Below are positions 1 through 64,000 of a stretch of 64,000 nucleotides of DNA, piece by piece; position 1 is the first letter of the stretch; the number at the start of each line of letters is the position of its first letter. This stretch comes from Verrucomicrobiales bacterium (GTDB lineage Bacteria; Verrucomicrobiota; Verrucomicrobiia; Verrucomicrobiales; DEV007). The position numbers and the translations under genes are program-made. The DNA lies in assembly GCA_041749135.1 (NCBI GenBank), contig JBGTBW010000146.1:9573-73572 (forward strand). Direction: 5' to 3'. The notes beneath the pieces are model-generated. The model was not told the origin of the DNA. It searched no databases and worked only from the letters and a program-made list of their open reading frames with translations.

Positions 1-521
1 ACGATTCGCACCGTCGCGCGACGGTGATGTTCGGCGGCAGCCCGGACAATTCGGGCGCGAGCGACGAGACATGGGAACTCACCGCCGTGGACCTGCCGGT
101 CATCAGCGAACATCCTGTCAGTCAATACGGCGCGCTGGGTGGGCCCGCGACCTTCAGCGTCCTTCTCGCCATCCCCGGTCCCGTATCCTACCAGTGGCAT
201 CATGGGAACACGCCGATCCCCGGCGCGCGCTCCCAAACGTTTACGCTCGCGAACGTGCGCCCAGAGGATGCCGGCGAATACCGTGTCCAGATAACCAATG
301 CCTGCGGCGCCATCCGCAGTCGTCCTGCCCTTCTCTCACTGCATCCCGGCCTGAAAATCTTCTCTTCCGGCAAGGCCGTAACCTTGATCTGGCCGCCGGA
401 TTTGCGCGTCGTTCTTGAAACGGCTGAAAACTTGATCGGACCTTGGACGGGCATTCCCGATGCAACCAGCCCTTTCACCGTCAGCGGGGTTGGGCCATCA
501 AAGTATTTCCGCTTGCGGTAA
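1..521 (+). CDS. C-terminal part of a large secreted protein (5' end outside window). Ig-like (I-set-like) domain plus a conserved C-terminal '...LIWPP...W...YFRLR' tail.
   Basis: ORF open from the window edge (no upstream stop in frame). Ig-like motif YQWHHGNTPIPGA...FTLANVRPEDAGEYRVQITNACG. C-terminal ~50 aa resembles the tails of three other secreted proteins in this window. Confidence 0.6.
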   Translation, partial: DSHRRATVMFGGSPDNSGASDETWELTAVDLPVISEHPVSQYGALGGPATFSVLLAIPGPVSYQWHHGNTPIPGARSQTFTLANVRPEDAGEYRVQITNACGAIRSRPALLSLHPGLKIFSSGKAVTLIWPPDLRVVLETAENLIGPWTGIPDATSPFTVSGVGPSKYFRLR

Positions 522-743
522 CCTAACCTAGTAACTCAACACATTCGTGTCGAAGATCACGCTTCTTCCTCCCACGGATTGACGAGTAGCGTCGCCCGAG
601 ACCTCGAGATCAGCCGCGCTCACTCAAGCGTGATGTACCGTCTTCCCATTGGCGTGCCTATTGTCAGTATTCTCACACTGATCCCGAATTTCCCGGCGAG
701 CACAGGGAGAAGAGGGCCTATAAAGGGGGAGGGCTTTCAGCGG

Positions 744-3700
744 CTACTCCCTGACCTCCGCCCTCGCCCGGTAGAATCGAAGGGGGGCGTCGGAGGAGTC
801 AATGTAGACGATCCGGTCGCTGAGGCTGGGCACACGGGCAACCGGTGTCCACGTGATCAGGTCCGACGACGCTTCGATGAGATATTCGGTTCCCGGCCTG
901 GCCGGGAACGCGATGCGATAGTCGCGGGGCGTCTGTGAGGCGTTCGCTAGGGCCGGACTCCCGCCACCCGCGCCGCCCTCGATCCATGGCCCATTGAAAC
1001 CGGCCCCGAAGCCTCCGGGCGCCGTGCGGGCCAACGCTTTGGAGCCGGGGCCCTTCGAGTGGATTTTCAGGTTCCCGCCTCCAAGGGTCTGCTCGACAGT
1101 CCGTCGTCCGTTCCAGTGGCTGGAGAACCAGAGTCTGTCGTCTCGATCCCACACGGCGACCGCCAAGCTGTCGTTCCGTCCGGGTTCACCACGGTCGGTC
1201 AACAGCACCTGCAGGGTCGCCTGCTTATCCACTGTGATCCCCTTGCCCGGCCCGGTAACGTCGGAGATGACAACCCGCGCGGTGAACACGCTGCGGTTGT
1301 CCTGCACCGCGAGCGAGGTGAGCGCGCTGCTCTTGATCTGATACACGCGCTCATCGCTCCGCAACGTCAGGTCCACCGAACCCTGCAGCGTCTTCCCACC
1401 CTGGATGAACTTCGCGTTGAGCCCGAAGTCGAGCTTGGAGCCCGCGTCGCCCGGCACGATCCCATCCGAATCCGACAGCACCAGGAACCCGCCCCCGGTC
1501 ACCATGTCGCCGGCCAAGGGACGGGACACCGTCACCAGCACGTCGTCCTCACGGCTGTCCCTGTCGAACCAGCCTCCGATGATCATTCCGATCGAGTAGG
1601 ACTCCGAATCCGCGGAGCCGATGTCCACCGGCCAATCGAAGGAAACCATGCCGAGTTCCGGAGCATCTGGGTCCGGCGCCTGCACTGGCAGATCCCCGGC
1701 GATCACTAAACCGGTGGTGCGATCGACGAAGGTGACCGTCGCCTTCCGGATGTCGGCAGGATACGGGTCGTGCTCAAGATCGTCCGACGGCAGCGTGGAC
1801 AGATCCCAGACCGTGGCGCGCAGGGTCAGCATCGTCGTGCTGCTGGTGGGCGACGAGGCCCCCTGGAAGAGCACTCCGGCGAAGGAGCTCCGCGCGTCTT
1901 CCGGCAACACCGTGATCTCGAACTCCGCCTCCTCCGTGGCTGCGGTGGCGTCCTCGACCTCGACGCGGAACCGGTAATCGCCCGGCGCAACCCGCGCCCG
2001 CCCGGACAGAATCCACCGGACCGCATTTGCCTCGGTCGCGGTGAGGGCCCAGGACAGGCCATCCGGAACGCCGGGTTCGAACGGCGCCGCATCGTCCGCC
2101 CGCCTCCACGAGATTCGCACAACAAGGTCTTCGCCCGGCGTTTCTGCGTCGCCGGCGACCACGCTCACCGGCGCGATGGCGTCGCTGTACTGCACCGGCT
2201 GTCCGGCCCAATCGACGTCGAGGGCAGGCGGTGTTTGAACACCCCGGAGGTGCACCGTCGCCAGCGCAAACCCGCTCTCCGCACCGCCCGGGTCGCGCAC
2301 AGCGAAGCGGAACTGATCGGTGCGGTACTCGTCCCGCGGGACCACCAATCCGGCCGGCGGGGTGTAATGCACCGTCTCGCCCGACAGGATCACCTCGCCG
2401 AGCGTTCCTTCCGTGTCGATCGCGGCCACCCGCAAGGTGGAACGGTCGTCGTCTGGGTCCTCGGCGTTCGCCAACAGGCTGGCGGTCAGGTCCACCGTGA
2501 CCGGTTCGAGGGCGATCACCGCGTGCGCTTCCCCGGCCATGGGTGACGAATTGACCCCGGTGACGGTCACTGTGACCGTGCCGCGTCCGGTGGCGCCGAA
2601 GGGATCTTCGACGAGGTAGTCGAACTGGTCGGTGGCCGTCTCGCCCTCCTGCAAGCCATCGAAGCGCCTCGCCGGGGAGTAGAAGAATGCGGTTCCTAAG
2701 ACCCCCGCCTGGCCCTGGGTCAGCGAACGTTCCACGCCCGACACGCGCAGTTGGGCGGTCTGACCCGGGTCCGGATCGGCGGCCGTGGCGAGGAGCAACG
2801 CGGCAATCTCCACCGGGTCCTCATTCTCGGCCACCGTGATGGTAACCGGCCCGGCGGTGGGCGCGTCGTTGCGCCCCTGGATGCGGATCGTGACGCGGCC
2901 GGAGGCCGTGGAGCCCTGACGATCGCTGACGGTGTACCCGAAGGCGTCCATCCGTTCCCCGCCGGGCCCGAGCTTCGGACCGCTGCCGGCCGGGTTGTAA
3001 CTGAGCGTTCCATCCGGTGCGAGCGACACGGACCCCAGCACACCGCTGGCGTCGATGGCGGTGATCAGGGTCCGATCGCCCACGTCAGCATCCGTCGCCT
3101 GGGTCAGAATCGCATTGTCGATCACGTTGTCCCCGCTGTTCTCCGGAAGCGCGATGACCAGGTCCGGCGCGGACGGGGGATGATTCTCCCCATGAACCTC
3201 CACCGTCACCCGCGCCGAGGCGCGGGCCCCGTGCACATCCTCGACCACATACAGGAACGAGTCGGTCACTGACGTCCCGGGCGGCAGCGGAAAGCGCCCC
3301 TCCGGATCGTAGTGGAACACGCCGCCGCCCTGGTGCACCACCCGGCCGATGGTTCCCAGCGTGACGACATCGACGATGCCGAAGGTGTCGCCCGGATTCG
3401 AATCCGTGTCGTTGTCCATCACGCTCGGTGTCGTGAGAGCCGCAGTCGCCACCGTGCTGAAGCCAGCGCCCCCATCGTCCACGGCCAGCGGCGGATCGTT
3501 CTCCGCCAGCACCGTCACCGTCGTGTCGCCATCGAGACGCGTGAAGTCTCCCATCGTGACCGTCAGTGTGAACACGGCTGTCTCGGATTCGCCCACGGGA
3601 CGCCGGTACCGGCTGGGAACGAAGACCATCGCCCGCAAGGCCGCCTCGACCGTGCCGGCCGGACCTGCCAGTTCGTACGTGTCCTCGTTCGACCCGGTGA

Positions 3701-6700
3701 AACCGGGCGCGAGGAGCATCCCCTTCCCCGCGTCATCGATGGCCACGTGGACCGCGAGGGTTGTCGTGGCCGGGACTCGCAGTGAAACGCTCTCAAAGGG
3801 CATGGCAGTCTCGCGGTCGGTGATGCTCAGGCTCCGGATCCCGGACGGGGCGGGAAGCCCCGCGCCGTTGAACCACACCTGGTTGGGCCGGCCGAAGCCT
3901 CCGCCGAAGACCAGGTCCAGCGCTCCATCGCGGTTGAGGTCCCCCGCCACGATCGAGGTCATCGCATGCTCCGGTCCCGGCGTGCCTGCCTCTGGTGCGA
4001 AGGTTCCGGCGCCGTCGTTTACCAGCAGGACGGAACGGTTCACCGACTGCCCATCCACGAACTGGCTCTGAAGCACAATCAGATCGAGCGCCCCGCTCCC
4101 GTCGAAATCGCCCAGCGCCGCCCCCTGGACCGTGTTCCACGCGAAGGTCTGCGCCGTGGCCGTGAACTGTCCGGAGCCGTCGTTCAACCAAACCAGCGCT
4201 CCGGATCCGCTCCGCCGCACCGTGAGGATGTCCGCCGCGCCGTCCCCATTGACATCTCCGACCAACGGAAAGGCGCCACTTTCGCCGAGAGCCTGGAGAG
4301 TGTCGCGGAACACGCCGTGACCGTCGTTGAGCCAGACGAGCGTGGGCCCCAAGAACTGCCCGGCCACCAAGTCGAGGCTGCCGTCGTTATCGACGTCGGC
4401 GATCCGCACCTCGGTAAAGGTGCGGTTCGCGAAGCCGATGTCCGCCATGGCCACGGTGGATTCAGTGAACACGCCCGTTCCATCGTTCAGCCAGACCCGA
4501 GCGGCGGTGGTGTTGACCGTCACCAGATCCACGTCGCCATCTCCGTCGAGGTCCGCCGCCGCCACGCCCTCGAACAGGACGTCTGCCAGGGACTGTGAAC
4601 CCTCGGTGAAGCCACCGCTCCCATTGTTGAAGAAGAGCGCCAAGCCGTAGGGCTCCGAACGATGCGTGGTGATCACGTCGAGATACCCGTTGCCGTTGAG
4701 GTCCGCCAGTTGCGCCCTCGAAATGTATTTCGAGCCGACCGCCTGAGTCCCCTCCGCGAATCCCCCGGAGCCGTTGTTGAACCAAACCCGCCCGCCATAA
4801 GGGGCCGGCTGGCCGATATAGCCCAGCGCGTTCGGAACGAACAGGTCCGGATGCCCGTCTCCGTTCAGATCCCCGATAGCGATGCCGAAAGAGTTGTACT
4901 CCTCGTTGCCAATCCGCTGAAGGCTGTCGGTGAACGCGCCGGCTCCCGCCGGAGCCTCGATGACGAACTCCGATAGGACCGGCGCCGGGAGAATTTCGCC
5001 CTGCGCCCCGGTCAGTCCTGTGAGAACCGTCACGGTGACCCGTTCACCCGCGAAAAACCCGGTGTCCGGATCGAGGGTCAGCGTCAGGATCGTCCCGTCC
5101 AGTTCGCTCCGCACTCCGCGCGGTCCACTCTGTTCACCGGCCACCGAGAGGTTGGCCTCCACAGTGGCGGGATTGAGCGGGCGATTGAAACGGAGCACGA
5201 CGGGTTCATCGCCGGGCGCCGCGGGGTGATTGGGCGAAGGAAGCATCTCGACCACGCGCAGGGTCGAGCGCACGTCGAGCGTCACCGTCGCCGGCGCGGA
5301 GGTCCCCAGGCCGTCCGTGGCCCCATAGGTGAACGCATCGGCTCCCGTATGTCCCGGCGCCGGCGTGTAGACGAACGAGCCGTCGCGCCGAAGGGTGAGC
5401 GCGCCGTGAGCGGGCGATGTCACGAGCACGGCGGTGAGCGGATCGCCATCCGCATCGGCATCATTCGCCAGGACTCCCTGCGAGGCGGCGACCATAAAGG
5501 TATCCCCCGCGGGCGCCAGGTAAGGTCCGTCGTCGTCCGCCACCGGAGCGGTATTCCCGATCTTCACCCGGGCAGGCGCCGAGGCCGCCTGCGCATCCGC
5601 GGCCCGGTAGGTGAACACATCCACCCCGGCGAAGCCCGCCCCCGGAGTGTAGGTGAACCCTCCATTCGCGCTGAGGACCACGCTCCCACGCGTGGGAGGG
5701 GTCACCAGTTGGGCCTGCATCGGACCGCCGTCGCCCGGCAGGTCGTTCGCCAGCGGGCCCTGAGCGGCGGCAACGACGACCGGAGACGTTCCGTTGGCCG
5801 GATAAAAGTCGTCGCGGGACACCGGGGCGGACTGATTGAGCCAGACCTCATTGCCGGAGCCGATGGACCGGCTGTTGTTGACCACGAATACGTCGAGGTC
5901 GCCGTCGCCGTCGAGATCCGCAATCGCCGCATGATAGCTGTCCGAGGCGCCCAGCAGCGGGCCAGAGAGGGCGAATCGGGCGGAACCGTCATTGAGCAGG
6001 ACGGCGTCCCCGCCGCCCTGGCCCGCGCCATCGCGGACATCCGCCTGCCACACGTCGAGGCGGCCGTCCCCGTTCAGGTCGCCGAGCCCGGCCCCGAGGG
6101 TGAAGCGCCGGTGAATCTCGTAGGGTGAGCGATGGAAGTTCGCAGCACCGTCGTTGAGCCAGACCTCGTTAGCGCCGGAGTTGACCTGGTGCACAACCCA
6201 GGCGTCGAGGGCGCCGTTGCCGTCGAGGTCCGCCAGCACGACCTGGCGCGCCCACGTGGGGTTGACCACGCCGGACCGTAGCGAGAACCGCGCCCCGCCC
6301 TCGTTGATGAGCAACTGCCCGCCCTGGATGCCGGCAAGGTACACATCCATGAACCCATCGTTGTTCAAATCACCTACAGCACCGGCGGACGCCGACGTGA
6401 TCGCGATGGCGGAGCCGGCATCGAGCGTGAAGTTTCCATGGCCGTCATTCCGCCAGACCCAGGCCCACGTGGCGTTGACTCCCAGCAGGTCGAGCGCTCC
6501 GTCCCCGTCAAAGTCGCCCGCCAGCAGGAAACTGGGCGACCCGAACGGGAGGCTCGACAGACCGAATGTCACGACGTCGGCAGCGGGAAACTCGCCAAGG
6601 CCGTCATTGAATCCGATGCGCAGTTCCGTGCTCCGGCCGCCAAAGGCATTGTCCGCCTGACCAATCAGGACCAGGTCGGGATGACCGTTGCCATCGAGGT

Positions 6701-9700
6701 CCGCCACGAGCGGCGCAGAGCCACGGAAGGCGAGGTTAGGGTATTGAAGACCGAGAGATTCTTCGCGCTCGGTGAACGTGCCGTCACCCTGGTTCAGGTA
6801 AAGGCGCGGATGCGTGTCGCGGTTCCAAACCACCGCTTCGGACGCCCCGTCCCCATTCAGATCCGCCAGCGTCACGAACTCGCTGAATTCCGTGGTCGAG
6901 CTTCCCGCGAGAGTGCGCTCAAACACCGCGCTGCCCCGGGGAACGGCGGCGTGAAACCGCCAGGCGTGAGGCCGCGCAAGCTCGGCCGCCGCGCCGCCCC
7001 GAATGCCAGCCGACACATGGACCGTGATGGATTCCCCGGGAAGGAACGGCGCCGCCGGGACCAGGGTCACTTCCGATCCGTTGACCGCCGCAGTGACCTC
7101 CCGGCGCCCGGTCAGGGACCCGAAGACGTTCAACCGCCCGGCCATCGAGGGCTCGTCCAGGGACTGGCTGAACGTGATCCGCACCGGACCGTCCGCCGGG
7201 GCGTCCGGCGTGTGGGCCGCCGGGTCCACCGACACAATCTCCAGCCGCTCGATGACCCGCAGCGACACCGTCGCCGGCCCGGACCAACTCCGCCCGTCGG
7301 AGGTCCGGTAGGTGAAGGTATCGACGGCGGCAATGCCTGGTTCCGGGGTGTACTGGAACGAGCCGTCGGAGGTGAGGAACAGCGTCCCGTGCGAGGGCGG
7401 CGTGACCAGTTCGACCACCAGACCGGCATCGCCGTCCGGGTCGCGGTCATTGGCCAGAACGCCCTCGGCGGCCGGCACGATCCGCGTCTCTCCTTCGAAG
7501 AGCGCGTAGACGTCGTCCTCGGCCACCGGCACGGCGTTCCCCAGCTTGACTCGCGCCGAGGGATAGAACCCATAACTGTACGGTGTGCCGGCGCTGTACA
7601 CGAAGGTGTCGGACCCGGGATGGTCAGGGTTGGGCGTGTAGCGGAACGCCCCGTCCTGCAGGAGCTCTAGCGTCCCATGGACCGGCGGGGTCGCCACCTG
7701 CGCCCACGCGGTTGCGGTCGCCGGCAGCTCCAGGTTCGGATCGAAATCGTTGGCCAGCACCCCCTCCGCAACCGGCGCCTCGATCACTTCGGCGCCGTCG
7801 TAGACATAGAAGTCGTCCGCCAGGATCAGCGCCCGGGCGCCCAGGGCGACGCGGATCGGACCGGACAGATAGCCGATCTCGTCCGCCCGCACCCGGTAGG
7901 TGAAGGCGTCGATGCCGCTGCTCAAGGAGTCGAACGATCGATACTCGAATCCCCCATCCAGATGCAGCGTGAGCGTGCCGTTGGCCACGTTGTCGACCAG
8001 TTCGGCGATTAGCTCGAGTCCGTGGGTGTTGAGATCGTTGGCCAGGACCCCGCCGCCGGCGTCCACGTCCAGGTAAAAATAGGCGTCGACGACGTTGTTG
8101 AGATCGAACGACACGAAGGAGTAGTGGTCCGGTCTCGCCTCGGGAGCGTCCGCCTCGCCCGTGACCTGGATGGTGACGGTGACCGGGTCCGATTCCAGGT
8201 CGCCGTCGGTCAGGAAGTAGCGGAACGAATCAGTCCCCCGGTAGGACGGAGGGGGTGTGTAGGTGAAACTGCCGTCGGCCCGCAGTTCCAGTTCACCATG
8301 TTCGGCATACACAGGCACGCGGGCCGCCCAGCTGCCGTCCGGCCAGTCGCCGAAGTATTCGAGGTCCTCGTACGGCGCCCCTGGCCACCGGGTCAAAAGA
8401 TCGTACAAGCGGCCCTCCACCCAGACATCGGTACGCACCGAAAAGTCGTCACCGTCCGGGTCCGATGCCCCCTGCAACAAGCCATGGGAGCGTGGCAGCT
8501 CGATCACGCCGTTCTTTTCGATTGCGAAGGTCTGCGGAGCTGCCGGCACGGGTGGCCGGTTGCGGATGATCCCGAAGGTCCGGGTCTCCGTGGGGAAGAA
8601 GGACGAACCCGCCGCGCTGGTCAGGGTGTCCCGCACCGTGACGTTCACCGTTTCGCCGCGGATAAACCTTTCGGAGAAGCTCAGGGTTGCCTCCCGTCCG
8701 TCGCCGGACAGCGCGACGGAGAAGTCCTGCCGCCCGCTGCTTGAACCGCTTACTTCGACGTGGGATCCCACGGCATCCCCGGTCACCGGTTCGTCGAAAG
8801 ACAGCACCACTGGGGTCCAAGCCTCACCTTCGTCGCCCGGCTCCGGGGTCAGCGTCAGCCAGTTGAGTCGTGAGTGGACCGTCAGAGTAACAGTGATCTC
8901 CTCCGACACCCGCCCGTTGAAATCCTGAATCCGGTAGATGAACCGGTCCTCGCCGTTGAAGAAAGTGTTCGGCAGGTAGGTGAAGCTCCCGTCCTCGAAC
9001 AGAGACAGGGAGCCGTGCTCTGGATCGGTGACAAGCCCGGCACGGGGCGAGTCGCCGAAGTCATTCGCCAACACGCCGTCCGCAGCGTCCACCGTTAGCA
9101 GGATGTCCTCGATCCCCTCGTAAGCCTCCGGCTCCCCGGACGGAGCCACGCTCTCGAACGCGCCGATGTCGCGCGGTCCGCCGAGCGCGCGAAGAACTCC
9201 CCTCTGATCCACGGCATCCCCGGGAAAGAGAGTCCCCGGCGTCCCGTTGTCCCGCGCTGGACTGCCTGTACGCAGCGCGTGAGTGCGGGTGCGGCCCCCG
9301 TTGTGTTCGAGGGGCCCCAAGCCGGGATCCTGCGCCGTCCGGAACCGCGCGGCTTCGGGGAGGAGCAAGTCGCTCAGCAACGCCGCCTGCCCGCCCGTCC
9401 CGTCGGTATCGAGGTTGTAGCCGGTTGAGGTGATGAAGGTCTGGAGGGTCAGGGTGCGGTTGTAAACGTCATCCGGCCGATTGTGGGCTAGAATGGTCCC
9501 GGCGATGTTGACTGCCGACACCCCAAGGACCTCCGGCTCCAGGCTCGCCTTCAGCGAACTCATCGCCGTCGAGTAGATCCCCCCGCCCTGCCGGGTCAGG
9601 CCGTTGATGGCCTCATTGCCGTGGATCGTGCAGTTGAACAGCGTGGCGATCGCCGTGCCCTCAGTGAAGCTACCGTTGTAGAGGCCCCCGCCGAAGGCCG

Positions 9701-12368
9701 GCAGCGGGATGCCCAGCGTGCCCTCGCCGTCCACCGTGTTGCCGGTCAGCGTGCAGTTCTGCATCGTCACGGTGCTGATGAGGATCGTGCTGGACCCGGT
9801 GCACTCGTTGTAGACTCCCCCGCCCTTCGACTTCCCCTTCGCGATGTTCCCGCTGACGGTGCATCCGGTGAGGATCGCCTGGCCGCCGTTCTCGTTGCGC
9901 AGCCCGCCCCCGTAGGCCGCGATGACCCCGGAAACACGGTTGTCCGCCAGGGTGCTGTCCTGGGCCAGCAGGACGCCGTAGTAGTCGTTGGCGATGGCCC
10001 CGCCGCCCCCGGAGGTGTTGTCGTTGAGATCGCAGCGCAGCACGCGGACAAGGCTGCCGAAGGTGGTCTTCATCGCTCCGCCGCTCGACAGGAACAGCGC
10101 CTCCGCCTCGTTCTCGTTCAGTTCAGAATCGGTCACTTGCGTGAAGGAGGCGAAACTGTGGACCGCTCCGCCCATCGCCAGGATCGTCGTGGCGCGAACC
10201 CGGTTTTCGTTGAGCTTCGAGCCGGTCACCTCGAGGGCGCTGAAAAATGAACTGATGCCCCCGCCATGGCTGCCCAGCGCGCTCGCCGATTCGTTGCCGG
10301 TCAGCACCGAGTTCCGGATCTTCAATAGCCCGAGGTCGGTGTGAATGCCGCCCCCGAAAACCAACGCCCGCGGCGTGGCCAGGTGATCGGCCACGTAACA
10401 GCGCAGCCAGCCGCCGTCCACCCAGCAGACATCCATCAGATGGCGCGCGGCGGCGACTCCGGTCCCGGCCTTGTTCCCCTCGATGACCGAGTCCATCACC
10501 TCGGTGACGGGTGAGCCGAGCCCAAGCCAACCGGCAACATTGGAGAAGGGATCGTTGCCCGCGGAGCCGTCGCCCAACTGGTCCTCCATGTATTCTTCGG
10601 CCGATCCGGCCTGTTCGGCGCGGGTGGAAGACCTGGCGACGTACTCGGCCTCGACCGCCTCGGCCTGGGATTCGCTGGTCGGATCCAAGGGCGGCGTGAC
10701 ATCGGCGAGGTCCGACCGATGCCCGGTCAATTCCTCCGACGCGGTGCGTCCTCCGCCCACGCGCAGGGTGGAGACGTTCAGGCCGCTGCTGCTGATGCCA
10801 CCCCCGTTCCGTGCGGCCGCGTTGTTGCGGATGATGCTATTTCGGACCGTCAGCCGCGCCGCACCGCGGTTGTAAACGCCGCCCCCCTCGCCGCCGAAGT
10901 AATCGAACGCCCGGCAGTCGCGCACCTCGCAGCGGTCCAGCACCACCGTGCCCTGGTTGTAGATTCCGCCGCCGCTCGGGGCCAGACCGTCGATGACGGT
11001 GAGATCCTCCAGATGGAGCGTCCTGCCCGGAAGCACGGTGAACACCGATCCCAGCAGTGCGCCCGAAACGAAGGTCCGCCCGATGCCCTGACCGCGGATC
11101 GTCAGGTCGCGATCCACGATGACGTTGTCGTAGTACGTCCCGGCTTCGAGGCGGATCTCGTTGCAGCGCGGGTTGTCGAGCGCCGGCAAAAGATCGCCCA
11201 TATGCGGTGGAGCAATGACGAGCGCGGTGTCGTCCGTGAAGCCCCCTGTGAAGTCGAGGACCCCAAGGCTGCCCCAACCGGCGTTGTTTGAATAGTACCA
11301 ACCCACTCGCCGGGTCCCGCCATGCCCTCGTGCCAGCACATCGAGCGGCTCGTAGTGGTGAATGGGATCGTAGCCGCTGCCGCCATCGAGCAGTTCCCCC
11401 TGCGTGATCGTTCCCGTCGGCAAGAGGCTCGCGGTGAACCCGACCTTGACGGTCGCGCGCGCCTTAGCCTGCCGTCCTCCCCGGGGAGGCAGCGTCATCG
11501 ACACCGGGTCCGTGGACAACTGCGCCCCGGACAGTTCCCAAGCCGTGTCTCCCAGCAGATTCGCGACTCGGCCATGTCCCGAGCTGTCCGTCGCCACATT
11601 CCCGGTCCCGTCATCCATCCGCCAGTACGCAATGAGACCGGGCTCCGTGACCGCAAGCTGACCGTTCATGTTTCCGGCGATCTGCGACGGCGTTCGCGCT
11701 ACGGTCCAGATCCGGACTTCGTCTACGCTGCCATCAAGGTAGCTCCCCGGACAAAACCCGATCGTGACCGGGCTGTTGTTCGAGCCTTGCGGCCGGATCA
11801 GCTCTTTCCAAGGCTGGCCGAACGCGTTGAGTTGGGGCGACTTCGCCATGAACACTCCGTTCACGTAGAGCCGAGCCTCCGGAATGGACGCGTCATACAC
11901 TGCCGCCAGATGCACCCACAATCCGGCCGGGATGTTCCAAGGGTACGCATCGAGATAGCTGTTTGCGGCATTCAAATCGAATACCGGCACGCCGTCGCGC
12001 CGGAGCCCTAACAACCACTCGCCCGGCCCCGGCGCATGTCTCCAGCCCGGCCGCGACATCTTGGCCACCGCCGGACTCATGCCGCCCAGCTCGGCTTCAG
12101 CATAGCGGACCATCCAGGCCTCGATCGTGAAGCTGTCGTCCGGTCCGATCGGAATCCCGTGCGCCTCCGCCTTCGAGGTGACCCCATTGAAGAGCAGGGC
12201 TCCTCCGGCCACGTCCTGGGCTCGGGCGTCCGGCATGGCCAAGCTTGCCCAGACCACGGAAACCACCAGCGCCGCGCGGAGCCAGGCGTGCCGCACGCGT
12301 CCGGAGGGGGTTGCCAGTTCGGCATGACAGGGGCCGTCGCCGGCCTCAACAAACGTGTGTATTCTCAT
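744..12368 (-). CDS. Giant (~3,870 aa) secreted adhesin-like protein. Signal peptide, LamG/concanavalin-like domain, parallel beta-helix repeats (GGGIYN/GGGVYN/GGGLYN), many FG-GAP/VCBS repeats (DLDGDGxxDL), tandem cadherin-like VLANDxDxDGD domains, C-terminal FYR tail.
   Basis: 4,019-codon ORF in the six-frame track. A likely true start is the ATG at 12368 (MRIHTF...AWLRAALVVSVVWASLAMPDARA signal-like segment), which overlaps the stop of the upstream receiver gene (ATGA). Repeats are read directly from the translation: ADLNGDG, DLDGDGDLDVFVVN, GVLANDRDPDGD (x6+), beta-helix GGGxYN repeats, LamG motif DGSVDEVRIWTVARTPSQI. Confidence 0.85.
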   Translation of the reverse strand: MRIHTFVEAGDGPCHAELATPSGRVRHAWLRAALVVSVVWASLAMPDARAQDVAGGALLFNGVTSKAEAHGIPIGPDDSFTIEAWMVRYAEAELGGMSPAVAKMSRPGWRHAPGPGEWLLGLRRDGVPVFDLNAANSYLDAYPWNIPAGLWVHLAAVYDASIPEARLYVNGVFMAKSPQLNAFGQPWKELIRPQGSNNSPVTIGFCPGSYLDGSVDEVRIWTVARTPSQIAGNMNGQLAVTEPGLIAYWRMDDGTGNVATDSSGHGRVANLLGDTAWELSGAQLSTDPVSMTLPPRGGRQAKARATVKVGFTASLLPTGTITQGELLDGGSGYDPIHHYEPLDVLARGHGGTRRVGWYYSNNAGWGSLGVLDFTGGFTDDTALVIAPPHMGDLLPALDNPRCNEIRLEAGTYYDNVIVDRDLTIRGQGIGRTFVSGALLGSVFTVLPGRTLHLEDLTVIDGLAPSGGGIYNQGTVVLDRCEVRDCRAFDYFGGEGGGVYNRGAARLTVRNSIIRNNAAARNGGGISSSGLNVSTLRVGGGRTASEELTGHRSDLADVTPPLDPTSESQAEAVEAEYVARSSTRAEQAGSAEEYMEDQLGDGSAGNDPFSNVAGWLGLGSPVTEVMDSVIEGNKAGTGVAAARHLMDVCWVDGGWLRCYVADHLATPRALVFGGGIHTDLGLLKIRNSVLTGNESASALGSHGGGISSFFSALEVTGSKLNENRVRATTILAMGGAVHSFASFTQVTDSELNENEAEALFLSSGGAMKTTFGSLVRVLRCDLNDNTSGGGGAIANDYYGVLLAQDSTLADNRVSGVIAAYGGGLRNENGGQAILTGCTVSGNIAKGKSKGGGVYNECTGSSTILISTVTMQNCTLTGNTVDGEGTLGIPLPAFGGGLYNGSFTEGTAIATLFNCTIHGNEAINGLTRQGGGIYSTAMSSLKASLEPEVLGVSAVNIAGTILAHNRPDDVYNRTLTLQTFITSTGYNLDTDGTGGQAALLSDLLLPEAARFRTAQDPGLGPLEHNGGRTRTHALRTGSPARDNGTPGTLFPGDAVDQRGVLRALGGPRDIGAFESVAPSGEPEAYEGIEDILLTVDAADGVLANDFGDSPRAGLVTDPEHGSLSLFEDGSFTYLPNTFFNGEDRFIYRIQDFNGRVSEEITVTLTVHSRLNWLTLTPEPGDEGEAWTPVVLSFDEPVTGDAVGSHVEVSGSSSGRQDFSVALSGDGREATLSFSERFIRGETVNVTVRDTLTSAAGSSFFPTETRTFGIIRNRPPVPAAPQTFAIEKNGVIELPRSHGLLQGASDPDGDDFSVRTDVWVEGRLYDLLTRWPGAPYEDLEYFGDWPDGSWAARVPVYAEHGELELRADGSFTYTPPPSYRGTDSFRYFLTDGDLESDPVTVTIQVTGEADAPEARPDHYSFVSFDLNNVVDAYFYLDVDAGGGVLANDLNTHGLELIAELVDNVANGTLTLHLDGGFEYRSFDSLSSGIDAFTYRVRADEIGYLSGPIRVALGARALILADDFYVYDGAEVIEAPVAEGVLANDFDPNLELPATATAWAQVATPPVHGTLELLQDGAFRYTPNPDHPGSDTFVYSAGTPYSYGFYPSARVKLGNAVPVAEDDVYALFEGETRIVPAAEGVLANDRDPDGDAGLVVELVTPPSHGTLFLTSDGSFQYTPEPGIAAVDTFTYRTSDGRSWSGPATVSLRVIERLEIVSVDPAAHTPDAPADGPVRITFSQSLDEPSMAGRLNVFGSLTGRREVTAAVNGSEVTLVPAAPFLPGESITVHVSAGIRGGAAAELARPHAWRFHAAVPRGSAVFERTLAGSSTTEFSEFVTLADLNGDGASEAVVWNRDTHPRLYLNQGDGTFTEREESLGLQYPNLAFRGSAPLVADLDGNGHPDLVLIGQADNAFGGRSTELRIGFNDGLGEFPAADVVTFGLSSLPFGSPSFLLAGDFDGDGALDLLGVNATWAWVWRNDGHGNFTLDAGSAIAITSASAGAVGDLNNDGFMDVYLAGIQGGQLLINEGGARFSLRSGVVNPTWARQVVLADLDGNGALDAWVVHQVNSGANEVWLNDGAANFHRSPYEIHRRFTLGAGLGDLNGDGRLDVWQADVRDGAGQGGGDAVLLNDGSARFALSGPLLGASDSYHAAIADLDGDGDLDVFVVNNSRSIGSGNEVWLNQSAPVSRDDFYPANGTSPVVVAAAQGPLANDLPGDGGPMQAQLVTPPTRGSVVLSANGGFTYTPGAGFAGVDVFTYRAADAQAASAPARVKIGNTAPVADDDGPYLAPAGDTFMVAASQGVLANDADADGDPLTAVLVTSPAHGALTLRRDGSFVYTPAPGHTGADAFTYGATDGLGTSAPATVTLDVRSTLRVVEMLPSPNHPAAPGDEPVVLRFNRPLNPATVEANLSVAGEQSGPRGVRSELDGTILTLTLDPDTGFFAGERVTVTVLTGLTGAQGEILPAPVLSEFVIEAPAGAGAFTDSLQRIGNEEYNSFGIAIGDLNGDGHPDLFVPNALGYIGQPAPYGGRVWFNNGSGGFAEGTQAVGSKYISRAQLADLNGNGYLDVITTHRSEPYGLALFFNNGSGGFTEGSQSLADVLFEGVAAADLDGDGDVDLVTVNTTAARVWLNDGTGVFTESTVAMADIGFANRTFTEVRIADVDNDGSLDLVAGQFLGPTLVWLNDGHGVFRDTLQALGESGAFPLVGDVNGDGAADILTVRRSGSGALVWLNDGSGQFTATAQTFAWNTVQGAALGDFDGSGALDLIVLQSQFVDGQSVNRSVLLVNDGAGTFAPEAGTPGPEHAMTSIVAGDLNRDGALDLVFGGGFGRPNQVWFNGAGLPAPSGIRSLSITDRETAMPFESVSLRVPATTTLAVHVAIDDAGKGMLLAPGFTGSNEDTYELAGPAGTVEAALRAMVFVPSRYRRPVGESETAVFTLTVTMGDFTRLDGDTTVTVLAENDPPLAVDDGGAGFSTVATAALTTPSVMDNDTDSNPGDTFGIVDVVTLGTIGRVVHQGGGVFHYDPEGRFPLPPGTSVTDSFLYVVEDVHGARASARVTVEVHGENHPPSAPDLVIALPENSGDNVIDNAILTQATDADVGDRTLITAIDASGVLGSVSLAPDGTLSYNPAGSGPKLGPGGERMDAFGYTVSDRQGSTASGRVTIRIQGRNDAPTAGPVTITVAENEDPVEIAALLLATAADPDPGQTAQLRVSGVERSLTQGQAGVLGTAFFYSPARRFDGLQEGETATDQFDYLVEDPFGATGRGTVTVTVTGVNSSPMAGEAHAVIALEPVTVDLTASLLANAEDPDDDRSTLRVAAIDTEGTLGEVILSGETVHYTPPAGLVVPRDEYRTDQFRFAVRDPGGAESGFALATVHLRGVQTPPALDVDWAGQPVQYSDAIAPVSVVAGDAETPGEDLVVRISWRRADDAAPFEPGVPDGLSWALTATEANAVRWILSGRARVAPGDYRFRVEVEDATAATEEAEFEITVLPEDARSSFAGVLFQGASSPTSSTTMLTLRATVWDLSTLPSDDLEHDPYPADIRKATVTFVDRTTGLVIAGDLPVQAPDPDAPELGMVSFDWPVDIGSADSESYSIGMIIGGWFDRDSREDDVLVTVSRPLAGDMVTGGGFLVLSDSDGIVPGDAGSKLDFGLNAKFIQGGKTLQGSVDLTLRSDERVYQIKSSALTSLAVQDNRSVFTARVVISDVTGPGKGITVDKQATLQVLLTDRGEPGRNDSLAVAVWDRDDRLWFSSHWNGRRTVEQTLGGGNLKIHSKGPGSKALARTAPGGFGAGFNGPWIEGGAGGGSPALANASQTPRDYRIAFPARPGTEYLIEASSDLITWTPVARVPSLSDRIVYIDSSDAPLRFYRARAEVRE

Positions 12369-12766
12369 CTGACAGGTGTTGATGGAGTGGGTAGGTTCCA
12401 AGGAGTGCCCGAAGCGATCAGGCCATAGAGGGGTTGAAGGTCGTCCTTGAGGAAACAGGCAAGGGCCCCGGTCTGCGCAGCGCGCTCCCGAAGCACCGCG
12501 TCGTCGAACTGGCTGACCAGAACGATGCGCGCCTCCGGGAACCGGCTCAGGATGGCGCGGGTCGCCGAAAGGCCGTCCACCGGAGACATCTGAATGTCCA
12601 TGATCACCCAGTCCGGCTGCACCTCGGCGTAGCGGCTTACCGCCTCCGCCCCGCCTTCCGCCTCGAAGACCTCGCTGCCCAGCGGACTCAGCAGCCCGCG
12701 CAGCAGCAACCGCGTCGGCGGATGATCGTCCACCACAAGGATCCTGGCATTTCCCAAAGTGGCCAT
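12365..12766 (-). CDS. Stand-alone CheY-like receiver (REC) domain protein
   Basis: ILVVDDHPPTRLLLRGLL...DWVIMDIQMSPVDGLSATRAIL...RIVLVSQFDD has the phospho-acceptor Asp context. ATG at 12766. Its TGA stop overlaps the ATG of the giant adhesin gene (ATGA at 12365-12368). Confidence 0.7.
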   Translation of the reverse strand: MATLGNARILVVDDHPPTRLLLRGLLSPLGSEVFEAEGGAEAVSRYAEVQPDWVIMDIQMSPVDGLSATRAILSRFPEARIVLVSQFDDAVLRERAAQTGALACFLKDDLQPLYGLIASGTPWNLPTPSTPVR

Positions 12767-12940
12767 GACCGCGGATCGTGACACAACTCCCGCCGCCGAA
12801 CATCGGAGGGGATGCGTAGAAAGGGCTACGGGTGGTTGCCTACGTAGCGCTACGGAGGGGACGCTCGCCGCCTCGATGAAGTGCGCCACCGACAGGGTCC
12901 AGGTGGGGCGCCAGCGTTTCAGCGGACCCGGATCCGACCG

Positions 12941-13594
12941 TCACAACCTCGACCGGTTCGCGAAGGCGAACTTAAGCAGGCTGTGGGCGCCCTCGAGGTG
13001 CAGCTTGTGGCTCATGTTCTGCCGGTGGGTGTCCACGGTGCGCACGCTGATGCCGAGCAGATCGGCAATCTCCTTGGTGGTCTTGTCGTCGGAGATAAGG
13101 AGCAGGATCCGCCGTTCCGCAGCCGTGAGCCGCTCGATGCCCGGCTTCTCGCGCTTCAGAGCCCTTCGTTCTTCGGCCCGGCGGGCGACCAACCCGGAGA
13201 GGGTGGGGCTGATGTAGGTCCGGTCGTCGAGGACGTATCGGATCGCGGTGAGGACATCCGTCACGGCATTCTCCTTGAGCACGTAGCCGCGGACGCCGAG
13301 ATCCATTGCCGCCTCAAGGAACTCGGGATCCTCGTGCATCGTCAGGAGCACCAGCCTTGTCGGGTGGTCTTCCTCGCGCAGCACCCGCGCCACCTCCAAG
13401 CCGGTCCGTTTCGGCATGCGCACGTCCAGGATCGCCACCGCCGGACGACGCGCCCGGATCAACGCCAGCGCCTCCTCACCGTCTCCGGCCTCCCCGACCA
13501 CGCGTATCGAAGGCTCCTCCCCAAGCACATCCACCAGGCCGCGGCGGAAGACCGGATGATCATCAGCAATGATCAGTTCGTGCGGCGCAGTCAT
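12941..13594 (-). CDS. NarL/FixJ-family response regulator (REC + LuxR-type HTH)
   Basis: LIIADDHPVFRRGL...AILDVRMPKRTGLEVAR...LLTMHEDPEF; C-terminal LTAAERRILLLISDDKTTKEIADLLGISVRTVDTHRQNM (LuxR HTH). The start ATG overlaps the upstream kinase stop (ATGA at 13591-13594). Confidence 0.85.
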   Translation of the reverse strand: MTAPHELIIADDHPVFRRGLVDVLGEEPSIRVVGEAGDGEEALALIRARRPAVAILDVRMPKRTGLEVARVLREEDHPTRLVLLTMHEDPEFLEAAMDLGVRGYVLKENAVTDVLTAIRYVLDDRTYISPTLSGLVARRAEERRALKREKPGIERLTAAERRILLLISDDKTTKEIADLLGISVRTVDTHRQNMSHKLHLEGAHSLLKFAFANRSRL

Positions 13595-16500
13595 GGATCA
13601 GAGAGGACGGGCTGAGCGAGTGGCACGAAGATTTTCACCCGGACGCCGGTCCCTGGACGGGACTCGAACTCGATGCGGCCTCCAATCGTACCGACCCGTT
13701 CGCGAAGGCTCCGCAGGCCGAAACCGGCCCCCGGCGAACGGAGGTCGAACCCGCAGCCGTCGTCGCGGATGAGGGCTGCAAGTCGGTCGCCTCCCCGGCG
13801 GACGCTCACGGAGGCGGAGCGCGCGCCCGAATGTTTCGCGATGTTGGTCAGGCACTCCTGCACCGACCGGAAGAAGTGGATCTCCGCGGACTTGGGCAGG
13901 GCGCCGTCCAGGTCCTCCAAGTCGGTATTCACCTCGATGCCCGACGCGTCCCCCAGTCGGCGGGCGATGTGGGCGATCGCCTGCGTCAGGCCGAGTTCAT
14001 CGAGCTGGAAAGGTCGAAGTTCGTGCGCCATGGCACGAACTTCGCGAAGGGATTGCGAGGCGAGCTCAGAGACCTGGGAGAGTTCCTGGGACATCCGCCG
14101 CCCCTCACCCTCATGACGAAGCCCGAGCAGGGCGCGATTCTTGATGACTAGCAGGTTCTGCCCGAGGCTGTCGTGCAGCTCCGCCGCCAGCCGACGGCGT
14201 TCCTGTTCCTGCGACTCCATCAGGCGCCGCGAGAACTCATGCTGAAGCCGGCGTTCCCGCTCCAGACGAGTCACCCGCGTGCCGTAGCCCAGGGCCAGCA
14301 GGCTGGCAAGCGCCCCGGCACCCGCCGCCCGGAACCACCACGTCTGCCACCAGGCCGGCCGGATGGTCAGCGCCACCGTGCCCGCCGTCTCGCTCCAGAC
14401 CCCGTCGTTGTTCCCGGCCATCACCTCGAATCGGTACCGGCCAGGCGGCAATCCCTGGTACGAGGCCACGCTTTCGCCGCCCACCTCTCGCCACTCGGTG
14501 TCGAAACCGGTCATGCGCCACCGAAAATGCACCCCCGACGGAGCCGCCAGGCTGATGCCCGTGTATCGGATGTCCACGCGTCGCGGACCTGGCGGTACTG
14601 TCACGGACGCAACCGGTCCCGGCTCCCCCTGCGCTACACCGTCCACCAACACCTCCTCGACCAACACGCGGGGCGGATGGAGGTTTCGCGGCAGACGCGC
14701 CGGGTCCACCACGGCCACACCGTCCACCGTCGCGAACCAGAGCCGCCCGTCGCGCGCCCGCAATGCCGAGGGATATCCGGAGGCGCTCTGGCCCGACGGC
14801 AGCCCATCGACCTCGCCGTAGGCGGTGGGATGAACCCGAAGCGTCTCTCCACGCAGGTGCGCGTCGACTCCGGCGCGGGACAGCCGGAAGACTCCACGGT
14901 TCGATCCAAGCCAGATCGAGCCTTCCCGATCATCAAGGATGCTCGTCACCTCCGCCTCGCCGAGTCGATCCCCGGCGTCGATGCGGTGAATCTTCTCGTC
15001 GCGCCAGAGGGCGAGACCCAGCCGGGTTCCGATCCATAGGGTACCCTCGCCCTCCGCATGCAGAGAACGCACCCCCGGGCTTGGCAGTTCTCCCTCGATC
15101 CGCGTCACCACCCCGTCGCGGAAATGCAGCAACCCCTCGTCTCGCATCCCAATCCACATTCCGCCGTCCGGATCGCGCTCGAGGACGTGCATCGCGTCGC
15201 GAGGGACTTCCCCGGGTCCCGGTTCCAAAGCCCCTGTCGCGTCGTCCCGGCGCCACAAGCCGTCCTCGGCGCCCAACCACAATGTTCCGGCCGCGTCCTC
15301 GCACAGCGTGCGAATGAACAAACTCCGGGCATCGGTCCCGCCGGTGCCGAAAACCTCGATACGCCCGTCGGCGTCGAGCGCGAAGTATCCCGCCCCGTAT
15401 GTTCCAAACCAGATTCGGCCGTCTCGTCGCATGACCGCGGCCCAGGCGTTCTGAAGCCCCGAATCGCCGGGAATCGACACCCCCGACCCGTTGATCACGG
15501 CCAACCCACCGTCCAGACGACCCGTCCAGATGCGTCCGGCCGCATCTTCGGCGATGGTCAGCGGCATCAGGGCTGGCGGAGGGAAGTCGCGGCCCCGGTG
15601 CAGCATCCGAAAGACCCCCGGCCGCACTCGCACCAGACCACCGCCGTTGGTCCCTACCCAGAGGTTGCCCTCCCCGTCCAGGGTCATCGCACGCACCGAC
15701 GCCGCGGGGAACCCCTGCTCCACCCCCACCCGCTGCATGACACCGGTGCTCCCGTCCAGGCGCACAAGGCCCGCACGCCAGCTTCCGATCCAGAACTCCC
15801 CAGGCGCCTCCTCGATCAGCGCGCAGGCGCCACGCACCTCGGCAAAGTGCAGCACCTCCGGCTCCGCTTCCCCGAGGCGAATGCCGGTGATCGAATCGCT
15901 ACGCAATAGCCAGACCCCCCCGCCAATCCGCGGCGACAATACATCGAACCTCCGGACGCCATCCCCGGCGCCCGTCGACCACTTCGTCCAGGTCTCCCCG
16001 TCAAATCCGAACAACTCCTCCTCCGTGCGCAGCCAGATCCAGCCCGCCACCGCCCGGTCGTTCACCATCCCCGTCACTGGCAGTTCCGACGGCGGCCCCG
16101 CGATCCGCGAAAAGCGCTGTTCATCGAACCGCCACAGCTCGCCGGACACCGTGGCAAACACCATGGACCCGTCCGCACCACGCACTCCACCCCGCGCAAG
16201 GCACCGTTCCATCGGCCAGCCCGAGTTGGCCTCGAACGTGCCGTACCGCCCGTCCCGCATGCGCACCAGTTCACCCCGTTCCATAGAAATCCAGATATCG
16301 CCATCCGCCCCCGCCGCCATCCGGAAACTCCGGTCGCTTACCATCCCGGGTTCGCGCCGGTCGAACAGCCGGAACCGGACCCCGTCGAAGCGCGCCAGGC
16401 CGCCAGAAGTGCTGACCCAGAGATACCCATCGGAAGTCTGCTGGATCGCATGGATCACGTTATCCGGCAGACCGTCCTCCACCCGCCATACCCGAACCGA

Positions 16501-16686
16501 GTAGGGCGCGACTGGCGCGGCGGCCTCGATACGAGGCTCGGTCAGTAGCGTTCCCCCCAACAATACGAGGAACACCCGTCCAATCCACGGGCAACGTGCC
16601 CCACGACCCGACGCCCTGGCCTTCGAGACACCGCCCTTCCAAGGTTGCTCTGGAAAGACAGAGAACGATGTGGGCGCTTGCTGCAT
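13591..16686 (-). CDS. Sensor histidine kinase with a large periplasmic two-component-regulator beta-propeller/Y_Y_Y-type sensor region, one TM segment, a HisKA_3 dimerisation domain and a HATPase_c domain
   Basis: 1,031 aa. Repeated propeller-like units (DGxLWIGT, GGLxRxD). TM segment WWQTWWFRAAGAGALASLLALGYG. H-box LAAELHDSLGQNLLVIKN (HisKA_3). C-terminal ATPase motifs (DDGCGFD, GFGLRSLRERV). Confidence 0.8.
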   Translation of the reverse strand: MQQAPTSFSVFPEQPWKGGVSKARASGRGARCPWIGRVFLVLLGGTLLTEPRIEAAAPVAPYSVRVWRVEDGLPDNVIHAIQQTSDGYLWVSTSGGLARFDGVRFRLFDRREPGMVSDRSFRMAAGADGDIWISMERGELVRMRDGRYGTFEANSGWPMERCLARGGVRGADGSMVFATVSGELWRFDEQRFSRIAGPPSELPVTGMVNDRAVAGWIWLRTEEELFGFDGETWTKWSTGAGDGVRRFDVLSPRIGGGVWLLRSDSITGIRLGEAEPEVLHFAEVRGACALIEEAPGEFWIGSWRAGLVRLDGSTGVMQRVGVEQGFPAASVRAMTLDGEGNLWVGTNGGGLVRVRPGVFRMLHRGRDFPPPALMPLTIAEDAAGRIWTGRLDGGLAVINGSGVSIPGDSGLQNAWAAVMRRDGRIWFGTYGAGYFALDADGRIEVFGTGGTDARSLFIRTLCEDAAGTLWLGAEDGLWRRDDATGALEPGPGEVPRDAMHVLERDPDGGMWIGMRDEGLLHFRDGVVTRIEGELPSPGVRSLHAEGEGTLWIGTRLGLALWRDEKIHRIDAGDRLGEAEVTSILDDREGSIWLGSNRGVFRLSRAGVDAHLRGETLRVHPTAYGEVDGLPSGQSASGYPSALRARDGRLWFATVDGVAVVDPARLPRNLHPPRVLVEEVLVDGVAQGEPGPVASVTVPPGPRRVDIRYTGISLAAPSGVHFRWRMTGFDTEWREVGGESVASYQGLPPGRYRFEVMAGNNDGVWSETAGTVALTIRPAWWQTWWFRAAGAGALASLLALGYGTRVTRLERERRLQHEFSRRLMESQEQERRRLAAELHDSLGQNLLVIKNRALLGLRHEGEGRRMSQELSQVSELASQSLREVRAMAHELRPFQLDELGLTQAIAHIARRLGDASGIEVNTDLEDLDGALPKSAEIHFFRSVQECLTNIAKHSGARSASVSVRRGGDRLAALIRDDGCGFDLRSPGAGFGLRSLRERVGTIGGRIEFESRPGTGVRVKIFVPLAQPVLSDP

Positions 16687-17150
16687 CGTGAGATCCTTGT
16701 AAGAAAACCCGCTCGAAAGCAGCCCGCAAATACAACCTCATCTCCCCAGAATCACCCCCAACAGCGGGAGAGCATCCTGAATGTCCTTTACCTTAAACTG
16801 CAGGAATTTCCATGAGCCAGGTGGAGTGAGACCGCGGACGCGGTCTCTTTAGTGCGACGCTTCGCGGCGCTTTCCCACGCGCGCCCGGCCCGTGAGGATG
16901 AAAACGATGAAATCCTCCAATTCACCGAAAAGAGCGCCCAAGGAGCGCGAAACGCGTCGATTTTTCCTTGACTGAAGCGCCGGTTCCGGCGGGATTTACC
17001 GGAGTGAGCCAGGATGCCCAGTCTGCAGCTCTACCTCCCCCCAACCGCCTCCTCTGACCGAGCGGGACCGGCAACTTTGAAAATCGAATTCCTGCTCTTC
17101 GACGATGGTTTTCTGAGCGTGCAGCCATGTGTGGAAGGAGAAACGGCGTA

Positions 17151-17714
17151 ATGAGCTTGATACGACTGAACAAGTTACTGCTGTCCGGTTTCCTCCTTTT
17201 CTACGCCCAGTGCGCCGGCGCTGCGATCACGTCGGTCTACTACGTCGCCGACGGCGGCCTGCGTTCGGTCGCCTTCGACGGCACGCAATTCGTTAGCACC
17301 TTCGACCAATTGGAGGTCTTGAGTCCCAATTGGACGGCGATGAGCTACGACTCGGCCGCCGATCGCATGTATTACGTCGCCGACGGCGCCCTGCGTTCGG
17401 TCGGCTTCGACGGCACGCAGTTTCTTGGCACCTTCGACCAGTTGGAGGTCTTGAGTCCCAATTGGACGGCGATGAGCTACGACTCGGCCGCCGCCCTCAT
17501 GTACTACGTCGCCGACGGCGGCCTGCGTTCGGTCGGCTTCGACGGCACGCAATTCGTTGGCACCTTCGACCAGTGGGAGGTCTTGAGTCCCAACTGGACG
17601 GCAATGTCCCTCGTCTTCGATCCCATCCCGGAACCCACCACGATCGTCCTTCTCGGGCTGGGTCTGGCCGGCGTCGCTACCTTACGTCGCCGCATCAACC
17701 GTGATGCCGCTTGA
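17151..17714 (+). CDS. PEP-CTERM (exosortase-sorted) surface protein with three internal ~44-aa tandem repeats
   Basis: Signal peptide MSLIRLNKLLLSGFLLFYAQCAGAA. C-terminal PEP-CTERM sorting motif DPIPEPTTIVLLGLGLAGVATLRRR. Three repeats YYVADGxLRSVxFDGTQFxxTFDQxEVLSPNWTAMS. Confidence 0.8.
   Translation: MSLIRLNKLLLSGFLLFYAQCAGAAITSVYYVADGGLRSVAFDGTQFVSTFDQLEVLSPNWTAMSYDSAADRMYYVADGALRSVGFDGTQFLGTFDQLEVLSPNWTAMSYDSAAALMYYVADGGLRSVGFDGTQFVGTFDQWEVLSPNWTAMSLVFDPIPEPTTIVLLGLGLAGVATLRRRINRDAA
17220..17615 (+). repeat. Three direct tandem copies of a ~132-bp unit (~95% identical) inside the PEP-CTERM gene
   Basis: Seen directly: ctacgtcgccgacggcg(g/c)cctgcgttcggtcg(c/g)cttcgacggcacgca...ttggaggtcttgagtcccaattggacggcgatgagctacgactcggccgcc occurs three times in register. 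Confidence 0.85.
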
Positions 17715-17918
17715 GTTCTCCCAGCGCCGGGTGGCCGACCGCAGTCGTGCCGCTTCCATGGATGCACGAATGAGAAGGGAGAAAGCCGGCGACTTCAGCG
17801 CCTCCAGCAGCACCATGTTCAACCCCCTCCAACCACCCCTCTACCCAAGCGGAATAGCCAGGCCATGAGAAGCGAATTCCTGCTGCAGGAAAACCCCCGT
17901 CCGACGTAGACTGGTCCC

Positions 17919-18926
17919 ATGGAACGACGCACATTCCTCGCCGGCGGGTCCACCCTGCTCCTCGGGGCGGCAGGCCGCGACCGGCTCAAGGCTGGCCAGA
18001 TCGGCACTGAACACTCGCATGCGGCCGGGAAGATGGAGGCGCTGCGCCGGCTCAACGAGAGTTTCGAAGTCGTCGGTCTCGCCGGCGACGGCAAGGACAA
18101 GGCCTACGACGGCCTCCCCCGCCTCGCCGAGAAGGACCTGCTCGCGCGGGAAGACGTCGCGTTCGTCTCCGTGGAGACCGCCATCGGCGACGCCACCGCG
18201 ACGGCGCTCCGCGCGATCGAGGCCGGGAAGCACGTCCACCTGGACAAGCCCGGGGGGACCGACGTCGCCGCGTTCCGTGCGATGCGCTTCCTCGCCCGCG
18301 ACCGAAAGCTCGTCGTCCAGATGGGCTACATGCTCCGCCACAACCCCGCCTTCGAGCTGCTCTTCAAGGCCGTCCGCCAGGGCTGGCTCGGCGACGTGCT
18401 CGAAGTGACGGCGACCATGGGCAAGCTCGCGGGCGCCGACGCCCGCAAGACCCTGGCCGGCTACCCCGGCGCGGGCATGTTCGAACTCGCCTGCCACCTC
18501 GTCGATGCGACCCTCACCGTGCTCGGCCCGCCCGCGAATGTCTCGAACTTCTCGCGCGCTACGGGAACCGACGCTCTCCCCGACAACCAACTCGCCGTCC
18601 TCGAGTGGCCCAAGGCCCTCGCGACGCTGCGCTCGAACCACGCCGACCCCGACGGTTTCGCCCGCCGCGCCTTCGAGGTCGTCGGCGCCCAGGGCAGCGT
18701 ACGCATCGCCCCGCTCGAGTCGGGAAAGCTCACGCTCTCGCTGTCCCGAAAGAACGCCGACTTCGACAAGGGCACTCATGTCCTGACGCTGAAGCTGCCG
18801 GCGGGCCGCTACGACGGTGAGTTCCTACACCTCGCCCGCGCGCTCCGCGGCGAGGAGCCCTTCGGCTGGAGCGCCGAGCACGACGTCGCGGTGCTCGAGA
18901 CGGCGCTCAAGGCCGCGGGGGCCTGA
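17919..18926 (+). CDS. Gfo/Idh/MocA-family NAD(P)-dependent oxidoreductase with a twin-arginine signal
   Basis: MERRTFLAGGSTLLLGAA (Tat-like RRxFLxG). Rossmann-like N-terminus followed by the EKP-motif region (HLDKPGG). Confidence 0.65.
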   Translation: MERRTFLAGGSTLLLGAAGRDRLKAGQIGTEHSHAAGKMEALRRLNESFEVVGLAGDGKDKAYDGLPRLAEKDLLAREDVAFVSVETAIGDATATALRAIEAGKHVHLDKPGGTDVAAFRAMRFLARDRKLVVQMGYMLRHNPAFELLFKAVRQGWLGDVLEVTATMGKLAGADARKTLAGYPGAGMFELACHLVDATLTVLGPPANVSNFSRATGTDALPDNQLAVLEWPKALATLRSNHADPDGFARRAFEVVGAQGSVRIAPLESGKLTLSLSRKNADFDKGTHVLTLKLPAGRYDGEFLHLARALRGEEPFGWSAEHDVAVLETALKAAGA

Positions 18927-19021
18927 GCCCGCGTGCTTCCGCTCCTGCTGACGCTCCATCAGTCGAGATGGCCAGGCTATGAGAAGCGAATTCCATCTAG
19001 CAGGCGCATGAGGAGACCGGC

Positions 19022-20623
19022 ATGGAAAGTCAACTGCGCGCCGCCGACCTCACGGTTCTCCTGCTCTACATGGCGGGCGTGTTCGGCCTGGGCTGCTGGT
19101 TCTCTCGCAAGAGCGGCGCCACGGAGGAATTCATGGCGGCGGGACGCTCGCTACCGGGCTGGGCGGTGGGCCTGTCCATCTTCGGCACCTACGTGAGCAG
19201 CATCGCCTTTCTCGGGAACACGGGAAAGGCCTTCAGCGGAAACTGGAACTCGTGGGTGTTCGGGCTATCGCTGCCGCTCGCGGCGCTCGTCGCAGTGCGG
19301 TATTTCGTGCCGTTGTATCGGAGCGGCGACGCGATCTCGGCGTATTACCATCTCGAGCAGCGGTTCGGTCCGTGGGCGCGGACGTATGCGTTGATCTGTT
19401 ACCTTTTGTCGCAACTGGCGCGCGTTGGGACGATCCTCTACCTGGTCGCGCTGGCGCTCGCCCCGCTGACGGGGTGGGACATCAAGATGATCATTCTCGT
19501 CACGGGGGTTCTCGTGACAGTCTACACACTGCTGGGCGGGATCGAGGCGGTGATCTGGACGGACGTCGTGCAGAGCGTGGTCCTTATCGCGGGGGCCGTC
19601 CTGTGCGCCGTGGTGTTGCTCGTGGAAATGCCGGGCGGAGCGGGCCGGCTGTTCGAAGTGGCGGCCGCGCACGACAAGTTCAGTCTCGGAGGATTCGATG
19701 TCAGTGCGCGGTCGGTCACGCTGCCGGAACCGACTTTCTGGATCGTTCTGATCTACGGGCTGTTCATCAACCTGCAGAACTTCGGCATCGACCAGAGCTT
19801 CGTGCAGCGCTACGTCACGGCGAGAACGGATCGGGACGCGCGATTCAGTGTCTGGCTAGGGGCGCTCCTGTTCCCGGTAGTCTCCGCGTTTTTCTTTTTC
19901 ATCGGGACGGGCCTCTTCAGTCTCTACGAGAACGATCCGGCGATGCTGGACGAAGTGAGGACGCAAGTGGCGGAGACGCGGCTGGCGCAGGCGGGCGAAG
20001 CGGTCACAGAGGAATCCGTCGCGGCGACGGCGGCGGCGCTGACGGCCGGAGATATCGGGGACAAGGTGCTGCCGCACTTCATCGTGAACCGGCTGCCGAT
20101 GGGTCTGGCCGGGCTGCTGATCGCGGCGATCTTCGCGGCGGCGATGAGCAGCGTCGACACGAGCCTGAACAGTGGCGCGACGCTGATTCTCTGCGACGTC
20201 TACAAGCGCTACTTTCGCCCGGAAGCGGGCGAGCGGGAATCGATGAAGGTGCTCTACATCGCGACGCTGGTGTTCGGCGTGATGGGTTCCTTCACGGCGG
20301 TGGCGATGATGCGGGTGAAGAGCGCGCTCGATGCGTGGTGGAATCTGCAGGGGATTTTCACGGGCGGCATGCTAGGGCTGTTCCTGCTGGGCATGATATC
20401 GAGGCGCGCGAAGAATCCGCAGGCTGTCCTGGCGGTGGCGGCCGGGATCCTGCTCATCCTGTGGATGTCGCTGTCGGTGACGGCACGCTGGCCCGCCGCG
20501 TGGGCCGGGTGGGCAAACCCGCTGCATCCGTTCCTAACGATCGTCATCGGGACGTCGTCGATCGTGCTCACCGGCGTCGTGGCGGCGCGTCTCTGCGAGG
20601 GGCGCCGGAACGCCGAAGCGTGA
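19022..20623 (+). CDS. Sodium:solute symporter family (SSF) transporter
   Basis: 533 aa with ~13 hydrophobic segments and the typical SSF N-terminus (LLYMAGVFGLGCWFSRK...GRSLPGWAVGLSIFGTYVSSIAFLG). Confidence 0.8.
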   Translation: MESQLRAADLTVLLLYMAGVFGLGCWFSRKSGATEEFMAAGRSLPGWAVGLSIFGTYVSSIAFLGNTGKAFSGNWNSWVFGLSLPLAALVAVRYFVPLYRSGDAISAYYHLEQRFGPWARTYALICYLLSQLARVGTILYLVALALAPLTGWDIKMIILVTGVLVTVYTLLGGIEAVIWTDVVQSVVLIAGAVLCAVVLLVEMPGGAGRLFEVAAAHDKFSLGGFDVSARSVTLPEPTFWIVLIYGLFINLQNFGIDQSFVQRYVTARTDRDARFSVWLGALLFPVVSAFFFFIGTGLFSLYENDPAMLDEVRTQVAETRLAQAGEAVTEESVAATAAALTAGDIGDKVLPHFIVNRLPMGLAGLLIAAIFAAAMSSVDTSLNSGATLILCDVYKRYFRPEAGERESMKVLYIATLVFGVMGSFTAVAMMRVKSALDAWWNLQGIFTGGMLGLFLLGMISRRAKNPQAVLAVAAGILLILWMSLSVTARWPAAWAGWANPLHPFLTIVIGTSSIVLTGVVAARLCEGRRNAEA

Positions 20624-20697
20624 CCAGGAGCGGCCGGCGACTGATGCCGCGATTTGCCTCTATACACCGGAAGCCTGCCGCGTTTAGCTTCCGGGAC

Positions 20698-21258
20698 ATG
20701 GCGAAGATCCTGATGCCGATCGGAGACGCCACCGAGGCGCTCGACACTTTTTATGCGTATTACCGTCTGCCGGAAGACGGCTACGAGGTGGTGGTGGCGG
20801 GGCCGGAAGCGCGCCTCTATCACACGGTGCTGCACGAGATTCCGCCAAACCCGGAGGTGCCGTGGGACATCACGCAGGAGCGGCCGGGGTATCACCTGCA
20901 GGCGGCGCTCGCCTTCGCGGACATGCGCGCGGGCGAATTTGCGGGGGCGTTCATCTCGGGAGGGCGGGCGCCCGAGTATATCCGGTATGATGCGAATCTG
21001 CGGCGGGTGATCCGGGAGATTGCGGAAGCGGGCAAGCCGATCGCGTGCCTGTGTCACGGGATCGAGATCCTGACGGCGGCGGGATGCATCGGGGGGAAGC
21101 GGGTGGCGACGGTTCCAAAGTGCGCGATGGACGCGGAGCAGGGTGGCGCGATCTACGCGGACGAGGACGTGGTGGTGGACGGCCTGCTGGTGACGGGGCG
21201 GGGTTATGGGCAGAACACGGCGGTGCTGAAGGAATTCATCCGGATGCTCGAAGCGTAG
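20698..21258 (+). CDS. DJ-1/PfpI-family protein
   Basis: MAKILMPIGDATE...KPIACLCHGIEILTAAGCIGGKRVAT has a nucleophile-elbow Cys in a DJ-1/PfpI-like context. It sits in the 3' part of a longer spurious 19252-21258 frame. Confidence 0.7.
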   Translation: MAKILMPIGDATEALDTFYAYYRLPEDGYEVVVAGPEARLYHTVLHEIPPNPEVPWDITQERPGYHLQAALAFADMRAGEFAGAFISGGRAPEYIRYDANLRRVIREIAEAGKPIACLCHGIEILTAAGCIGGKRVATVPKCAMDAEQGGAIYADEDVVVDGLLVTGRGYGQNTAVLKEFIRMLEA

Positions 21259-21265
21259 AGGTGAA

Positions 21266-22096
21266 GTGAAGCTGTCCCTTTCGACGCGGATCGCCGAGGG
21301 TTTCCTGTCCAAGGAGGAAGCCGTCATGAGCCTGCCGGAGCTGGCGGAGGTCGCGTTGGAGGCCGGCTTCGGGGCCATCTGCATGCGGGCCTCGCAGGTG
21401 GGCGTGCATTCGCCGCCGGCGAAAGTCGCGGAGGCGCGGGAGATCGTGGTGGAGCGTGGCCTCGGCGTAAGCATGGTGTCGGGCGATTTCGATATCGTCT
21501 ACAACAACGAGCGCGGTCCGGCCTGCCTCCGGAACATCGGCCCCTACCTCGACCTGGCGGAGGCGCTCGGCGCGCCAATGGTGCGCGTCTGCATCAAGGC
21601 GGAGGACGACCTGGCGGCAGCGCGGGAGGCCGCGGACGCGGCGGGCGCGCGCGGATTGAAGCTGGTGCACCAGTGTCACGTGCAGAGTCTCTTCGAGACG
21701 GCGGACAGCATCGAGCGCGCGCTGGAGCGGATCGACCGGGAAAATTTCGGCTTGATATTCGAGGCGGCGAACCTGGAGCAATGCGGGCAGGATTACGGTG
21801 TGGAGGTGATCCGGCGGCTCGCGCCATGGATTGCGAACGTGTATCTCCAGAACGAGATCCTGAAGCCGGACGGAGCGGTGACGCTGGAGACGCGGCGCCG
21901 TGGCCCGGTCTCGTTCGACATCATCCAGGTGCACGAACCCGGCGGAATCGATTTCACGCGGGTGTTCGAGGGGCTGCGGGCGATCGGATATGACGGGATG
22001 GTGACTGTACACCAGTCGGCGCCGGCGGACGGCGGGATTACCGCCCGTGAAGCGGCTGCGCGGACGGCGGCGTATTTGCGGGGACTTATGGGATAG
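21266..22096 (+). CDS. Sugar phosphate isomerase/epimerase (xylose-isomerase-like TIM barrel)
   Basis: MKLSLSTRIAEG...MVRVCIKAED...LVHQCHVQSLFETADSIERAL...FEAANLEQ pattern. Starts 7 nt after the DJ-1 gene. Confidence 0.7.
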   Translation: MKLSLSTRIAEGFLSKEEAVMSLPELAEVALEAGFGAICMRASQVGVHSPPAKVAEAREIVVERGLGVSMVSGDFDIVYNNERGPACLRNIGPYLDLAEALGAPMVRVCIKAEDDLAAAREAADAAGARGLKLVHQCHVQSLFETADSIERALERIDRENFGLIFEAANLEQCGQDYGVEVIRRLAPWIANVYLQNEILKPDGAVTLETRRRGPVSFDIIQVHEPGGIDFTRVFEGLRAIGYDGMVTVHQSAPADGGITAREAAARTAAYLRGLMG

Positions 22097-22261
22097 GCCT
22101 GAGGGCGGATGCGTGCGATCCTTCGCGATTCGTTGATCGCGGACCCTCCTCTAGCAAACCCGGCTCACGGATATCCGGCGGCGTACGACTCGGCCATTGA
22201 CCTGCTGGCAGAGTGCAGGGGTGCGGTTCTATGGTATGCTGCGCTTTAGAAAGGCATCGTT

Positions 22262-23146
22262 ATGCGAAAGGCGTTGGCGTTTTGTGTTGTGATTTCCACC
22301 TGCGGTGCGGCCGGCCTGCACAGTGCGCTCGCCGAAGAATCCCTTGAGCCCTGGGTTGAGCCCATGCGGGAGGTCCACAGCCGCTTTAACGGCCGAGCAG
22401 GCACATTGGCGTTGTTTGGGGACTCGATCACCGTCAGCATGGCTTTCTGGGCTCCGTTGGCTCCGGGCTCTCTCGATGCGCCCGAAGCCTGGAAGCCATC
22501 TCTCGACCTAGTCAGAGTCTATCAACGCGAGGAATGCTGGCGCGCGTGGCGCGGTCCGGAATTCGGAAACGAGGGGCGTATGACGATCCGCTGGGCTCGC
22601 GAAAACATCGATGCCTGGCTCGAGAAACTGAATCCGGAGGCTGCGGTGGTGATGTTCGGGACGAATGATCTTGGGGAGTTGGAACGCGACGAGTATGAGG
22701 CGAAGACGCGGCAGGTTATTGAGCGTTGTCTGAACAACGGGACCGTGCCGTTGTTGACCACGATTCCGCCGCGGAGCGGGATGGCGGGCAAGGCATCGGA
22801 TTTTGCCGAGACAGTGCGGGGCATCGCGAAAGACCTGAAGGTCCCTTTGATCGACTATCATGCGGAGCTTCTGCGGCGACGGCCTTCGGACTGGGACGGA
22901 TCCTTGCCGCAGTTCCGGGAGGCGGTGGAGGCCGGCGGAAGCGAGTATGAGGCGCCCGCTCCCATCTCGGCCGATGGCGTGCATCCTTCGAATCCGCGGG
23001 CGCATCAGGACTATTCGGAGGAAAGTCTGAGCAACAACGGTTTTGCGCTGCGCAACTATGTGACCCTAGTGCGATATGCCGGCGTGATCGAGCTTGTATT
23101 CAAACCTGTTCGCAAGGAAGGCGGGCGCGAGTCCGACTCGCGTTGA
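22262..23146 (+). CDS. Secreted SGNH/GDSL-family hydrolase
   Basis: Signal peptide, then catalytic blocks FGDSIT (block I Ser), FGTNDL (block III) and DGVHPS (block V His). Confidence 0.8.
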   Translation: MRKALAFCVVISTCGAAGLHSALAEESLEPWVEPMREVHSRFNGRAGTLALFGDSITVSMAFWAPLAPGSLDAPEAWKPSLDLVRVYQREECWRAWRGPEFGNEGRMTIRWARENIDAWLEKLNPEAAVVMFGTNDLGELERDEYEAKTRQVIERCLNNGTVPLLTTIPPRSGMAGKASDFAETVRGIAKDLKVPLIDYHAELLRRRPSDWDGSLPQFREAVEAGGSEYEAPAPISADGVHPSNPRAHQDYSEESLSNNGFALRNYVTLVRYAGVIELVFKPVRKEGGRESDSR

Positions 23147-23166
23147 AGCTGAGGCGGCGTCCTCTT

Positions 23167-26100
23167 TTATCGGCGGACGCCGCGGTAGTAGCCGTCCGCC
23201 TTGCTCATGCGGTCCGGGTCATTGTCCATGAACTCCGTTCCGCCCGGGACATCGACGGCGATCGCCTCCCACGCAGCCGGCTCCATGGTCTCGGAGTACT
23301 CAACGTCCCAAGCGCCGCCGGCGGGTAGGGTCAAGGACAGACCTTCATCGGTCCAATGCACGTTCGAGAGCGGCGGCACGACGGCGCCTGGGGCCGGAGT
23401 CTGAACGGGGTTGCCGTCGGCGAGCGACAAACCGTTCAGCCCATAGTCATAGACCTGAGACGCTTCCCCTGCGCTGAGCGCACGGTTCCAGATCGCCACT
23501 TCCGACACCAGCCCGCTCCACATCTCGAGCCCGTTCTGCCCTCCCAGGTAAAGCGGCTGCGGGTTAATGGGCGTCCCCGTGATCGTCCGCGTCGCGATTT
23601 GGATCGCGTCGCGGTAATAGGTGAGGTTTGCGCCGTCTTTGACCACCAGGTTATGGGCCCATACGCCCACCGGGAACATCGTGGCCGCATCGCCTGCGTT
23701 CTCCCCAATCGCGTTGAAGTGCCATTCAAAGACTCGCGGCGTGATTTTGATGAATTCCCGGGGATCAAAGTCCGCACCGCTGGGAGCCCATCTGTTGCCG
23801 AACACGATGTTGTTGTTGTCCGTTTCAGCCGAGTTGGCCCAAAAACTCCAGGTGAACCCGTTTTCCAGCGTCATGCCTGGAAGGATCGTTCCGAAGTCGA
23901 CGTAAGACATCGCTGAAGACCCGTAGACGACTCCGCGCGCTGGGTCCTCGGTCCAAGTTCCGTCAGGCTGAATGATCGTGCCGTGGTTTTCGTTCCCGCT
24001 CGAATCCATTGCGACCGCTCCGGCGCCTTCGTTGAAGTGCCAGTATCCGAGCAGGCCGGGAACTCCACCGCTGGGCGCCGCCCGGATTCCGTAGAGCGAA
24101 CCGGTGTCAAAGCCTGCGTCGACGATGAAATTGGCTCCGCCGTGCGACGCTGGGTTGTCCGGGTCGGTCCAGTCTCCGTTGAAATAGCGCACGTCGACCG
24201 GATAGTATCCCGGAGACGGGAAGTTATAATTTCCGCTGACCGTCACGTTCCCGTGGCTATTGTCGTTGGCGATGACCAGTTGACCGGCGATGTAGAGCAC
24301 CGAGCCGTCGTCCGAGGTGAAGGTGAAGGTCTGCTGGCCTGGGGCATCGACTCTCAGGTATCCCTGGAAGCGCAAGACACCGTCGTCCAGGTTGCCTGCT
24401 GTACCTGGGCTGAGGGAGGCGGCGTCTGGACCGAGCCAGTTGGCAATCGGGGTGAGATCGTCGCCTTGGTAGTTAAACCTGGTCGCCGAGAAAGTTCCCG
24501 TAGCGTTGGTATTGAAGACGTTGTCGTCCGCCCAACCCGAGTTGGCTCCGCCGTCACCCGCGCGGTGCATGGGCTCGCCGTCGATTGGCACGGTTTTGGG
24601 GTCAAGATGCCAGTAGCTGGCGAGCAGACTGCCCTGGGGCCCGAGATCGTCGGGTTCATCGATGGGGGGCTCGACTTCCAGCCCCGCCATGTAGTTCACG
24701 GCGTTGAGAAATGCCGCAGCGCCGGTTGCGGTGAGGTTGTATTTGCCTGCGTCTCCGATGACGCTTCCATCCGGCTCACGGCTGCCTGCACAAAAGAGCA
24801 TCCGCGGTCCGGCTGCGACGGTCCCAGCGGGCCACTCGGCGACGACCACGCCGCCGCCGCCTGAGGCAATCCGTGTTCCTCCATTGATCACTGGATCGGT
24901 GGCAAGTGAAGTTCCGCGGTCCACCGCGACGTGCCAAGGAGCAGTGACTCCAACGTTGATCTCCAGGCCGTCGAAGACAGGGTGACCGGGCTGGTCGGCT
25001 TGTATTTGGGCCGGGGTGGCGTCGATGAGACCCTCGCCCCCAAACCAACCCCAGCGGCTGCTGCGGCTGTTATAGGGCGTCATTAGGATCAGCGGGGCTG
25101 TGATGAGATCGTCCCAAACAGCGTGATTGAAGGTTCCGCTGGTGGTTTTGCGGCTCACTACGACGAGGTCAACGGCGTTGAGGACCGCCTGCTCTTCGGC
25201 TGTCGGATTTGAGATCAACATTTCTGTAACCGTATGACCCTGGGCGGTGAGGGCCTCCTTGAATTCCTGGCCCGCCGGAGTGTCCACTTCGCTGATCCAG
25301 ACGATAGTGCGTGGAGGAATGTCCGGCCCGGTATCCTGCACGATCCGGACATAGTCGAACCCCACGATTTCGTTCCACCAAGTGGTCAGTGCGGAGAAGC
25401 GGATCACGAGGTTCGTGGCTCCGTCGGGGATGTTGAAGACGGCCTCTTTGAACACGGGGTCCAAGCGAGTGGTCCCGTTGGTGAAGTACTTGTCGTTGGC
25501 GGTCGGTGCGGAGAAATGGGTTAAGACAGAGAAGTTGCCGCTGTTGTGGGGGTCGATCAGGATGTCAAGATAATCGCTGGTCTCGAAGTCCAGAGTGGTG
25601 GCGGCCAGAAGAACTTTGAGTTTGAGGCCGTTTTTGCCGCTGACGTTGACGGGGTTGAGGGTGAGGGTTTTGGGCGCCGTACCGTATTTATCCAGACCCG
25701 CACCAGCGAAGAATCCGGAGCCTTCGAACTCGAGAAAGGCTCCGCCGCCGAAGACCTGACCGCCTTCGTCCGGGCCATTGATGCACACGATCACCGGGCG
25801 CTCTTCGAGAACGGTTCGCGGCTTCTCGTATTTGGTGATAGCGATTTCTCCTTCGAGGTTGATCGGCAGCACGTCGAGCCCCACTCCCTCCCAGTCGGCC
25901 AACGGAGCCCAGACGCTCTGGTCGTCGAGGGGATCGTTCTGCCCTGTGCCAGGCTGTTGGGTGAAGAAGATTTCGGAGCCGAACTCGGCGGTTGGGCTGT
26001 AGGCTCTCCATTCGAATGCGTAGGCGCCCGCTGCGGCGAAGGTGAAGTCGCCATAATTCGTTGTCGCCTCTATCTGGTTAGCAATGATGGCGACCTGGTC

Positions 26101-27222
26101 CTGCTCGATGACTGGGTCATTCGCGTCGATGCCGTTCCCATTGGTATCGATCCGGAGGCTGCCGCCCCCTGCGACCCAAAGTGCAAACCCATAGGAGCCG
26201 GCGGATTTCACGCTGATCTGACCCGTGCCGGCGATGGCAAAGCTGCCGACGGGGTTTCCCGGAGGCTGACGGTCTCCGGCGATGCCGCCGCCAGAGAAAT
26301 TGCCGCTGGCTCCGCTCTCAAGGTCGGCGATGTTGGAAGTGCCCTCGTCGACCATCGTTTCGATTGTACCCGCGACCATCTGTGCGACTTCGGCAAGGTT
26401 TTCGACGGGCGGAATATCGACGATCGGATAGGTGGCGACGACGGCCGATCCTTCCGGAACGAGAGTTCCCGGCATGTGGAGGGGCACTTCGCCCGTGAAG
26501 AAGGGAAAGCTTCCGGTCAACCCGGCAGCGGCGGGGTGGTCTGGAAGCTGAACTGTCACGTTGCCGAGATTGAAGTTTCCCGTTTCGCCAATCGAACTGA
26601 CAAGCTCGTCATCGTGGTCGGGCCCATTGTAGGTGAGGTATGGGACGGGGTAATTGGTGAAACGGCTCGGGCTGGCGGCGAGGCTTGAGTGAATCACGAG
26701 GTCGAAGTTCGCGTTGGGAGGTACGGGGGTTGCCACGTCGTCCCCGGTGAACGTCGCACCCTTGGCGGTCAACCGTTCGACAATGATTTGGTCGCCGGGC
26801 CCTCCTGCCGGCGGAGACATGAGGACACGCAGATTGGTTTTGTCTTTTGTCAGCCACGCGATGGTGGCGTCGAGCATGGCGAGGCCCTGCGCGGACACCT
26901 GAGCGGGCTCCAGCTCGCTCGACCAAGCGATCACTGCGCGCCGGGCCGGCGTCGCCGCGGGGACGCCGACAAGGGAGACGTCAAAGCTATGGCCCCAGTA
27001 GACCGGGCCGACCTGTTCGACGTCATTGATTCCATTGCCCGGATGGTCTGCGACTTCCGAGATGAGGCCGCCGGCGACAGTATAGCGGGTTCCGGCCCCG
27101 TTACCGTTGAAACCTTCCTCGAAGAGGACGGTTTCTTCGGCGGAACCCGGCACGAGAGACAGTAAGAGAAAGAGTGCAACAACCAGCCTCTTGCTCGATT
27201 GAGGTCTGAGGATTTTGCGCAT
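23167..27222 (-). CDS. Large (1,351 aa) secreted protein with two PA14-like modules, a LamG (Laminin_G_3-like) domain and the C-terminal FYR-type tail
   Basis: Signal peptide MRKILRPQSSKRLVVALFLLLSLVPGSA. PA14-like FQGYLRVDAPGQQTFTFTSDDGSVLYIAGQLV...VDVRYFNG. LamG-like LLGYWHFNEGAGAVAMDSSGNENHGT...GFTWSFWAN...VAIWNRALS. Ends ...GAWDVEYSETMEPAAWEAIAV...GYYRGVRR. Confidence 0.8.
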   Translation of the reverse strand: MRKILRPQSSKRLVVALFLLLSLVPGSAEETVLFEEGFNGNGAGTRYTVAGGLISEVADHPGNGINDVEQVGPVYWGHSFDVSLVGVPAATPARRAVIAWSSELEPAQVSAQGLAMLDATIAWLTKDKTNLRVLMSPPAGGPGDQIIVERLTAKGATFTGDDVATPVPPNANFDLVIHSSLAASPSRFTNYPVPYLTYNGPDHDDELVSSIGETGNFNLGNVTVQLPDHPAAAGLTGSFPFFTGEVPLHMPGTLVPEGSAVVATYPIVDIPPVENLAEVAQMVAGTIETMVDEGTSNIADLESGASGNFSGGGIAGDRQPPGNPVGSFAIAGTGQISVKSAGSYGFALWVAGGGSLRIDTNGNGIDANDPVIEQDQVAIIANQIEATTNYGDFTFAAAGAYAFEWRAYSPTAEFGSEIFFTQQPGTGQNDPLDDQSVWAPLADWEGVGLDVLPINLEGEIAITKYEKPRTVLEERPVIVCINGPDEGGQVFGGGAFLEFEGSGFFAGAGLDKYGTAPKTLTLNPVNVSGKNGLKLKVLLAATTLDFETSDYLDILIDPHNSGNFSVLTHFSAPTANDKYFTNGTTRLDPVFKEAVFNIPDGATNLVIRFSALTTWWNEIVGFDYVRIVQDTGPDIPPRTIVWISEVDTPAGQEFKEALTAQGHTVTEMLISNPTAEEQAVLNAVDLVVVSRKTTSGTFNHAVWDDLITAPLILMTPYNSRSSRWGWFGGEGLIDATPAQIQADQPGHPVFDGLEINVGVTAPWHVAVDRGTSLATDPVINGGTRIASGGGGVVVAEWPAGTVAAGPRMLFCAGSREPDGSVIGDAGKYNLTATGAAAFLNAVNYMAGLEVEPPIDEPDDLGPQGSLLASYWHLDPKTVPIDGEPMHRAGDGGANSGWADDNVFNTNATGTFSATRFNYQGDDLTPIANWLGPDAASLSPGTAGNLDDGVLRFQGYLRVDAPGQQTFTFTSDDGSVLYIAGQLVIANDNSHGNVTVSGNYNFPSPGYYPVDVRYFNGDWTDPDNPASHGGANFIVDAGFDTGSLYGIRAAPSGGVPGLLGYWHFNEGAGAVAMDSSGNENHGTIIQPDGTWTEDPARGVVYGSSAMSYVDFGTILPGMTLENGFTWSFWANSAETDNNNIVFGNRWAPSGADFDPREFIKITPRVFEWHFNAIGENAGDAATMFPVGVWAHNLVVKDGANLTYYRDAIQIATRTITGTPINPQPLYLGGQNGLEMWSGLVSEVAIWNRALSAGEASQVYDYGLNGLSLADGNPVQTPAPGAVVPPLSNVHWTDEGLSLTLPAGGAWDVEYSETMEPAAWEAIAVDVPGGTEFMDNDPDRMSKADGYYRGVRR

Positions 27223-27524
27223 GGCGTGTCAATGCAGGCGGTTGAGTGAACACCAAGCGGCCGAGAGAGCGCCGGCGGACGCGATTCCTACGGGGGCTGG
27301 CGGACCGGCACGAGATTCCGTTCCCTGTCCGCCCGCATCCCCGCTGCCCAGCAGGCAGGAATAGCGGGGATGGAGTGGGCCAGACCGGCGACACCGTGAC
27401 GACGCGCGGATTTTGTGAAGAAAGCGCGTGTTTCGTCAAGATTTTCGATCTCGTCTTCTAATTTTTCTTAGGGTGAGGCGACCGGGATGGAGACCTCGAC
27501 GTCTACATCGCCCTCAACCGGCTT

Positions 27525-27950
27525 ATGCTGGAGAATGGCAGGCCCGCCAGGCCCCCCGTGTTCATAAAGAACGAAAGGCTGGTGATCGATCCCGCTTACG
27601 AGAAGTATCTCGGCTTGATCCTTCTCGACCCGTCCGAGCCGCCGATGGTCTGGGAAGTGGGACGAAGCGACCGCCTCTACCGGAACGAGGGCCCCGGGCC
27701 GGACGGACTCCCCCGGTTCACCGACGTCAGTCAGGCAGCCGGAATTGAAGATCGCGATCATGCGCTTTCATGCCTCTGGACCGATCCGAACGAAGATGGC
27801 TACCCAGACCTCTTTGTCGCAAACGACTATATTGAGGCGGATCGTTTTTACGCCAACAACCATGACGGCACATTCCGGGAAGTCAGCCGGGCCGCGCTCG
27901 GGCACACGGCGTGGTTCTCGATGTGCTGCCGTTGGCCAGCTTTGTTCTGT
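27525..27950 (+). pseudogene. Isolated fragment of an ASPIC/UnbV (CRTAC1-like, FG-GAP/VCBS) repeat protein
   Basis: LYRNEGPGPDGLPRFTDVSQAAGI...DPNEDGYPDLFVANDY...FYANNHDGTFREVS are two canonical ASPIC/UnbV repeats. There is no N-terminal context or signal peptide, and the frame degenerates after ~140 aa. Confidence 0.4.
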
Positions 27951-28150
27951 TTAGACGAACATTGCTCCTTGGGGCAGTTTATTTGCCCCATAGGCCAAGA
28001 GCGGTTCCGATCTCCATTCCGCCAGCTTCTCTCTTAACATCCCATCCTCCTGGAACAACACCGCGCCGAAGCAGGCGATTCTGCTCGGTTGACATGCCGT
28101 CAAATCCCACCTATTCCCTGCTTGAGATCCTTGGCACAGGGATACAGACG

Positions 28151-29536
28151 ATGCAGATTCGAATGCCTTGGAAACGGGCTTGGAGTATGGCCTTGGCGCC
28201 GGCCGCTGTGGCCTGCCTGGCTGGGGAGGGACCGCCAGCGAGCAAGCACGACCTCACGCCCGATTCGTTTGCGAGGCTACACGCCCTGGTGCGGCCGCAA
28301 CCCACTGAGTGGCGGCATTTGCGCGTACATTGGATGACCGACATTGTCGCCGCGCGCAAGAAGGCCGCCGCCGAAGACAAGCCCCTGGTAATCTGCTACA
28401 CGGGCGGAGCTGGCTACAACGAACCGCTTGGGGTTTGCTGAAGCGCCGCCGCCAGCCACCTGTCAGGTGGCTCCGATCTCTATACCGATGAAGCGATTCG
28501 CCTGCTGAACGAGAAGTTTGTCGGCTTTGCTCCCGGCTGGTACATTAATGACGACGACCCAGTGTACCAAGCCGCATGGAAGCGTTTCTATCTTGCTCAG
28601 TCCCGTCCCGACGAAGGGGATGGCTGGATGAAAGGCACGCAATTGGTGCTGATGACTTCCAATGGCAAATTGCTTTCCGGCTCCCTGGAATACGGCGATC
28701 GCCAAGGTCTTCACCAGGCGCTGGAGGAAGTGCTCGCGTCTTACGGGAACCTTCCGGAGCGGGATCGCCGGCCGGCGAAGGTCGAAGGCGAAGTCAAACC
28801 ACAGCCGCCTCCGCCCGAAGGCGGTTTGGTGCTGACCATTTACGATCGCCCACTTGGACTTAGCCAGGAAGGCGCCTATCGCTTGCCGGAAGGGGACGAC
28901 TTCGGCGGATTGCGGACCGAGGCTCCATCCGGCCAACGAAGCTCGCTGTGGTTGAATGCTGAAGAATGCAGTGCACTCATCCCACGAGAACCGCAAGCCG
29001 GCCAGACCGTAGCGGTCTCCAGCAATCTCGCAAAGCGCATCTGGCTGTTCGGGCTCGTCCCGCAATCGCTCTGGGTGGTCGAAGGCGCCTGGTCGGCCGA
29101 TTCACTGCGCGAAGGTCAGATGCTGCTGACGGTCGAGGAAGCTTCGCCCGAACGGACGCGCCTTCGGATCCACGGCCACGCGCTGTTGGCAGGCATGAGC
29201 GAACACGAGGGCTTCCGCGATCTGGAAAAGCGCTATGACGCACGGCTCGAAGGCGTAATTGTTTACGATGCCAACAAGCAGAGAATCGTCCGCTGGGACA
29301 TGACCGCCCTGGGGGATTACGTGGGTGAGTGGTTTGCCAGCCATGTGCGCTGGCAAGCCGCCAGACCATCCGCTCCCTTGCGGTTGGCCTTCGCTTTTGA
29401 GTTGGACGAGACAGCCTACACGTTGCCGCCAGAGAGGCGTCGCCCCCGATCGTTCATACACGCCTATATCTTCCGTGAGAAGGAAGAGTATTTCTGGAAT
29501 CCCGAACAATGGGAGACAGATTCGAAGGAGAAATGA
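28151..29536 (+). CDS. Secreted protein with an N-terminal thioredoxin-like (DUF255/thioredoxin_7-like) domain interrupted by an in-frame TGA at 28439-28441. Candidate selenoprotein (Cys-Sec motif) or disrupted gene.
   Basis: Two track ORFs (27911-28441 and 28562-29536) are in the same frame and separated only by one TGA. Signal peptide MQIRMPWKRAWSMALAPAAVACLAG. ...KPLVICYTGG....GVC[TGA]SAAAS...LLNEKFVGFAPGWY... resembles the DUF255 KPIFLSIGYSTCHWCHVM...LLNENFV region, with the TGA at the redox-motif position. Confidence 0.5.
28454..28472 (+). promoter_or_regulatory. Perfect 19-nt palindrome (9-bp stem) 12 nt downstream of the in-frame UGA. Candidate bacterial SECIS-like hairpin.
   Basis: agccacctg-t-caggtggct is read directly from the sequence. 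Its position relative to the UGA matches the spacing of bacterial SECIS elements. Confidence 0.3.
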
Positions 29537-29648
29537 CGTTCAACGGCGGTGTTTCCGGATCGATGGGCCAGACCCTCCGCCATGGTATCTCCGGGCGCCT
29601 TTCGGCCCCGTAACCCTTTAGCCTAAATTGGTCATATAGAGTCACTAC

Positions 29649-31100
29649 TCATTGATAATGAACAGTCCAATTTCCGCCCGTATCCCGCTGCACCCGCTGA
29701 TCTGCTCCAACACGCTCACCACGGCGGCACGTGAGGCGGCCAAACCCCTCCAGGACCTGCTCGAGGACCGGCAACGCCCGGCCTACTTGGCGTGCCCGAA
29801 TGAGAAAATTCCAGAGCCCTTCGAACTTCTTCCAACCTGCCGCATACGCCGCATGCCGCAGCGCCGGCAATGCCTCCCCGTGGTTTAGGGCGCCGCGGAG
29901 AATGGAACCCCAAGTGTAAAACTCGCGATAGGCCCTCAGATAGCCCTCTTCGAGATCCTCGGGACGAAGCTGCGCCGGACGGAACACGCAGTGGCGCGTG
30001 TCGTACAAGTCCCAGTCGCGGTGCAGCATCCGTCCGGCCGCCTCCATCCGTTCGTGCAGCGCCGTCGACGGATAGGGCGTGAGAATATGAAAGGTTGCCG
30101 TCTCAATCGATTGAGAAACCGCCCAGTTCACCGTACGGTCGAACACCTCGGGACCGTCGCTGTCCATCCCAAACACAAAGCTTCCATTCACCATCACTCC
30201 GAGCCCGTGCAACCGGCGAATGGCCTCGCCGTAGTCCCGGTGCAGGTTCTGCCGCTTTCCTTGCTCAACCAGATTGTCTTCGTCGAGAGTCTCGAACCCG
30301 ACGAATAGACTCCGCAAACCGCAGTCCACCGCCTTCTCCAACAGACCCGGGCGCAGGACGGAGGAAACAGTTCCGGCGGCCTGCCAAAGCCGCCCCATCC
30401 CCTTCATACCGTCGAAGAGCATCGATGCGAACCGCACGTTTCCAAGGAGATGATCGTCGAGGAAATACAAGTGTCGGCCGGGCAACCGTTCGATCTCGGC
30501 CAGGGCATCGTCGACCGATTGCAGGTAGAATCCCGTGCCGCCGCGAAAGAAGGCCTCCTTGTAACAGAAGTCGCAACTGTGCGGGCAGCCGCGCGACACG
30601 ACAATTGAGTTGGGAACCAGATAGAGATGGCGGCGGATCAGGTCGCGGCGCACCGGGGGAAGGCCGGCCAAGGAACGTTGCGACGGCGCGCAGTAGACCG
30701 GAGCCTGCCTGCCGCGACGAAAGTCGGCAAGGAACCGCGGCCAGGTGTCGTCCCCCGGACCGAGGAACACCGTGTCCGCATGCTGAGCGGCTTCCTCCGG
30801 CAAAGAGGTGACATGAAGCCCTCCCAGGCACACGTAGGCCCCGCGTGCCCGGTAGTGATCGGCGATCTCGTAGGCGCGCCGGGCAGAGGTGATATAGACC
30901 TGGATGACTACCAGGTCAGGCTCGTCGTCGAGACGGAGTCGCTCGACGTGTTCATCTTGGAGATCGACAACGTCCAGGTCCGGGTCGAGCCAGGACGCGA
31001 GACTCGCGAGCCCGAGTGGCGGGAACAACGAGTACTTGATGGGTCGAAAGAGCGGGCTCACCGCTTCGGTGAGCGCGGGCAAGATCATTTTGACGCGCAT
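29649..31100 (-). CDS. B12-binding domain radical SAM protein (class B radical SAM family)
   Basis: N-terminal cobalamin-binding-like region (DLVVIQVYITSARRAYEIA). Radical SAM cluster motif CPHSCDFC (CxxxCxxC). Confidence 0.75.
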   Translation of the reverse strand: MRVKMILPALTEAVSPLFRPIKYSLFPPLGLASLASWLDPDLDVVDLQDEHVERLRLDDEPDLVVIQVYITSARRAYEIADHYRARGAYVCLGGLHVTSLPEEAAQHADTVFLGPGDDTWPRFLADFRRGRQAPVYCAPSQRSLAGLPPVRRDLIRRHLYLVPNSIVVSRGCPHSCDFCYKEAFFRGGTGFYLQSVDDALAEIERLPGRHLYFLDDHLLGNVRFASMLFDGMKGMGRLWQAAGTVSSVLRPGLLEKAVDCGLRSLFVGFETLDEDNLVEQGKRQNLHRDYGEAIRRLHGLGVMVNGSFVFGMDSDGPEVFDRTVNWAVSQSIETATFHILTPYPSTALHERMEAAGRMLHRDWDLYDTRHCVFRPAQLRPEDLEEGYLRAYREFYTWGSILRGALNHGEALPALRHAAYAAGWKKFEGLWNFLIRARQVGRALPVLEQVLEGFGRLTCRRGERVGADQRVQRDTGGNWTVHYQ

Positions 31101-31402
31101 GAATCGAAAACCACTGAGTCGACACGGAGCGAGGGCCCGTTACTTTGTGTGACAAAGTCCAGGCGCTTCTGTTCATTTCATTCCCACTTTTCTCTCCCTC
31201 CATCTCCCCCCCCCACGGAGAAAGTACGGGGCGCCACCGTGCAAATCATGCCAAAAACGGATCGCCGCTATCGCAGCTTCCCCTCCGATGGGCTGCACTA
31301 TAAAACCCTGCCGGGATTCCACTGGCCGCTTCCCTCCATTTCTGTTAACCCAATCCGCAGTCCGTAAAACCGGACCGAACGAGAATCTCATCCTGGACAA
31401 CC

Positions 31403-33574
31403 ATGAAATACGTGCTGCTCGCCATTGCCGTTGTCGCCATCGGTTTCTTCACGCTCTTCTTCGTCTTTTGCATCCGAAAGATCCAGCCTGGGCGCGCCGG
31501 CATCAAAACCGGTTGGGGGGGCCTCAAGGTCGCTTTCGATTGGATGGTGCGCATCCCGCTCGTCCAGACCTACCACATCATGGATATCTCCGTGAAGAAG
31601 CTGGAGATCGCGCGCAAAGGCAAGGACGGCCTCGTCTGCAAAGACAACATTCGCGCCGACATCACGGTGGCCTTCTACATCCGCGTCGACGCCACCGAAG
31701 AAAGTGTCCGCAAAGTGGCGCAGATGCTCACGCCCGAACGCGTGTCCGATGTGGAGCAGTTGCGCGAACTGTTTGAAGCCAAATTCTCCGAAGCGCTCAA
31801 GACAGCGGGCAAACAGATGGAGTTCCACGAACTTTTCACCGAGCGGATCAAGTTCCGCGACCAGATTCAGGGAACCATCGGCAAGGACCTCGATGGTTTC
31901 CTGTTGCAGGACGTGGCGATCGATTACCTCGAACAGACGCCGCTCGATCAGCACGACCCCAGCAACGTGCTCGATTCCGAAGGCATCAAGAAGATTACGG
32001 AGATCACGCAGCGCGAGCGCGTAATGGCCAACGAATTCACCCAGCGCGCCCAGGTGCAAGTGGAGAAGGAAAACGCCGACGCTGACATCGCCAAACGCGA
32101 GCAGAAGCGGCGCAACGAGGAGGACACGGCCAAGCAGTCCCGCGCCATTATGGAAGTAAAAGCCAACGAAGAAGCCGAAGCCCGCAAGGTGATTGAAGCA
32201 CGGCGCCAGGAAGTGGAAGCGAAACGCTTGGAGACCGAAGAATCGATTCGCCTGCGCACTGAGGACATGAATCGCGCGGTGCAGGAGCGCGAATTCACCG
32301 TCACGAAGGAGAAGCAGCGCCTCGAACAGGAAGCAGTGCAGGAGGGCGACGAGGCGCGCGTGCGACGTGAACGCACCGTAGCGCTCGCTGAAATGGACAA
32401 GGAAACCAAGGTCGCGGAAGTCGCCGTCGAGGTCCAGCGCAAACGCGCCACCGTTGTGGCGGAAGAGAAGGCGGTCGTCCAGCAGCAGGAGGAAAAGAAC
32501 AACATCGAGGCCCGCATGACCGCTGAACGCGTGCGCGAGGTCACGCTCATCGAGGCAGAGATGAATGCGAAGCGGGACCAGGTCCAGAAGGTGGTTGCTT
32601 CGGAGGCGCATAAGGAAGCCGAGCGCAATCTGGCGGAAGCGGAGAAGATCAAGATCATCACCGCAGCCGAGGCTTCGCGGGAGGCTGCATCACGCGAGGC
32701 CGAACAACTGCAAACCCTCGCCGACGCCGAAGCCAAGGCTTCGGAGAAAAAGCGTCATGCCGCGGAACAGGAAGCGGAAGGTCTGGCCGCCACCGAAGCG
32801 GCTATGGGTCTCGCCGAAGCCAAAGTAATCACCGCCAAAGCCACCGCTAAAAAGGCCGACGCCGGCGCGATCAGGGAGCTGGGACTCGCCGAAGCCGCGG
32901 TGGCCAAGGCCAAGGGAGACGTTCATGCGGAAGTCACTCAAATGCAGGCCGAGGCCGAGGCGGAAGGAACCAAGGACCGTGAACTCGCCGCCGCCGCGGG
33001 GATCGAGGCCCGCGGTTTGGCCGAAGCCAAAGCCATCGAGCAAAAGGCCGAAGCGATGAAACTCCTGCATGAAGCCGGCAAGGAGCACGAGGAGTTCAAG
33101 CTCAGACTGTCGAAGGATCGAGACGTCGAACTCGCCGCCATTCACGTGCAGAAAGACATCGCTCAGGCGAACTCCACCATCGTGGGCGAAGCCCTCAAGC
33201 ACGCGAATATCGATATCGTTGGGGGAGAGAATGACTTCTTTGAGAAAGTGGTGCGCGCCGTGAGCACGGGCAAGGCCGTGGATCGCATGGTTGGCAACAG
33301 TGAGACGCTGGCCGACATCAAGAACACGTTTCTTCATGGCGACCCGGAGCCGCTCAAGGTCCAGATGCGGAAGTGGATCAAAGACTTCGGCATCAAGTCC
33401 GAGGACGTGAAGAACCTGACCATTGCGGCTCTCCTCGGAAAGCTGCTGGCGAGCACGAGCGATGCCTCGGTTCAGAAACTGATGAACTCGGCGCTGACGA
33501 TGGTTTGCGAGCGCGGGATGGCGGAGAAGCCGGCGTCCGCCCTGATTTCACCATCGGCCTCGGAGGGTAGCTGA
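31403..33574 (+). CDS. Flotillin-like SPFH/band-7 protein with an N-terminal membrane anchor and a very long (~450 aa) Glu/Ala/Lys-rich coiled coil
   Basis: TM segment MKYVLLAIAVVAIGFFTLFFVFCI. SPFH core GGLKVAFDWMVRIPLVQTYHIMDISVKKLEI (compare flotillin GGxAFVxPxxQKVxRLDLRTMTL). Then an extended EA-rich heptad region (AEQEAEGLAATEAAMGLAEAKV...). Confidence 0.75.
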   Translation: MKYVLLAIAVVAIGFFTLFFVFCIRKIQPGRAGIKTGWGGLKVAFDWMVRIPLVQTYHIMDISVKKLEIARKGKDGLVCKDNIRADITVAFYIRVDATEESVRKVAQMLTPERVSDVEQLRELFEAKFSEALKTAGKQMEFHELFTERIKFRDQIQGTIGKDLDGFLLQDVAIDYLEQTPLDQHDPSNVLDSEGIKKITEITQRERVMANEFTQRAQVQVEKENADADIAKREQKRRNEEDTAKQSRAIMEVKANEEAEARKVIEARRQEVEAKRLETEESIRLRTEDMNRAVQEREFTVTKEKQRLEQEAVQEGDEARVRRERTVALAEMDKETKVAEVAVEVQRKRATVVAEEKAVVQQQEEKNNIEARMTAERVREVTLIEAEMNAKRDQVQKVVASEAHKEAERNLAEAEKIKIITAAEASREAASREAEQLQTLADAEAKASEKKRHAAEQEAEGLAATEAAMGLAEAKVITAKATAKKADAGAIRELGLAEAAVAKAKGDVHAEVTQMQAEAEAEGTKDRELAAAAGIEARGLAEAKAIEQKAEAMKLLHEAGKEHEEFKLRLSKDRDVELAAIHVQKDIAQANSTIVGEALKHANIDIVGGENDFFEKVVRAVSTGKAVDRMVGNSETLADIKNTFLHGDPEPLKVQMRKWIKDFGIKSEDVKNLTIAALLGKLLASTSDASVQKLMNSALTMVCERGMAEKPASALISPSASEGS

Positions 33575-33593
33575 GAACTCCGCGCCGCAACGT

Positions 33594-36500
33594 ATGCCCG
33601 ATACGCCCCAGCCGAATCAACCGCCGCCCGCCTCGACCGGAGAAGTTGGCCAGCCGGTTGCGGCGTCAGTGACGTCCTCACTCGGCAGCGCCACTTACGA
33701 GATCATCCGCCAGCGATTGCACGCGCAGGGTGAACATCTGCGCGATCGCACGGCGCAATTGAACGCACGGCGGCAGGAGGTCTTTGGCGCGATTGACTTC
33801 AAGCTCCTTCAATCCGACCGCGTCATCACCGCGCACAACTGCATTCCGCAAGACATCGTGCAACTGGGAAGCGGGCGCTTTCTCTTCGGCTTCAATGTGC
33901 AATTCGGGCTCAAGAAAGAAATCGATCTCGGCGATGTCTTTGCCATTTACAATCGGGATGAGGCGGCGGGCACGTTCAAGGAAGGCAGCTTGGAAGTGCT
34001 GGAGCAGAAGGACTTCATCACGGACTTTAAGCGGCTCTACAACGTCTATGAGCGCGCGTATTTCTCCAAATTCTCGCTCTTGGAAGGCAATCTCTACATG
34101 CTCTTCCAGGTCGGCGCCGCAGTGACCGACATCGCGGTTTTCAAGTTTGCATTCCACGGCGGGCACCTGCGCTATCTCGATGGCCGCGCCGAGTCTGAGT
34201 TCCGCAAATTGGGTTTCCCGCCGCAGTATGAGTTCCGCTGGCTGACGCCGGATCGCGAGTCCTTTCGCTACGGCGATCATCCGCACATCTCCATCGAGGA
34301 CCGCCTCTTCGTCGAGTGCGTCGGCGGCGACCTGACGATCAAAGTCGAGGACAACACGATGACGGGTGAAGGCGTTTTTGCCGAGCCCGTCGAGGACAAA
34401 TTCCAAAAGGTGGACGACGCGGAAATCCGATACGCGCTGATCGGCCATCTGATCCTGCTGCGCATCCGCCCCTACAAGGAACAAGCCGCGCGCTATTTCA
34501 TCTTCAACGAGAGAACCCAGACGGCGGTGCGCGTCGATTCGATCGGTCAATCCTGCGCCCTGCTGCCGGAGGATCATGGGCTGGTCTTTCCCGACGGTTA
34601 TTATCTCTCGACGGGAGATCTGAAGCAGTTCGAAAGCAAAGAACGCGACATGATTCTCGAGCGCGTCATCCATGCTCCCACTGGCGAAGATACCCTCTAT
34701 GTGTTCTACAATCGCGCCACCGGACACTATGTGCTGATGCCTTACCGGCTCATTGCTCAAAAGATCGAGGAACGGATCACGTGCAACGGCTTCTCCTTGT
34801 TCGCGAACGGTCTACTCATCGTCTTGCGCGCCGACGACCAACCGCAGAAACATCACATGTTGCAACTGCGGCAGACCCCGTTTCATCAGCCAGGCCACGA
34901 ACCGCCCGGCCAGCGGGACGCGTTTCTTTATCAGGTGGGCAACAAGGACGTCGTGCGCTGCCTCGCCGAGTGCAACGAAGTATTGACGCTCGTGGGCAAG
35001 GCAGATCCTTACCCCGAGCTTTACGCGGATTTAGTGAAACGCGCCGGTTCCATTCTGGACAACTACTCGTGGTTGAACACTCCCGAGTGTTTTCAGATCG
35101 ACGCGGCGCTCCGCCATCTGCGGGAGGTCGCAGACAAAGCGGTCGACGAGTTCGACAAGGTGCGCCGCTTGCAGCACGAAGCCGTAGAACGCGTCGCCGA
35201 TATGCGGCAGCGCGCGGAGGAACGCTTCGGCATTCTGCGCCGAGCGAGTTTCAAGACGCTGAATGATTTCGTGCAGAATCTCGCGGCCCTGCGCCAGTTC
35301 CGAGGTGAATTGATCTCGCTCAAGGAGGTTCGCTACGTGAACCTCGCCCAAATCGAGGAATCGGAAAGCACCGTGACGCAACAGACGGAGGAACTTTCCA
35401 AAGCCTGCGTGCAGTTTCTGCTTCAGCCAGCGGCGCTGGAGCCTTATCGCAAGCAGGCCGGCGAAAATCTAGCGGCGGTCGATACAGTTACAAAGGCCGC
35501 AGATGGGAAGAAGATCGAGAAGGCGGTTTCTGACGCGGGTGCGGAACTGGAGATGCTGATCGAAATCGTGAACAGCCTTCAGATCGAGGACGCGACCGAG
35601 ACGACCCGCATCATCGACGGCGTCACCGCGATTTACTCGACGCTCAACCAAGTCAAGGCGGCGCTGAGAAAGAAGTTGCAGAGCCTCGCTGCCTCGGAGG
35701 GCGCGGCCCAGTTCAGCGCGCAGATGAAGCTGTTGAGCCAATCGACGGCGAGCTACCTCGATCTCTGCGACTCGCCGGCGAAGTGCGACGCGTATCTCAA
35801 CCGGCTCACGGTGCAGATCGAAGAACTGGAAGGGGCCTTTGCGGATTTCGAGGAATACACAGTTCAACTCGCCGAGAAGCGCACCTCGGTTTATGAGACG
35901 TTCGAGCAGCGCAAGATGGCGCTCCTTGAGCAGCGCAATCGGAAGTCGTCCGCGTTGATGACGGCGGCGGAGCGCATCCTCAAGGTCATCCAGAGCCGGC
36001 TCGCCGGTTCCAAATCCGTCGAAGAAATCAACACTTACTTGGCGTCGGATCTGATGATCGCCAAGGTGCGCGAGATCATTGAGCAATTGATGGCGCTGGA
36101 AGATTCGGTCAAGGCGGACGACTTGCAGGGCCGGCTCAAGAGCTTGCAGCAGGAATCCCTGCGGCAATTGAAGGATCGACTGGAGTTGTTTGTGGATGGC
36201 CAGCAGGTCATTCAACTCGGGAAGCATCAGTTCAACATCAACACCCAGCCGCTGGACCTCACCGTGGTGATTCGCGACGGCGTCCAGCATCTGCATCTGA
36301 CCAGCACCAAGTTTTTCGAGCCGATTCAGGACGAGGCGTTTCTCGCCACGCGCGACGTATGGGACCAGGAAATTGTCTCCGAGAACGCGGAAGTTTATCG
36401 CGGTGAATACCTCGCCTACCGGGTCTTGCAACTGCTGGAAGCTGGCGCGGGCGCCACGCCAGCCCCGCTCGGCAAGCTGCCCAGCGCCACGGGCGGAAGC

Positions 36501-39089
36501 GAAACGACGGAACCAGGGGCTGGGTTCACCGATGAGTCCGCTTCCGTTCCGCCAGGCCCCTTGGCAGCCGTCACAAGCCAAGGGGATGTCCTGCCCAGGA
36601 CCGGGAAGACCATCGCCCAGGTCCTCGCGATGCCGGATGCGGAACGCCTGACATTCGTCCAGGAGTTCATGGCCGCGCGCTATCAGGACGGCTACACCAA
36701 GGGGATTCACGATTACGACGGCGCTCGCATCCTTCAGGCGCTGCTCAGCACACACGTTGCGTTGCAACTGGCGCGCTATCATCCAGCCGCCCGCGCTTGC
36801 GCCGTGGTTTACTGGCACAAGTTCTGTCCGGGGGAAACGCGGGCGCTCTGGCAGGCCAAACTCAAGGGATTCTCCGCCCGCAACAAAGTGTTTCCAGGCG
36901 ATGCCGTGCAACGCGGTTACATCGCCGCGCTGCAAGCGTTGCTCGCGGGATTCGCCGAACAAACTCAGCTCTTCCCACGCGAGGAAGCGGCGGCGGCGGG
37001 CGAATATTTGTTTTGGGAAATCATCAGCGGCGACGCCTTTGTCGTGAGCCTGGAAGCCGATCAGTTGGCCGGAGACTTGCACAAACATCTAGTCGCGAAG
37101 TCCGGCGACGATGAGTTCCGCGAAGCCATGGATTCTTTGAACGACCACCCGGCCAGTCAGTTCGAGCTGATTCGCGATTGGGTGCGCGGGTTCCTGCTCG
37201 AACGCGCTGGCGGCCTCATTCCATACATCGACGAGATTGCGGCCATTCTCTTCGTGGGCGACGATCTCCAACACGCGGTCGTGCGTTCCGGCACACAGCA
37301 GTCGCTCGACGCCATGAAGGGCGCGCACGCCGTCATCCGCGAGGGCAAGTATCCATTCGATTACCTGGCCTTCCGGCGGAAACTCGCGCGCTTCGAGGAG
37401 GAAATCGTGCCGCGCTTCGAGCGGTTCCATCAGCTCAAGCAGCATTTGCTGGATCGCGAGCGCAGCCATTTGCGCCTGCACCAATTCAAGGCCCGGGTGC
37501 TCACGTCGTTCGTCCGCAATCAGCTCATCGATCGAGTTTATCTGCCGCTCGTTGGCGATAATCTCGCGAAACAAATCGGCGCCGCGGGCAATGCCAAGCG
37601 CACGGACTTGATGGGCCTGCTGTTGCTCATCTCGCCGCCGGGCTACGGCAAGACGACGTTGATGGAATACATCGCGAACCGGCTCGGCATCATTTTTGTG
37701 AAGATCAACGGGCCAGCCCTCGGCCATGCCGTCAGGTCCCTCGACCCGCAAGAAGCGCCGAATGCCGCCGCGCGCGAGGAGGTTCAGAAACTGAATCTCG
37801 CCCTTGAGATGGGCGACAACGTGATGCTTTGCGTGGACGACATCCAGCACTGCCATCCGGAGTTTCTGCAAAAGTTCATTTCGCTTTGCGACGCACAGCG
37901 CAGGATCGAAGGCGTCTGGCGTGGGCAGCCGCGCACCTATGATCTGCGCGGCCGCAAAGTTGTCGTGGTGATGGCGGGCAATCCCTACACGGAGAGCGGA
38001 CAGAAATTCCAACTTCCCGACATGCTTGCGAACCGCGCGGACACTTACAATCTGGGCGACATCATCGGCGGCAGCGCGGAGTGGTTCAGAATGAGCTATC
38101 TCGAGAATGCCGTCACATCGAACGCCGTGTTGGCTCCGCTCGCCAACAAGAGCCAAAACGACGTGCGCACCTTCATTCGTCTAGCGGAAGGCGCGCGGGA
38201 TGACGCCGCCTTCGAGGGCAGTTGCTCGCAGCAGGAGGTGGAAGAGATTCTCGCAGTGATGAAGAAGCTGGTTGCCGTTCGGGAAGTGCTCCTGCGTGTG
38301 AATCAGGAATACATCCACTCGGCGGGCCAGGCGGACGAGTTCCGCACCGAGCCGCCGTTCCGTCTGCAAGGTTCCTACCGCAACATGAACCGGCTCACGG
38401 AAAAGATCGTGCCGATCATGAACGACTCTGAAGTGCAGGGGCTCATCCTCGACCATTATCAGAACGAGGCGCAAACGCTCACGACGGGCGCCGAGGCGAA
38501 TCTGCTGAAGCTGAAGGAATTGCTTTCCATTCAATCGCCCGAAGAGAAGGCGCGCTGGGAGGAGATCAAACGCACTTTCCAACGCAATCAACTCACGCGC
38601 GGCGGCGATCAGTCGGACCCGATGGGCCGCGTCGTCACGCAACTCTCGGTATTTCAACAGGGTCTTGAAGGCATTCAGAACGCGCTCGAGAAGCAGTCAA
38701 TCAAAGCGCCGGCGCCCGTAGTCGTTGACGTGGCTCCGCTCGGACGCAGCTTCGACGCCTTGCGGACGGCGATCGAAGAGAACGTAGCGACCGCCGGCAA
38801 CAGCAGCTCGGTGGAAATGCGCAACCTCATGCACGAGATGGAGATGTTGCACAGCACGCTGGCGACATTGAAGGATCTTGCGGCCCAGCAACGCGACCAT
38901 TTGCGCTCGGCCCAGGATCTTTTGCAAACGCGTGCAGAGCAGGGCGTTGTGGAAATCCAGCTTACCCAGGAGATGCTGACAAACGAGCGGGCTTTCCTGG
39001 AGAAATTCCACGAAGTTCTCGCTTCGGCGGGGCGAGGGACCGAGCAAGAGTCTCTGCAAGCAAACGATCAAGACAAGGGCAACCTTTAG
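33594..39089 (+). CDS. Giant (1,831 aa) cytoplasmic protein. Unknown N-terminal ~480-aa domain, ~700-aa coiled-coil region, and a C-terminal AAA_5 (MoxR/dynein/midasin-type) ATPase module. Flotillin-associated.
   Basis: No signal peptide or TM segment. Walker A LLLISPPGYGKTTL (nt ~37630-37665), Walker B NVMLCVDDIQH, sensor-1-like KVVVVMAGNPYTESG...LPDMLANRAD (the ATMNP pattern typical of AAA_5). Long heptad-rich central region. Starts 19 nt after the flotillin stop. Confidence 0.75.
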   Translation: MPDTPQPNQPPPASTGEVGQPVAASVTSSLGSATYEIIRQRLHAQGEHLRDRTAQLNARRQEVFGAIDFKLLQSDRVITAHNCIPQDIVQLGSGRFLFGFNVQFGLKKEIDLGDVFAIYNRDEAAGTFKEGSLEVLEQKDFITDFKRLYNVYERAYFSKFSLLEGNLYMLFQVGAAVTDIAVFKFAFHGGHLRYLDGRAESEFRKLGFPPQYEFRWLTPDRESFRYGDHPHISIEDRLFVECVGGDLTIKVEDNTMTGEGVFAEPVEDKFQKVDDAEIRYALIGHLILLRIRPYKEQAARYFIFNERTQTAVRVDSIGQSCALLPEDHGLVFPDGYYLSTGDLKQFESKERDMILERVIHAPTGEDTLYVFYNRATGHYVLMPYRLIAQKIEERITCNGFSLFANGLLIVLRADDQPQKHHMLQLRQTPFHQPGHEPPGQRDAFLYQVGNKDVVRCLAECNEVLTLVGKADPYPELYADLVKRAGSILDNYSWLNTPECFQIDAALRHLREVADKAVDEFDKVRRLQHEAVERVADMRQRAEERFGILRRASFKTLNDFVQNLAALRQFRGELISLKEVRYVNLAQIEESESTVTQQTEELSKACVQFLLQPAALEPYRKQAGENLAAVDTVTKAADGKKIEKAVSDAGAELEMLIEIVNSLQIEDATETTRIIDGVTAIYSTLNQVKAALRKKLQSLAASEGAAQFSAQMKLLSQSTASYLDLCDSPAKCDAYLNRLTVQIEELEGAFADFEEYTVQLAEKRTSVYETFEQRKMALLEQRNRKSSALMTAAERILKVIQSRLAGSKSVEEINTYLASDLMIAKVREIIEQLMALEDSVKADDLQGRLKSLQQESLRQLKDRLELFVDGQQVIQLGKHQFNINTQPLDLTVVIRDGVQHLHLTSTKFFEPIQDEAFLATRDVWDQEIVSENAEVYRGEYLAYRVLQLLEAGAGATPAPLGKLPSATGGSETTEPGAGFTDESASVPPGPLAAVTSQGDVLPRTGKTIAQVLAMPDAERLTFVQEFMAARYQDGYTKGIHDYDGARILQALLSTHVALQLARYHPAARACAVVYWHKFCPGETRALWQAKLKGFSARNKVFPGDAVQRGYIAALQALLAGFAEQTQLFPREEAAAAGEYLFWEIISGDAFVVSLEADQLAGDLHKHLVAKSGDDEFREAMDSLNDHPASQFELIRDWVRGFLLERAGGLIPYIDEIAAILFVGDDLQHAVVRSGTQQSLDAMKGAHAVIREGKYPFDYLAFRRKLARFEEEIVPRFERFHQLKQHLLDRERSHLRLHQFKARVLTSFVRNQLIDRVYLPLVGDNLAKQIGAAGNAKRTDLMGLLLLISPPGYGKTTLMEYIANRLGIIFVKINGPALGHAVRSLDPQEAPNAAAREEVQKLNLALEMGDNVMLCVDDIQHCHPEFLQKFISLCDAQRRIEGVWRGQPRTYDLRGRKVVVVMAGNPYTESGQKFQLPDMLANRADTYNLGDIIGGSAEWFRMSYLENAVTSNAVLAPLANKSQNDVRTFIRLAEGARDDAAFEGSCSQQEVEEILAVMKKLVAVREVLLRVNQEYIHSAGQADEFRTEPPFRLQGSYRNMNRLTEKIVPIMNDSEVQGLILDHYQNEAQTLTTGAEANLLKLKELLSIQSPEEKARWEEIKRTFQRNQLTRGGDQSDPMGRVVTQLSVFQQGLEGIQNALEKQSIKAPAPVVVDVAPLGRSFDALRTAIEENVATAGNSSSVEMRNLMHEMEMLHSTLATLKDLAAQQRDHLRSAQDLLQTRAEQGVVEIQLTQEMLTNERAFLEKFHEVLASAGRGTEQESLQANDQDKGNL

Positions 39090-39097
39090 GGCCGCGT

Positions 39098-39889
39098 ATG
39101 AAACGATTGATACACAGAGTGCAGGACGTGCGTCAGAAGGCGGGGCAGATCGCCTCGGCCCTCGAACAGGCGCCGGCGAAGGCAGCGGAATTGCGCGAAC
39201 GGGTGCTGGCCACCGCCGGGCACATGCACCAGATGCAGCGCACGGTGCAGGACGCCGCAACGGGATTGGCGGCGCCCCACGAAGACATGCTTATCGCTGC
39301 GTTGCACGAGATCGACGGCGACGCGGAGACGTTTCGCGCCGCGGGCTATGAGCTTGAAGACGTCGAGATGGAACTCGCCGCGCCACAGAGATTGATCATT
39401 CATCTCGAAAAGGTTGGCGACGTTCTGGCTTCCACGATGCGCTCGCTGGCAGCCGCCAAGGCCCATCACCCCACCACGCACGGCATCCTGAGCGCGCTCC
39501 TCAAAGCGGACGACATGTCCGAGAAGGTGGCGCTTCAGAATCTGCGCTATCATCAATTGACCGTTTATATGGGACCGGCGCCGACGGTTCGGCTGTGCTG
39601 GCAGGCGTCCTCCATTGCAGCGCCGCCTCCTCTGCCGGCCGGCAGTCCTGCCGTCGCCGCGGCGCCGGGCAGTTCTGCCTTCACCTCGCTGCTCGGCCAA
39701 AGCTCTTTCTTCGAAGCGCGTCCCGGGCAGGCTTCGCCCCCAGCAGGGGACCCCGTTTCTCCTGACGTTCCGGCGCCCGAATCGGCGCCTGAGACCGCAT
39801 CGACCCCAGCGCCGCCGGCCGATCCGCCGGCCAAAGAAGATCCGCTGGCGCGCTTTAAGAAAATGCCAGACCTCTCGCGGCGCCGTTGA
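39098..39889 (+). CDS. Hypothetical protein with a coiled-coil N-terminal half and a Pro/Ala-rich C-terminal half. Third gene of the flotillin locus.
   Basis: Starts 8 nt after the giant ATPase stop. LRERVLATAGHMHQMQRTVQDAA... is helical. C-terminus PPPLPAGSPAVAAAPGSSAF...PAPPADPPAKEDPLARFKKMPDLSRRR. Confidence 0.5.
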   Translation: MKRLIHRVQDVRQKAGQIASALEQAPAKAAELRERVLATAGHMHQMQRTVQDAATGLAAPHEDMLIAALHEIDGDAETFRAAGYELEDVEMELAAPQRLIIHLEKVGDVLASTMRSLAAAKAHHPTTHGILSALLKADDMSEKVALQNLRYHQLTVYMGPAPTVRLCWQASSIAAPPPLPAGSPAVAAAPGSSAFTSLLGQSSFFEARPGQASPPAGDPVSPDVPAPESAPETASTPAPPADPPAKEDPLARFKKMPDLSRRR

Positions 39890-40114
39890 CAATCGACCAG
39901 GAAAGGGTCACAAGCATCATTGCCGTCATGCATTCCTTTTCTGAATATGGCGGCGTGTGTTGGCCAGCACCCGGAGTTGCGATGCAGGAACAACCTCGGT
40001 AAAGTGCGGGCCGTGAGTATCGCCGACTGGCGTCCGCGAAACGGGACCTGGACGAAGGATATGCCTTTTACGAATCGCAGGAAGAGGGGCTGGGTGATTA
40101 CTTGCGGCGAAAAC

Positions 40115-40591
40115 ATGATCGTTGTCGCAGATAGAAGTCATACTCGAGCCTGGCTACGACTTCGCCGGCAAGTGTATTCCTCGCTTGGAGATGATTTTCA
40201 TGATCAGGAAATTGAGACTTGGTTGACTGATTCGACCAAATGTTGCTGGATCGCGTTTGAAGAAGGTGAAGCCGTCGGCTTTCTCGAGGCATCGCTGCGA
40301 AACATTGTCGATGGCTGCCTTTCCTCTCCGGTTGGCTACATCGAAGGGATCGCCGTTCTTCCGCCATGGCGCGGCAAGGGGATCGCCCGAACTATGATGT
40401 TGGCCGCAGAGGAATGGATGTGCCGGCAAGGCTGCTCGGAGGTCGCAACCGACGCAGAAATCGAGAATCGGGAGGCCATCACATTTCACAAGAACATGGG
40501 ATTTGAAGAAACATACCGCATCGTGGAGTTCCGCAAAAACCTGCCGGCCGAACAAGACGCTCGCCCTGGCCAGGGTTGGGTGAGCTCGTAG
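40115..40591 (+). CDS. GNAT-family N-acetyltransferase
   Basis: Acetyl-CoA binding motif A IAVLPPWRGKGIARTMMLAAEEW (Q/RxxGxG/A), then ...FHKNMGFEE. Start chosen at the internal Met (MIVVADRS) of a longer ORF. Confidence 0.65.
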   Translation: MIVVADRSHTRAWLRLRRQVYSSLGDDFHDQEIETWLTDSTKCCWIAFEEGEAVGFLEASLRNIVDGCLSSPVGYIEGIAVLPPWRGKGIARTMMLAAEEWMCRQGCSEVATDAEIENREAITFHKNMGFEETYRIVEFRKNLPAEQDARPGQGWVSS

Positions 40592-41459
40592 ATGGGTCTG
40601 CAATGTTGTCGCGACGAGTGAAACCATCCGGGGAACGATTCTCGGCGGCGGCTCCGCCGCCGGACTGGGAACCAGACAGACCCGAGAGCCAAGGTCCCTG
40701 ACGGGGAGGGCCGGCCTGTCCCCGGTACGAGAGGCGGCGCGGCGCCTGCCCGCGCCGTCGCCCCAGGAGCCGCCCCGGGACACCCGGCCGGGGCCGTCCT
40801 GGGGCCCAACCGAATCCACACGATGCCGTGCACCCCTCCCAACTTCCGCCCCCCACTGTGGATTCCTCCACAGGAACTTTCGTCCGGCGAGTCTTCCGGG
40901 GGGATGGAACCCGATCCCGTCCAGGATGGGAAAATGAAGAGCTTTTTTCAGGGGCATCACCCAGATGGCGATGCGGCTTCAAAGCCGAACTCTGTGCCGG
41001 AAAAGCGTCCGTCCCCTTCCCGGCGGCCCTCGGCGGCCCGTGGGAAACCAGTTGCCGATCCTAATCTTCACGATATTTTAAGAAGATCCGGGTTTCTAGA
41101 AATCCGGATCCGGTGACTGGTCTGGCTGCGCACGTTTCGTTTTGCATCCGGCCTTCCCCAGGGAGTTCCTTCACGGTGCTCCGTGTCGGCGCCCACAATT
41201 TCCGCGGGTAGAATACCCATGAATCGAACAGAACAGCACATCGGAACTTCTGCCGGCAGCGGCAGAGCTCAGGATGGTTGCGCTCCCTTGCTGGGAGCTT
41301 GGCTGAGGTGGTTCCACACTGTTCTTCTCGACACGGCTCCCTGGAAAAGTCGCCCGCTATGGCTCTGCCGGATCCGCCAGGTTCTCGAGGAACCTGGTGT
41401 AAGTCGCTTGCGACCTGATCTCCGGCGCGGGCCGAAACCTCAACCCAATTCATCATCCC

Positions 41460-42089
41460 ATGTCCTCTTCAAACCAAGGCGCCCCCACGGCCCGCCCCAG
41501 GCAAGGACGGCCTCCGCGCCGCCGCAATGGCCAGGACGGCCGGCGCCGTCAGTACACCCGCATGCCGCGGCCGGAGCCATTCAAGCCCAATGCCTGGCAG
41601 CGCTTCCTGGCCATCGTTTCCTTTGGCCTCTACAAACCGGCTCCCACCGCTCCGACCGCCCGGCCTCCACGTAGGCCGGAGGGAACTTCGCGCCCGGTGG
41701 CCTCGGCCCCCGATCAGAACGACTCCTGGCGCGGAGCGGGTTCCGGGACGCGTTCCCGGGAGCCCCGCTCAACGCCTTCCAAACCCCAGGTTTTCTCCGC
41801 CACCTCTGAGCGGATTTACGTGGGGAACCTCTCCTACGACGCTACTGAGTCCGATCTTTTCGAGCTTTTCAGCGGGGTTGGGACGGTGAAAAACGCGGAA
41901 GTGGTTTGCAATCGCCGGACTCAACGCTCGAAAGGCTACGCCTTTGTGGAAATGCAGAGTTTGGACGAGGCCAAACGCGCTGTGACCGAGTTGCACGACA
42001 AGGACTACATGGGCCGCAAACTCGTGGTGTCCGGAGCCAAAGCCCGCACCGGGCTGGAAAGCGAAGACGACGCCCCACCGGCGGCTTGA
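41460..42089 (+). CDS. RRM-type RNA-binding protein with a ~110-aa Arg/Pro-rich disordered N-terminal extension
   Basis: RNP-2 RIYVGNLSY and RNP-1 KGYAFVEM in canonical spacing. Confidence 0.7.
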   Translation: MSSSNQGAPTARPRQGRPPRRRNGQDGRRRQYTRMPRPEPFKPNAWQRFLAIVSFGLYKPAPTAPTARPPRRPEGTSRPVASAPDQNDSWRGAGSGTRSREPRSTPSKPQVFSATSERIYVGNLSYDATESDLFELFSGVGTVKNAEVVCNRRTQRSKGYAFVEMQSLDEAKRAVTELHDKDYMGRKLVVSGAKARTGLESEDDAPPAA

Positions 42090-42474
42090 AGCCGTTCAGC
42101 GGCCTGAAAACTTCATTCTGCGAACGCCCCGGGATCCGCTCCTTTGCCGGTCCCGGGGCGTTCTCTTTTCCCGGATCCATCCCCGCCCGGCCTTTTGCCT
42201 GAATTTGCCTATTTCCGGGCAAAAAAGTTGTTGCAAAGCGGCGCAGATCGGCAATCCTTAGACCCGTTCGGAGCCAACGTGTCTTTTCATTCCATCCATT
42301 CTGCTCCGCTGCACCCGTCCTTCCGTGGTTTCACTGGATATTCAGGGCGTGTCCAACGTTCAAGTTGATGCTGTAAATTCACTTGCTCACGATCCCCGGT
42401 TCGTGCCACGCCAGTCCGGCATGTCCGCCCCTGCAGTGGCGAACCACTTCCGCTAAACTCCACACTATTCATTC

Positions 42475-42885
42475 ATGGACATCTTTGTCGGCAACTTCCC
42501 GTTCGAAACAACGGACGAGCAACTCTCCGAGGTCTTCACGGCCCACGGAGCTGTAGATCAAGTCAAAATCATTTACGATCGCGAGACCGGCCGCTCGCGG
42601 GGCTTCGCTTTTGTGAGCATGTCCGATCCGCAGCAGGCCCAGGACGCCATCCGCGCCCTCGATGGAGCAGATTTCGGTGGCCGTCCCCTCCGCGTCAATG
42701 AAGCGCGGAAACGCGAGGAACGTCCGCCGCGCCAAGATTTCCGTGAGCCCCGCCGCGGTGGCGGCGGCCGTGGCGAGAGCCGTGGATACGACGACGGTGG
42801 AGGCGGAGGCGGAGGCGGAGACTTCGGAGGTTACCGCGAACGCCGCGGCGGCGGCGGCGGTCATCGCGACCGAAGGTCTCGTTGA
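42475..42885 (+). CDS. RRM-type RNA-binding protein with a Gly/Arg-rich C-terminal tail
   Basis: RNP-2 DIFVGNFPF and RNP-1 RGFAFVSM. C-terminal RGGGGRGESRGYDDGGGGGGGG. Confidence 0.85.
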   Translation: MDIFVGNFPFETTDEQLSEVFTAHGAVDQVKIIYDRETGRSRGFAFVSMSDPQQAQDAIRALDGADFGGRPLRVNEARKREERPPRQDFREPRRGGGGRGESRGYDDGGGGGGGGDFGGYRERRGGGGGHRDRRSR

Positions 42886-42948
42886 CGCCCCCCCGAGAGG
42901 CCGGGCCGGGATTGTAGGCCAGGCTATCCAACCCAATGGGCGAGCCCT

Positions 42949-43497
42949 TCAATCGGTGCCCAGCGGCGGATGTTTGGCCAGGACCGGCCAAAGTCTCTTC
43001 GGCATTTCTTTCAAGTCGCTGGATCCGGTGATCCGGTAGTGGACCCATCCCGTCGTCACTTCCACCACCTCCCGGCGATGCAAAACGTCGCCCGGTTGGG
43101 GATCGGTCAACGAAGAATGGCCGGCCGGAGGCTGCCGCCGTCGTGCCGGACCCGCCTTCTGGGCCGGCGGTAAGGCCTCTCCTTTCCTCTTCGGACTCGG
43201 CTTTGCCGGTTCCGGAGCCCCGATAGGTGCAGCCGTCCCAGTCGCTATCTTTTGCCGCTTCTTCTCAGTTGTGCGGGACTCGGATCCCCCCGCGCCGCCC
43301 GAAGGCGCCGCTTCCGCACGCGCAGACCTTTTCTTAAGAGCCTCCTTCCCCCCGCCCGAAATCCGCTTTCCCTTGGACCCCTCCCGTGGGGCCTGGCCTG
43401 AATTACTCGAATCGCTTGCCTTTTTCCGGCCCACGCCCTTCCCGGCAGCGCCCCTCTCATCCGCTTTCGCGGACTTGGACTTTTCGGCCTTAGCCAT
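42949..43497 (-). CDS. Lys/Ala/Gly-rich basic protein, possibly a histone-H1-like nucleoid-associated protein
   Basis: MAKAEKSKSAKADERGAAGKGVGRKKAS... is compositionally like PVC/Chlamydia Hc1-type proteins. Composition only; strand and coding status are uncertain in this GC-rich region. Confidence 0.3.
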   Translation of the reverse strand: MAKAEKSKSAKADERGAAGKGVGRKKASDSSNSGQAPREGSKGKRISGGGKEALKKRSARAEAAPSGGAGGSESRTTEKKRQKIATGTAAPIGAPEPAKPSPKRKGEALPPAQKAGPARRRQPPAGHSSLTDPQPGDVLHRREVVEVTTGWVHYRITGSSDLKEMPKRLWPVLAKHPPLGTD

Positions 43498-43773
43498 TCT
43501 TTACTCCACTCGCGAGGATCTCGAAACCATCCTTTCCGGGCGTTTCCCGGAATCTACCCGCTTCTCGCGCGATACACCGGGCCCCAGGTCCAAGGCGCAT
43601 TCCGAGGGTCGAAACCCGGAGCATCCAGCGTCTTTTCTGCCCTGTGCGGAGCCCTCCGCGCAATGTTTTTCTCGATCCAAATTCAGGTTTCCCCAGGCAA
43701 AATCCGCCTTGGAAAAACCGGAGCGCGTTCGACCGCCTGTGCTCCCCTGTGTCACCGCTCGCCTGAGGAAATC

Positions 43774-44184
43774 TCAACGTCCGGGCATCGAGTGCCGGTT
43801 GTTCTGAAACCAGGCCGAACCGTCCCGCCGGGGAGCGGCTCCACCAAAGAGGGAACTCCGTCGCGGTTCCTGTCCGCCAACCCCTGCGCCGTTCTCCGAA
43901 CCGGAGGCTGCCGCTGCCGCCGGAGGGGATCCAGCCGCCGCGCTGCCCGCAACCGCCGGTCCTGCTCCCCTCGGATCCGCTGCCGGTGTCGCCGCCGAAC
44001 CCGCCGGCCGCCGTCCCAGCAAAGACCCCTCACCCGAGGATCGAATCAACGCGCCGCCCGATCCGCCTCCGGACCCCGCGCCAACCGACCCGCTCTTGGT
44101 GTGATAGCGCCCCTGAGGCGATGAACAAGAGCTGGACGCCACGACAGCCAAAGAAAGGACGATGAGAGATGAAATGAGACGCAT
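43774..44184 (-). CDS. Small Gly/Ala-rich putative lipoprotein
   Basis: MRLISSLIVLSLAVVASSSCSS has a signal peptide with a Cys (lipobox-like), followed by low-complexity sequence. Confidence 0.3.
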   Translation of the reverse strand: MRLISSLIVLSLAVVASSSCSSPQGRYHTKSGSVGAGSGGGSGGALIRSSGEGSLLGRRPAGSAATPAADPRGAGPAVAGSAAAGSPPAAAAASGSENGAGVGGQEPRRSSLFGGAAPRRDGSAWFQNNRHSMPGR

Positions 44185-44376
44185 GGAGAGAGTTATCGGT
44201 TTGGATCCTTCGAATCGCGCGATCGTGATCCTTCCCGCGCAGAAAATCAATCTGCGAAACGGCATCCCCGCGATGCTTTTCTTATAGTTCTCGCCCGGCT
44301 CGCGAGTCTCGCCCATCACCGTTGCTTTTCCCGGTCCGGACCTCTCCCAATCCGCCCGCGCTCGCCGCTTCCTCGC

Positions 44377-45813
44377 TCACCGGGATTCCTCGACCGCTTT
44401 CCCAGCGGCAGCCAGGTCGGGATCGTCCAGATCGAGCCGGTAGAGCATCTGATTGTAGTTATATCGCGGTGTAATCTGCGGGCGATCGGCGAATTCCGCC
44501 GTGTAGGTGCCTTCGAACAGCAAAATGGGAGAATCTTCCGGCGTAAACTCAGGATGGAGCCGCGGATTGTAAAACGTGTAGTTCTCGTGGGTTACAACCT
44601 TCACCGCCGGTCCCCATGGTCCCTCCGGCGCGTCCGCCTCCGCATACCACAGTTCACCGAAAGCCGATGGCTTGCCAAAGGCCTCCATGAACACGGTCAC
44701 CCAACGCTTTCGCCAGGAGTTCCAAGCCGCCGAACCACTGTGCGGCTTCACCGGGGAGGCGTCCGCCGCCGAAGCCACCGATTCCTGTGGTTTCAACACT
44801 TCCCATGTCGTCGAATCGTTCCATCCCTCGAAGGTCGCCGGACAACGCAGGGTGGGCAACGGGTTGCCGAACAGCACCCATTCCTTCCCTTCGCCATCCG
44901 TCCAGAACATGGGGTGGCCGTCCGGTACCGGCGGACGTTCCGGCTGCTCCTCGCTCTTGGTCCACAGCACCCGGTGCTGATCAAAGCGCTCCGTCTCGTC
45001 GTTCCACACGCAGAGCCCGCACTCGTAGGCTTCCAGATAGTTGCGAATCTTCACATAGGTTCCCACCAGCCGCGACTCTCCTTCTACACTGGGGAGACTC
45101 ACATAGCCGCCGATCCAAGTGGGACCGCTCCCCGGCATCTCGGCCACACCTCGCGGACGGCCTTCCCCGTCCCGGAAATAGTCGAACCGCAAGCGCAGCG
45201 GCGGCTCAAACCGCTCTAATGGCCGAATCGAAGTCGTCGCGCTGCTCATGTGAAAAATGCCTAACGGATAGCGGGCCACCGTCGTATCTCCCCAAGCCCA
45301 AAACATCTTGCCCCGATGCACGGCGTTCTGAATGCTGTCACAGCCCAGCACCTCGGACTCGGGCCAGTCCACCTTCTCGCCGAGTCGCTCGCTCTCCGCG
45401 AAAAGCCCGCCGCCAGTCAGCCGCCCCAGCCGCTTGGCCGGAAGCTGACGTTCCACCTCGACCCGCAGCGTTTTCCCAGGCTCCGGCGCCAATCTTACTC
45501 CCCGGTAGCCAAATCCGTCTGCACGCACCTCATAGCCGTGGCCCGTCACGAAAAACCAGCTCTCTTGACCGTAAAGCTCAGGCGCGTCAAGCGCGATGAC
45601 CCCGGCGTTGTCGCTCACCCATCGCAGATTGTGGGTGGATCGCAGTTCCACCAGCGGAACCGGCCAGCCGCTGCCCTTTTCCACAACTTCGACGCGGCAC
45701 AACGGCCGGACTTCCGCCGCCCGCGCCGTCCCCGTCCTGCCGTAGGTCATCCCGCCAATCAGACCCGCCGCGGCCCATAAAAAAATGCAACGCCCATGAA
45801 CCATGACCCCCAC
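44377..45813 (-). CDS. Hypothetical secreted protein (478 aa)
   Basis: Long ORF with an N-terminal hydrophobic segment (CIFLWAAAGLIGGMTYG). Non-repetitive, Trp/Tyr-rich globular sequence. Confidence 0.5.
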   Translation of the reverse strand: MGVMVHGRCIFLWAAAGLIGGMTYGRTGTARAAEVRPLCRVEVVEKGSGWPVPLVELRSTHNLRWVSDNAGVIALDAPELYGQESWFFVTGHGYEVRADGFGYRGVRLAPEPGKTLRVEVERQLPAKRLGRLTGGGLFAESERLGEKVDWPESEVLGCDSIQNAVHRGKMFWAWGDTTVARYPLGIFHMSSATTSIRPLERFEPPLRLRFDYFRDGEGRPRGVAEMPGSGPTWIGGYVSLPSVEGESRLVGTYVKIRNYLEAYECGLCVWNDETERFDQHRVLWTKSEEQPERPPVPDGHPMFWTDGEGKEWVLFGNPLPTLRCPATFEGWNDSTTWEVLKPQESVASAADASPVKPHSGSAAWNSWRKRWVTVFMEAFGKPSAFGELWYAEADAPEGPWGPAVKVVTHENYTFYNPRLHPEFTPEDSPILLFEGTYTAEFADRPQITPRYNYNQMLYRLDLDDPDLAAAGKAVEESR

Positions 45814-45934
45814 TCAAGCGGCAATCCGTCCGCCTGGCAAAAGGGATTCAAGCCATCGATTCTCTTCCCCTTCGGCATAATCGGAAATCTGTGGCAGAAT
45901 TATCCCCTCCGCCTGCATCCACCCCATTCTCCCC

Positions 45935-47005
45935 ATGAATTCTCGCACGCTCCTCACTGCTGCAGGGCTCCTCTGCTTCGCCCCACTTTCCCTTCCCGCT
46001 GACGATTCCGTCTTTTCCGGCCCGCAACCCGGCGAAAAAACCACTCCCTTCCAAGTCCTCGACCTGACCGGAGACGACCCGGGCCTGACCCGAGACCCCG
46101 TGGCGGAATCCTCCGGAGCCGCGGCCGTCCTCGTCTTTGTGCACGGCATCGAGCGCTCTCTGGTTCCGCTATTGCGCGTCGTGGACGAGTACGGGGCGCT
46201 GCGCAGGGACCGCCTTGCAACGGAGATGATCTTTCTCTCGCCCGACCGCCTCGAAGGCGAGCGCCGTGTCCGTGCTGCAGCCGGTTCCTTGAAACTGCAA
46301 TCCCGCGTCGGCCTGTCCCTGGATGGAGCGGAAGGTCCGGGTAACTACGGTCTCAACAAGGATTGCCTCATCACTATCATCGCGGCCAAGGACAACACGG
46401 TGACGGCGAATTTCGCACTCGTGCAGCCCGGGATCGCCGATGCACTGGCTGTCATCGAGGCCCTGGCCAAGCTCTCCGGGGACGATGCGCCGCCCTCCAT
46501 CGAAGAGCTGAACGGCCTCCATTCTGCCCGCACCGGAGCCGGCGGAAGCCGGGCCCCAGCAGAGATGCGCCCCAGAGACGCCCGCAGCAGTGCATCGCCT
46601 CCCTCCGTGGATTGGGATGCCTTCGATCTCGATTCCGACGCGGGCCTCCGCGACGCCGTCCGGGCTCTCATCGGCGAAATGAAAGAGCTTCAGAATGAAC
46701 TTGCCGCCAGGCGCAGCGATACACCCTCGACCGGTCAGGCGCGGGAAGATTTTCCGGGCGCAGTCCCCACCGACGCCGCCCTGCAGGGATTGCTTCGCCG
46801 TTTCATTCAGCCGGCCAACGGCGACGAGGCCGTTGACGCCCTCCTCCAGGAGGTGCGTGAACACATTGGCGACGACCCCGGATTGCGCCGCCAGGCCATC
46901 GACGGCTGGACCCGCATCCTCCATTTCGGCGATCGCTATGGCACAGCCTATGCCCGGCAAACCGGCCGCGCTTTCCTGGCGGAACTCCAAGAAGAGGCTC
47001 CGTGA
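45935..47005 (+). CDS. Hypothetical secreted protein (356 aa), first gene of the PSD1/DUF1501 operon
   Basis: Signal peptide MNSRTLLTAAGLLCFAPLSLPA. Its stop overlaps the GTG start of the next gene (GTGA at 47002-47005). Confidence 0.55.
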   Translation: MNSRTLLTAAGLLCFAPLSLPADDSVFSGPQPGEKTTPFQVLDLTGDDPGLTRDPVAESSGAAAVLVFVHGIERSLVPLLRVVDEYGALRRDRLATEMIFLSPDRLEGERRVRAAAGSLKLQSRVGLSLDGAEGPGNYGLNKDCLITIIAAKDNTVTANFALVQPGIADALAVIEALAKLSGDDAPPSIEELNGLHSARTGAGGSRAPAEMRPRDARSSASPPSVDWDAFDLDSDAGLRDAVRALIGEMKELQNELAARRSDTPSTGQAREDFPGAVPTDAALQGLLRRFIQPANGDEAVDALLQEVREHIGDDPGLRRQAIDGWTRILHFGDRYGTAYARQTGRAFLAELQEEAP

Positions 47006-49116
47006 TCACCCGGATCATCCTCACCGTTGCGACGGCGTGGGCCTCCGCTCTCGCCGGCGCGGCCGATCCGCCGCCGTTCCGCACCGCCATCTTGCCCGTG
47101 CTCACCAAGGCCGGATGCAACGCCGGAGCGTGTCACGGAGCCGCCACCGGTCAGGGCGGATTCCAACTCAGTTTGCTGGGTTACGATCCGGTGGAAGACT
47201 ACGATCGCATCACCCGGGAATTCGGCGGCCGGCGCATCGATCCCGACCGCCCGGACGACAGCCTGCTCCTCCGCAAGCCTTCCTACCAGCTCGATCACGA
47301 AGGCGGTCGAAAACTCCCGCGCGATTCCAGCGGTTACGCTCTCCTGCTCCGCTGGATCGCCAGCGACGCGCCCTACGGACCCGACGACCTTCATGTGACC
47401 GCGATCGAGGTCGATCCCCAGGACAGTTTGATCGAAAACACGGGCGACTCCGTGCAGCTCCGCGTCATCGCCTCTCTTTCCAATGGCTCCCGGGAAGTTG
47501 TCACTCCGCTCGCTCTCTACACCTCCAACGACGACGCCGTCGCCGACGTCTCGGGCTCAGGAGCCGTCGCCGCTGTCGGCCGAGGCCTAACCAGCATCAT
47601 GGTCCGCTACTCCGGCCAAGTCGCCGCCGCACGCATTGCCGTCCCCTTGGGCGGCCCGGACCAAACAGTTGTCCTAACACCGGCGGCTAATTTCATCGAT
47701 GAGCACATAGGCTCGGAATTGCAGCGTCTCCGCGTTCCGCCGTCCCCGGCGAGCGGCGATGCGGAATTCCTCCGGCGTGTTCATCTGGACCTCGCCGGAC
47801 TCCCGCCCACCAGCGAAGCGGCGCGGACTTTCCTGGCCGAACCGCCGTCCCCAGACAAGCGTCTGCGCGTTATCGAAACGCTGCTGGCCGGCGAGGCTTT
47901 CGTAGATTTCTGGACCATGAAACTCGCCGATCTGCTCCTGCTCAAGGGCAGCGGCAAGGAGGCCGCCGTCTATCACCGGTGGCTGTGGGATCAGGTGGCC
48001 ATGAATGCCCCCCTCGATCGGGTCGCCAGCGCCCTGCTCACTTCCACCGGCGACTTGACCAGCGCCGGCCCGGCCAATTTCCTAACGCTCGCCAGCGATC
48101 CGCGCGATCTCGCCGAGCACGTCAGCCGGATCTTCCTCGGCGCCCAGTTGGCCTGTGCCCGGTGCCATTCCCACCCCTCGGATCGCTGGACCCAGGAGGA
48201 TTACCATCGTTTCGCCGCTTATTTTGCCCGCATCACCCAGGAAGGAGGATCCATCTCCATCTCCCCCCGGGGCGAAGTCGATCATCCCAAGACCGGAAAA
48301 CCCCTGGCCCCCAAACCTCTCGGCTCTCCCGCCTCCCCAAACCCCGATGATGAATCCCGCCTTGCCGAACTGTCCCAATGGCTCACCTCGCCCGACAATC
48401 CCTTCTTCGCTCGCGCCTTCGTCAATCGGGTCTGGAAACACTTGCTCGGCCGCGGGCTGGTCGAGCCGCCCGACGACCTCCGCCCCACCAATCCGCCGAC
48501 TCACCCCGCCCTGCTCGACGCCCTCGCCGCAGATTACGTCGCACAGGGCTTCGATCTCCGGCATCTCGTCCGCACCATCGTTTCCTCGCATACCTATCAG
48601 CGCACTTCCCAAACCTTGGAGGACAACCGGGCCGATACGCGCTTGTATTCGCATGCCGGTCTGAAAGCGCTTCCCGCTCCGGTCTTCGCCGACGCGGTGG
48701 CGCAAGTCACGGGCGTTCCTGATGTCTTCGAGGGCTACCCCCCCGGAGCGCGGGCGGTCCAGCTCGTGAGTCCAGCCGTGCCCTCGCCCGCCCTCGATGT
48801 CCTTGGCCGGTGCCTGCGAACCGGCCCCTGTGATGGACCAGCCCAGTTGGGGGGCGGTCTCGCCAAAGCGCTGCACCTCATCAACGGCCCTACCATCAAC
48901 GCCAAACTCCGCGACGGCGCGGCCCGCGCACTGCAAGGCCGCTCCAGCCGCCAAGCCGTCGAGGAACTCTACCTCCGCGCTTTCACCCGGCCCCCCGAAC
49001 CCGCCGAACTTGCCGAATGGAGCGCGTGGCTCGACCAGTCCCCCGATCGGAACGCCGCCCTCGAAGACTTGCTCTGGACCCTGCTCAACTCCCGCGAGTT
49101 CGCTTTCAACCGCTGA
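47002..49116 (+). CDS. PSD1 (planctomycete cytochrome-c-like) / Big_2 / DUF1549 / DUF1553 protein
   Basis: N-terminal CNAGACHGAATGQGGFQLSL (PSD1 CxxCH-like). DUF1553-like ...ARCHSHPSDRWTQEDYHRFAAYF. Paired with a DUF1501 gene, as is typical. Confidence 0.8.
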   Translation: MITRIILTVATAWASALAGAADPPPFRTAILPVLTKAGCNAGACHGAATGQGGFQLSLLGYDPVEDYDRITREFGGRRIDPDRPDDSLLLRKPSYQLDHEGGRKLPRDSSGYALLLRWIASDAPYGPDDLHVTAIEVDPQDSLIENTGDSVQLRVIASLSNGSREVVTPLALYTSNDDAVADVSGSGAVAAVGRGLTSIMVRYSGQVAAARIAVPLGGPDQTVVLTPAANFIDEHIGSELQRLRVPPSPASGDAEFLRRVHLDLAGLPPTSEAARTFLAEPPSPDKRLRVIETLLAGEAFVDFWTMKLADLLLLKGSGKEAAVYHRWLWDQVAMNAPLDRVASALLTSTGDLTSAGPANFLTLASDPRDLAEHVSRIFLGAQLACARCHSHPSDRWTQEDYHRFAAYFARITQEGGSISISPRGEVDHPKTGKPLAPKPLGSPASPNPDDESRLAELSQWLTSPDNPFFARAFVNRVWKHLLGRGLVEPPDDLRPTNPPTHPALLDALAADYVAQGFDLRHLVRTIVSSHTYQRTSQTLEDNRADTRLYSHAGLKALPAPVFADAVAQVTGVPDVFEGYPPGARAVQLVSPAVPSPALDVLGRCLRTGPCDGPAQLGGGLAKALHLINGPTINAKLRDGAARALQGRSSRQAVEELYLRAFTRPPEPAELAEWSAWLDQSPDRNAALEDLLWTLLNSREFAFNR

Positions 49117-49119
49117 CCC

Positions 49120-50457
49120 ATGCCAACTTCCCCCACTTTTACCAAGCAGCGCTGTGATGGCGTGGTCCGCCGCGACTTCCTCCACCTCGGCCTGCTCACC
49201 ACCTTCGGACTCAGCCTAACGGATTTATTCCGCTTGCAGGCCCGCGCGGCGGACGCCTCCCAGCAGTCCGCCAAAGCGAAGTCCTGCATCCTGATCTGGC
49301 TCGACGGCGGTCCCAGTCACCTCGACATGTTCGACCTCAAGCCCGGCGCGCCCTCCGAGCTGCGCAGCCAGTTCCAACCCATCCCCACCAGCGTCGCCGG
49401 CTTGCACATCAGCGAACACCTCCCGCGCACCGCCACAGTCATGCGCCACGTAGCCCTCATTCGCTCCCTCACCCATGAATTGGGCAACCACGACACCGGA
49501 ACCCGCTTCCTGCTCACGGGCCACCGGCCCGGCCCCGCCTTGGATTATCCCAGCCTCGGAAGTCTCGTAGCGCATTCCCAGGGTTTCCGGGAAGCCATGC
49601 CTCCCTATATCGCCGTCCCCAACGATGGTGTAGGTGGGAATTCCAACGCCGCCCGTTCGGGCTATCTGCCCGGGGCGTTCTCCGCATTCAACGTGGGCAA
49701 CGATCCTTCCAATGTCGATGGACTTCAGCCGCCCGATGGCCTCAGTTTCGCCCGAAACGAAAACCGGCGCGAAATGCTCCGCCGCATGGACGCCTTCAAC
49801 CAGCACATCGAAGAAGGCCCGGCCACTCGCGACCGCGACGCCTTTTACCAGCAAGCCTACCGTCTGCTCGCCTCACCCGAAGCCAAGTCTGCTTTCGATC
49901 TCTCCCGGGAGGCCCCGAAGACCCGGGAACGCTACGGCCCTGCTCGCGTCGGCAGTGGCTGCCTCCTGGCCCGCCGCTTGATCGAGGGCGGGGCTCGCTT
50001 CGTAACCGTCGTGGACACGGGTTGGGACATGCACCAGCAAATCTTCAAGGAACTGCCCGACTCGCGCTTTCCCGGCAGCGGCAAACTGCCCGCGCTCGAT
50101 CGCGCCTATTCCGCTCTCCTAACCGACCTCCACGAACGGGGCCTCCTGGAGTCCACCCTCGTCGTGCTCATGGGTGAGTTCGGACGCACCCCCAAGCTGA
50201 ATGCCGCCGGCGGACGCGATCACTGGCCCCGGGCTGGCTCCGTATGTCTCGCCGGCGGCGGCATCCAGGGAGGACAAGTGATCGGAGCCACCAACCGCTT
50301 CGGAGAGTTCCCCGTCGAACGTCCCGTCGCCCCTCCCGACCTGGCCTGGACCATCCTTCAGCTCCTCGGCGTGGATCCCAGTCAGGAGCTAACCACTCCC
50401 ACTGGACGCCCTGTCAAGATTTTGAACGAAGGCGCTCCCATCGCCGAACTTCTGTGA
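49120..50457 (+). CDS. DUF1501-family (sulfatase-like) protein with a Tat signal
   Basis: RRDFLHLGLLTTFGL (twin-arginine). ...ILIWLDGGPSHLDMFDLKP..., the canonical DUF1501 N-terminus. Confidence 0.8.
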   Translation: MPTSPTFTKQRCDGVVRRDFLHLGLLTTFGLSLTDLFRLQARAADASQQSAKAKSCILIWLDGGPSHLDMFDLKPGAPSELRSQFQPIPTSVAGLHISEHLPRTATVMRHVALIRSLTHELGNHDTGTRFLLTGHRPGPALDYPSLGSLVAHSQGFREAMPPYIAVPNDGVGGNSNAARSGYLPGAFSAFNVGNDPSNVDGLQPPDGLSFARNENRREMLRRMDAFNQHIEEGPATRDRDAFYQQAYRLLASPEAKSAFDLSREAPKTRERYGPARVGSGCLLARRLIEGGARFVTVVDTGWDMHQQIFKELPDSRFPGSGKLPALDRAYSALLTDLHERGLLESTLVVLMGEFGRTPKLNAAGGRDHWPRAGSVCLAGGGIQGGQVIGATNRFGEFPVERPVAPPDLAWTILQLLGVDPSQELTTPTGRPVKILNEGAPIAELL

Positions 50458-50473
50458 GGCCATCCAAAAACGC

Positions 50474-51481
50474 GTGAAGCTCAACTTGTTTCTCCGCTGG
50501 ATGGCGCTCATGGCCGCTGGCCTGATCCTGGTCCCCTGCCTCTCCGCTGCTCCCGTTGTTGCCCTGGCATTTTCACCAGATGGCTCGACTCTCATTTCCA
50601 ACGGCGACCGGAGCCTCGACCTCCGTTCTCCCAAAGACGCCGCCCTCCAGCATCACATCGCCTGTGACCTGCCCAAGATCACTTCCCTGGCCTTCGCGCC
50701 CCATGGAAAACTGCTTGCCGCGGGCGGCGGCGATCCCGGCGTCAACGGCGAAGTCCTCCTCTACGCCTGGCCCGAAGGGAAGCTCTTGCAGCGCTTCGGC
50801 GACCACAAGGACCTCGTCACTGGGCTGGATTTCGACTCCGGCGGCACGCGCCTTGGCGTTGCATCGAGCGACGGCCAAGCCTCCCTCTGGAGTTGCGACG
50901 CCGAGACCGGACCCAGGCCTCTCCTCACCTTGACCGCTCACGCCGGTCCCCTGCTTGCCATCGCCTTCAGCTCCTCGGGCGAGATTCTCGTCACCGCCGG
51001 AGCCGATCGCTCCCTCAAGGTCTGGGACGCGCAGGACGGCGCTCTCCGGCGCTCCTTCGATCACCACACCCAAGCCATCCACACCCTGGCCTTCCAGCCG
51101 GCCCCCGATGCCGATGACCCCGGACCACTCGTCTGCGCCACCGCAGGCGACGATCGCACCGTGCGCCTCTGGCAACCCGAAACCGGACGAATGCTCCGCA
51201 TCGTGCGTCGCCACGAAGGCCCGGTTTTCGCGCTGGCCTGGGCGGCCGGCGGAGCCTCCCTTTTCTCCGCCGGACAAGAAGGCGTCATCCGCCGCATCGA
51301 CGGAGCCAGCGACCTCATTCAGGCCCAGTGGCAAGCCCACGACGACTGGATCTACGCCCTTGCCCTCAGCCCTGACGGAACCACTCTTGCCTCCGGCGAC
51401 TGGTCCGGTCGCGTCCGGTTGCACGACATCCGCGCAACCCCACCAGAAACTCCGTCTCCTCAACAGGCCTGCCGCCCTTGA
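50474..51481 (+). CDS. Secreted WD40-repeat (beta-propeller) protein
   Basis: Signal peptide, then ~7 WD-like repeats (LAFSPDGSTLIS, LAFAPHGKLLAAGG, ...SLKVWD, ...TVRLWQ). Confidence 0.7.
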   Translation: MKLNLFLRWMALMAAGLILVPCLSAAPVVALAFSPDGSTLISNGDRSLDLRSPKDAALQHHIACDLPKITSLAFAPHGKLLAAGGGDPGVNGEVLLYAWPEGKLLQRFGDHKDLVTGLDFDSGGTRLGVASSDGQASLWSCDAETGPRPLLTLTAHAGPLLAIAFSSSGEILVTAGADRSLKVWDAQDGALRRSFDHHTQAIHTLAFQPAPDADDPGPLVCATAGDDRTVRLWQPETGRMLRIVRRHEGPVFALAWAAGGASLFSAGQEGVIRRIDGASDLIQAQWQAHDDWIYALALSPDGTTLASGDWSGRVRLHDIRATPPETPSPQQACRP

Positions 51482-51564
51482 CCCGCAGCCCGCGTTTTCT
51501 CAGACGTTTAGCCACGCAGAAGCTCTTTGGGAAGCCCTCAGAGCAAAACGGACGCCGCTGCGCG

Positions 51565-53187
51565 TCAATCGAGAAGCCGCAAGCGGTAGAACCGCTGCTG
51601 AACCACCGGCGAATCATGCGCGGTCGCCATGGCGCCCGCCCCGTTCACCTCGGGACCGAGCGGCAACCAGTCCCCCTCTGCCAAAACATCCAAGTATTCC
51701 GGTTGGTAGCGCTGCCCGGCGCTGGCGTCCCATTGCAGCGTCACCGTGTCGCCGGCGACGCTCAATTCAAGACTGAGAAGCGGCACAAACACGTTTGCAA
51801 AGATGTAATCCGCCACCTGCCGGCCTTGGGCGATTCCCTCCGTCTTATCGAAGGACCAATGGATGCCGAGGTAGATCCGGCTCTGGCCGTTTTCCTCCTC
51901 CGCCTGAGAAAGTGTTGAAAAGCTGCGCGGAATGAGCGGCCGCGTGTTGCCCTCACGGTCCAGCGTGATGCCGTTGTACTCGTCTGACACAAACGTGAAT
52001 GCGATGTCGTCGGTCCTGTAGAAGTTGCGCAGGGTCTGAAAGAGGGCGCCGCCGAATCCGGCGTGGCCTGAAGGGTAGGCGGGGAAAGGAGGCGTGAAGT
52101 TTGGGCTGGAGAGATTGCTGGCCGGCGCGCCCAACGGAGAAAACACCGGGTCGCCCTCTGTAGCCTCGTTGCCGTCGCCGGCCCCGGTTGGTCCGAAGCC
52201 CGGATCGGATTCCCGGATGCCGGTGACCGGTCTCCAGTAATCGTAGAAGTACTTGGATTCCCAAATCGCGATGCCGGAATCGGCCATCGCCACATTCACC
52301 AGAGCCAGAAGCCGCGCCAATCCGATGCCTTCCGTTCCCATTTGTGCGGCGATGTGGACGGCGATCTGATTGTAAAGCCGCGGCGGAGCGCACAGGCTGG
52401 GAGTTCCGTCGTAGGCCCAGTAGTTGCCGATTGCGGTTTGCTCCGGCAATCGCTCCGTGGGTGTCCCAAAACCGTCGCCGCCCAGGCGTTTTGCCTCGTC
52501 ATAGGCGGCCGCGTATTCGGCGCTGGTTAAGGCAGGCGGCGGCGGGACCCGAAACTGGGAAGAGGATTCCAGGACGAATGGAATGCATTCACCCCAATAG
52601 GCGCCCAGGGCGATCGGGATCAGACTAATGGGATCCTGACGCCAGCGGCCCGGTTGATCGCTCACCACATGCTCGATGGCCATCAGAGGTTCGGACTTAG
52701 CGGAACCGTCGTTGGATTTGAGGGTGAGAATCGCCGCGGCGGCCTGCTGCCCCAACTCAATCCCATTCGCCTTGGCCGGCTCCTCTGAGATCGTGCCCAG
52801 GTCCTCCTCAAGCCACACGCCAAAGTTCGCTGCTTGAGAGGGGAAGAGCACGATCAACGTGTCGTGGGCCGCCTGGCTGATCGCGGCTTCCAGAGACAGC
52901 AGCCCCGGAGCCGCTTGAATCCCAGTGTAACTCCGGTAGCCGCCTTTCGCCGCGACCATCGTGTCGAACATCGCGATATGGACGATGGCCATGGCCCGGC
53001 TCGACCGGCCGGGTCCAATCTGTTCGCCGAAGACGCGCTCCTCGTCGGGCGCAACAGGCGTGTGATCGAGGCCGCTGGCGTTGATGGCAATCTCATTCCA
53101 GCGGAGCAGCGTGTCAGTGCTGGCGAAAACCGCGCCGGGGAAAATCCCGAGAACCAGACTGACAATCAATATCGAGCAGGTTTTCAT
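51565..53187 (-). CDS. PAP2-superfamily / vanadium-dependent haloperoxidase-like secreted protein with the C-terminal FYR-type tail
   Basis: Signal peptide MKTCSILIVSLVLGIFPGAVFA. PAP2 signature blocks K(YFYDYW)RP, PSGHAGFGG, SRIYLGIHWSFD (KxxxxxxRP / PSGH / SRxxxxxHxxxD). Ends ...VTLQWDASAGQRYQPEYLDVLAEGDWLPLG...QQRFYRLRLLD. Confidence 0.75.
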   Translation of the reverse strand: MKTCSILIVSLVLGIFPGAVFASTDTLLRWNEIAINASGLDHTPVAPDEERVFGEQIGPGRSSRAMAIVHIAMFDTMVAAKGGYRSYTGIQAAPGLLSLEAAISQAAHDTLIVLFPSQAANFGVWLEEDLGTISEEPAKANGIELGQQAAAAILTLKSNDGSAKSEPLMAIEHVVSDQPGRWRQDPISLIPIALGAYWGECIPFVLESSSQFRVPPPPALTSAEYAAAYDEAKRLGGDGFGTPTERLPEQTAIGNYWAYDGTPSLCAPPRLYNQIAVHIAAQMGTEGIGLARLLALVNVAMADSGIAIWESKYFYDYWRPVTGIRESDPGFGPTGAGDGNEATEGDPVFSPLGAPASNLSSPNFTPPFPAYPSGHAGFGGALFQTLRNFYRTDDIAFTFVSDEYNGITLDREGNTRPLIPRSFSTLSQAEEENGQSRIYLGIHWSFDKTEGIAQGRQVADYIFANVFVPLLSLELSVAGDTVTLQWDASAGQRYQPEYLDVLAEGDWLPLGPEVNGAGAMATAHDSPVVQQRFYRLRLLD

Positions 53188-53599
53188 GCGAGTTTCATTT
53201 CTGAATGAGGCCTTGAAAGCGCCATCGAACTTGCCTCCGTCGCAACATGACTCTCACGCTCTCTGCACAGGTTCGGTTTTCGCCCCAGCCAGCCCAGCGG
53301 CTCTCCTCGGGACTGCGACGCGAATCGCGCGTATCGTTCTTCCCGGGACCGCGCGCGACGTATTCATGAACTCCCAGCTTTGTCGCAGCATTGCGGCGTC
53401 AATTAAAGAAGATTTCTTCTAAACAGCCATCGGTAGCTTGCCGAACAGACGCTGGAATGGACGAATCTCAGGGTGCACGCCGAGCGGCTTCTCGAGTCGG
53501 CCAGAAAGCATGTGGCCGTGAATCCGGCGCGGGTGGCGATGAGGACGGCGGGATACGTGAACCGCCGTTCGCGATGAAATGCCGGTTTCCCCAATCCAG

Positions 53600-54259
53600 T
53601 CACAGATCCTCTGAATCCCGCTTTGCCAGCACCCGGACCAATTCCAGTCCCTCGCGCCCGGGATAAGCGGAGGACGGGACCCACTCGGCGGACTTGATGA
53701 ATGCGGGTTGAAAATGGACGTCGAGTTCAGCAGCGCTTGCGCCGTGGGGAGGGCCGTCGCCGGGCCGGTGTTCGTCGTCGTAAGGGTCGAGGTAAAAAAT
53801 CGCCCAAAGCTGGCCGCCGGGGCTGAGCAGCCGGGCAACGGCCGCGACGTATGCGTCGCGGCGCGCCGGGTCGATGGCGCAGAAACATGTATGTTCCACG
53901 ACCCAGTCGAACGGTCCGGCGCCATCCCCGGGCCAAGTGAAGAGGTTTCCTTCGAGGAAGCGGAGGTTGGGGAGCCGGTAGCGAGAAGCCGCGCTGGCCA
54001 CGGCCAACGGAGCTATGTCGAGCCCGACAACCTCGGCGTCGGGACACCGGTCCGCAATGAGTGCGGCGTCGTGCCCGGAGCCCACGCCGGGGACGAGCAC
54101 CCTGCCCTCGAACCGGTTGACCGCCAGCCAGTCACGCAGGGGCGGAGCGGCCTCTCCCTTGTCCCAAGGGACATTGCCCTCGGCATAGCGTTCGTTCCAA
54201 TCAACGTGAGCTGAAATCGGATCCACTGCCTGGAAGGATACCGTATTCCTAGACTGCAC
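53600..54259 (-). CDS. SAM-dependent methyltransferase (thiopurine S-methyltransferase-like)
   Basis: Motif I VLVPGVGSGHDAALIA. TPMT-like W..RY...NVPWD N-terminus. Start uncertain: GTG at 54259 proposed; the open frame extends to 54460. Confidence 0.6.
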   Translation of the reverse strand: MQSRNTVSFQAVDPISAHVDWNERYAEGNVPWDKGEAAPPLRDWLAVNRFEGRVLVPGVGSGHDAALIADRCPDAEVVGLDIAPLAVASAASRYRLPNLRFLEGNLFTWPGDGAGPFDWVVEHTCFCAIDPARRDAYVAAVARLLSPGGQLWAIFYLDPYDDEHRPGDGPPHGASAAELDVHFQPAFIKSAEWVPSSAYPGREGLELVRVLAKRDSEDL

Positions 54260-54568
54260 TTCATACTTTTCCGTCGCGAGGGGCCGGCGAGCCTCGTGCG
54301 GATCCAGAGCCTCACGCGGCCGCTCATCGCCTCCGCCCACCACGGCGCTCCGCGGCTTGAGAGAGAGCGGCGATACTCGCCCGGAGTCCAAGCGCCTCCG
54401 GCTTGGCTCGGCGTTGCCTCTCAGGGCAGGCGAAAGCCGCCGCCGTGGGACTGCGGCCATCCTTCGCCGCTCTTGAGCCGGATCAAGAGAAACTCACCGG
54501 TGCAGCGGTTCTGGCGCGGCATTGATATGCGCCTGCCGCATGGCCGGATCATTCAGCCTGTTCCGGGA

Positions 54569-54850
54569 TTAACCGCGGCGCGATTCCGAAAAGGCTTCCC
54601 GCCGGTCATCCCGGGGACGGGCCTCGTTGACTGTGAGATTGCGGCCGTTCAAAGCTTGACCGTTGAGCCCGTCGATGGCGGCTTGTCCTTCCTGATTGGC
54701 GGTCATGGTCACAAAGCCAAAGCCGCGTGAGCGTTGGGTCATGCGATCGGTCACGACGACGACTTCCGCAACGCTTCCAAAGCGCTCGAAGGCGTCCCGA
54801 ATGTCTGTTTCGGTGGTCTCAAAGGAGAGATTTCCGACGAAGAGTTTCAT
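54569..54850 (-). CDS. Small RRM-type RNA-binding protein (93 aa)
   Basis: RNP-2 KLFVGNLSF and RNP-1 RGFGFVTM. Confidence 0.85.
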   Translation of the reverse strand: MKLFVGNLSFETTETDIRDAFERFGSVAEVVVVTDRMTQRSRGFGFVTMTANQEGQAAIDGLNGQALNGRNLTVNEARPRDDRREAFSESRRG

Positions 54851-55029
54851 AATAAGGTGGTATGGCGATCAAAAGACTGGCCTGCTAGCGAAAGCGATCC
54901 CGAAAACCGGGTTTCAAACCACCACCGAGACAAAACTCACCTGACGATTTACGACGCGCCGAACAACGAACAATCAGTTCGATCTTAGATATCTTCGGCC
55001 ATTTCGCGAACTTCGCAAGGTCTATTTTC

Positions 55030-55760
55030 TCCCGCCGCCCCGCGGGAATCCCAGGCCAGAATGTAGCAGAAACTGCAAAGCTTCCGATGATTGGGCCACG
55101 GGTCGAGGAGAACGAGGCCTCCCCACGGGGATCCCGGAGGGCGAAAATGTAGCGGCACCTGCAAAGCTTCCGATGATTGGGCCACGGTTCGATGGGACTG
55201 GGCCTCCCCACGGGGATCCCGGAGGGCGAAAATGTAGCGGAAGCTGCAAAGCTTCCGATGATTGGGCCACGGGTCGATGAGAACTGGGCCTCCCCGCGGG
55301 ATCCCTGGCTGCGAGAATGTAGCGGAAGCTGCAAAGCTTCCGATGATTGGGCCACGGGTCGATGAGAACTGGGCCTCCCCACGGGAATCCCGGAGGGCGA
55401 AAATGTAGCGGAAGCTGCAAAGCTTCCGATGATTAGGTCACTGGTCGATGAGAACTGGCCCTCCCCACGGGGATCCCGGAGGGCGAAAATGTAGCGGAAG
55501 CTGCAAAGCTTCCGAGGATTGGGCCACGGTTCGATGAGAACGGGGCCGCGCCGCGGGAATCCCAGGCTGCCAGAATGTAGCGGAAGCTGCAAAGCTTCCG
55601 ATGATTGGGCCACGGGTCGATGAGAACGGGGCCTCCCCGCGGGATCCCTGAGGGCGAAATGTAGCGGAAGCTGCAAAGCTTCCGATGATTGGGCCACGGT
55701 TCGATGAGAACTGGGCCTCCCCGCGGGAATCCCAGGCTGCGAAAATGTAGTCGAGTAGAC
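55030..55760. repeat. Tandem array of about eight direct repeats of an 84-86-nt unit plus a partial ninth, each containing a 7-bp hairpin with a GCAA (GNRA) tetraloop
   Basis: Unit aatgtagcggaagctgcaaagcttccgatgattgggccacgggtcgatgagaactgggcctccccacggggatcccggagggcgaa recurs with the gcaaag anchor at 55075, 55161, 55246, 55331, 55417, 55503, 55589 and 55673. Contains ggaagct-gcaa-agcttcc and a second imperfect GC-rich hairpin (gcctcccc...ggagggc). Confidence 0.85.
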
Positions 55761-55981
55761 CGGGGCCTCCCAGGCCGCATCCTCGAATATCTCCTCCAGG
55801 ACAAGCTTCCGCCGTCCTCCCGCCGAACGCCGCCGTCCCTCCCTCAGCATCGCGCGATATCTCCCAGGTGGCGCTCCTTGGGACTCACCGCTGGAATTCT
55901 GAAACTCCGTTGCTCTTCCTTTTTGGTTGCAATCCCCGGTGGTTCGGCCTAGATCACCGCTCCCGTCGCTCTACGGGCTAA

Positions 55982-56067
55982 GGGTAGGTACCGAAGCGGT
56001 CAAACGGGGCAGACTGTAAATCTGCTGGCTTACGCCTTCAGTGGTTCGAATCCACTCCTGCCCACCA
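55982..56067 (+). tRNA. tRNA-Tyr: tRNA-Tyr (anticodon GUA), long variable arm, CCA encoded
   Basis: Manual cloverleaf: acceptor gggtagg/cctgccc, 3-bp D stem ccg/cgg, anticodon stem gcaga/tctgc with loop ctGTAaa, variable arm hairpin ggc-ttac-gcc, T arm agtgg-ttcgaat-ccact, discriminator A + CCA. 86 nt. Confidence 0.9.
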
Positions 56068-56095
56068 GCCTCATCCTAAGGCCCTGGCGACCCGT

Positions 56096-56171
56096 TGCAG
56101 GAGTGGGTTCGAACCACGGGGTGGTTTCGACTGCCGGTCTCGCGATGCGCAGCGAGCGGGACTTCTCCTGC
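56096..56171 (-). other. tRNA-like remnant on the opposite strand. Its 3' ~19 nt match the T-arm/acceptor 3' end of the adjacent tRNA-Tyr in inverted orientation.
   Basis: The minus strand reads ...gtgggttcgaacccactcctgc, 18/19 identical to tRNA-Tyr ggttcgaatccactcctgc. A ~76-nt segment has a pairing acceptor (gcaggag/ctcctgc) but no canonical D or anticodon arms. Confidence 0.25.
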
Positions 56172-57306
56172 TGCGCGAAGCGCACTCCGCAGAGCCCCGC
56201 CGCAGGCGGGGATAATCCAGCCCTGCCCACTTCCTTCAAAATGAAGGGCTTACACCGATGCTCACTCTATCAAGTGGCACCAGAAGCAAGAATCCTGCGG
56301 ACAATTTGCGGACAGTTTTGCGGTCAACCCTAGGACCACTTTCCTTCAACCGCACTCCCAGCGACACTGCGCCGATGGCCCCACTTGCCAACCGTTTCGC
56401 CATGCGAGTCCCGGAGATTCAGGTTGGGTAGGGTCAGGGCCTTCACGTGCCGATCGACGGTGAGCTGAGGACGACGATCCTGGCCTTCTTGGCCGTGTCA
56501 CCGGGAAGGCGCCTGGCACCTTCCGCCGGCGGGTGCTTCATGGGGGCGTCTGCCGGATCCTGGACGAGGGTGCCATGCAGAGACTGGCGATGGAGGATGT
56601 GGAGGAGGCTGGAATGTAATGAGAGGGGTGAGCCACCCTGAGACAATGGGCTTGCCATCAATCGAATTGCGTGATAGGCGGCGTTCATTTGAAAGGTATG
56701 ACCCCGTTGACGAACATCTCTACCTACTGTCCTGATGGAGGCACGCCCGTGCAGGCGGATGTTGTGGCAGATCTCACCAACCAAGGCCCGGGCGGCCCAT
56801 TCGCTTTTCGACCGCTTGGAGGACATCCAGAGCCAGGGACTCCCTTCAGCTTCTTCTCCAACGTGGAAATCGAGGCACCTCTGACCGGGACATTGCAGCA
56901 TATGGGGCAGAGCCATCGCGTCGAGATAGGAGAATGCGCTCCCTTTCAAGGACGATTCAGGGCTTCCGGCGAGATCATTCAATGAAATGAGTTCTGCGGA
57001 GGTCTGAGCATGCGGCCCATTCTGCCCTTCCGCCGCTCCCCGCGACACTGCGCCCGTGGTCACTCACTCCGACCGTTTCGCCCCGCGGAATCCGGAGCCG
57101 CAGCTTGGACGCGATCAGGTCTTGCTCGTTCTCGTCGACGGTGAACTCATGACGGTGATCTTCGCCTTGTCCGCGGGCCGCGACGCGACGGTCGGAGCTT
57201 TCTCGCGCGCTGTGCGACATGACAGTGTGCGCCGGATCTCGGAGAAATCCACTATGCGCAGGCTTGAGCCGACGTACATGGAGGCGGCGGGAGGGCGCCG
57301 ATAGCG

Positions 57307-57825
57307 ATGAGATGGCATCTTGCACAAGCAGCGTGGAGCGATGTTCCCAGTTGGCTGAGTACTCTCGGAACATGGATCGCTGCGATTGGGACTTGGATGG
57401 CTGCCGCGGGTGCTATCGCCGCGGCGATCGTTTATTACTTTCTTCTCCATGGAGAATTAAAGAAACGTCATGAAGAAGCTGAGGACAGCAGAAAGCTCGC
57501 GGCGAAGCGAACGTCCGCTTGGATGGAAGGCGATCGGTTAGTAGCACAAAACAGAGGGGAAGAGCCAATCTACAACGTGATAGTCTTTGTGGGAGAAATA
57601 GGCGACGACTTTGATGCTTCGATTGACAATCTTATCCGGTACCGGTTCTCATCGATCGGGCCCGACGACAGACGCGAACTACCGCTTAGAAAATCTATAG
57701 AACGCGGCACGATTCCCCGGGACCCAGACGTAGCGATCGAGTTTACAGACTGTTCGGGCCAGCATTGGCGTCGGGAGTCGAGCGGGGGACTCAAAGAAAT
57801 GCAGGTGCGGAGGCCCTGCGGTTGA
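57307..57825 (+). CDS. Small membrane-anchored hypothetical protein (N-terminal TM + ~120-aa soluble domain), in the low-GC island
   Basis: TM segment WLSTLGTWIAAIGTWMAAAGAIAAAIVYYFLL. AT-richer codon usage than the core genome. Confidence 0.4.
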   Translation: MRWHLAQAAWSDVPSWLSTLGTWIAAIGTWMAAAGAIAAAIVYYFLLHGELKKRHEEAEDSRKLAAKRTSAWMEGDRLVAQNRGEEPIYNVIVFVGEIGDDFDASIDNLIRYRFSSIGPDDRRELPLRKSIERGTIPRDPDVAIEFTDCSGQHWRRESSGGLKEMQVRRPCG

Positions 57826-57885
57826 CCCCTATGAGGTGGCTTCTCTAACCCCACTCTACGGAGAATTAAGATGCTTTAGTTACCA

Positions 57886-58365
57886 ATGTTGTTAGCCGTA
57901 ACTCCTTTTCTTTCTAGAGTCGGGGAGATCCTTGGCGCCCTTGTTTTCATTGTTGCACTATCCGCAACGGTATACGGGCTGTCGAAGTACATTGACTCGA
58001 GAATTAAGTCACTCTTTCTCCAGGACCGGGAGCTTTTGCGCAAAATCGCGCAGGCGGCTCGGCCGATTGCAATCTTCGATCAGAAGGGAACGGTTTTATA
58101 TGACGGTGGTGCTTCCGAATTCATAGAGTCGCTTTCAGTTAAACTAAACGAAGAACCAGGCAGTTTTGCTGAGGGCTTTCCTAAAGAGATTGTTATTAAG
58201 TCAAAACGATTTCTGCATAGTGCTCCACTCATAGTATCTATTGACCCTGATGATGTGGAGATCACGTCGCGCCGATCCGCCATGTCCGATTGGATTTACA
58301 GGTTGGAGTACAGTGGATATAGCACTCGAGAGGTAACAAGATTCCGAATCGAGATTCTTCGGTAA
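57886..58365 (+). CDS. Small membrane-anchored hypothetical protein (N-terminal TM + ~120-aa soluble domain), in the low-GC island
   Basis: TM segment ILGALVFIVALSATVYGL. Lies 60 nt downstream of the previous gene with the same architecture. Confidence 0.4.
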   Translation: MLLAVTPFLSRVGEILGALVFIVALSATVYGLSKYIDSRIKSLFLQDRELLRKIAQAARPIAIFDQKGTVLYDGGASEFIESLSVKLNEEPGSFAEGFPKEIVIKSKRFLHSAPLIVSIDPDDVEITSRRSAMSDWIYRLEYSGYSTREVTRFRIEILR

Positions 58366-58947
58366 CTAGCTGTTCGACTCTCTCAGGCTCCCTTCGAACC
58401 GTCGCCGAGCTGGACGCCCTGAAGCGTCTGCAAACAGAGACGGCCACAGAGTTCGAGCCCTGCTCCCCGACATCCTCGACTGCGCCTTCAAGGGCGGGCT
58501 TTGAACCCTCGCCTCGCCATGACCAACCCGATTCCCGGTTTCTGCGGGCTGGGTCTCGGCAAAAACCTTGGGGTTGGTGTGGAAGAGTGGCACAACATTG
58601 TGGCTGCATCTGGTAGGCTGAAGCGACCGATAAGAACCTGTCACCATGATCGAACATTGCAAGCTGCTTTGGGCTCTCAATGATCAAAAGCCAGGATTCC
58701 GAGGGGCATCGGCCGACGAGACTAACGAGATTGGATTCACGCCCGAAACGTCATGCATCCAGGTCGAACTCGAGCCCGAATCGCGGGCAGAACTTAATGC
58801 CTTGATCTTCGTTGAGATCGTAGAGCTTCGGATCCAATATGACCCGAAAGCCAATGCATGAGCCCCAGGATTGGGAAAAGAGGAAGGTATCGCTGTCGCC
58901 AAATTCGTTTACGCGGGCAATCGAACAGAGACGCGCCGAAAGACAGT

Positions 58948-59292
58948 CTATGACGAGTTGAATCGCAGCTTCCTGATCTCGAAGATATCAATGAGCCGTG
59001 AAGGCTCGATGTCCGTACTGGATCTTGAGACGAGTTCCTCAACGAACCCGTTCGCAATAAGGGCTTCAGTTGTACCACGATCTAGGTCATACAGTCGCTC
59101 CAGGATTCCTGTCTCAACGTTGAGTCGGCGCACGAGCCGCTGTGTGAACTGCTTAAGGTTGGACGGGCTCGACCATTCTAACCGAGATCTAGCGACTCGC
59201 CAGGTATCGTATAACGGACTTATCGCCGCAAGATCAATTTGTCTGTCTCGGTCGGAGATCTGCTCGATAGGGGTCCATCTATAGTCTGTCAT
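58948..59292 (-). CDS. Short ORF resembling the N-terminal region of Fic/DUF4172-type proteins, lacking the catalytic HPFx(D/E)GNGR core. Probable fragment.
   Basis: MTDYRWTPIEQISDRDRQIDLAAISPLYDTW...LDRGTTEALIANGFVEELVSRSSTDIEPS resembles the Fic N-terminal ...SSaIEG region. The ORF ends ~15 aa later and no HPF motif follows on this strand. Confidence 0.3.
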   Translation of the reverse strand: MTDYRWTPIEQISDRDRQIDLAAISPLYDTWRVARSRLEWSSPSNLKQFTQRLVRRLNVETGILERLYDLDRGTTEALIANGFVEELVSRSSTDIEPSRLIDIFEIRKLRFNSS

Positions 59293-60255
59293 CGATTGAC
59301 CTCGATCTAAGGAATTGAATTCTCCTAACCTTTCATCACAACTGCTGAACAGCTTAGGCTTGGCTCCGTGTCGAAGAACGCGTGGCGGCCGGCGTGTATG
59401 ACGGGCAAATGTCACCGGAGGGAGACTCGTCGTTGAGCTGCGGAGATTGAACCATGGGGTAGTTATGATGAGGGGAGCCGAGAAGGCAAACGTTCCGTTG
59501 GCCGGAAAGCAGTCACGCGAACAGGCCGAGCCTGCGGGGATCGGATGATCAGGAAAGCCTGAGGAGGCTGGAAGGAGTCTCCTGAATCCGGGTTGGCAGC
59601 TGCCGTTAAGTTGGGCGTGGAGGTTTCGTGAAGGATTGTGGCGATCCTTGGACCCGGAGCGTGCGCATCGGCGCTTCTTTTGCGGTTTCGTTCTTTCCTT
59701 GAGTTCCCATCCTCGGGCGGCTTGGCGCATGGAGAGTACGATGGGGTTGAACTCGGGTCGGGCCCGCCCGCGCACACGGAAACCGCGCTTGAGCAACAGG
59801 ACGCGCCCCCGATTCACAGGCCGGATCCTTAGCTAATTCACTCTCGGATTCTGCTGAAGAACGCTTATTGAGCGCTCGGGAGCGGGCGCATGCGGCGGAG
59901 CCTCGTCGAGCCGTCTGCTCCTGCTCCGGAAAGGCGCTAATCACCCTGAAATTTATCTTGCTCCGCCGCAAGAAAGCTGTTGAGGTAAGCGGAAATGAGC
60001 TGTGATGGCCAGTCCGCATCCCTTCCCTCTCCTAAACCGCAGGCGGTAAGGCCAGGCTTTTGGAAGGGAATTCCTGGCCCCTTAAAGAGGTTCAAGTAGT
60101 GATCGAGGTCGCTTACGCTAAAAGAGCGTGCTCAAGGTTCGCAATCACCACGGATACTCGACCGAGCCTGCTACTTCGCGCCATGGCAAGATGGTTTTCT
60201 CTAGGCACGCTCTCTCGACAGCGTCGGCACAAAAAAAAACTCACCGACTAAGACT

Positions 60256-62193
60256 ATGAGTTCCAATCGGGCTTCATCAAGAGATGCCGAATCTGCTGAC
60301 CTATTCGATCAAACGGTGAACCCACTTCTACCCGGCGGTATTCTTGTTTCGATGTTCAGGGACCCTAAAAGCCTAGATACGCTCCACTATGAAATCGATT
60401 CACTAGCCGCCTTTAACACCAACAAAAACAATACTCTCGTCCGCCACTTCCAAAGCCACGGCTACTTGGAAACGCGGCTAGCGACGACCCTCATATCCGC
60501 TTTAACGGACTTCGAAGGTACGCTTCAAGGTTCCGAGCCAAGTCTTTCACTTCGATCTCAGATGTTCGGCTACGATTCCGGTGCGGCACACACAATTTTC
60601 CGCAGTCTTCTCGCCATAAACACATTTGTTCATGTCTTGCAGATAATTACTCCGCCGCCGAAAACCTATCTCAGAGCGGAGTCCCTTGATATTGATGTTT
60701 TGGAGCTTATCAAAGACAGCGCTTTGGACTTTGCGGCTGGAATGTGGTGTAAACTTATTCGGCCCAATCAGGGAGTGGCACGCTGTTGGGGGACGCGGCA
60801 GCTTTGGCGAGCGGCCTTTTCGGAAGACCCACAAGATTGCCTCAGCGCGATTGAAGACGGCGTGGAGATTGCTGAACGGGATGGCCTTTACGCTTTACAA
60901 GAACTGTTAGTCAGTAGTGATGAGTTTGCGGAAGGATTACGCGAATCCTACGAAATAAACGATCGCTTACTGAGCCAGGGGATAGACGAACAGTTTCGCC
61001 GGATCGGGCTGGGGTGCAAATCTTTGGGTCTCCGGCCCGTTTGTTTCTGGTATGTTCGCCACCTTTTAGATCAAAGTATGTGGGCATACGCGCAGATCGA
61101 CGGCAATACTTCCCACGCAGACAATCGCTTTTGCCAAACCCTTTCCGAGCGAACACGGCGTATAGCAGAGGAGTATGCTCAAGAGTGCGAACAGGAACAG
61201 CAGGCTGGAACGCTTCAAGAAGAGGATTTTGACACTGTTCTTGCGGAGTTGGATGAGCTAATCGGCCTTGAGTCTGTTAAAGTAAGGCTGCGGGAGTTGG
61301 CCAACTTCGCGAGAGTTCAACAGATGCGGGTATCACAGGGTCTCCCCAGCGTCAAAACGAACCTTCATACGGTGTATTCCGGAAACCCAGGAACCGGAAA
61401 GACCACGGTCGCCCGCTTTATGGGTAGGATCTATAAGTCATTGGGCATTCTCCGAAAAGGCCATGTTATTGAGTGCGACCGATCAAAACTCGTCGCAGAA
61501 TACATCGGGCAGACCGCAACGAAGACGAGTGAGGTTATTGACTCAGCGCTTGATGGCATATTGTTCGTTGATGAGGCTTATACTTTAGCCGGAAGGCATG
61601 AGTGGGACTTCGGGCGGGAAGCTATTGATACGCTTCTCAAGCGGATGGAAGACGATCGCAATCGATTGATTGTAATTGTTGCCGGTTATGTCGGCCAAAT
61701 GCAGACGTTCATTTTCTCAAATCCAGGATTGCAGTCGCGTTTTACTAATTATGTGGATTTCCCGGATTACACCCCTCAGGAGATGTGTAGGATATTCACT
61801 TTTTTGGCGCGGCAAGCCGGTCTGGAGTGTGCGGCAGAACTGAAAGCAAAGCTACTCCTCCATTTCAGTCTTGCATATCGAGATCGTGCAAAACACTTCG
61901 GAAATGGGAGGGAAGTAAGAAACGTTTTCGAAGCCACTATCAGTCGCCAAGCTAATCGGTTGGCTGGCGTAGGCGATTTCACCGCTGACGCGCTCACTCT
62001 ATTAATCGCGACCGATCTCGCTTCGTCTTATGAGGAGGAGTTTGAGGCAGCGAGAAAGGAGTTGTCGTTCATATGCAGGTGCCCGGCTTGTCAACGTTCC
62101 TACGCATGGCATCCTGCTTCCGACCTCAAGCTAGCACAGTGCGACTGCGGAAAATTGTTTGACGTAGAGTTTGGCGAAGTCGCACTGGAGTAA
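60256..62193 (+). CDS. 645-aa protein: unknown ~330-aa N-terminal domain + CbbX/SpoVK-type AAA+ ATPase + C-terminal Cys4 zinc-ribbon
   Basis: Lower-GC gene preceded by an A9 run. Walker A GNPGTGKTTVARFMG, Walker B GILFVDEAYTL, sensor-1 IVIVAGY, arginine finger region GLQSRF (CbbX/SpoVK hallmark LxxLxxFxxxQ...GNPGTGKT). C-terminal CRCPACQ...CDCGKLF. Confidence 0.8.
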   Translation: MSSNRASSRDAESADLFDQTVNPLLPGGILVSMFRDPKSLDTLHYEIDSLAAFNTNKNNTLVRHFQSHGYLETRLATTLISALTDFEGTLQGSEPSLSLRSQMFGYDSGAAHTIFRSLLAINTFVHVLQIITPPPKTYLRAESLDIDVLELIKDSALDFAAGMWCKLIRPNQGVARCWGTRQLWRAAFSEDPQDCLSAIEDGVEIAERDGLYALQELLVSSDEFAEGLRESYEINDRLLSQGIDEQFRRIGLGCKSLGLRPVCFWYVRHLLDQSMWAYAQIDGNTSHADNRFCQTLSERTRRIAEEYAQECEQEQQAGTLQEEDFDTVLAELDELIGLESVKVRLRELANFARVQQMRVSQGLPSVKTNLHTVYSGNPGTGKTTVARFMGRIYKSLGILRKGHVIECDRSKLVAEYIGQTATKTSEVIDSALDGILFVDEAYTLAGRHEWDFGREAIDTLLKRMEDDRNRLIVIVAGYVGQMQTFIFSNPGLQSRFTNYVDFPDYTPQEMCRIFTFLARQAGLECAAELKAKLLLHFSLAYRDRAKHFGNGREVRNVFEATISRQANRLAGVGDFTADALTLLIATDLASSYEEEFEAARKELSFICRCPACQRSYAWHPASDLKLAQCDCGKLFDVEFGEVALE

Positions 62194-63616
62194 TTCGACA
62201 TGTCCCCACCCCCTGTCCCCACCAGCCAAGCTACGAAATAGGATCGGCATTGGCCCCAATTCCCGGAAGGTCTGGGCTAAGGAGTGTCGCCGCCGTCCCT
62301 CCGTATCCTTGCAAACCGGCTCCGCTCCGGTCCCGATGCCGTCAGCCGGTTCCACCTCAGCTCAATCACGACGTCATGCTCCTCAGCGCGGCCACCAAGC
62401 CATCGGCTACGTCGATTGGCTGCGACTCGTGAAGATCCTCGACGAGTGCTTCCTCGCAGATACGGAACATCCAGACCATGCACCGATCATGGATCGGGTC
62501 TGCACCGCTGACCTCGTCAGCGCCCACTTCCCGGTCTGTCCCGCGCGCATTCCCAGATGGCCGCTGCGCTGGTGGCGCCGGTTGAACCAAACGCTGTAGC
62601 TGACGTTCAACCACTGAGCGCTCCGGCTGAGGTTCGCCTCCGGGGTCTCCAGGAGGAGATGAACATGGTTGCGGGTTCATGCCGCTGCTCTGCGAGTTCA
62701 CAATGCCTGTGTCTTTGTGTGAAGCGTTTGGTGTTGAACGCAGGGACCGCTTGTTGGATCTGCTCGCCTTCCTCTCTACTCTCAACGATCCGTACAGGGT
62801 TCTTGAGGGCTGTCGATTTCCCGCAGAAGATGCCCAAAGACAAGGGGCATAGGACACGCTAGACTCGCCCACGGGGCCCTTTGAACGAAAAGAAAGTCTC
62901 AGACCGCCATCCGATCCAGATCAACGCTTGGCACGATAGCTACAGCGTCATTGGAGCCTTTCGGCCGGTAGTTCCAAAGACTGTGGAATTCTCCACCGTT
63001 CCAGCGGGATTTGATGCTTCTCGTCATAGTCCTGGCATTTCCTCGTCCATGAGTGCCACCTCGGTCCTCGCTCGAAGCGGAGTGCGATTAACCGGGCTTC
63101 ATCAGAGCACCGCCTTCGAGCCAAATGCCCGAGCCGATTCCAATTCCCCACCGCTCCCTATAGATATCGCGGGAAACGGAAACGGGAAACAGCCCTGAAT
63201 GAGCCCCTTGCCTGGGTGGAAGATAGGGCTCTGCGGGGACGCAACCCGAGCGCTGCCCAGGCCTTGCACACCGAAGGACCCTGCAGGGCCCTTGCCGGGT
63301 GGGGCCGCTCAAGTGGTCTCACCCGGCTCCTCCTGCGGGAGCAAGCCCAATGCGATAAATCCATCATTTACCCTGACCACCGTCCCATCGCTTACCGTGT
63401 CCACGCTCAACCGCGCACATCAACCCGCTATCCGCCAGGCATCCAAAGCTGAATGACAACTCGAATCCTGAATCAGAAACCGGAGGGGCGCTCCCGGTAG
63501 CGGGTGAGTGGCCTCGACGTTAGGCGTTTTCTCACGCCCCGTATGAACGGACAATTTACAATCTTATTACAAATTTCTGACAAACCTGCGCAGCCAGCCG
63601 CCTCACACTTGAAGCC

Positions 63617-64000
63617 ATGAAACTACTTCGACATATCATCACCATTGTTAGCATTGTCGCCTCTTTTATCGCTAACGCAGGCGAACAACTCACCGCCAAA
63701 ACGAAAGGCGCTGCAGATCAACCAACCGCTGTAGAACTGCAACTTCTCCAAGGAACATGGGAGGGAGTCCTAGTGGGCGATAAGGCGCAAAACAAAATCA
63801 CCATCACGATCACCGGCAATTCACTCCATTTTCATCGGGACACGAATTTTTGGTTTGAGACGACAATTACACTGACAGCAGGCAAAGACCCAAAGCAGTT
63901 ACACGCCACCATCAAACATTCTGCGCCACCGGAGGATTCCAACGGCCAAGTGGTCGTCGCCATCTTCAAGATTGAGGACGGAACATTGACCTTGGCCACG
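63617..64000 (+). CDS. Secreted TIGR03067-like (Planctomycetes-type lipocalin-like) protein, 3' end beyond window
   Basis: Signal peptide MKLLRHIITIVSIVASFIANA. LQGTWEGV...ITITGNSLHF...AIFKIEDGTLTL matches the TIGR03067 pattern (LxGtW...gdkl...GIYkldgdtLtl). The ORF runs off the window end. Confidence 0.6.
   Translation, partial: MKLLRHIITIVSIVASFIANAGEQLTAKTKGAADQPTAVELQLLQGTWEGVLVGDKAQNKITITITGNSLHFHRDTNFWFETTITLTAGKDPKQLHATIKHSAPPEDSNGQVVVAIFKIEDGTLTLAT

Follow-up and report, generated by a model that had tools for sequence, protein, structure and literature searches.

The stretch of DNA analysed here, a 64,000-nucleotide window from a Verrucomicrobiales bacterium (GenBank assembly GCA_041749135.1, contig JBGTBW010000146.1), contains a tandem array of eight full head-to-tail units of 84–86 nt upstream of a tRNA-Tyr gene (positions 55034–55750, no strand assigned; TRF, repeat finder and alignment). 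The array is probably a young, lineage-specific intergenic minisatellite of the VNTR type, formed at a rearrangement junction through slippage or unequal recombination. Its anatomy is regular, it is unique in the collections searched, it is absent from the nearest relative, its left edge is a breakpoint and its predicted stems do not covary.

TRF resolves a single array with a period of 86, 8.4 copies, 87% matches and 1% indels, for which an alternative period of 342 is barely better (88% versus 87% matches). A gap-free repeat finder returns start-to-start spacings of 85, 86, 85, 86, 86, 86 and 84; with ATGTAG as the anchor, units 1–8 begin at 55061, 55147, 55232, 55317, 55403, 55489, 55575 and 55659 and measure 86, 85, 85, 86, 86, 86, 84 and 86 nt. 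They are bordered by a partial unit at the left end (55034–55060) and by a shortened ninth unit at the right end (55745–55750). This is the structure that defines a VNTR or minisatellite, imperfect copies lying head to tail at one locus with spacings of 84–86 nt, and the approximately eight tandem repeats of about 85 nt reported in an initial annotation of this DNA are indeed present at 8.4 copies of 84–86 nt. The copies are more diverse than the 90–95% identity given there: pairs of units differ at 4–17 positions per ~86 nt, corresponding to 80–95% identity, with a mean column identity of 93%. A 39-nt unit core is matched eight times at three or fewer mismatches, compared with an expectation of zero from shuffles; 63 of the 92 columns in the eight-unit alignment are invariant and 29 are variable, and a 15-nt block (CTGCAAAGCTTCCGA) is unchanged in all eight units. 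Each unit also carries the palindromes AAGCTT, GGGATCCC and CCGCGG, and twice contains an internal direct sub-repeat of the form CGATG(A)...TGGG...CCACGGG, which 21 of 2,000 shuffles equal in score.

The variation among copies is ordered. The short, GC-rich region that is predicted to form the third hairpin of the unit (55377–55397 on the + strand in unit 4, delimited by alignment) exists as variant A (CCCCACGGGGATCCCGGAGGG) in units 1, 2, 4 and 5 and as variant B (CCCCGCGGGAATCCCAGGCTG) in the left partial unit and in units 3, 6 and 8, with unit 7 a hybrid, such that the order from the left partial unit onwards is B, A, A, B, A, A, B, hybrid, B. A two-variant mosaic of this kind is expected from unequal crossing-over or conversion. 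Decayed unit fragments extend into the right flank (55751–55897, + strand), at 55751–55771 (81% over 21 nt) and at 55878–55896 (15 of 19 matches; equalled by 3 of 500 shuffles). No such fragments occur in the left flank, where the edge of the array is sharp. We propose that the array grew from a palindrome-bearing stretch of ~86 bp, located upstream of tRNA-Tyr, through replication slippage or unequal recombination, and that the same processes would have partly homogenized the array, leaving a two-variant mosaic with more degenerate outer copies. The site itself would be a rearrangement junction, with the tRNA-Tyr gene on one side and, on the other, the upstream edge of the promoter of a divergent gene for an RRM protein. 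We infer both this origin by slippage or recombination and the selective neutrality of the array.

On its left, the array faces a gene that encodes a 93-residue RRM_1 RNA-binding protein (54569–54850, minus strand; Pfam E=1.7e-20) and is transcribed away from it; a conserved leader and promoter region of this gene (54851–55032, minus strand) was delimited by blastn, alignment and consensus folding, and alignment with a relative places the array ~20 bp upstream of the conserved promoter region. On its right lies tRNA-Tyr with anticodon GTA (55982–56067, + strand; ARAGORN, and Rfam tRNA at 56.8 bits). The array was first described as directly upstream of this tRNA gene; it is upstream, but the 231 nt that separate its end from the tRNA mean that the two do not abut.

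Comparison with relatives, which were located through TPMT and RRM homologues, places the left edge at a break in synteny. The window carries DUF1501, PSCyt2/PSD1 and WD40 genes, and the homologues of its methyltransferase are named Verrucomicrobiales. The nearest relative, GCA_035513055.1 (RRM protein 87% and methyltransferase 80% identical), retains the methyltransferase–WD40–DUF1501–PSCyt2 block as well as the RRM gene with ~180 nt of its upstream leader and promoter. DNA homology across the RRM locus, at 82%, ends at window position 55032, the left edge of the array (blastn and alignment); upstream of its RRM gene the relative has a Pyr_redox gene instead, with neither a tRNA nor a tandem repeat. 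In a second relative, GCA_054456655.1 (RRM protein 70% identical), no array and no tRNA adjoins the RRM gene. Gene order on the far side of the RRM gene was also compared. In the window, the RRM gene adjoins the gene for the TPMT-like methyltransferase, which a PAP2/VCPO-like gene (51565–53187) separates from the WD40 gene; in the nearest relative, ~9.7 kb containing about a dozen genes separate RRM from methyltransferase, and there is no PAP2 gene there. As gene order across 51565–54850 differs from that of the nearest relative, the neighbourhood of the array has been rearranged on both sides.

The region beyond the tRNA was surveyed as well. A 21-nt inverted repeat, 95% complementary, pairs the T-arm and acceptor 3′ end of tRNA-Tyr (56041–56061) with 56097–56117, an inverted partial copy of the tRNA that lies 35 nt downstream and could be either an integration remnant at the tRNA or the terminator of the tRNA. 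GC content falls from ~0.62–0.66 to 0.51–0.57 across 57000–62500, and the ORFs of this segment have no Pfam or PADLOC match except for an AAA+ ATPase of 645 residues (60256–62193) that matches AAA, AAA_lid_6 and phrog_4339 (1.8e-31) and, weakly, IetA and TRIP13. Two small ORFs with hydrophobic N termini (57307–57825 and 57886–58365) were also noted. Taken together, the inverted tRNA copy, the lower GC content and the orphan ORFs indicate that 57000–62500 is probably a horizontally acquired island adjoining tRNA-Tyr, possibly a defence locus. Among three suggestions made at the outset for the array, namely a structured non-coding RNA array, a REP-like family and a recombination hot spot beside a tRNA integration site, the last fits best: the left edge is a synteny breakpoint, the units form a two-variant mosaic and a low-GC island follows past the tRNA.

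We considered whether copy number, unit order or even the tandem arrangement might be an artefact of short-read metagenome assembly. The array is spanned by a single assembly, the 73,572-bp NCBI contig; the contig of an independent Logan assembly, that of SRR28170462, ends inside unit 1, and a right-hand contig from SRR28170463 begins only at ~56179, just past the inverted tRNA copy. The first of these Logan contigs nevertheless matches the window without any difference across the left junction and through unit 1, itself a distinctive copy, and it stops exactly where repeats would stall a unitig assembler; moreover, all eight units differ from one another, with 29 variable columns, unlike a collapsed or looped graph path. 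An artefact is accordingly very improbable. The left junction is independently confirmed by the identical Logan assembly of the same strain, whereas the number and order of the units depend on a single assembly.

In the sequences searched, the unit is confined to this locus. Beyond the array, neither blastn nor a covariance model derived from the eight aligned units found a copy in the 64-kb window or in the loci of the relatives. In IMG/VR, four scans with exact and gapped patterns yielded 0, 0, 0 and 3 matches, the three being attributable to chance; a pattern scan of GTDB, with one genome per species, gave 24 single matches, none extending past the pattern and the source genome not being among them; JGI metagenomes gave 9 matches of only 20–30 nt; and blastn against plasmids and phages gave no match. 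The pattern scans of these collections demand an exact match at 19–22 specified bases, a requirement that diverged relatives of the unit could escape. A REP-like family, as had been suggested, finds no second member in the window or in any collection scanned, and functional readings of the array in general fail on conservation, none being detected outside this locus in the collections searched.

The array is also overlain by a minus-strand ORF of 321 codons (54885–55850), which the initial annotation had dismissed as an artefact, and analysis of frames, GC3, Pfam matches and homologues bears this out. From the unit coordinates, it reads successive units in frames 0, 1, 0, 2, 0, 1, 2 and 2; its GC3 is 0.61, compared with 0.73–0.76 in the seven ORFs to its left (44377–54460); it has no Pfam family at threshold; and the translated array, used as bait, retrieved only itself among 5.8e9 protein clusters and 1.84e9 representatives. 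Units of 84–86 nt with a shifting frame, low GC3 and no homologue do not describe a tandem-repeat protein. The NCBI record of the contig lists this ORF as a predicted protein (P0241, 321 aa), which is a spurious database entry. Two other features of the window were recorded in the course of this work. A second tandem repeat (17238–17606; period 132, 2.8 copies, 91% matches) is a coding repeat, as it lies inside an ORF (17127–17714) that ends in a PEP-CTERM motif and its period is a multiple of three, and a very long minus-strand ORF (744–12803; 4,019 codons) has a coding-like GC3 of 0.81.

The hairpins described in the initial annotation are present both in the sequence and in its predicted fold. 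On the + strand, a single unit folds as three consecutive hairpins. Hairpin 1 is an 8-bp stem closed by a GCAA loop (CGGAAGCT-GCAA-AGCTTCCG in DNA; CGGAAGCU-GCAA-AGCUUCCG in the + strand fold). A perfect copy is seen in the sequence and fold of unit 3 (55238–55257, + strand), with identical copies on the same strand at 55323–55342, 55409–55428, 55495–55514, 55581–55600 and 55665–55684, so that hairpin 1 is perfect in six of the eight units, units 3–8 only. Unit 1 has a degenerate version (55067–55086, + strand; CAGAAACT...AGCTTCCG, with two A–C mismatches by alignment and pair counts), and unit 2 has the same kind of defect (55153–55172, + strand; CGGCACCT). The GCAA hairpin described initially is therefore real, but its stem is 8 rather than 7 bp and is not perfect in every unit. 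Hairpin 2 (55349–55376 on the + strand in unit 4, from the fold and pair counts; GGGCC.CGG.UC-GAUGA-GA.CUGGGCCU) is imperfect, has GAUGA as its apical loop and contains two G–U pairs, which would be A–C on the other strand and make it specific to the + strand; the corresponding position is partly broken in units other than 4.

These features, together with a clear strand bias in folding, are the substance of an alternative in which the array is a structured non-coding RNA read from the + strand, possibly transcribed with tRNA-Tyr. A single unit folds at −38.1 kcal/mol on the + strand (z −3.1) versus −30.9 on the minus strand (z −1.6), and the whole array at −346.7 kcal/mol (z −6.9) versus −304.7 (z −2.6), so that the + strand folds better than both the minus strand and shuffles, although the eightfold counting of a single palindrome inflates the array z-scores. 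The better-folding strand is that of the downstream tRNA, with which the array shares its orientation; only on this strand is the loop of hairpin 1, on its 8-bp stem, a GNRA tetraloop, and only there do the G–U pairs of hairpin 2 form. Both GAUGA motifs of each unit are predicted to be single-stranded, the first in the linker that follows hairpin 1 and the second in the apical loop of hairpin 2. Such an RNA might be cut into ~86-nt three-hairpin RNAs or might act whole, as a scaffold or sponge with 16 single-stranded GAUGA motifs, for example for an RRM protein, and the adjoining gene does encode an RRM protein.

The pattern of substitution argues against this alternative. All four changes in hairpin 1 fall in the 5′ arm of units 1 and 2, two in each; all of them break pairs (A–C, C–U and C–C) and none is compensated. 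Most of the changes between copies in hairpins 2 and 3 likewise break pairs, giving 20 unpaired cells in the stems versus 3 pair-preserving changes. Over 25 pairs in the eight paralogous units, 90.0% of cells are paired versus 89.8% in shuffles; only 1 of the 25 pairs has changed on both sides, and the RNAalifold covariation term is slightly unfavourable at +0.8, in a test of covariation that is weak, all of its sequences being paralogues from the same array. The GAUGA motifs, intact in 7 of 8 and 6 of 8 units, are conserved no better than the rest. Rfam 15, whose families include hammerhead, twister, pistol, hatchet, STAXI and C/D-box RNAs, yields only the tRNA above a gathering threshold; relaxing the cut-off to E≤10 brings no family match for the unit, snoZ6 scoring highest at 16.8–19.7 bits against a gathering score of 35. 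Likewise, none of the collections searched yielded a related unit, nothing similar lies alongside the orthologous RRM genes in the two relatives, and 54500–56500 contains no sigma-70-like promoter that we could find. We therefore regard a structured non-coding RNA, which the initial annotation had raised as one reading, as distinctly unlikely. The hairpins appear, as judged from the sequence, to be a property of the amplified unit's own palindromes, with no sign of upkeep by selection.

In its most specific form, this alternative would have a multi-hairpin RNA, made together with or just upstream of tRNA-Tyr as eight three-hairpin RNAs of ~86 nt freed by processing or one of ~700 nt with 16 unpaired GAUGA motifs, serve as a ligand or sponge for the RRM protein encoded divergently 180 bp away. 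We give this proposal only a slender chance; if it were true, an array of this kind would represent a new class of bacterial protein-titrating RNA. Three further RNA-related identities suggested by parts of the unit were examined and rejected. A self-cleaving ribozyme array, prompted by a hammerhead-like CCGAUGA...CGAAA seen by eye, is at odds with consecutive hairpins that make no three-way junction and with the lack of any ribozyme match in Rfam at E≤10. A C/D-box, K-turn or TIGR-like guide array is contradicted by a snoZ6 score far below threshold, by the absence of a CUGA box from the + strand unit and by the absence of variable spacers; no Nop-domain protein was found among the scanned ORFs. 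A tRNA-derived unit, suggested by the resemblance of GGTTCGATG to a T-loop, is not recognized by ARAGORN, which detects the true tRNA only.

The RRM gene has a conserved feature of its own on the other side of the array edge. Its leader is kept in three Verrucomicrobiota genomes with RRM proteins at 100, 87 and 70% identity to the one encoded in the window, and lies at 54851–55010 (minus strand) in the window, 7842–8000 in locus L037 and 4845–5000 in locus L039. The consensus folds at −25.8 kcal/mol by RNAalifold, with 6 of 39 pairs changed on both sides, and has no match in Rfam. From these alignments, the leader is a candidate cis-regulatory, possibly autoregulatory, element of bacterial RRM genes. 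A second ORF with an RRM_1 domain (41460–42089) has that domain at residues 119–188, so that translation probably starts further downstream; the region upstream of it lacks the leader motif that is conserved at the first RRM gene.

A second alternative places function in the DNA rather than in RNA. The units might be reiterated binding sites that activate or insulate the divergent RRM and tRNA-Tyr promoters, or a centromere-like or iteron-like site of a mobile element. Each unit has the 8-bp inverted repeat and two further palindromes (GGGATCCC and CCGCGG), together with an internal direct sub-repeat, which could be a binding site in reiterated form, and the invariant 15-bp block; the array lies close to the conserved RRM promoter region and next to a tRNA gene with a low-GC island beyond it. 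Set against this, two of the eight units carry mutations in the left arm of the palindrome, the 86-bp period corresponds to a non-integral number of helical turns, and the orthologous RRM promoters of the relatives work without an array. A Pfam scan of 33–36 ORFs (the ORFs at positions 24–521, 744–12803 and 33594–39089 lying outside it) detected no cas, transposase, integrase, Par or Rep gene, and among the scanned ORFs there is neither ParA/ParB, Rep or an integrase nor a plausible cognate regulator. A centromere or iteron array is accordingly represented by its inverted repeats and not by par or rep genes, and the unit has no plasmid, phage or IMG/VR match. We consider this alternative unlikely. 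Any effect that the array does have would nonetheless most likely be exerted at the level of DNA, through the spacing or upstream context of the RRM or tRNA promoter.

The remaining reading that we weighed is a stack of minus-strand terminators or insulators, in which each hairpin followed by CUACAUUUUCG would shield the RRM promoter from transcription arriving from the side of the island. A lenient terminator scan flags a minus-strand hairpin with a T-run in three units. However, the four terminator-like sites found compare with 2.5 ± 1.6 in shuffles, the T-run consists of only 4 T and starts 6 nt past the stem, the minus strand folds worse than the + strand, and the gene immediately to the right is the + strand tRNA, which leaves no obvious incoming minus-strand transcript to be stopped. 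This reading is, in our estimation, highly improbable.

A minisatellite is thus the reading that we retain, and its value is mainly practical. The array breaks short-read assemblies, with two Logan contigs ending at or near it; it gave rise to a spurious 321-aa 'protein' in the public record; and it could help to tell strains apart within this Verrucomicrobiales lineage. It would gain in importance only if the + strand were expressed as a stable RNA or if the adjacent RRM and tRNA-Tyr promoters were modulated by it; beyond the strand-biased folding energy, nothing that we found favours expression or promoter modulation.

Comparison with known systems helps to place the array. CRISPR arrays resemble it in having a palindromic element at regular spacing and, at one of their ends, degenerate copies. 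Their unique spacers have no counterpart here: the entire 86-nt unit repeats at 80–95% identity, the eight-unit alignment (63 of 92 columns invariant) contains no unique segment and there are no cas genes among the scanned ORFs, so that the early judgement that this is not a CRISPR array holds. REP/BIME, MITE-like and STAXI elements are likewise GC-rich imperfect palindromes in intergenic DNA, and STAXI can occur in tandem. These families are dispersed or recurrent, whereas the present unit has no second copy in the 64 kb and no Rfam match, STAXI included. Sponge RNAs of the CsrB/RsmZ type resemble the array in reiterating a short motif, here 16 copies of GAUGA, and centromere repeats of the sopC type in consisting of tandem units that each carry an inverted repeat, those of F-plasmid sopC being 43 bp long. 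With no partner protein, GGA motif consensus, par genes or conservation here, both likenesses are architectural only.

The closest parallels in genomic setting and in type lie elsewhere. At tyrT of E. coli, also a tRNA-Tyr locus, 178-bp repeats lie downstream of the tRNA and each contain the tRNA 3′ end; like the present array, they are a tandem repeat on the scale of 100 bp in physical linkage to a tRNA-Tyr gene. The array described here lies upstream and contains no tRNA-derived sequence, the only tRNA fragment near it being the inverted one at 56097–56117; a literature search for tyrT repeats and bacterial hairpin minisatellites returned nothing specific. The mycobacterial MIRU form a dispersed family of units of ~40–100 bp, present at many loci per genome and polymorphic in copy number between strains. 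Against their many loci and known strain polymorphism, a single locus is seen here, known from a single assembly. What the array has in common with MIRU and other VNTR loci is imperfect, lineage-specific units of tens of base pairs that lie head to tail in intergenic DNA with no dedicated machinery nearby, and by its structure it is a further example of a familiar type of element, the VNTR.

What the first reader, a model, noticed from the sequence alone, without database searches (positions are those of the whole stretch)
55982..63600. Lower-GC island beyond tRNA-Tyr carrying a CbbX/SpoVK-type AAA+ ATPase with a novel N-domain and a zinc ribbon, plus small membrane proteins and a Fic-like fragment
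Downstream of tRNA-Tyr the composition becomes visibly more AT-rich. Immediately after the tRNA lies an inverted 19-nt copy of its T-arm/acceptor 3' end (56106-56126, opposite strand), compatible with past site-specific recombination at this tRNA. The island encodes two tandem TM-anchored small proteins and a truncated Fic/DUF4172-like ORF. It also encodes a 645-aa protein joining an uncharacterised 330-aa N-terminal domain to a CbbX/SpoVK AAA+ core and a C-terminal Cys4 ribbon. Single large ATPases of this kind in tRNA-linked islands are frequent components of anti-phage or abortive-infection systems. No integrase is visible within the window.
Basis: partly seen in the sequence, partly recalled or inferred. 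Interest (0 to 1): 0.55.

Follow-up and report, generated by a model that had tools for sequence, protein, structure and literature searches.

The report
Acquired island carrying an orphan AAA+ ATPase
Next to a tRNA-Tyr gene lies a foreign, partly decayed stretch of DNA whose one large intact gene encodes a rare, self-contained protein-remodelling ATPase with a previously undescribed front domain; a relative sits in a phage genome, and its biological role is still unknown.

Summary
After tRNA-Tyr (55982-56067), GC falls from 0.635 to 0.545. GC3 falls from 0.73-0.76 in host genes to 0.47-0.58. The step is at about 57.3 kb, not at the tRNA. A 21-nt inverted copy (56097-56117) and a 17-nt direct copy (56214-56230) of the tRNA 3' end both exceed chance. 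The "Fic-like fragment" is real: a frameshifted, truncated pseudogene keeping about 120 N-terminal codons. No integrase is detectable.

The 645-aa ORF is intact. It has a roughly 320-aa all-helical N-domain with no Pfam, PDB or viral-structure match, a CbbX/SpoVK/EccA-clade AAA+ core with its catalytic and pore-loop residues, and a Cys4 ribbon. It is not an orthologue of CbbX, SpoVK or EccA. The N-domain is rare: 59 clusters among 1.84 billion proteins, nearly always fused to this core.

Eight family loci share no neighbouring gene. One relative (56% identity) lies inside a phage genome.

Most likely this is a mobile, stand-alone, substrate-specific remodelling ATPase. A defence role is possible but untested: PADLOC gives only generic AAA hits.

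The parts
55982..56067 (+). tRNA-Tyr (anticodon GTA). This is the left landmark of the segment.
   Evidence: ARAGORN; Rfam tRNA 56.8 bits.
56097..56117 (-). Inverted copy (20 of 21 nt) of the tRNA T-arm plus the first 6 nt of the 3' acceptor strand (56041-56061).
   Evidence: the repeat finder pair I2. Pattern search finds 1 extra match against 0 expected in shuffles. As RNA it could pair with the tRNA 3' half.
56214..56230 (+). Direct partial copy (15 of 17 nt) of the tRNA 3' end (56049-56065). It may be an att-like relic.
   Evidence: the repeat finder family D10. Pattern search expects 0.02 matches by chance, and 0 of 100 shuffles reach 2 matches. No longer copy exists anywhere in the window.
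56443..57048 (-). ORF of 201 aa with no detectable family. Its GC is host-like (0.60), so it lies before the compositional step.
   Evidence: Called on the identical Logan contig. No Pfam, PADLOC, NCBIfam or PHROG hit. Composition.
57307..57825 (+). ORF of 172 aa with one N-terminal hydrophobic (membrane-anchor-like) segment. The low-GC block begins here.
   Evidence: Hydropathy maximum 1.99 at residue 24. GC3 0.54. Only a weak phrog_22307 match, E 1.8e-4.
57886..58365 (+). ORF of 159 aa with one N-terminal hydrophobic segment. It is unrelated in sequence to the 172-aa ORF.
   Evidence: Hydropathy maximum 2.14 at residue 15. GC3 0.47. No similarity to its neighbour. No family hit.
58934..59292 (-). 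Frameshifted, truncated pseudogene of a Fic-domain protein family. Only about 120 N-terminal codons remain, and the Fic core (HPFxxGNGR) is missing.
   Evidence: 128 homologues, up to 78% identical. They continue into Fic-type sequence. The Corallococcus homologue is followed 10 nt later by a PF02661 Fic ORF carrying HPYQDGNGR. tblastn shows homology in one frame over 59292-58981, then in a second frame over 58984-58934, then none.
60256..61209 (+). ATPase residues 1-318: an all-alpha N-terminal domain with no known relatives outside this family. It is the presumed substrate- or adaptor-recruiting module.
61210..62067 (+). ATPase residues about 319-604: a single classical AAA+ module of the SpoVK/CbbX/EccA clade plus AAA_lid_6. 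It has Walker A GNPGTGKT (K382), Walker B D439-E440, pore loop Y416-I-G418, the G477-Y478 signature, R495 (equivalent to CbbX R194) and sensor-2 R552/R555.
   Evidence: Pfam AAA and AAA_lid_6. NCBIfam SpoVK 1e-82, CbbX 1e-70 and EccA 1e-70, all below their cut-offs. End-to-end alignment to CbbX 3syk/3zuh, E 4e-59. Invariant columns.
62068..62193 (+). ATPase residues about 605-645: a C-terminal Cys4 zinc-ribbon-like module (C609, C612, C629, C631) and the stop codon.
   Evidence: All four Cys, plus W618, F635, E638 and G640, are invariant in 7 full-length homologues. AF2 predicts short beta-strands here with pLDDT 71-89. A relative, P0124, scores weakly to Zn_ribbon_Elf1.
62194..63617 (.). Stretch with overlapping, unconvincing ORFs and mixed GC (0.55-0.63). 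No family is detectable, so it may be further decayed sequence.
   Evidence: ORF list. Pfam, PADLOC, NCBIfam and PHROG scans are negative for 62171-62599 and 62366-62872. tblastn with integrase and transposases is negative.

Best explanation
The segment from about 57.3 kb to at least 63.6 kb, next to tRNA-Tyr, is horizontally acquired accessory DNA that is now decaying. It holds a frameshifted Fic-family stub, ORFans, and no integrase.

Its one large intact gene (60256-62193) encodes a stand-alone member of a rare, previously undescribed subfamily of the SpoVK/CbbX/EccA clade of classical AAA+ ATPases.

Proposed mechanism (inferred by analogy with CbbX, SpoVK and EccA): the protein assembles into a hexameric ring. 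The family-specific helical N-domain, possibly helped by the C-terminal zinc ribbon, recruits one dedicated target. ATP hydrolysis drives the Tyr416 pore loop to pull on and remodel that target, rather than degrade it.

The gene travels alone as a single-gene cassette between genomes, including phage genomes. Its target is therefore probably something that matters in mobile-element/host biology, but which side it serves is not known.

Shown: the composition shift, the tRNA-end copies, the pseudogene, the domain architecture, the intact motifs, the rarity, the lack of conserved neighbours, and the phage-borne homologue.

Inferred: hexamer formation, target recruitment by the N-domain, remodelling activity, and any role in conflict.
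For: - Foreign composition: GC 0.545 against 0.635. ATPase GC3 is 0.52 against 0.73-0.76 for host genes.
- tRNA adjacency, with two non-random copies of the tRNA 3' end.
- Decay: the Fic-family gene is reduced to about 120 frameshifted codons, and the neighbouring ORFs have no family.
- The ATPase is intact and colinear with 6 homologues of 50-70% identity. The Walker A/B motifs, the Y-I-G pore loop, the GY signature, R495, the sensor-2 arginines and the four Cys are all invariant.
- The core aligns over all of CbbX at E 4e-59.
- The clade signatures follow PMC11513918. That paper also reports that characterised members of the clade act on narrow, dedicated targets recruited by variable N-domains, and that the clade shows no protease partners.
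- N-domain: a confident model (pLDDT 89) with no fold or sequence relative. There are 59 clusters in 1.84e9 proteins, and 25 of the 27 longer hits scanned carry AAA plus AAA_lid_6.
- Stand-alone and mobile: 8 family loci share no neighbour at E<1e-3. Gene GC differs from its flanks in 7 of 8 loci.
- The homologue P0004 sits between ParB-like and other early-type genes of a phage that has small and large terminase, an M15 peptidase, MazG and ThyA.
Against: - There is no experimental or contextual clue to the target.
- The AAA+ core of the full-length AF2 model is poorly predicted (pLDDT below 50 over 369-479), and no oligomer was modelled.
- The position equivalent to CbbX R192 is Q493 here (Q or K across the family), so ATPase kinetics may differ from CbbX.
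- No integrase, no distal att repeat and no island-free relative genome were found, so the mode of acquisition and the island's right-hand boundary are unknown. The window ends at 64000 while GC is still low.
- Only one of the eight loci is demonstrably phage.
- The GenBank phage and IMG/VR collections hold only matches to the AAA core.
Confidence: 0.55

Rival explanations
1. Single-gene anti-phage or abortive-infection factor. The N-domain or zinc ribbon senses a phage component, and the AAA+ ring then unfolds or inactivates an essential phage or host protein.
For: - It lies in a foreign, tRNA-adjacent variable region beside a Fic-family (toxin-type) relic.
- It is a stand-alone gene with patchy, rare distribution and a composition unlike its flanks.
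- A homologue is carried by a phage; from general knowledge, prophages often carry defence genes as cargo.
- SpoVK-family ATPases have been noted as add-ons to CoCoNuT restriction operons (PMC11090510).
Against: - PADLOC matches are weak and limited to the generic P-loop region: IetA 2.4e-6, TRIP13 2.5e-6, and NCBIfam IteA 17 bits against a cut-off of 510.
- There is no effector domain (nuclease, protease, pore, NADase) in the protein or in a conserved neighbour.
- None of the ORFs scanned around the gene in this window matches a defence model; the other family loci were not scanned with PADLOC.
- According to PMC11513918, the characterised members of this clade act as narrow-target chaperones.
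Confidence: 0.2
2. A gene serving the phage itself, left behind by a degraded prophage or brought in as phage cargo. The ATPase would act as a dedicated chaperone for phage assembly or replication, or would remodel a host protein (host takeover or anti-defence).
For: - The 56%-identical homologue lies in a phage genome, co-oriented with ParB-like and glucosyltransferase-like genes and divergent from the terminase block.
- SpoVK-type AAA modules occur in Bacillus phage G, Mycobacterium phage Adler and Brevibacillus phage Emery and in phrog_4339 (1.8e-31).
- The 172-aa neighbour matches a PHROG weakly.
- The island shows decay, as an old prophage remnant would.
Against: - There are no phage structural, terminase, integrase or repressor remnants in 56-64 kb.
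- Even inside the phage the gene has aberrant GC (0.50 against 0.62), which suggests cargo rather than core phage machinery.
- Full-length family members are absent from GenBank phages and IMG/VR.
- Other family loci look chromosomal: metal-efflux-like genes and guanylate cyclases.
Confidence: 0.2
3. A housekeeping chaperone of the host: a CbbX-type RuBisCO activase, an EccA-type secretion ATPase, or a SpoVK-type envelope-enzyme activator. It would simply happen to lie in a low-GC patch.
For: The AAA+ core is 40-45% identical to CbbX and scores 1e-70 to 1e-82 against the SpoVK, CbbX and EccA models.
Against: - All three equivalog cut-offs are missed by a wide margin: 274 against 423, 235 against 459, and 235 against 467.
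- There are no RuBisCO or T7SS genes nearby; the scanned neighbours have no Pfam family.
- The host looks like a Planctomycete, not a sporulating Bacillota.
- GC3 of 0.52 against 0.75 is not core-like.
- The family is extremely rare, has no fixed genomic context, and has a phage-borne member.
Confidence: 0.05

Closest known systems
CbbX (red-type RuBisCO activase; PDB 3syl/3zuh)
   Same: The single AAA+ module plus lid aligns over essentially the whole of CbbX at E 4e-59. It shares Walker A K (CbbX K80 / here K382), the pore-loop Tyr (Y114 / Y416), the GY signature, the arginine at R194 / R495 and the sensor-2 arginines. It probably works as a hexameric, substrate-specific remodeller.
   Different: A 320-aa helical N-domain and a C-terminal Cys4 ribbon are added. 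The R192 equivalent is Gln. It falls below the TIGR02880 cut-off (235 against 459). There is no RuBisCO context, its composition is foreign, and it has a phage-borne relative.
SpoVK (Bacillus sporulation AAA+ that promotes MurG activity; PMC11513918)
   Same: It is the best-scoring NCBIfam model (1e-82). It belongs to the same higher-order clade and shares the logic of a variable N-terminal module recruiting a narrow target, with no protease partner.
   Different: SpoVK has a short NTD of about 40 residues (three beta-strands and one alpha-helix) and is restricted to sporulating Bacillota. Here the N-domain is about 320 aa and all-alpha, the host is Planctomycete-like, and the score is below the cut-off (274 against 423).
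EccA (type VII secretion cytosolic AAA+; PDB 9lur)
   Same: It has a comparably long N-terminal helical domain followed by one CbbX-like AAA+ module. NCBIfam EccA scores 1e-70 and the PDB EccA1 match is 1.8e-48.
   Different: The EccA N-domain is TPR plus beta-helix (as stated in PMC11513918). This N-domain matches no TPR model or structure. No T7SS genes lie nearby, and the score is below the cut-off (235 against 467).
IetA / IteA (AAA+ ATPase of the IetAS anti-phage system)
   Same: It is an AAA+ P-loop protein found in variable regions. PADLOC's best matches are to it, though they are weak (2.4e-6).
   Different: The match covers only part of each IetA profile (positions 43-187 of 330 and 95-194 of 374, around the P-loop). 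NCBIfam IteA scores 17 bits against a cut-off of 510. No IetS-like protease partner is present.
tRNA-linked genomic islands or prophage remnants
   Same: It lies immediately downstream of a tRNA gene, has foreign composition, carries partial copies of the tRNA 3' end, and holds a pseudogene and ORFan cargo.
   Different: No integrase was found, and no distal direct repeat lies within the window. The best repeat is inverted. The composition step lies 1.2 kb beyond the tRNA.

Membership tests
SpoVK/CbbX/EccA higher-order clade of classical AAA+ ATPases | A single classical AAA+ module with AAA_lid_6 that is significantly similar to CbbX, SpoVK and EccA. | tested here: met
   Pfam AAA 4.5e-15 and AAA_lid_6 9.6e-17. 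NCBIfam 1e-70 to 1e-82. PDB CbbX 1.6e-58 and EccA1 1.8e-48.
SpoVK/CbbX/EccA higher-order clade of classical AAA+ ATPases | [quoted passage not shown] | tested here: inconclusive
   G477-Y478, N489 and R552/R555 are invariant. However, the residue 4 positions after N489 is Q493 (Q or K in the family), not Arg. The Arg 6 positions after it (R495, equivalent to CbbX R194) is invariant.
CbbX (RuBisCO activase, TIGR02880) | The score reaches the equivalog cut-off. | tested here: not met
   235 bits against a cut-off of 459.25.
CbbX (RuBisCO activase, TIGR02880) | Encoded alongside red-type RuBisCO genes, and about 300 aa long with no large extra domains (from established knowledge). | tested here: not met
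   The protein is 645 aa with added N- and C-terminal domains. The scanned ORFs across 56-63 kb have no Pfam family, so no RuBisCO gene was found.
SpoVK (TIGR02881) | The score reaches the equivalog cut-off, the organism is a sporulating Bacillota, and the protein has the short beta-rich NTD. | tested here: not met
   274 bits against a cut-off of 422.95. The host carries PSCyt2, PSD1 and DUF1501 genes, typical of Planctomycetes. The N-domain is 320 aa and all-alpha.
EccA (TIGR03922) | The score reaches the equivalog cut-off, the N-domain is TPR, and the gene sits in a T7SS locus. | tested here: not met
   235 bits against a cut-off of 466.65. No TPR hit in the N-domain even at E<=10. The scanned neighbours match no Pfam family, so no T7SS component was found.
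IetAS / other PADLOC defence systems | A significant, full-length match to a defence-system model, together with the system's partner gene(s). | tested here: not met
   The best matches are IetA 2.4e-6 and TRIP13 2.5e-6, and each covers only part of its profile. The five other island ORFs scanned give no PADLOC hit. NCBIfam IteA scores 17 bits against 510.
Integrase-mediated tRNA-linked genomic island | It lies directly beyond the 3' end of a tRNA gene and has deviating composition. | tested here: met
   The step is about 1.2 kb beyond the tRNA.
Integrase-mediated tRNA-linked genomic island | A tyrosine or serine recombinase gene lies at one end. | tested here: not met
   There are no recombinase hits in Pfam, NCBIfam or PHROG scans of the island ORFs, or by tblastn with one integrase and three transposases. 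The island may continue beyond the window.
Integrase-mediated tRNA-linked genomic island | Direct repeats of the tRNA 3' end bracket the island. | tested here: inconclusive
   The only direct copy is 15/17 and lies 165 nt downstream. There is no distal copy up to 64000. The stronger copy is inverted.
Integrase-mediated tRNA-linked genomic island | The island is absent from the same site in related genomes. | not testable with these tools
   No closely related genome is in the collection. The family scan found nothing. The anchor-gene scan returned only homologues of 63-74% identity from many phyla, with no synteny.
Fic-domain proteins (PF02661), for the ORF at 58934-59292 | Homology to a family whose members carry the Fic core motif HPFx[D/E]GN[G/K]R. 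| tested here: met
   It is 62% identical to Corallococcus P0250, whose adjoining ORF is PF02661 with HPYQDGNGR. The family profile's top PDB hit is the Fic protein 3cuc, though at a non-significant E of 0.27.
Fic-domain proteins (PF02661), for the ORF at 58934-59292 | The Fic core itself is present, meaning a functional gene. | tested here: not met
   Homology stops after about 120 codons, with one frameshift. tblastn with the Fic-core ORF finds nothing in the island. There is no Pfam hit.

The most novel reading that the evidence does not exclude
The family would be the first example of a SpoVK/CbbX/EccA-clade ATPase acting in phage-host conflict. It would be a single-gene, phage-transmissible module whose structurally novel N-domain recognises a specific viral or host protein, which the AAA+ ring then forcibly remodels. 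It could serve either as host immunity or superinfection exclusion, or as a phage counter-defence.
Probability: 0.2. Interest if true: 0.6.

Novelty: new variant of a known kind. Interest (0 to 1): 0.38.

Why it matters
According to the one clade survey read here (PMC11513918), the characterised members of the SpoVK/CbbX/EccA clade each act on a narrow target or in one cellular context (RuBisCO, MurG, T7SS substrates). That paper argues that the variable N-domain of these proteins recruits the target.

This family adds a confidently modelled N-domain of about 320 residues with no known structural or sequence relative. It also adds a zinc ribbon and a lifestyle not reported for the characterised members in that survey: a lone, horizontally mobile gene, seen once inside a phage genome.

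If its target were found, it would extend the clade's repertoire. It might also reveal a new kind of conflict or host-manipulation factor.

The island itself (tRNA-adjacent, low GC, decaying) is ordinary.

Tried and rejected
- **Synteny test.** The N-domain query found no relative. The PAP2-like anchor gene turned out to be a widely transferred gene with 63-74% identical copies in many phyla and no shared neighbours. Whether the island is absent from relatives therefore remains untested.
- **Conserved partner search.** All-against-all BLASTP of every ORF of at least 50 aa in 8 family loci found nothing shared apart from the ATPase. This rejects the idea that the two membrane-anchored ORFs form a system with the ATPase.
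- **Phage collections.** GenBank phages and IMG/VR hold only matches to the AAA core. The neighbours in L007 and L008 have no PHROG hits.
- **Fic fragment.** Direct Pfam, PDB and plasmid searches were all negative. Only the homologue search plus a homologue's genomic context resolved it.
- **Integrase or transposase relics.** tblastn with four mobile-element proteins was negative.
- **Promoter and terminator scan.** It was uninformative, with counts at or below shuffle expectation.
- **Literature.** I found no paper linking this clade's stand-alone members to defence. The only mention is of SpoVK-like add-ons in CoCoNuT operons.

Full report
**1. The observation**

ARAGORN and Rfam place a single tRNA-Tyr(GTA) at 55982-56067(+).

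Composition shifts downstream of it. One-kb windows average GC 0.635 (sd 0.031, minimum 0.570) over 1-56 kb. Over 56.5-63 kb they average 0.545 (sd 0.032, maximum 0.598). The contrast is sharper at third codon positions:
- Host genes (PSD1/PSCyt2, DUF1501, WD40, PAP2-like, TPMT-like) have GC3 0.73-0.76. The short RRM gene has 0.66.
- ORFs from 57.3 kb onward have GC3 0.47-0.58, and the 645-aa ORF has 0.52.

The step lies at about 57.3 kb, roughly 1.2 kb beyond the tRNA. The low-GC block is patchy, with stretches of 0.61-0.63 at 59.6-59.9, 62.3-62.6 and 63.2-63.5 kb. GC is still low where the window ends.

The inverted copy of the tRNA T-arm and acceptor end exists, but at 56097-56117 rather than 56106-56126. 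It is 21 nt with one mismatch, and no such match occurs in shuffled sequence. I also found a direct 15/17 copy of the tRNA 3' end at 56214-56230, where 0.02 matches are expected by chance. No longer copy exists anywhere in the window.

A Logan contig from run SRR28170463 is 100% identical to 56179-62583.

**2. The cargo other than the ATPase**

The two tandem ORFs 57307-57825 (172 aa) and 57886-58365 (159 aa) each have one N-terminal hydrophobic segment above the usual membrane threshold. They are unrelated to each other. They have no Pfam, NCBIfam or PADLOC family, and only the first has a weak PHROG match (E 1.8e-4).

The "Fic-like" ORF gave nothing in Pfam even at E<=10, nothing in the PDB and nothing in plasmids. 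A homologue search with its last 114 residues nevertheless returned 128 proteins, up to 78% identical.
- Aligned, these continue into sequence typical of the region just before a Fic core.
- In Corallococcus the 184-aa homologue is followed 10 nt later by an ORF with PF02661 and the motif HPYQDGNGR.
- In another homologue's locus the gene is cut by an IS3-type element, beside an integrase and an IS66 element.
- tblastn shows that the window copy matches these proteins over 59292-58981. It then continues in a different frame over 58984-58934 (14/17 identical to P0190), after which the homology stops. The Fic-core ORF finds nothing in the island.

This is a frameshifted stub retaining about 120 codons of a Fic-family gene.

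No recombinase or transposase relic was detected. The 62.2-63.6 kb stretch holds only overlapping, unconvincing ORFs.

**3. The ATPase**

ORF 60256-62193 is intact. It is colinear end to end with six metagenomic homologues of 50-70% identity.

*Core (residues about 327-590).* It matches Pfam AAA and AAA_lid_6. It aligns over virtually the whole of CbbX at E 4e-59, and to EccA1. NCBIfam scores are SpoVK 274 bits, CbbX 235 and EccA 235. All are far below the equivalog cut-offs of 423, 459 and 467. It therefore belongs to the clade but is not an orthologue of any characterised member.

Using the CbbX alignment and the family alignment, the following residues are invariant:
- Walker A GNPGTGKT (K382, equivalent to CbbX K80)
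- Walker B D439-E440
- the pore-loop Y416-I-G418 (equivalent to CbbX Y114)
- the G477-Y478 signature
- N489
- R495 (equivalent to CbbX R194)
- the sensor-2 arginines R552 and R555

That K80, Y114 and R194 are the experimentally probed CbbX residues is from my memory of the CbbX literature, not from a tool result. The clade signatures themselves are listed in PMC11513918.

There is one deviation. The position equivalent to CbbX R192, four residues after the conserved Asn, is Q493 here and Q or K across the family.

*C-terminus.* C609, C612, C629 and C631 are invariant, along with W618, F635, E638 and G640. AF2 models this region as short beta-strands. This supports a Cys4 zinc ribbon.

*N-domain (residues 1 to about 318).* AF2 gives a confident all-alpha model (pLDDT 89, pTM 0.89).
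- Foldseek against the PDB and against viral predicted structures finds nothing at E<=0.001, and TM-scores stay at or below 0.23.
- Pfam at E<=10 and a PDB profile search are empty.

A profile of the domain was searched exhaustively against 1.84 billion representative proteins. It found only 59 clusters, 40 of them below 1e-10. Of the 27 longer proteins scanned, 25 carry AAA plus AAA_lid_6 after the domain. A few add a further N-terminal module: FtsK_gamma in two, GYF_2 in one, and extra zinc ribbons in one. One protein has bPH_3 and no AAA module.

The domain is thus a dedicated appendage of this ATPase core.

**4. Context across the family**

I compared eight loci: the window, L002/L005, L006, L007, L008, L091, L092 and L093. 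All-against-all BLASTP of every ORF of at least 50 aa outside the ATPase found no shared neighbour at E<1e-3. The gene therefore travels alone, and the two membrane-anchored ORFs are not part of a conserved system with it.

The homologue P0004 (56% identity) lies in a phage genome recovered on 15 contigs. Its neighbours include the following:
- small terminase (phrog_57) and large terminase (GpA)
- an HTH_3 regulator
- a ParB-like protein
- a glucosyltransferase-like protein
- an M15 peptidase
- MazG and thymidylate synthase

Other loci look chromosomal (guanylate cyclases, metal-efflux-like genes) or consist of ORFans.

In 7 of the 8 loci the gene's GC differs from its flanks, including inside the phage (0.50 against 0.62).

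Full-length members are absent from GenBank phages and IMG/VR, which hold only matches to the AAA core.

**5. Interpretation**

The best-supported reading has three parts.

(a) The 57.3 to beyond 63.6 kb block is horizontally acquired and decaying. It sits next to a tRNA gene that bears scars (the extra tRNA-end copies) compatible with past recombination. How it was acquired is unproven. Integration by a tyrosine recombinase leaves direct repeats, not inverted ones. The only direct copy is short and lies close to the tRNA. No integrase is present in the window.

(b) The ATPase is a functional-looking, stand-alone member of a new subfamily of the SpoVK/CbbX/EccA clade. By analogy with CbbX, SpoVK and EccA (PMC11513918), it should form a hexamer. 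It should use its private N-domain, and perhaps the zinc ribbon, to recruit one dedicated target, and remodel that target through the Tyr pore loop. That paper found no peptidase fusions or associations in this clade, and none was seen in the family here.

(c) Its mobility and its phage-borne relative suggest a role in mobile-element/host biology, but the direction is unknown.

- PADLOC and NCBIfam matches to IetA/IteA and TRIP13 are weak and partial.
- No effector domain and no conserved partner is present.
- The only literature link found is a note that SpoVK-like ATPases occur as add-ons in CoCoNuT restriction operons (PMC11090510).

A housekeeping role (RuBisCO activase, T7SS, sporulation) is effectively excluded by the model cut-offs, the context, the host type and the codon composition.

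**6. What could not be done**

No closely related genome was available. The family scan found none, and the anchor gene I chose turned out to be promiscuously transferred. The test of whether the island is absent from relatives is therefore open.

The window ends inside the low-GC region, so the right-hand boundary is unknown.

The AlphaFold-database fold library was not available.

The AAA core of the full-length model is poorly predicted from the shallow alignment, and no oligomer was modelled.

**7. Verdict**

The island is ordinary.

The ATPase is a new architectural variant of a known AAA+ clade. It is rare, mobile, once seen in a phage, and carries a structurally novel N-domain. Its function is unknown.

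Interest is moderate (0.38). It would rise if a conflict role or a specific target were shown.

Noticed in passing
window 55034-55750: An 86-nt tandem repeat of 8.4 copies (87% matches) lies immediately upstream of tRNA-Tyr. The 321-aa ORF 54885-55850(-) that spans it has no Pfam family and is probably an artefact of the repeat. The function of the array is unknown.
   Followed up: partly
window 56147-56176 and 56195-56211: Two GC-rich hairpins (GCGCAGC...GCTGCGC and CCCCGCC-GCA-GGCGGGG) sit between the inverted and the direct copies of the tRNA 3' end. They may be terminators for the tRNA or for the convergent 201-aa ORF. The simple terminator scan did not report them, because no T-run follows.
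   Followed up: no
window 55982-56135: As RNA, the tRNA 3' half could pair with the inverted copy in a long hairpin (MFE -71.2 kcal/mol, z -3.7). In a read-through transcript this would compete with the tRNA cloverleaf.
   Followed up: partly
window 56179-62583 (= L001): A Logan contig from SRR28170463 is 100% identical to exactly this span. Its ends fall just after the tRNA-end copies and inside a GC-richer patch downstream of the ATPase. These may be assembly breakpoints caused by repeats or population variation at the island's edges.
   Followed up: no
window 51565-53187 (-): The PAP2/vanadium-haloperoxidase-like gene has homologues of 63-74% identity in MAGs labelled Verrucomicrobiota, Acidobacteriota, Nitrospirota, Myxococcota, Proteobacteria and others. 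There is no shared synteny. The gene is apparently transferred widely.
   Followed up: partly
family loci L002, L006, L007, L008, L091, L093: The ATPase gene's GC differs from that of its flanks in 7 of 8 loci. It is lower by 5-12 points in the close subfamily, including inside the phage, and higher in two distant members.
   Followed up: partly
proteins P0136, P0145, P0159, P0141, P0124: Some family members carry an extra N-terminal module ahead of the novel domain: FtsK_gamma (a DNA-binding winged helix, from general knowledge), GYF_2, bPH_3 (this one lacks the AAA core) or zinc ribbons. This hints that different members are directed to different places, DNA included.
   Followed up: partly
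window 61732-61740 (ATPase residues 493-495): In the conserved NPGLxSRF motif, the residue aligned with CbbX R192 is Gln (Q or K in the family). The R194 equivalent is invariant. This is a departure from the clade's usual R-S-R pair.
   Followed up: partly
L172/L173 (homologue of the Fic stub): Another copy of the Fic-family gene is truncated by an IS3-type insertion. It lies beside a tyrosine integrase and an IS66 transposase. This gene family is thus recurrently found broken in mobile regions.
   Followed up: no
window 63618-64000 (+): An ORF starting MKLLRHIITIVSIVASF... has a signal-peptide-like start and runs off the end of the window. Its GC is still low (0.49), so the foreign block may extend beyond the window.
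   Followed up: no
window about 1-23 kb versus 23-45 kb: The window's background GC is not uniform. It is about 0.64-0.70 in the first 22 kb and about 0.57-0.63 over 23-42 kb, which suggests further mosaicism upstream.
   Followed up: no
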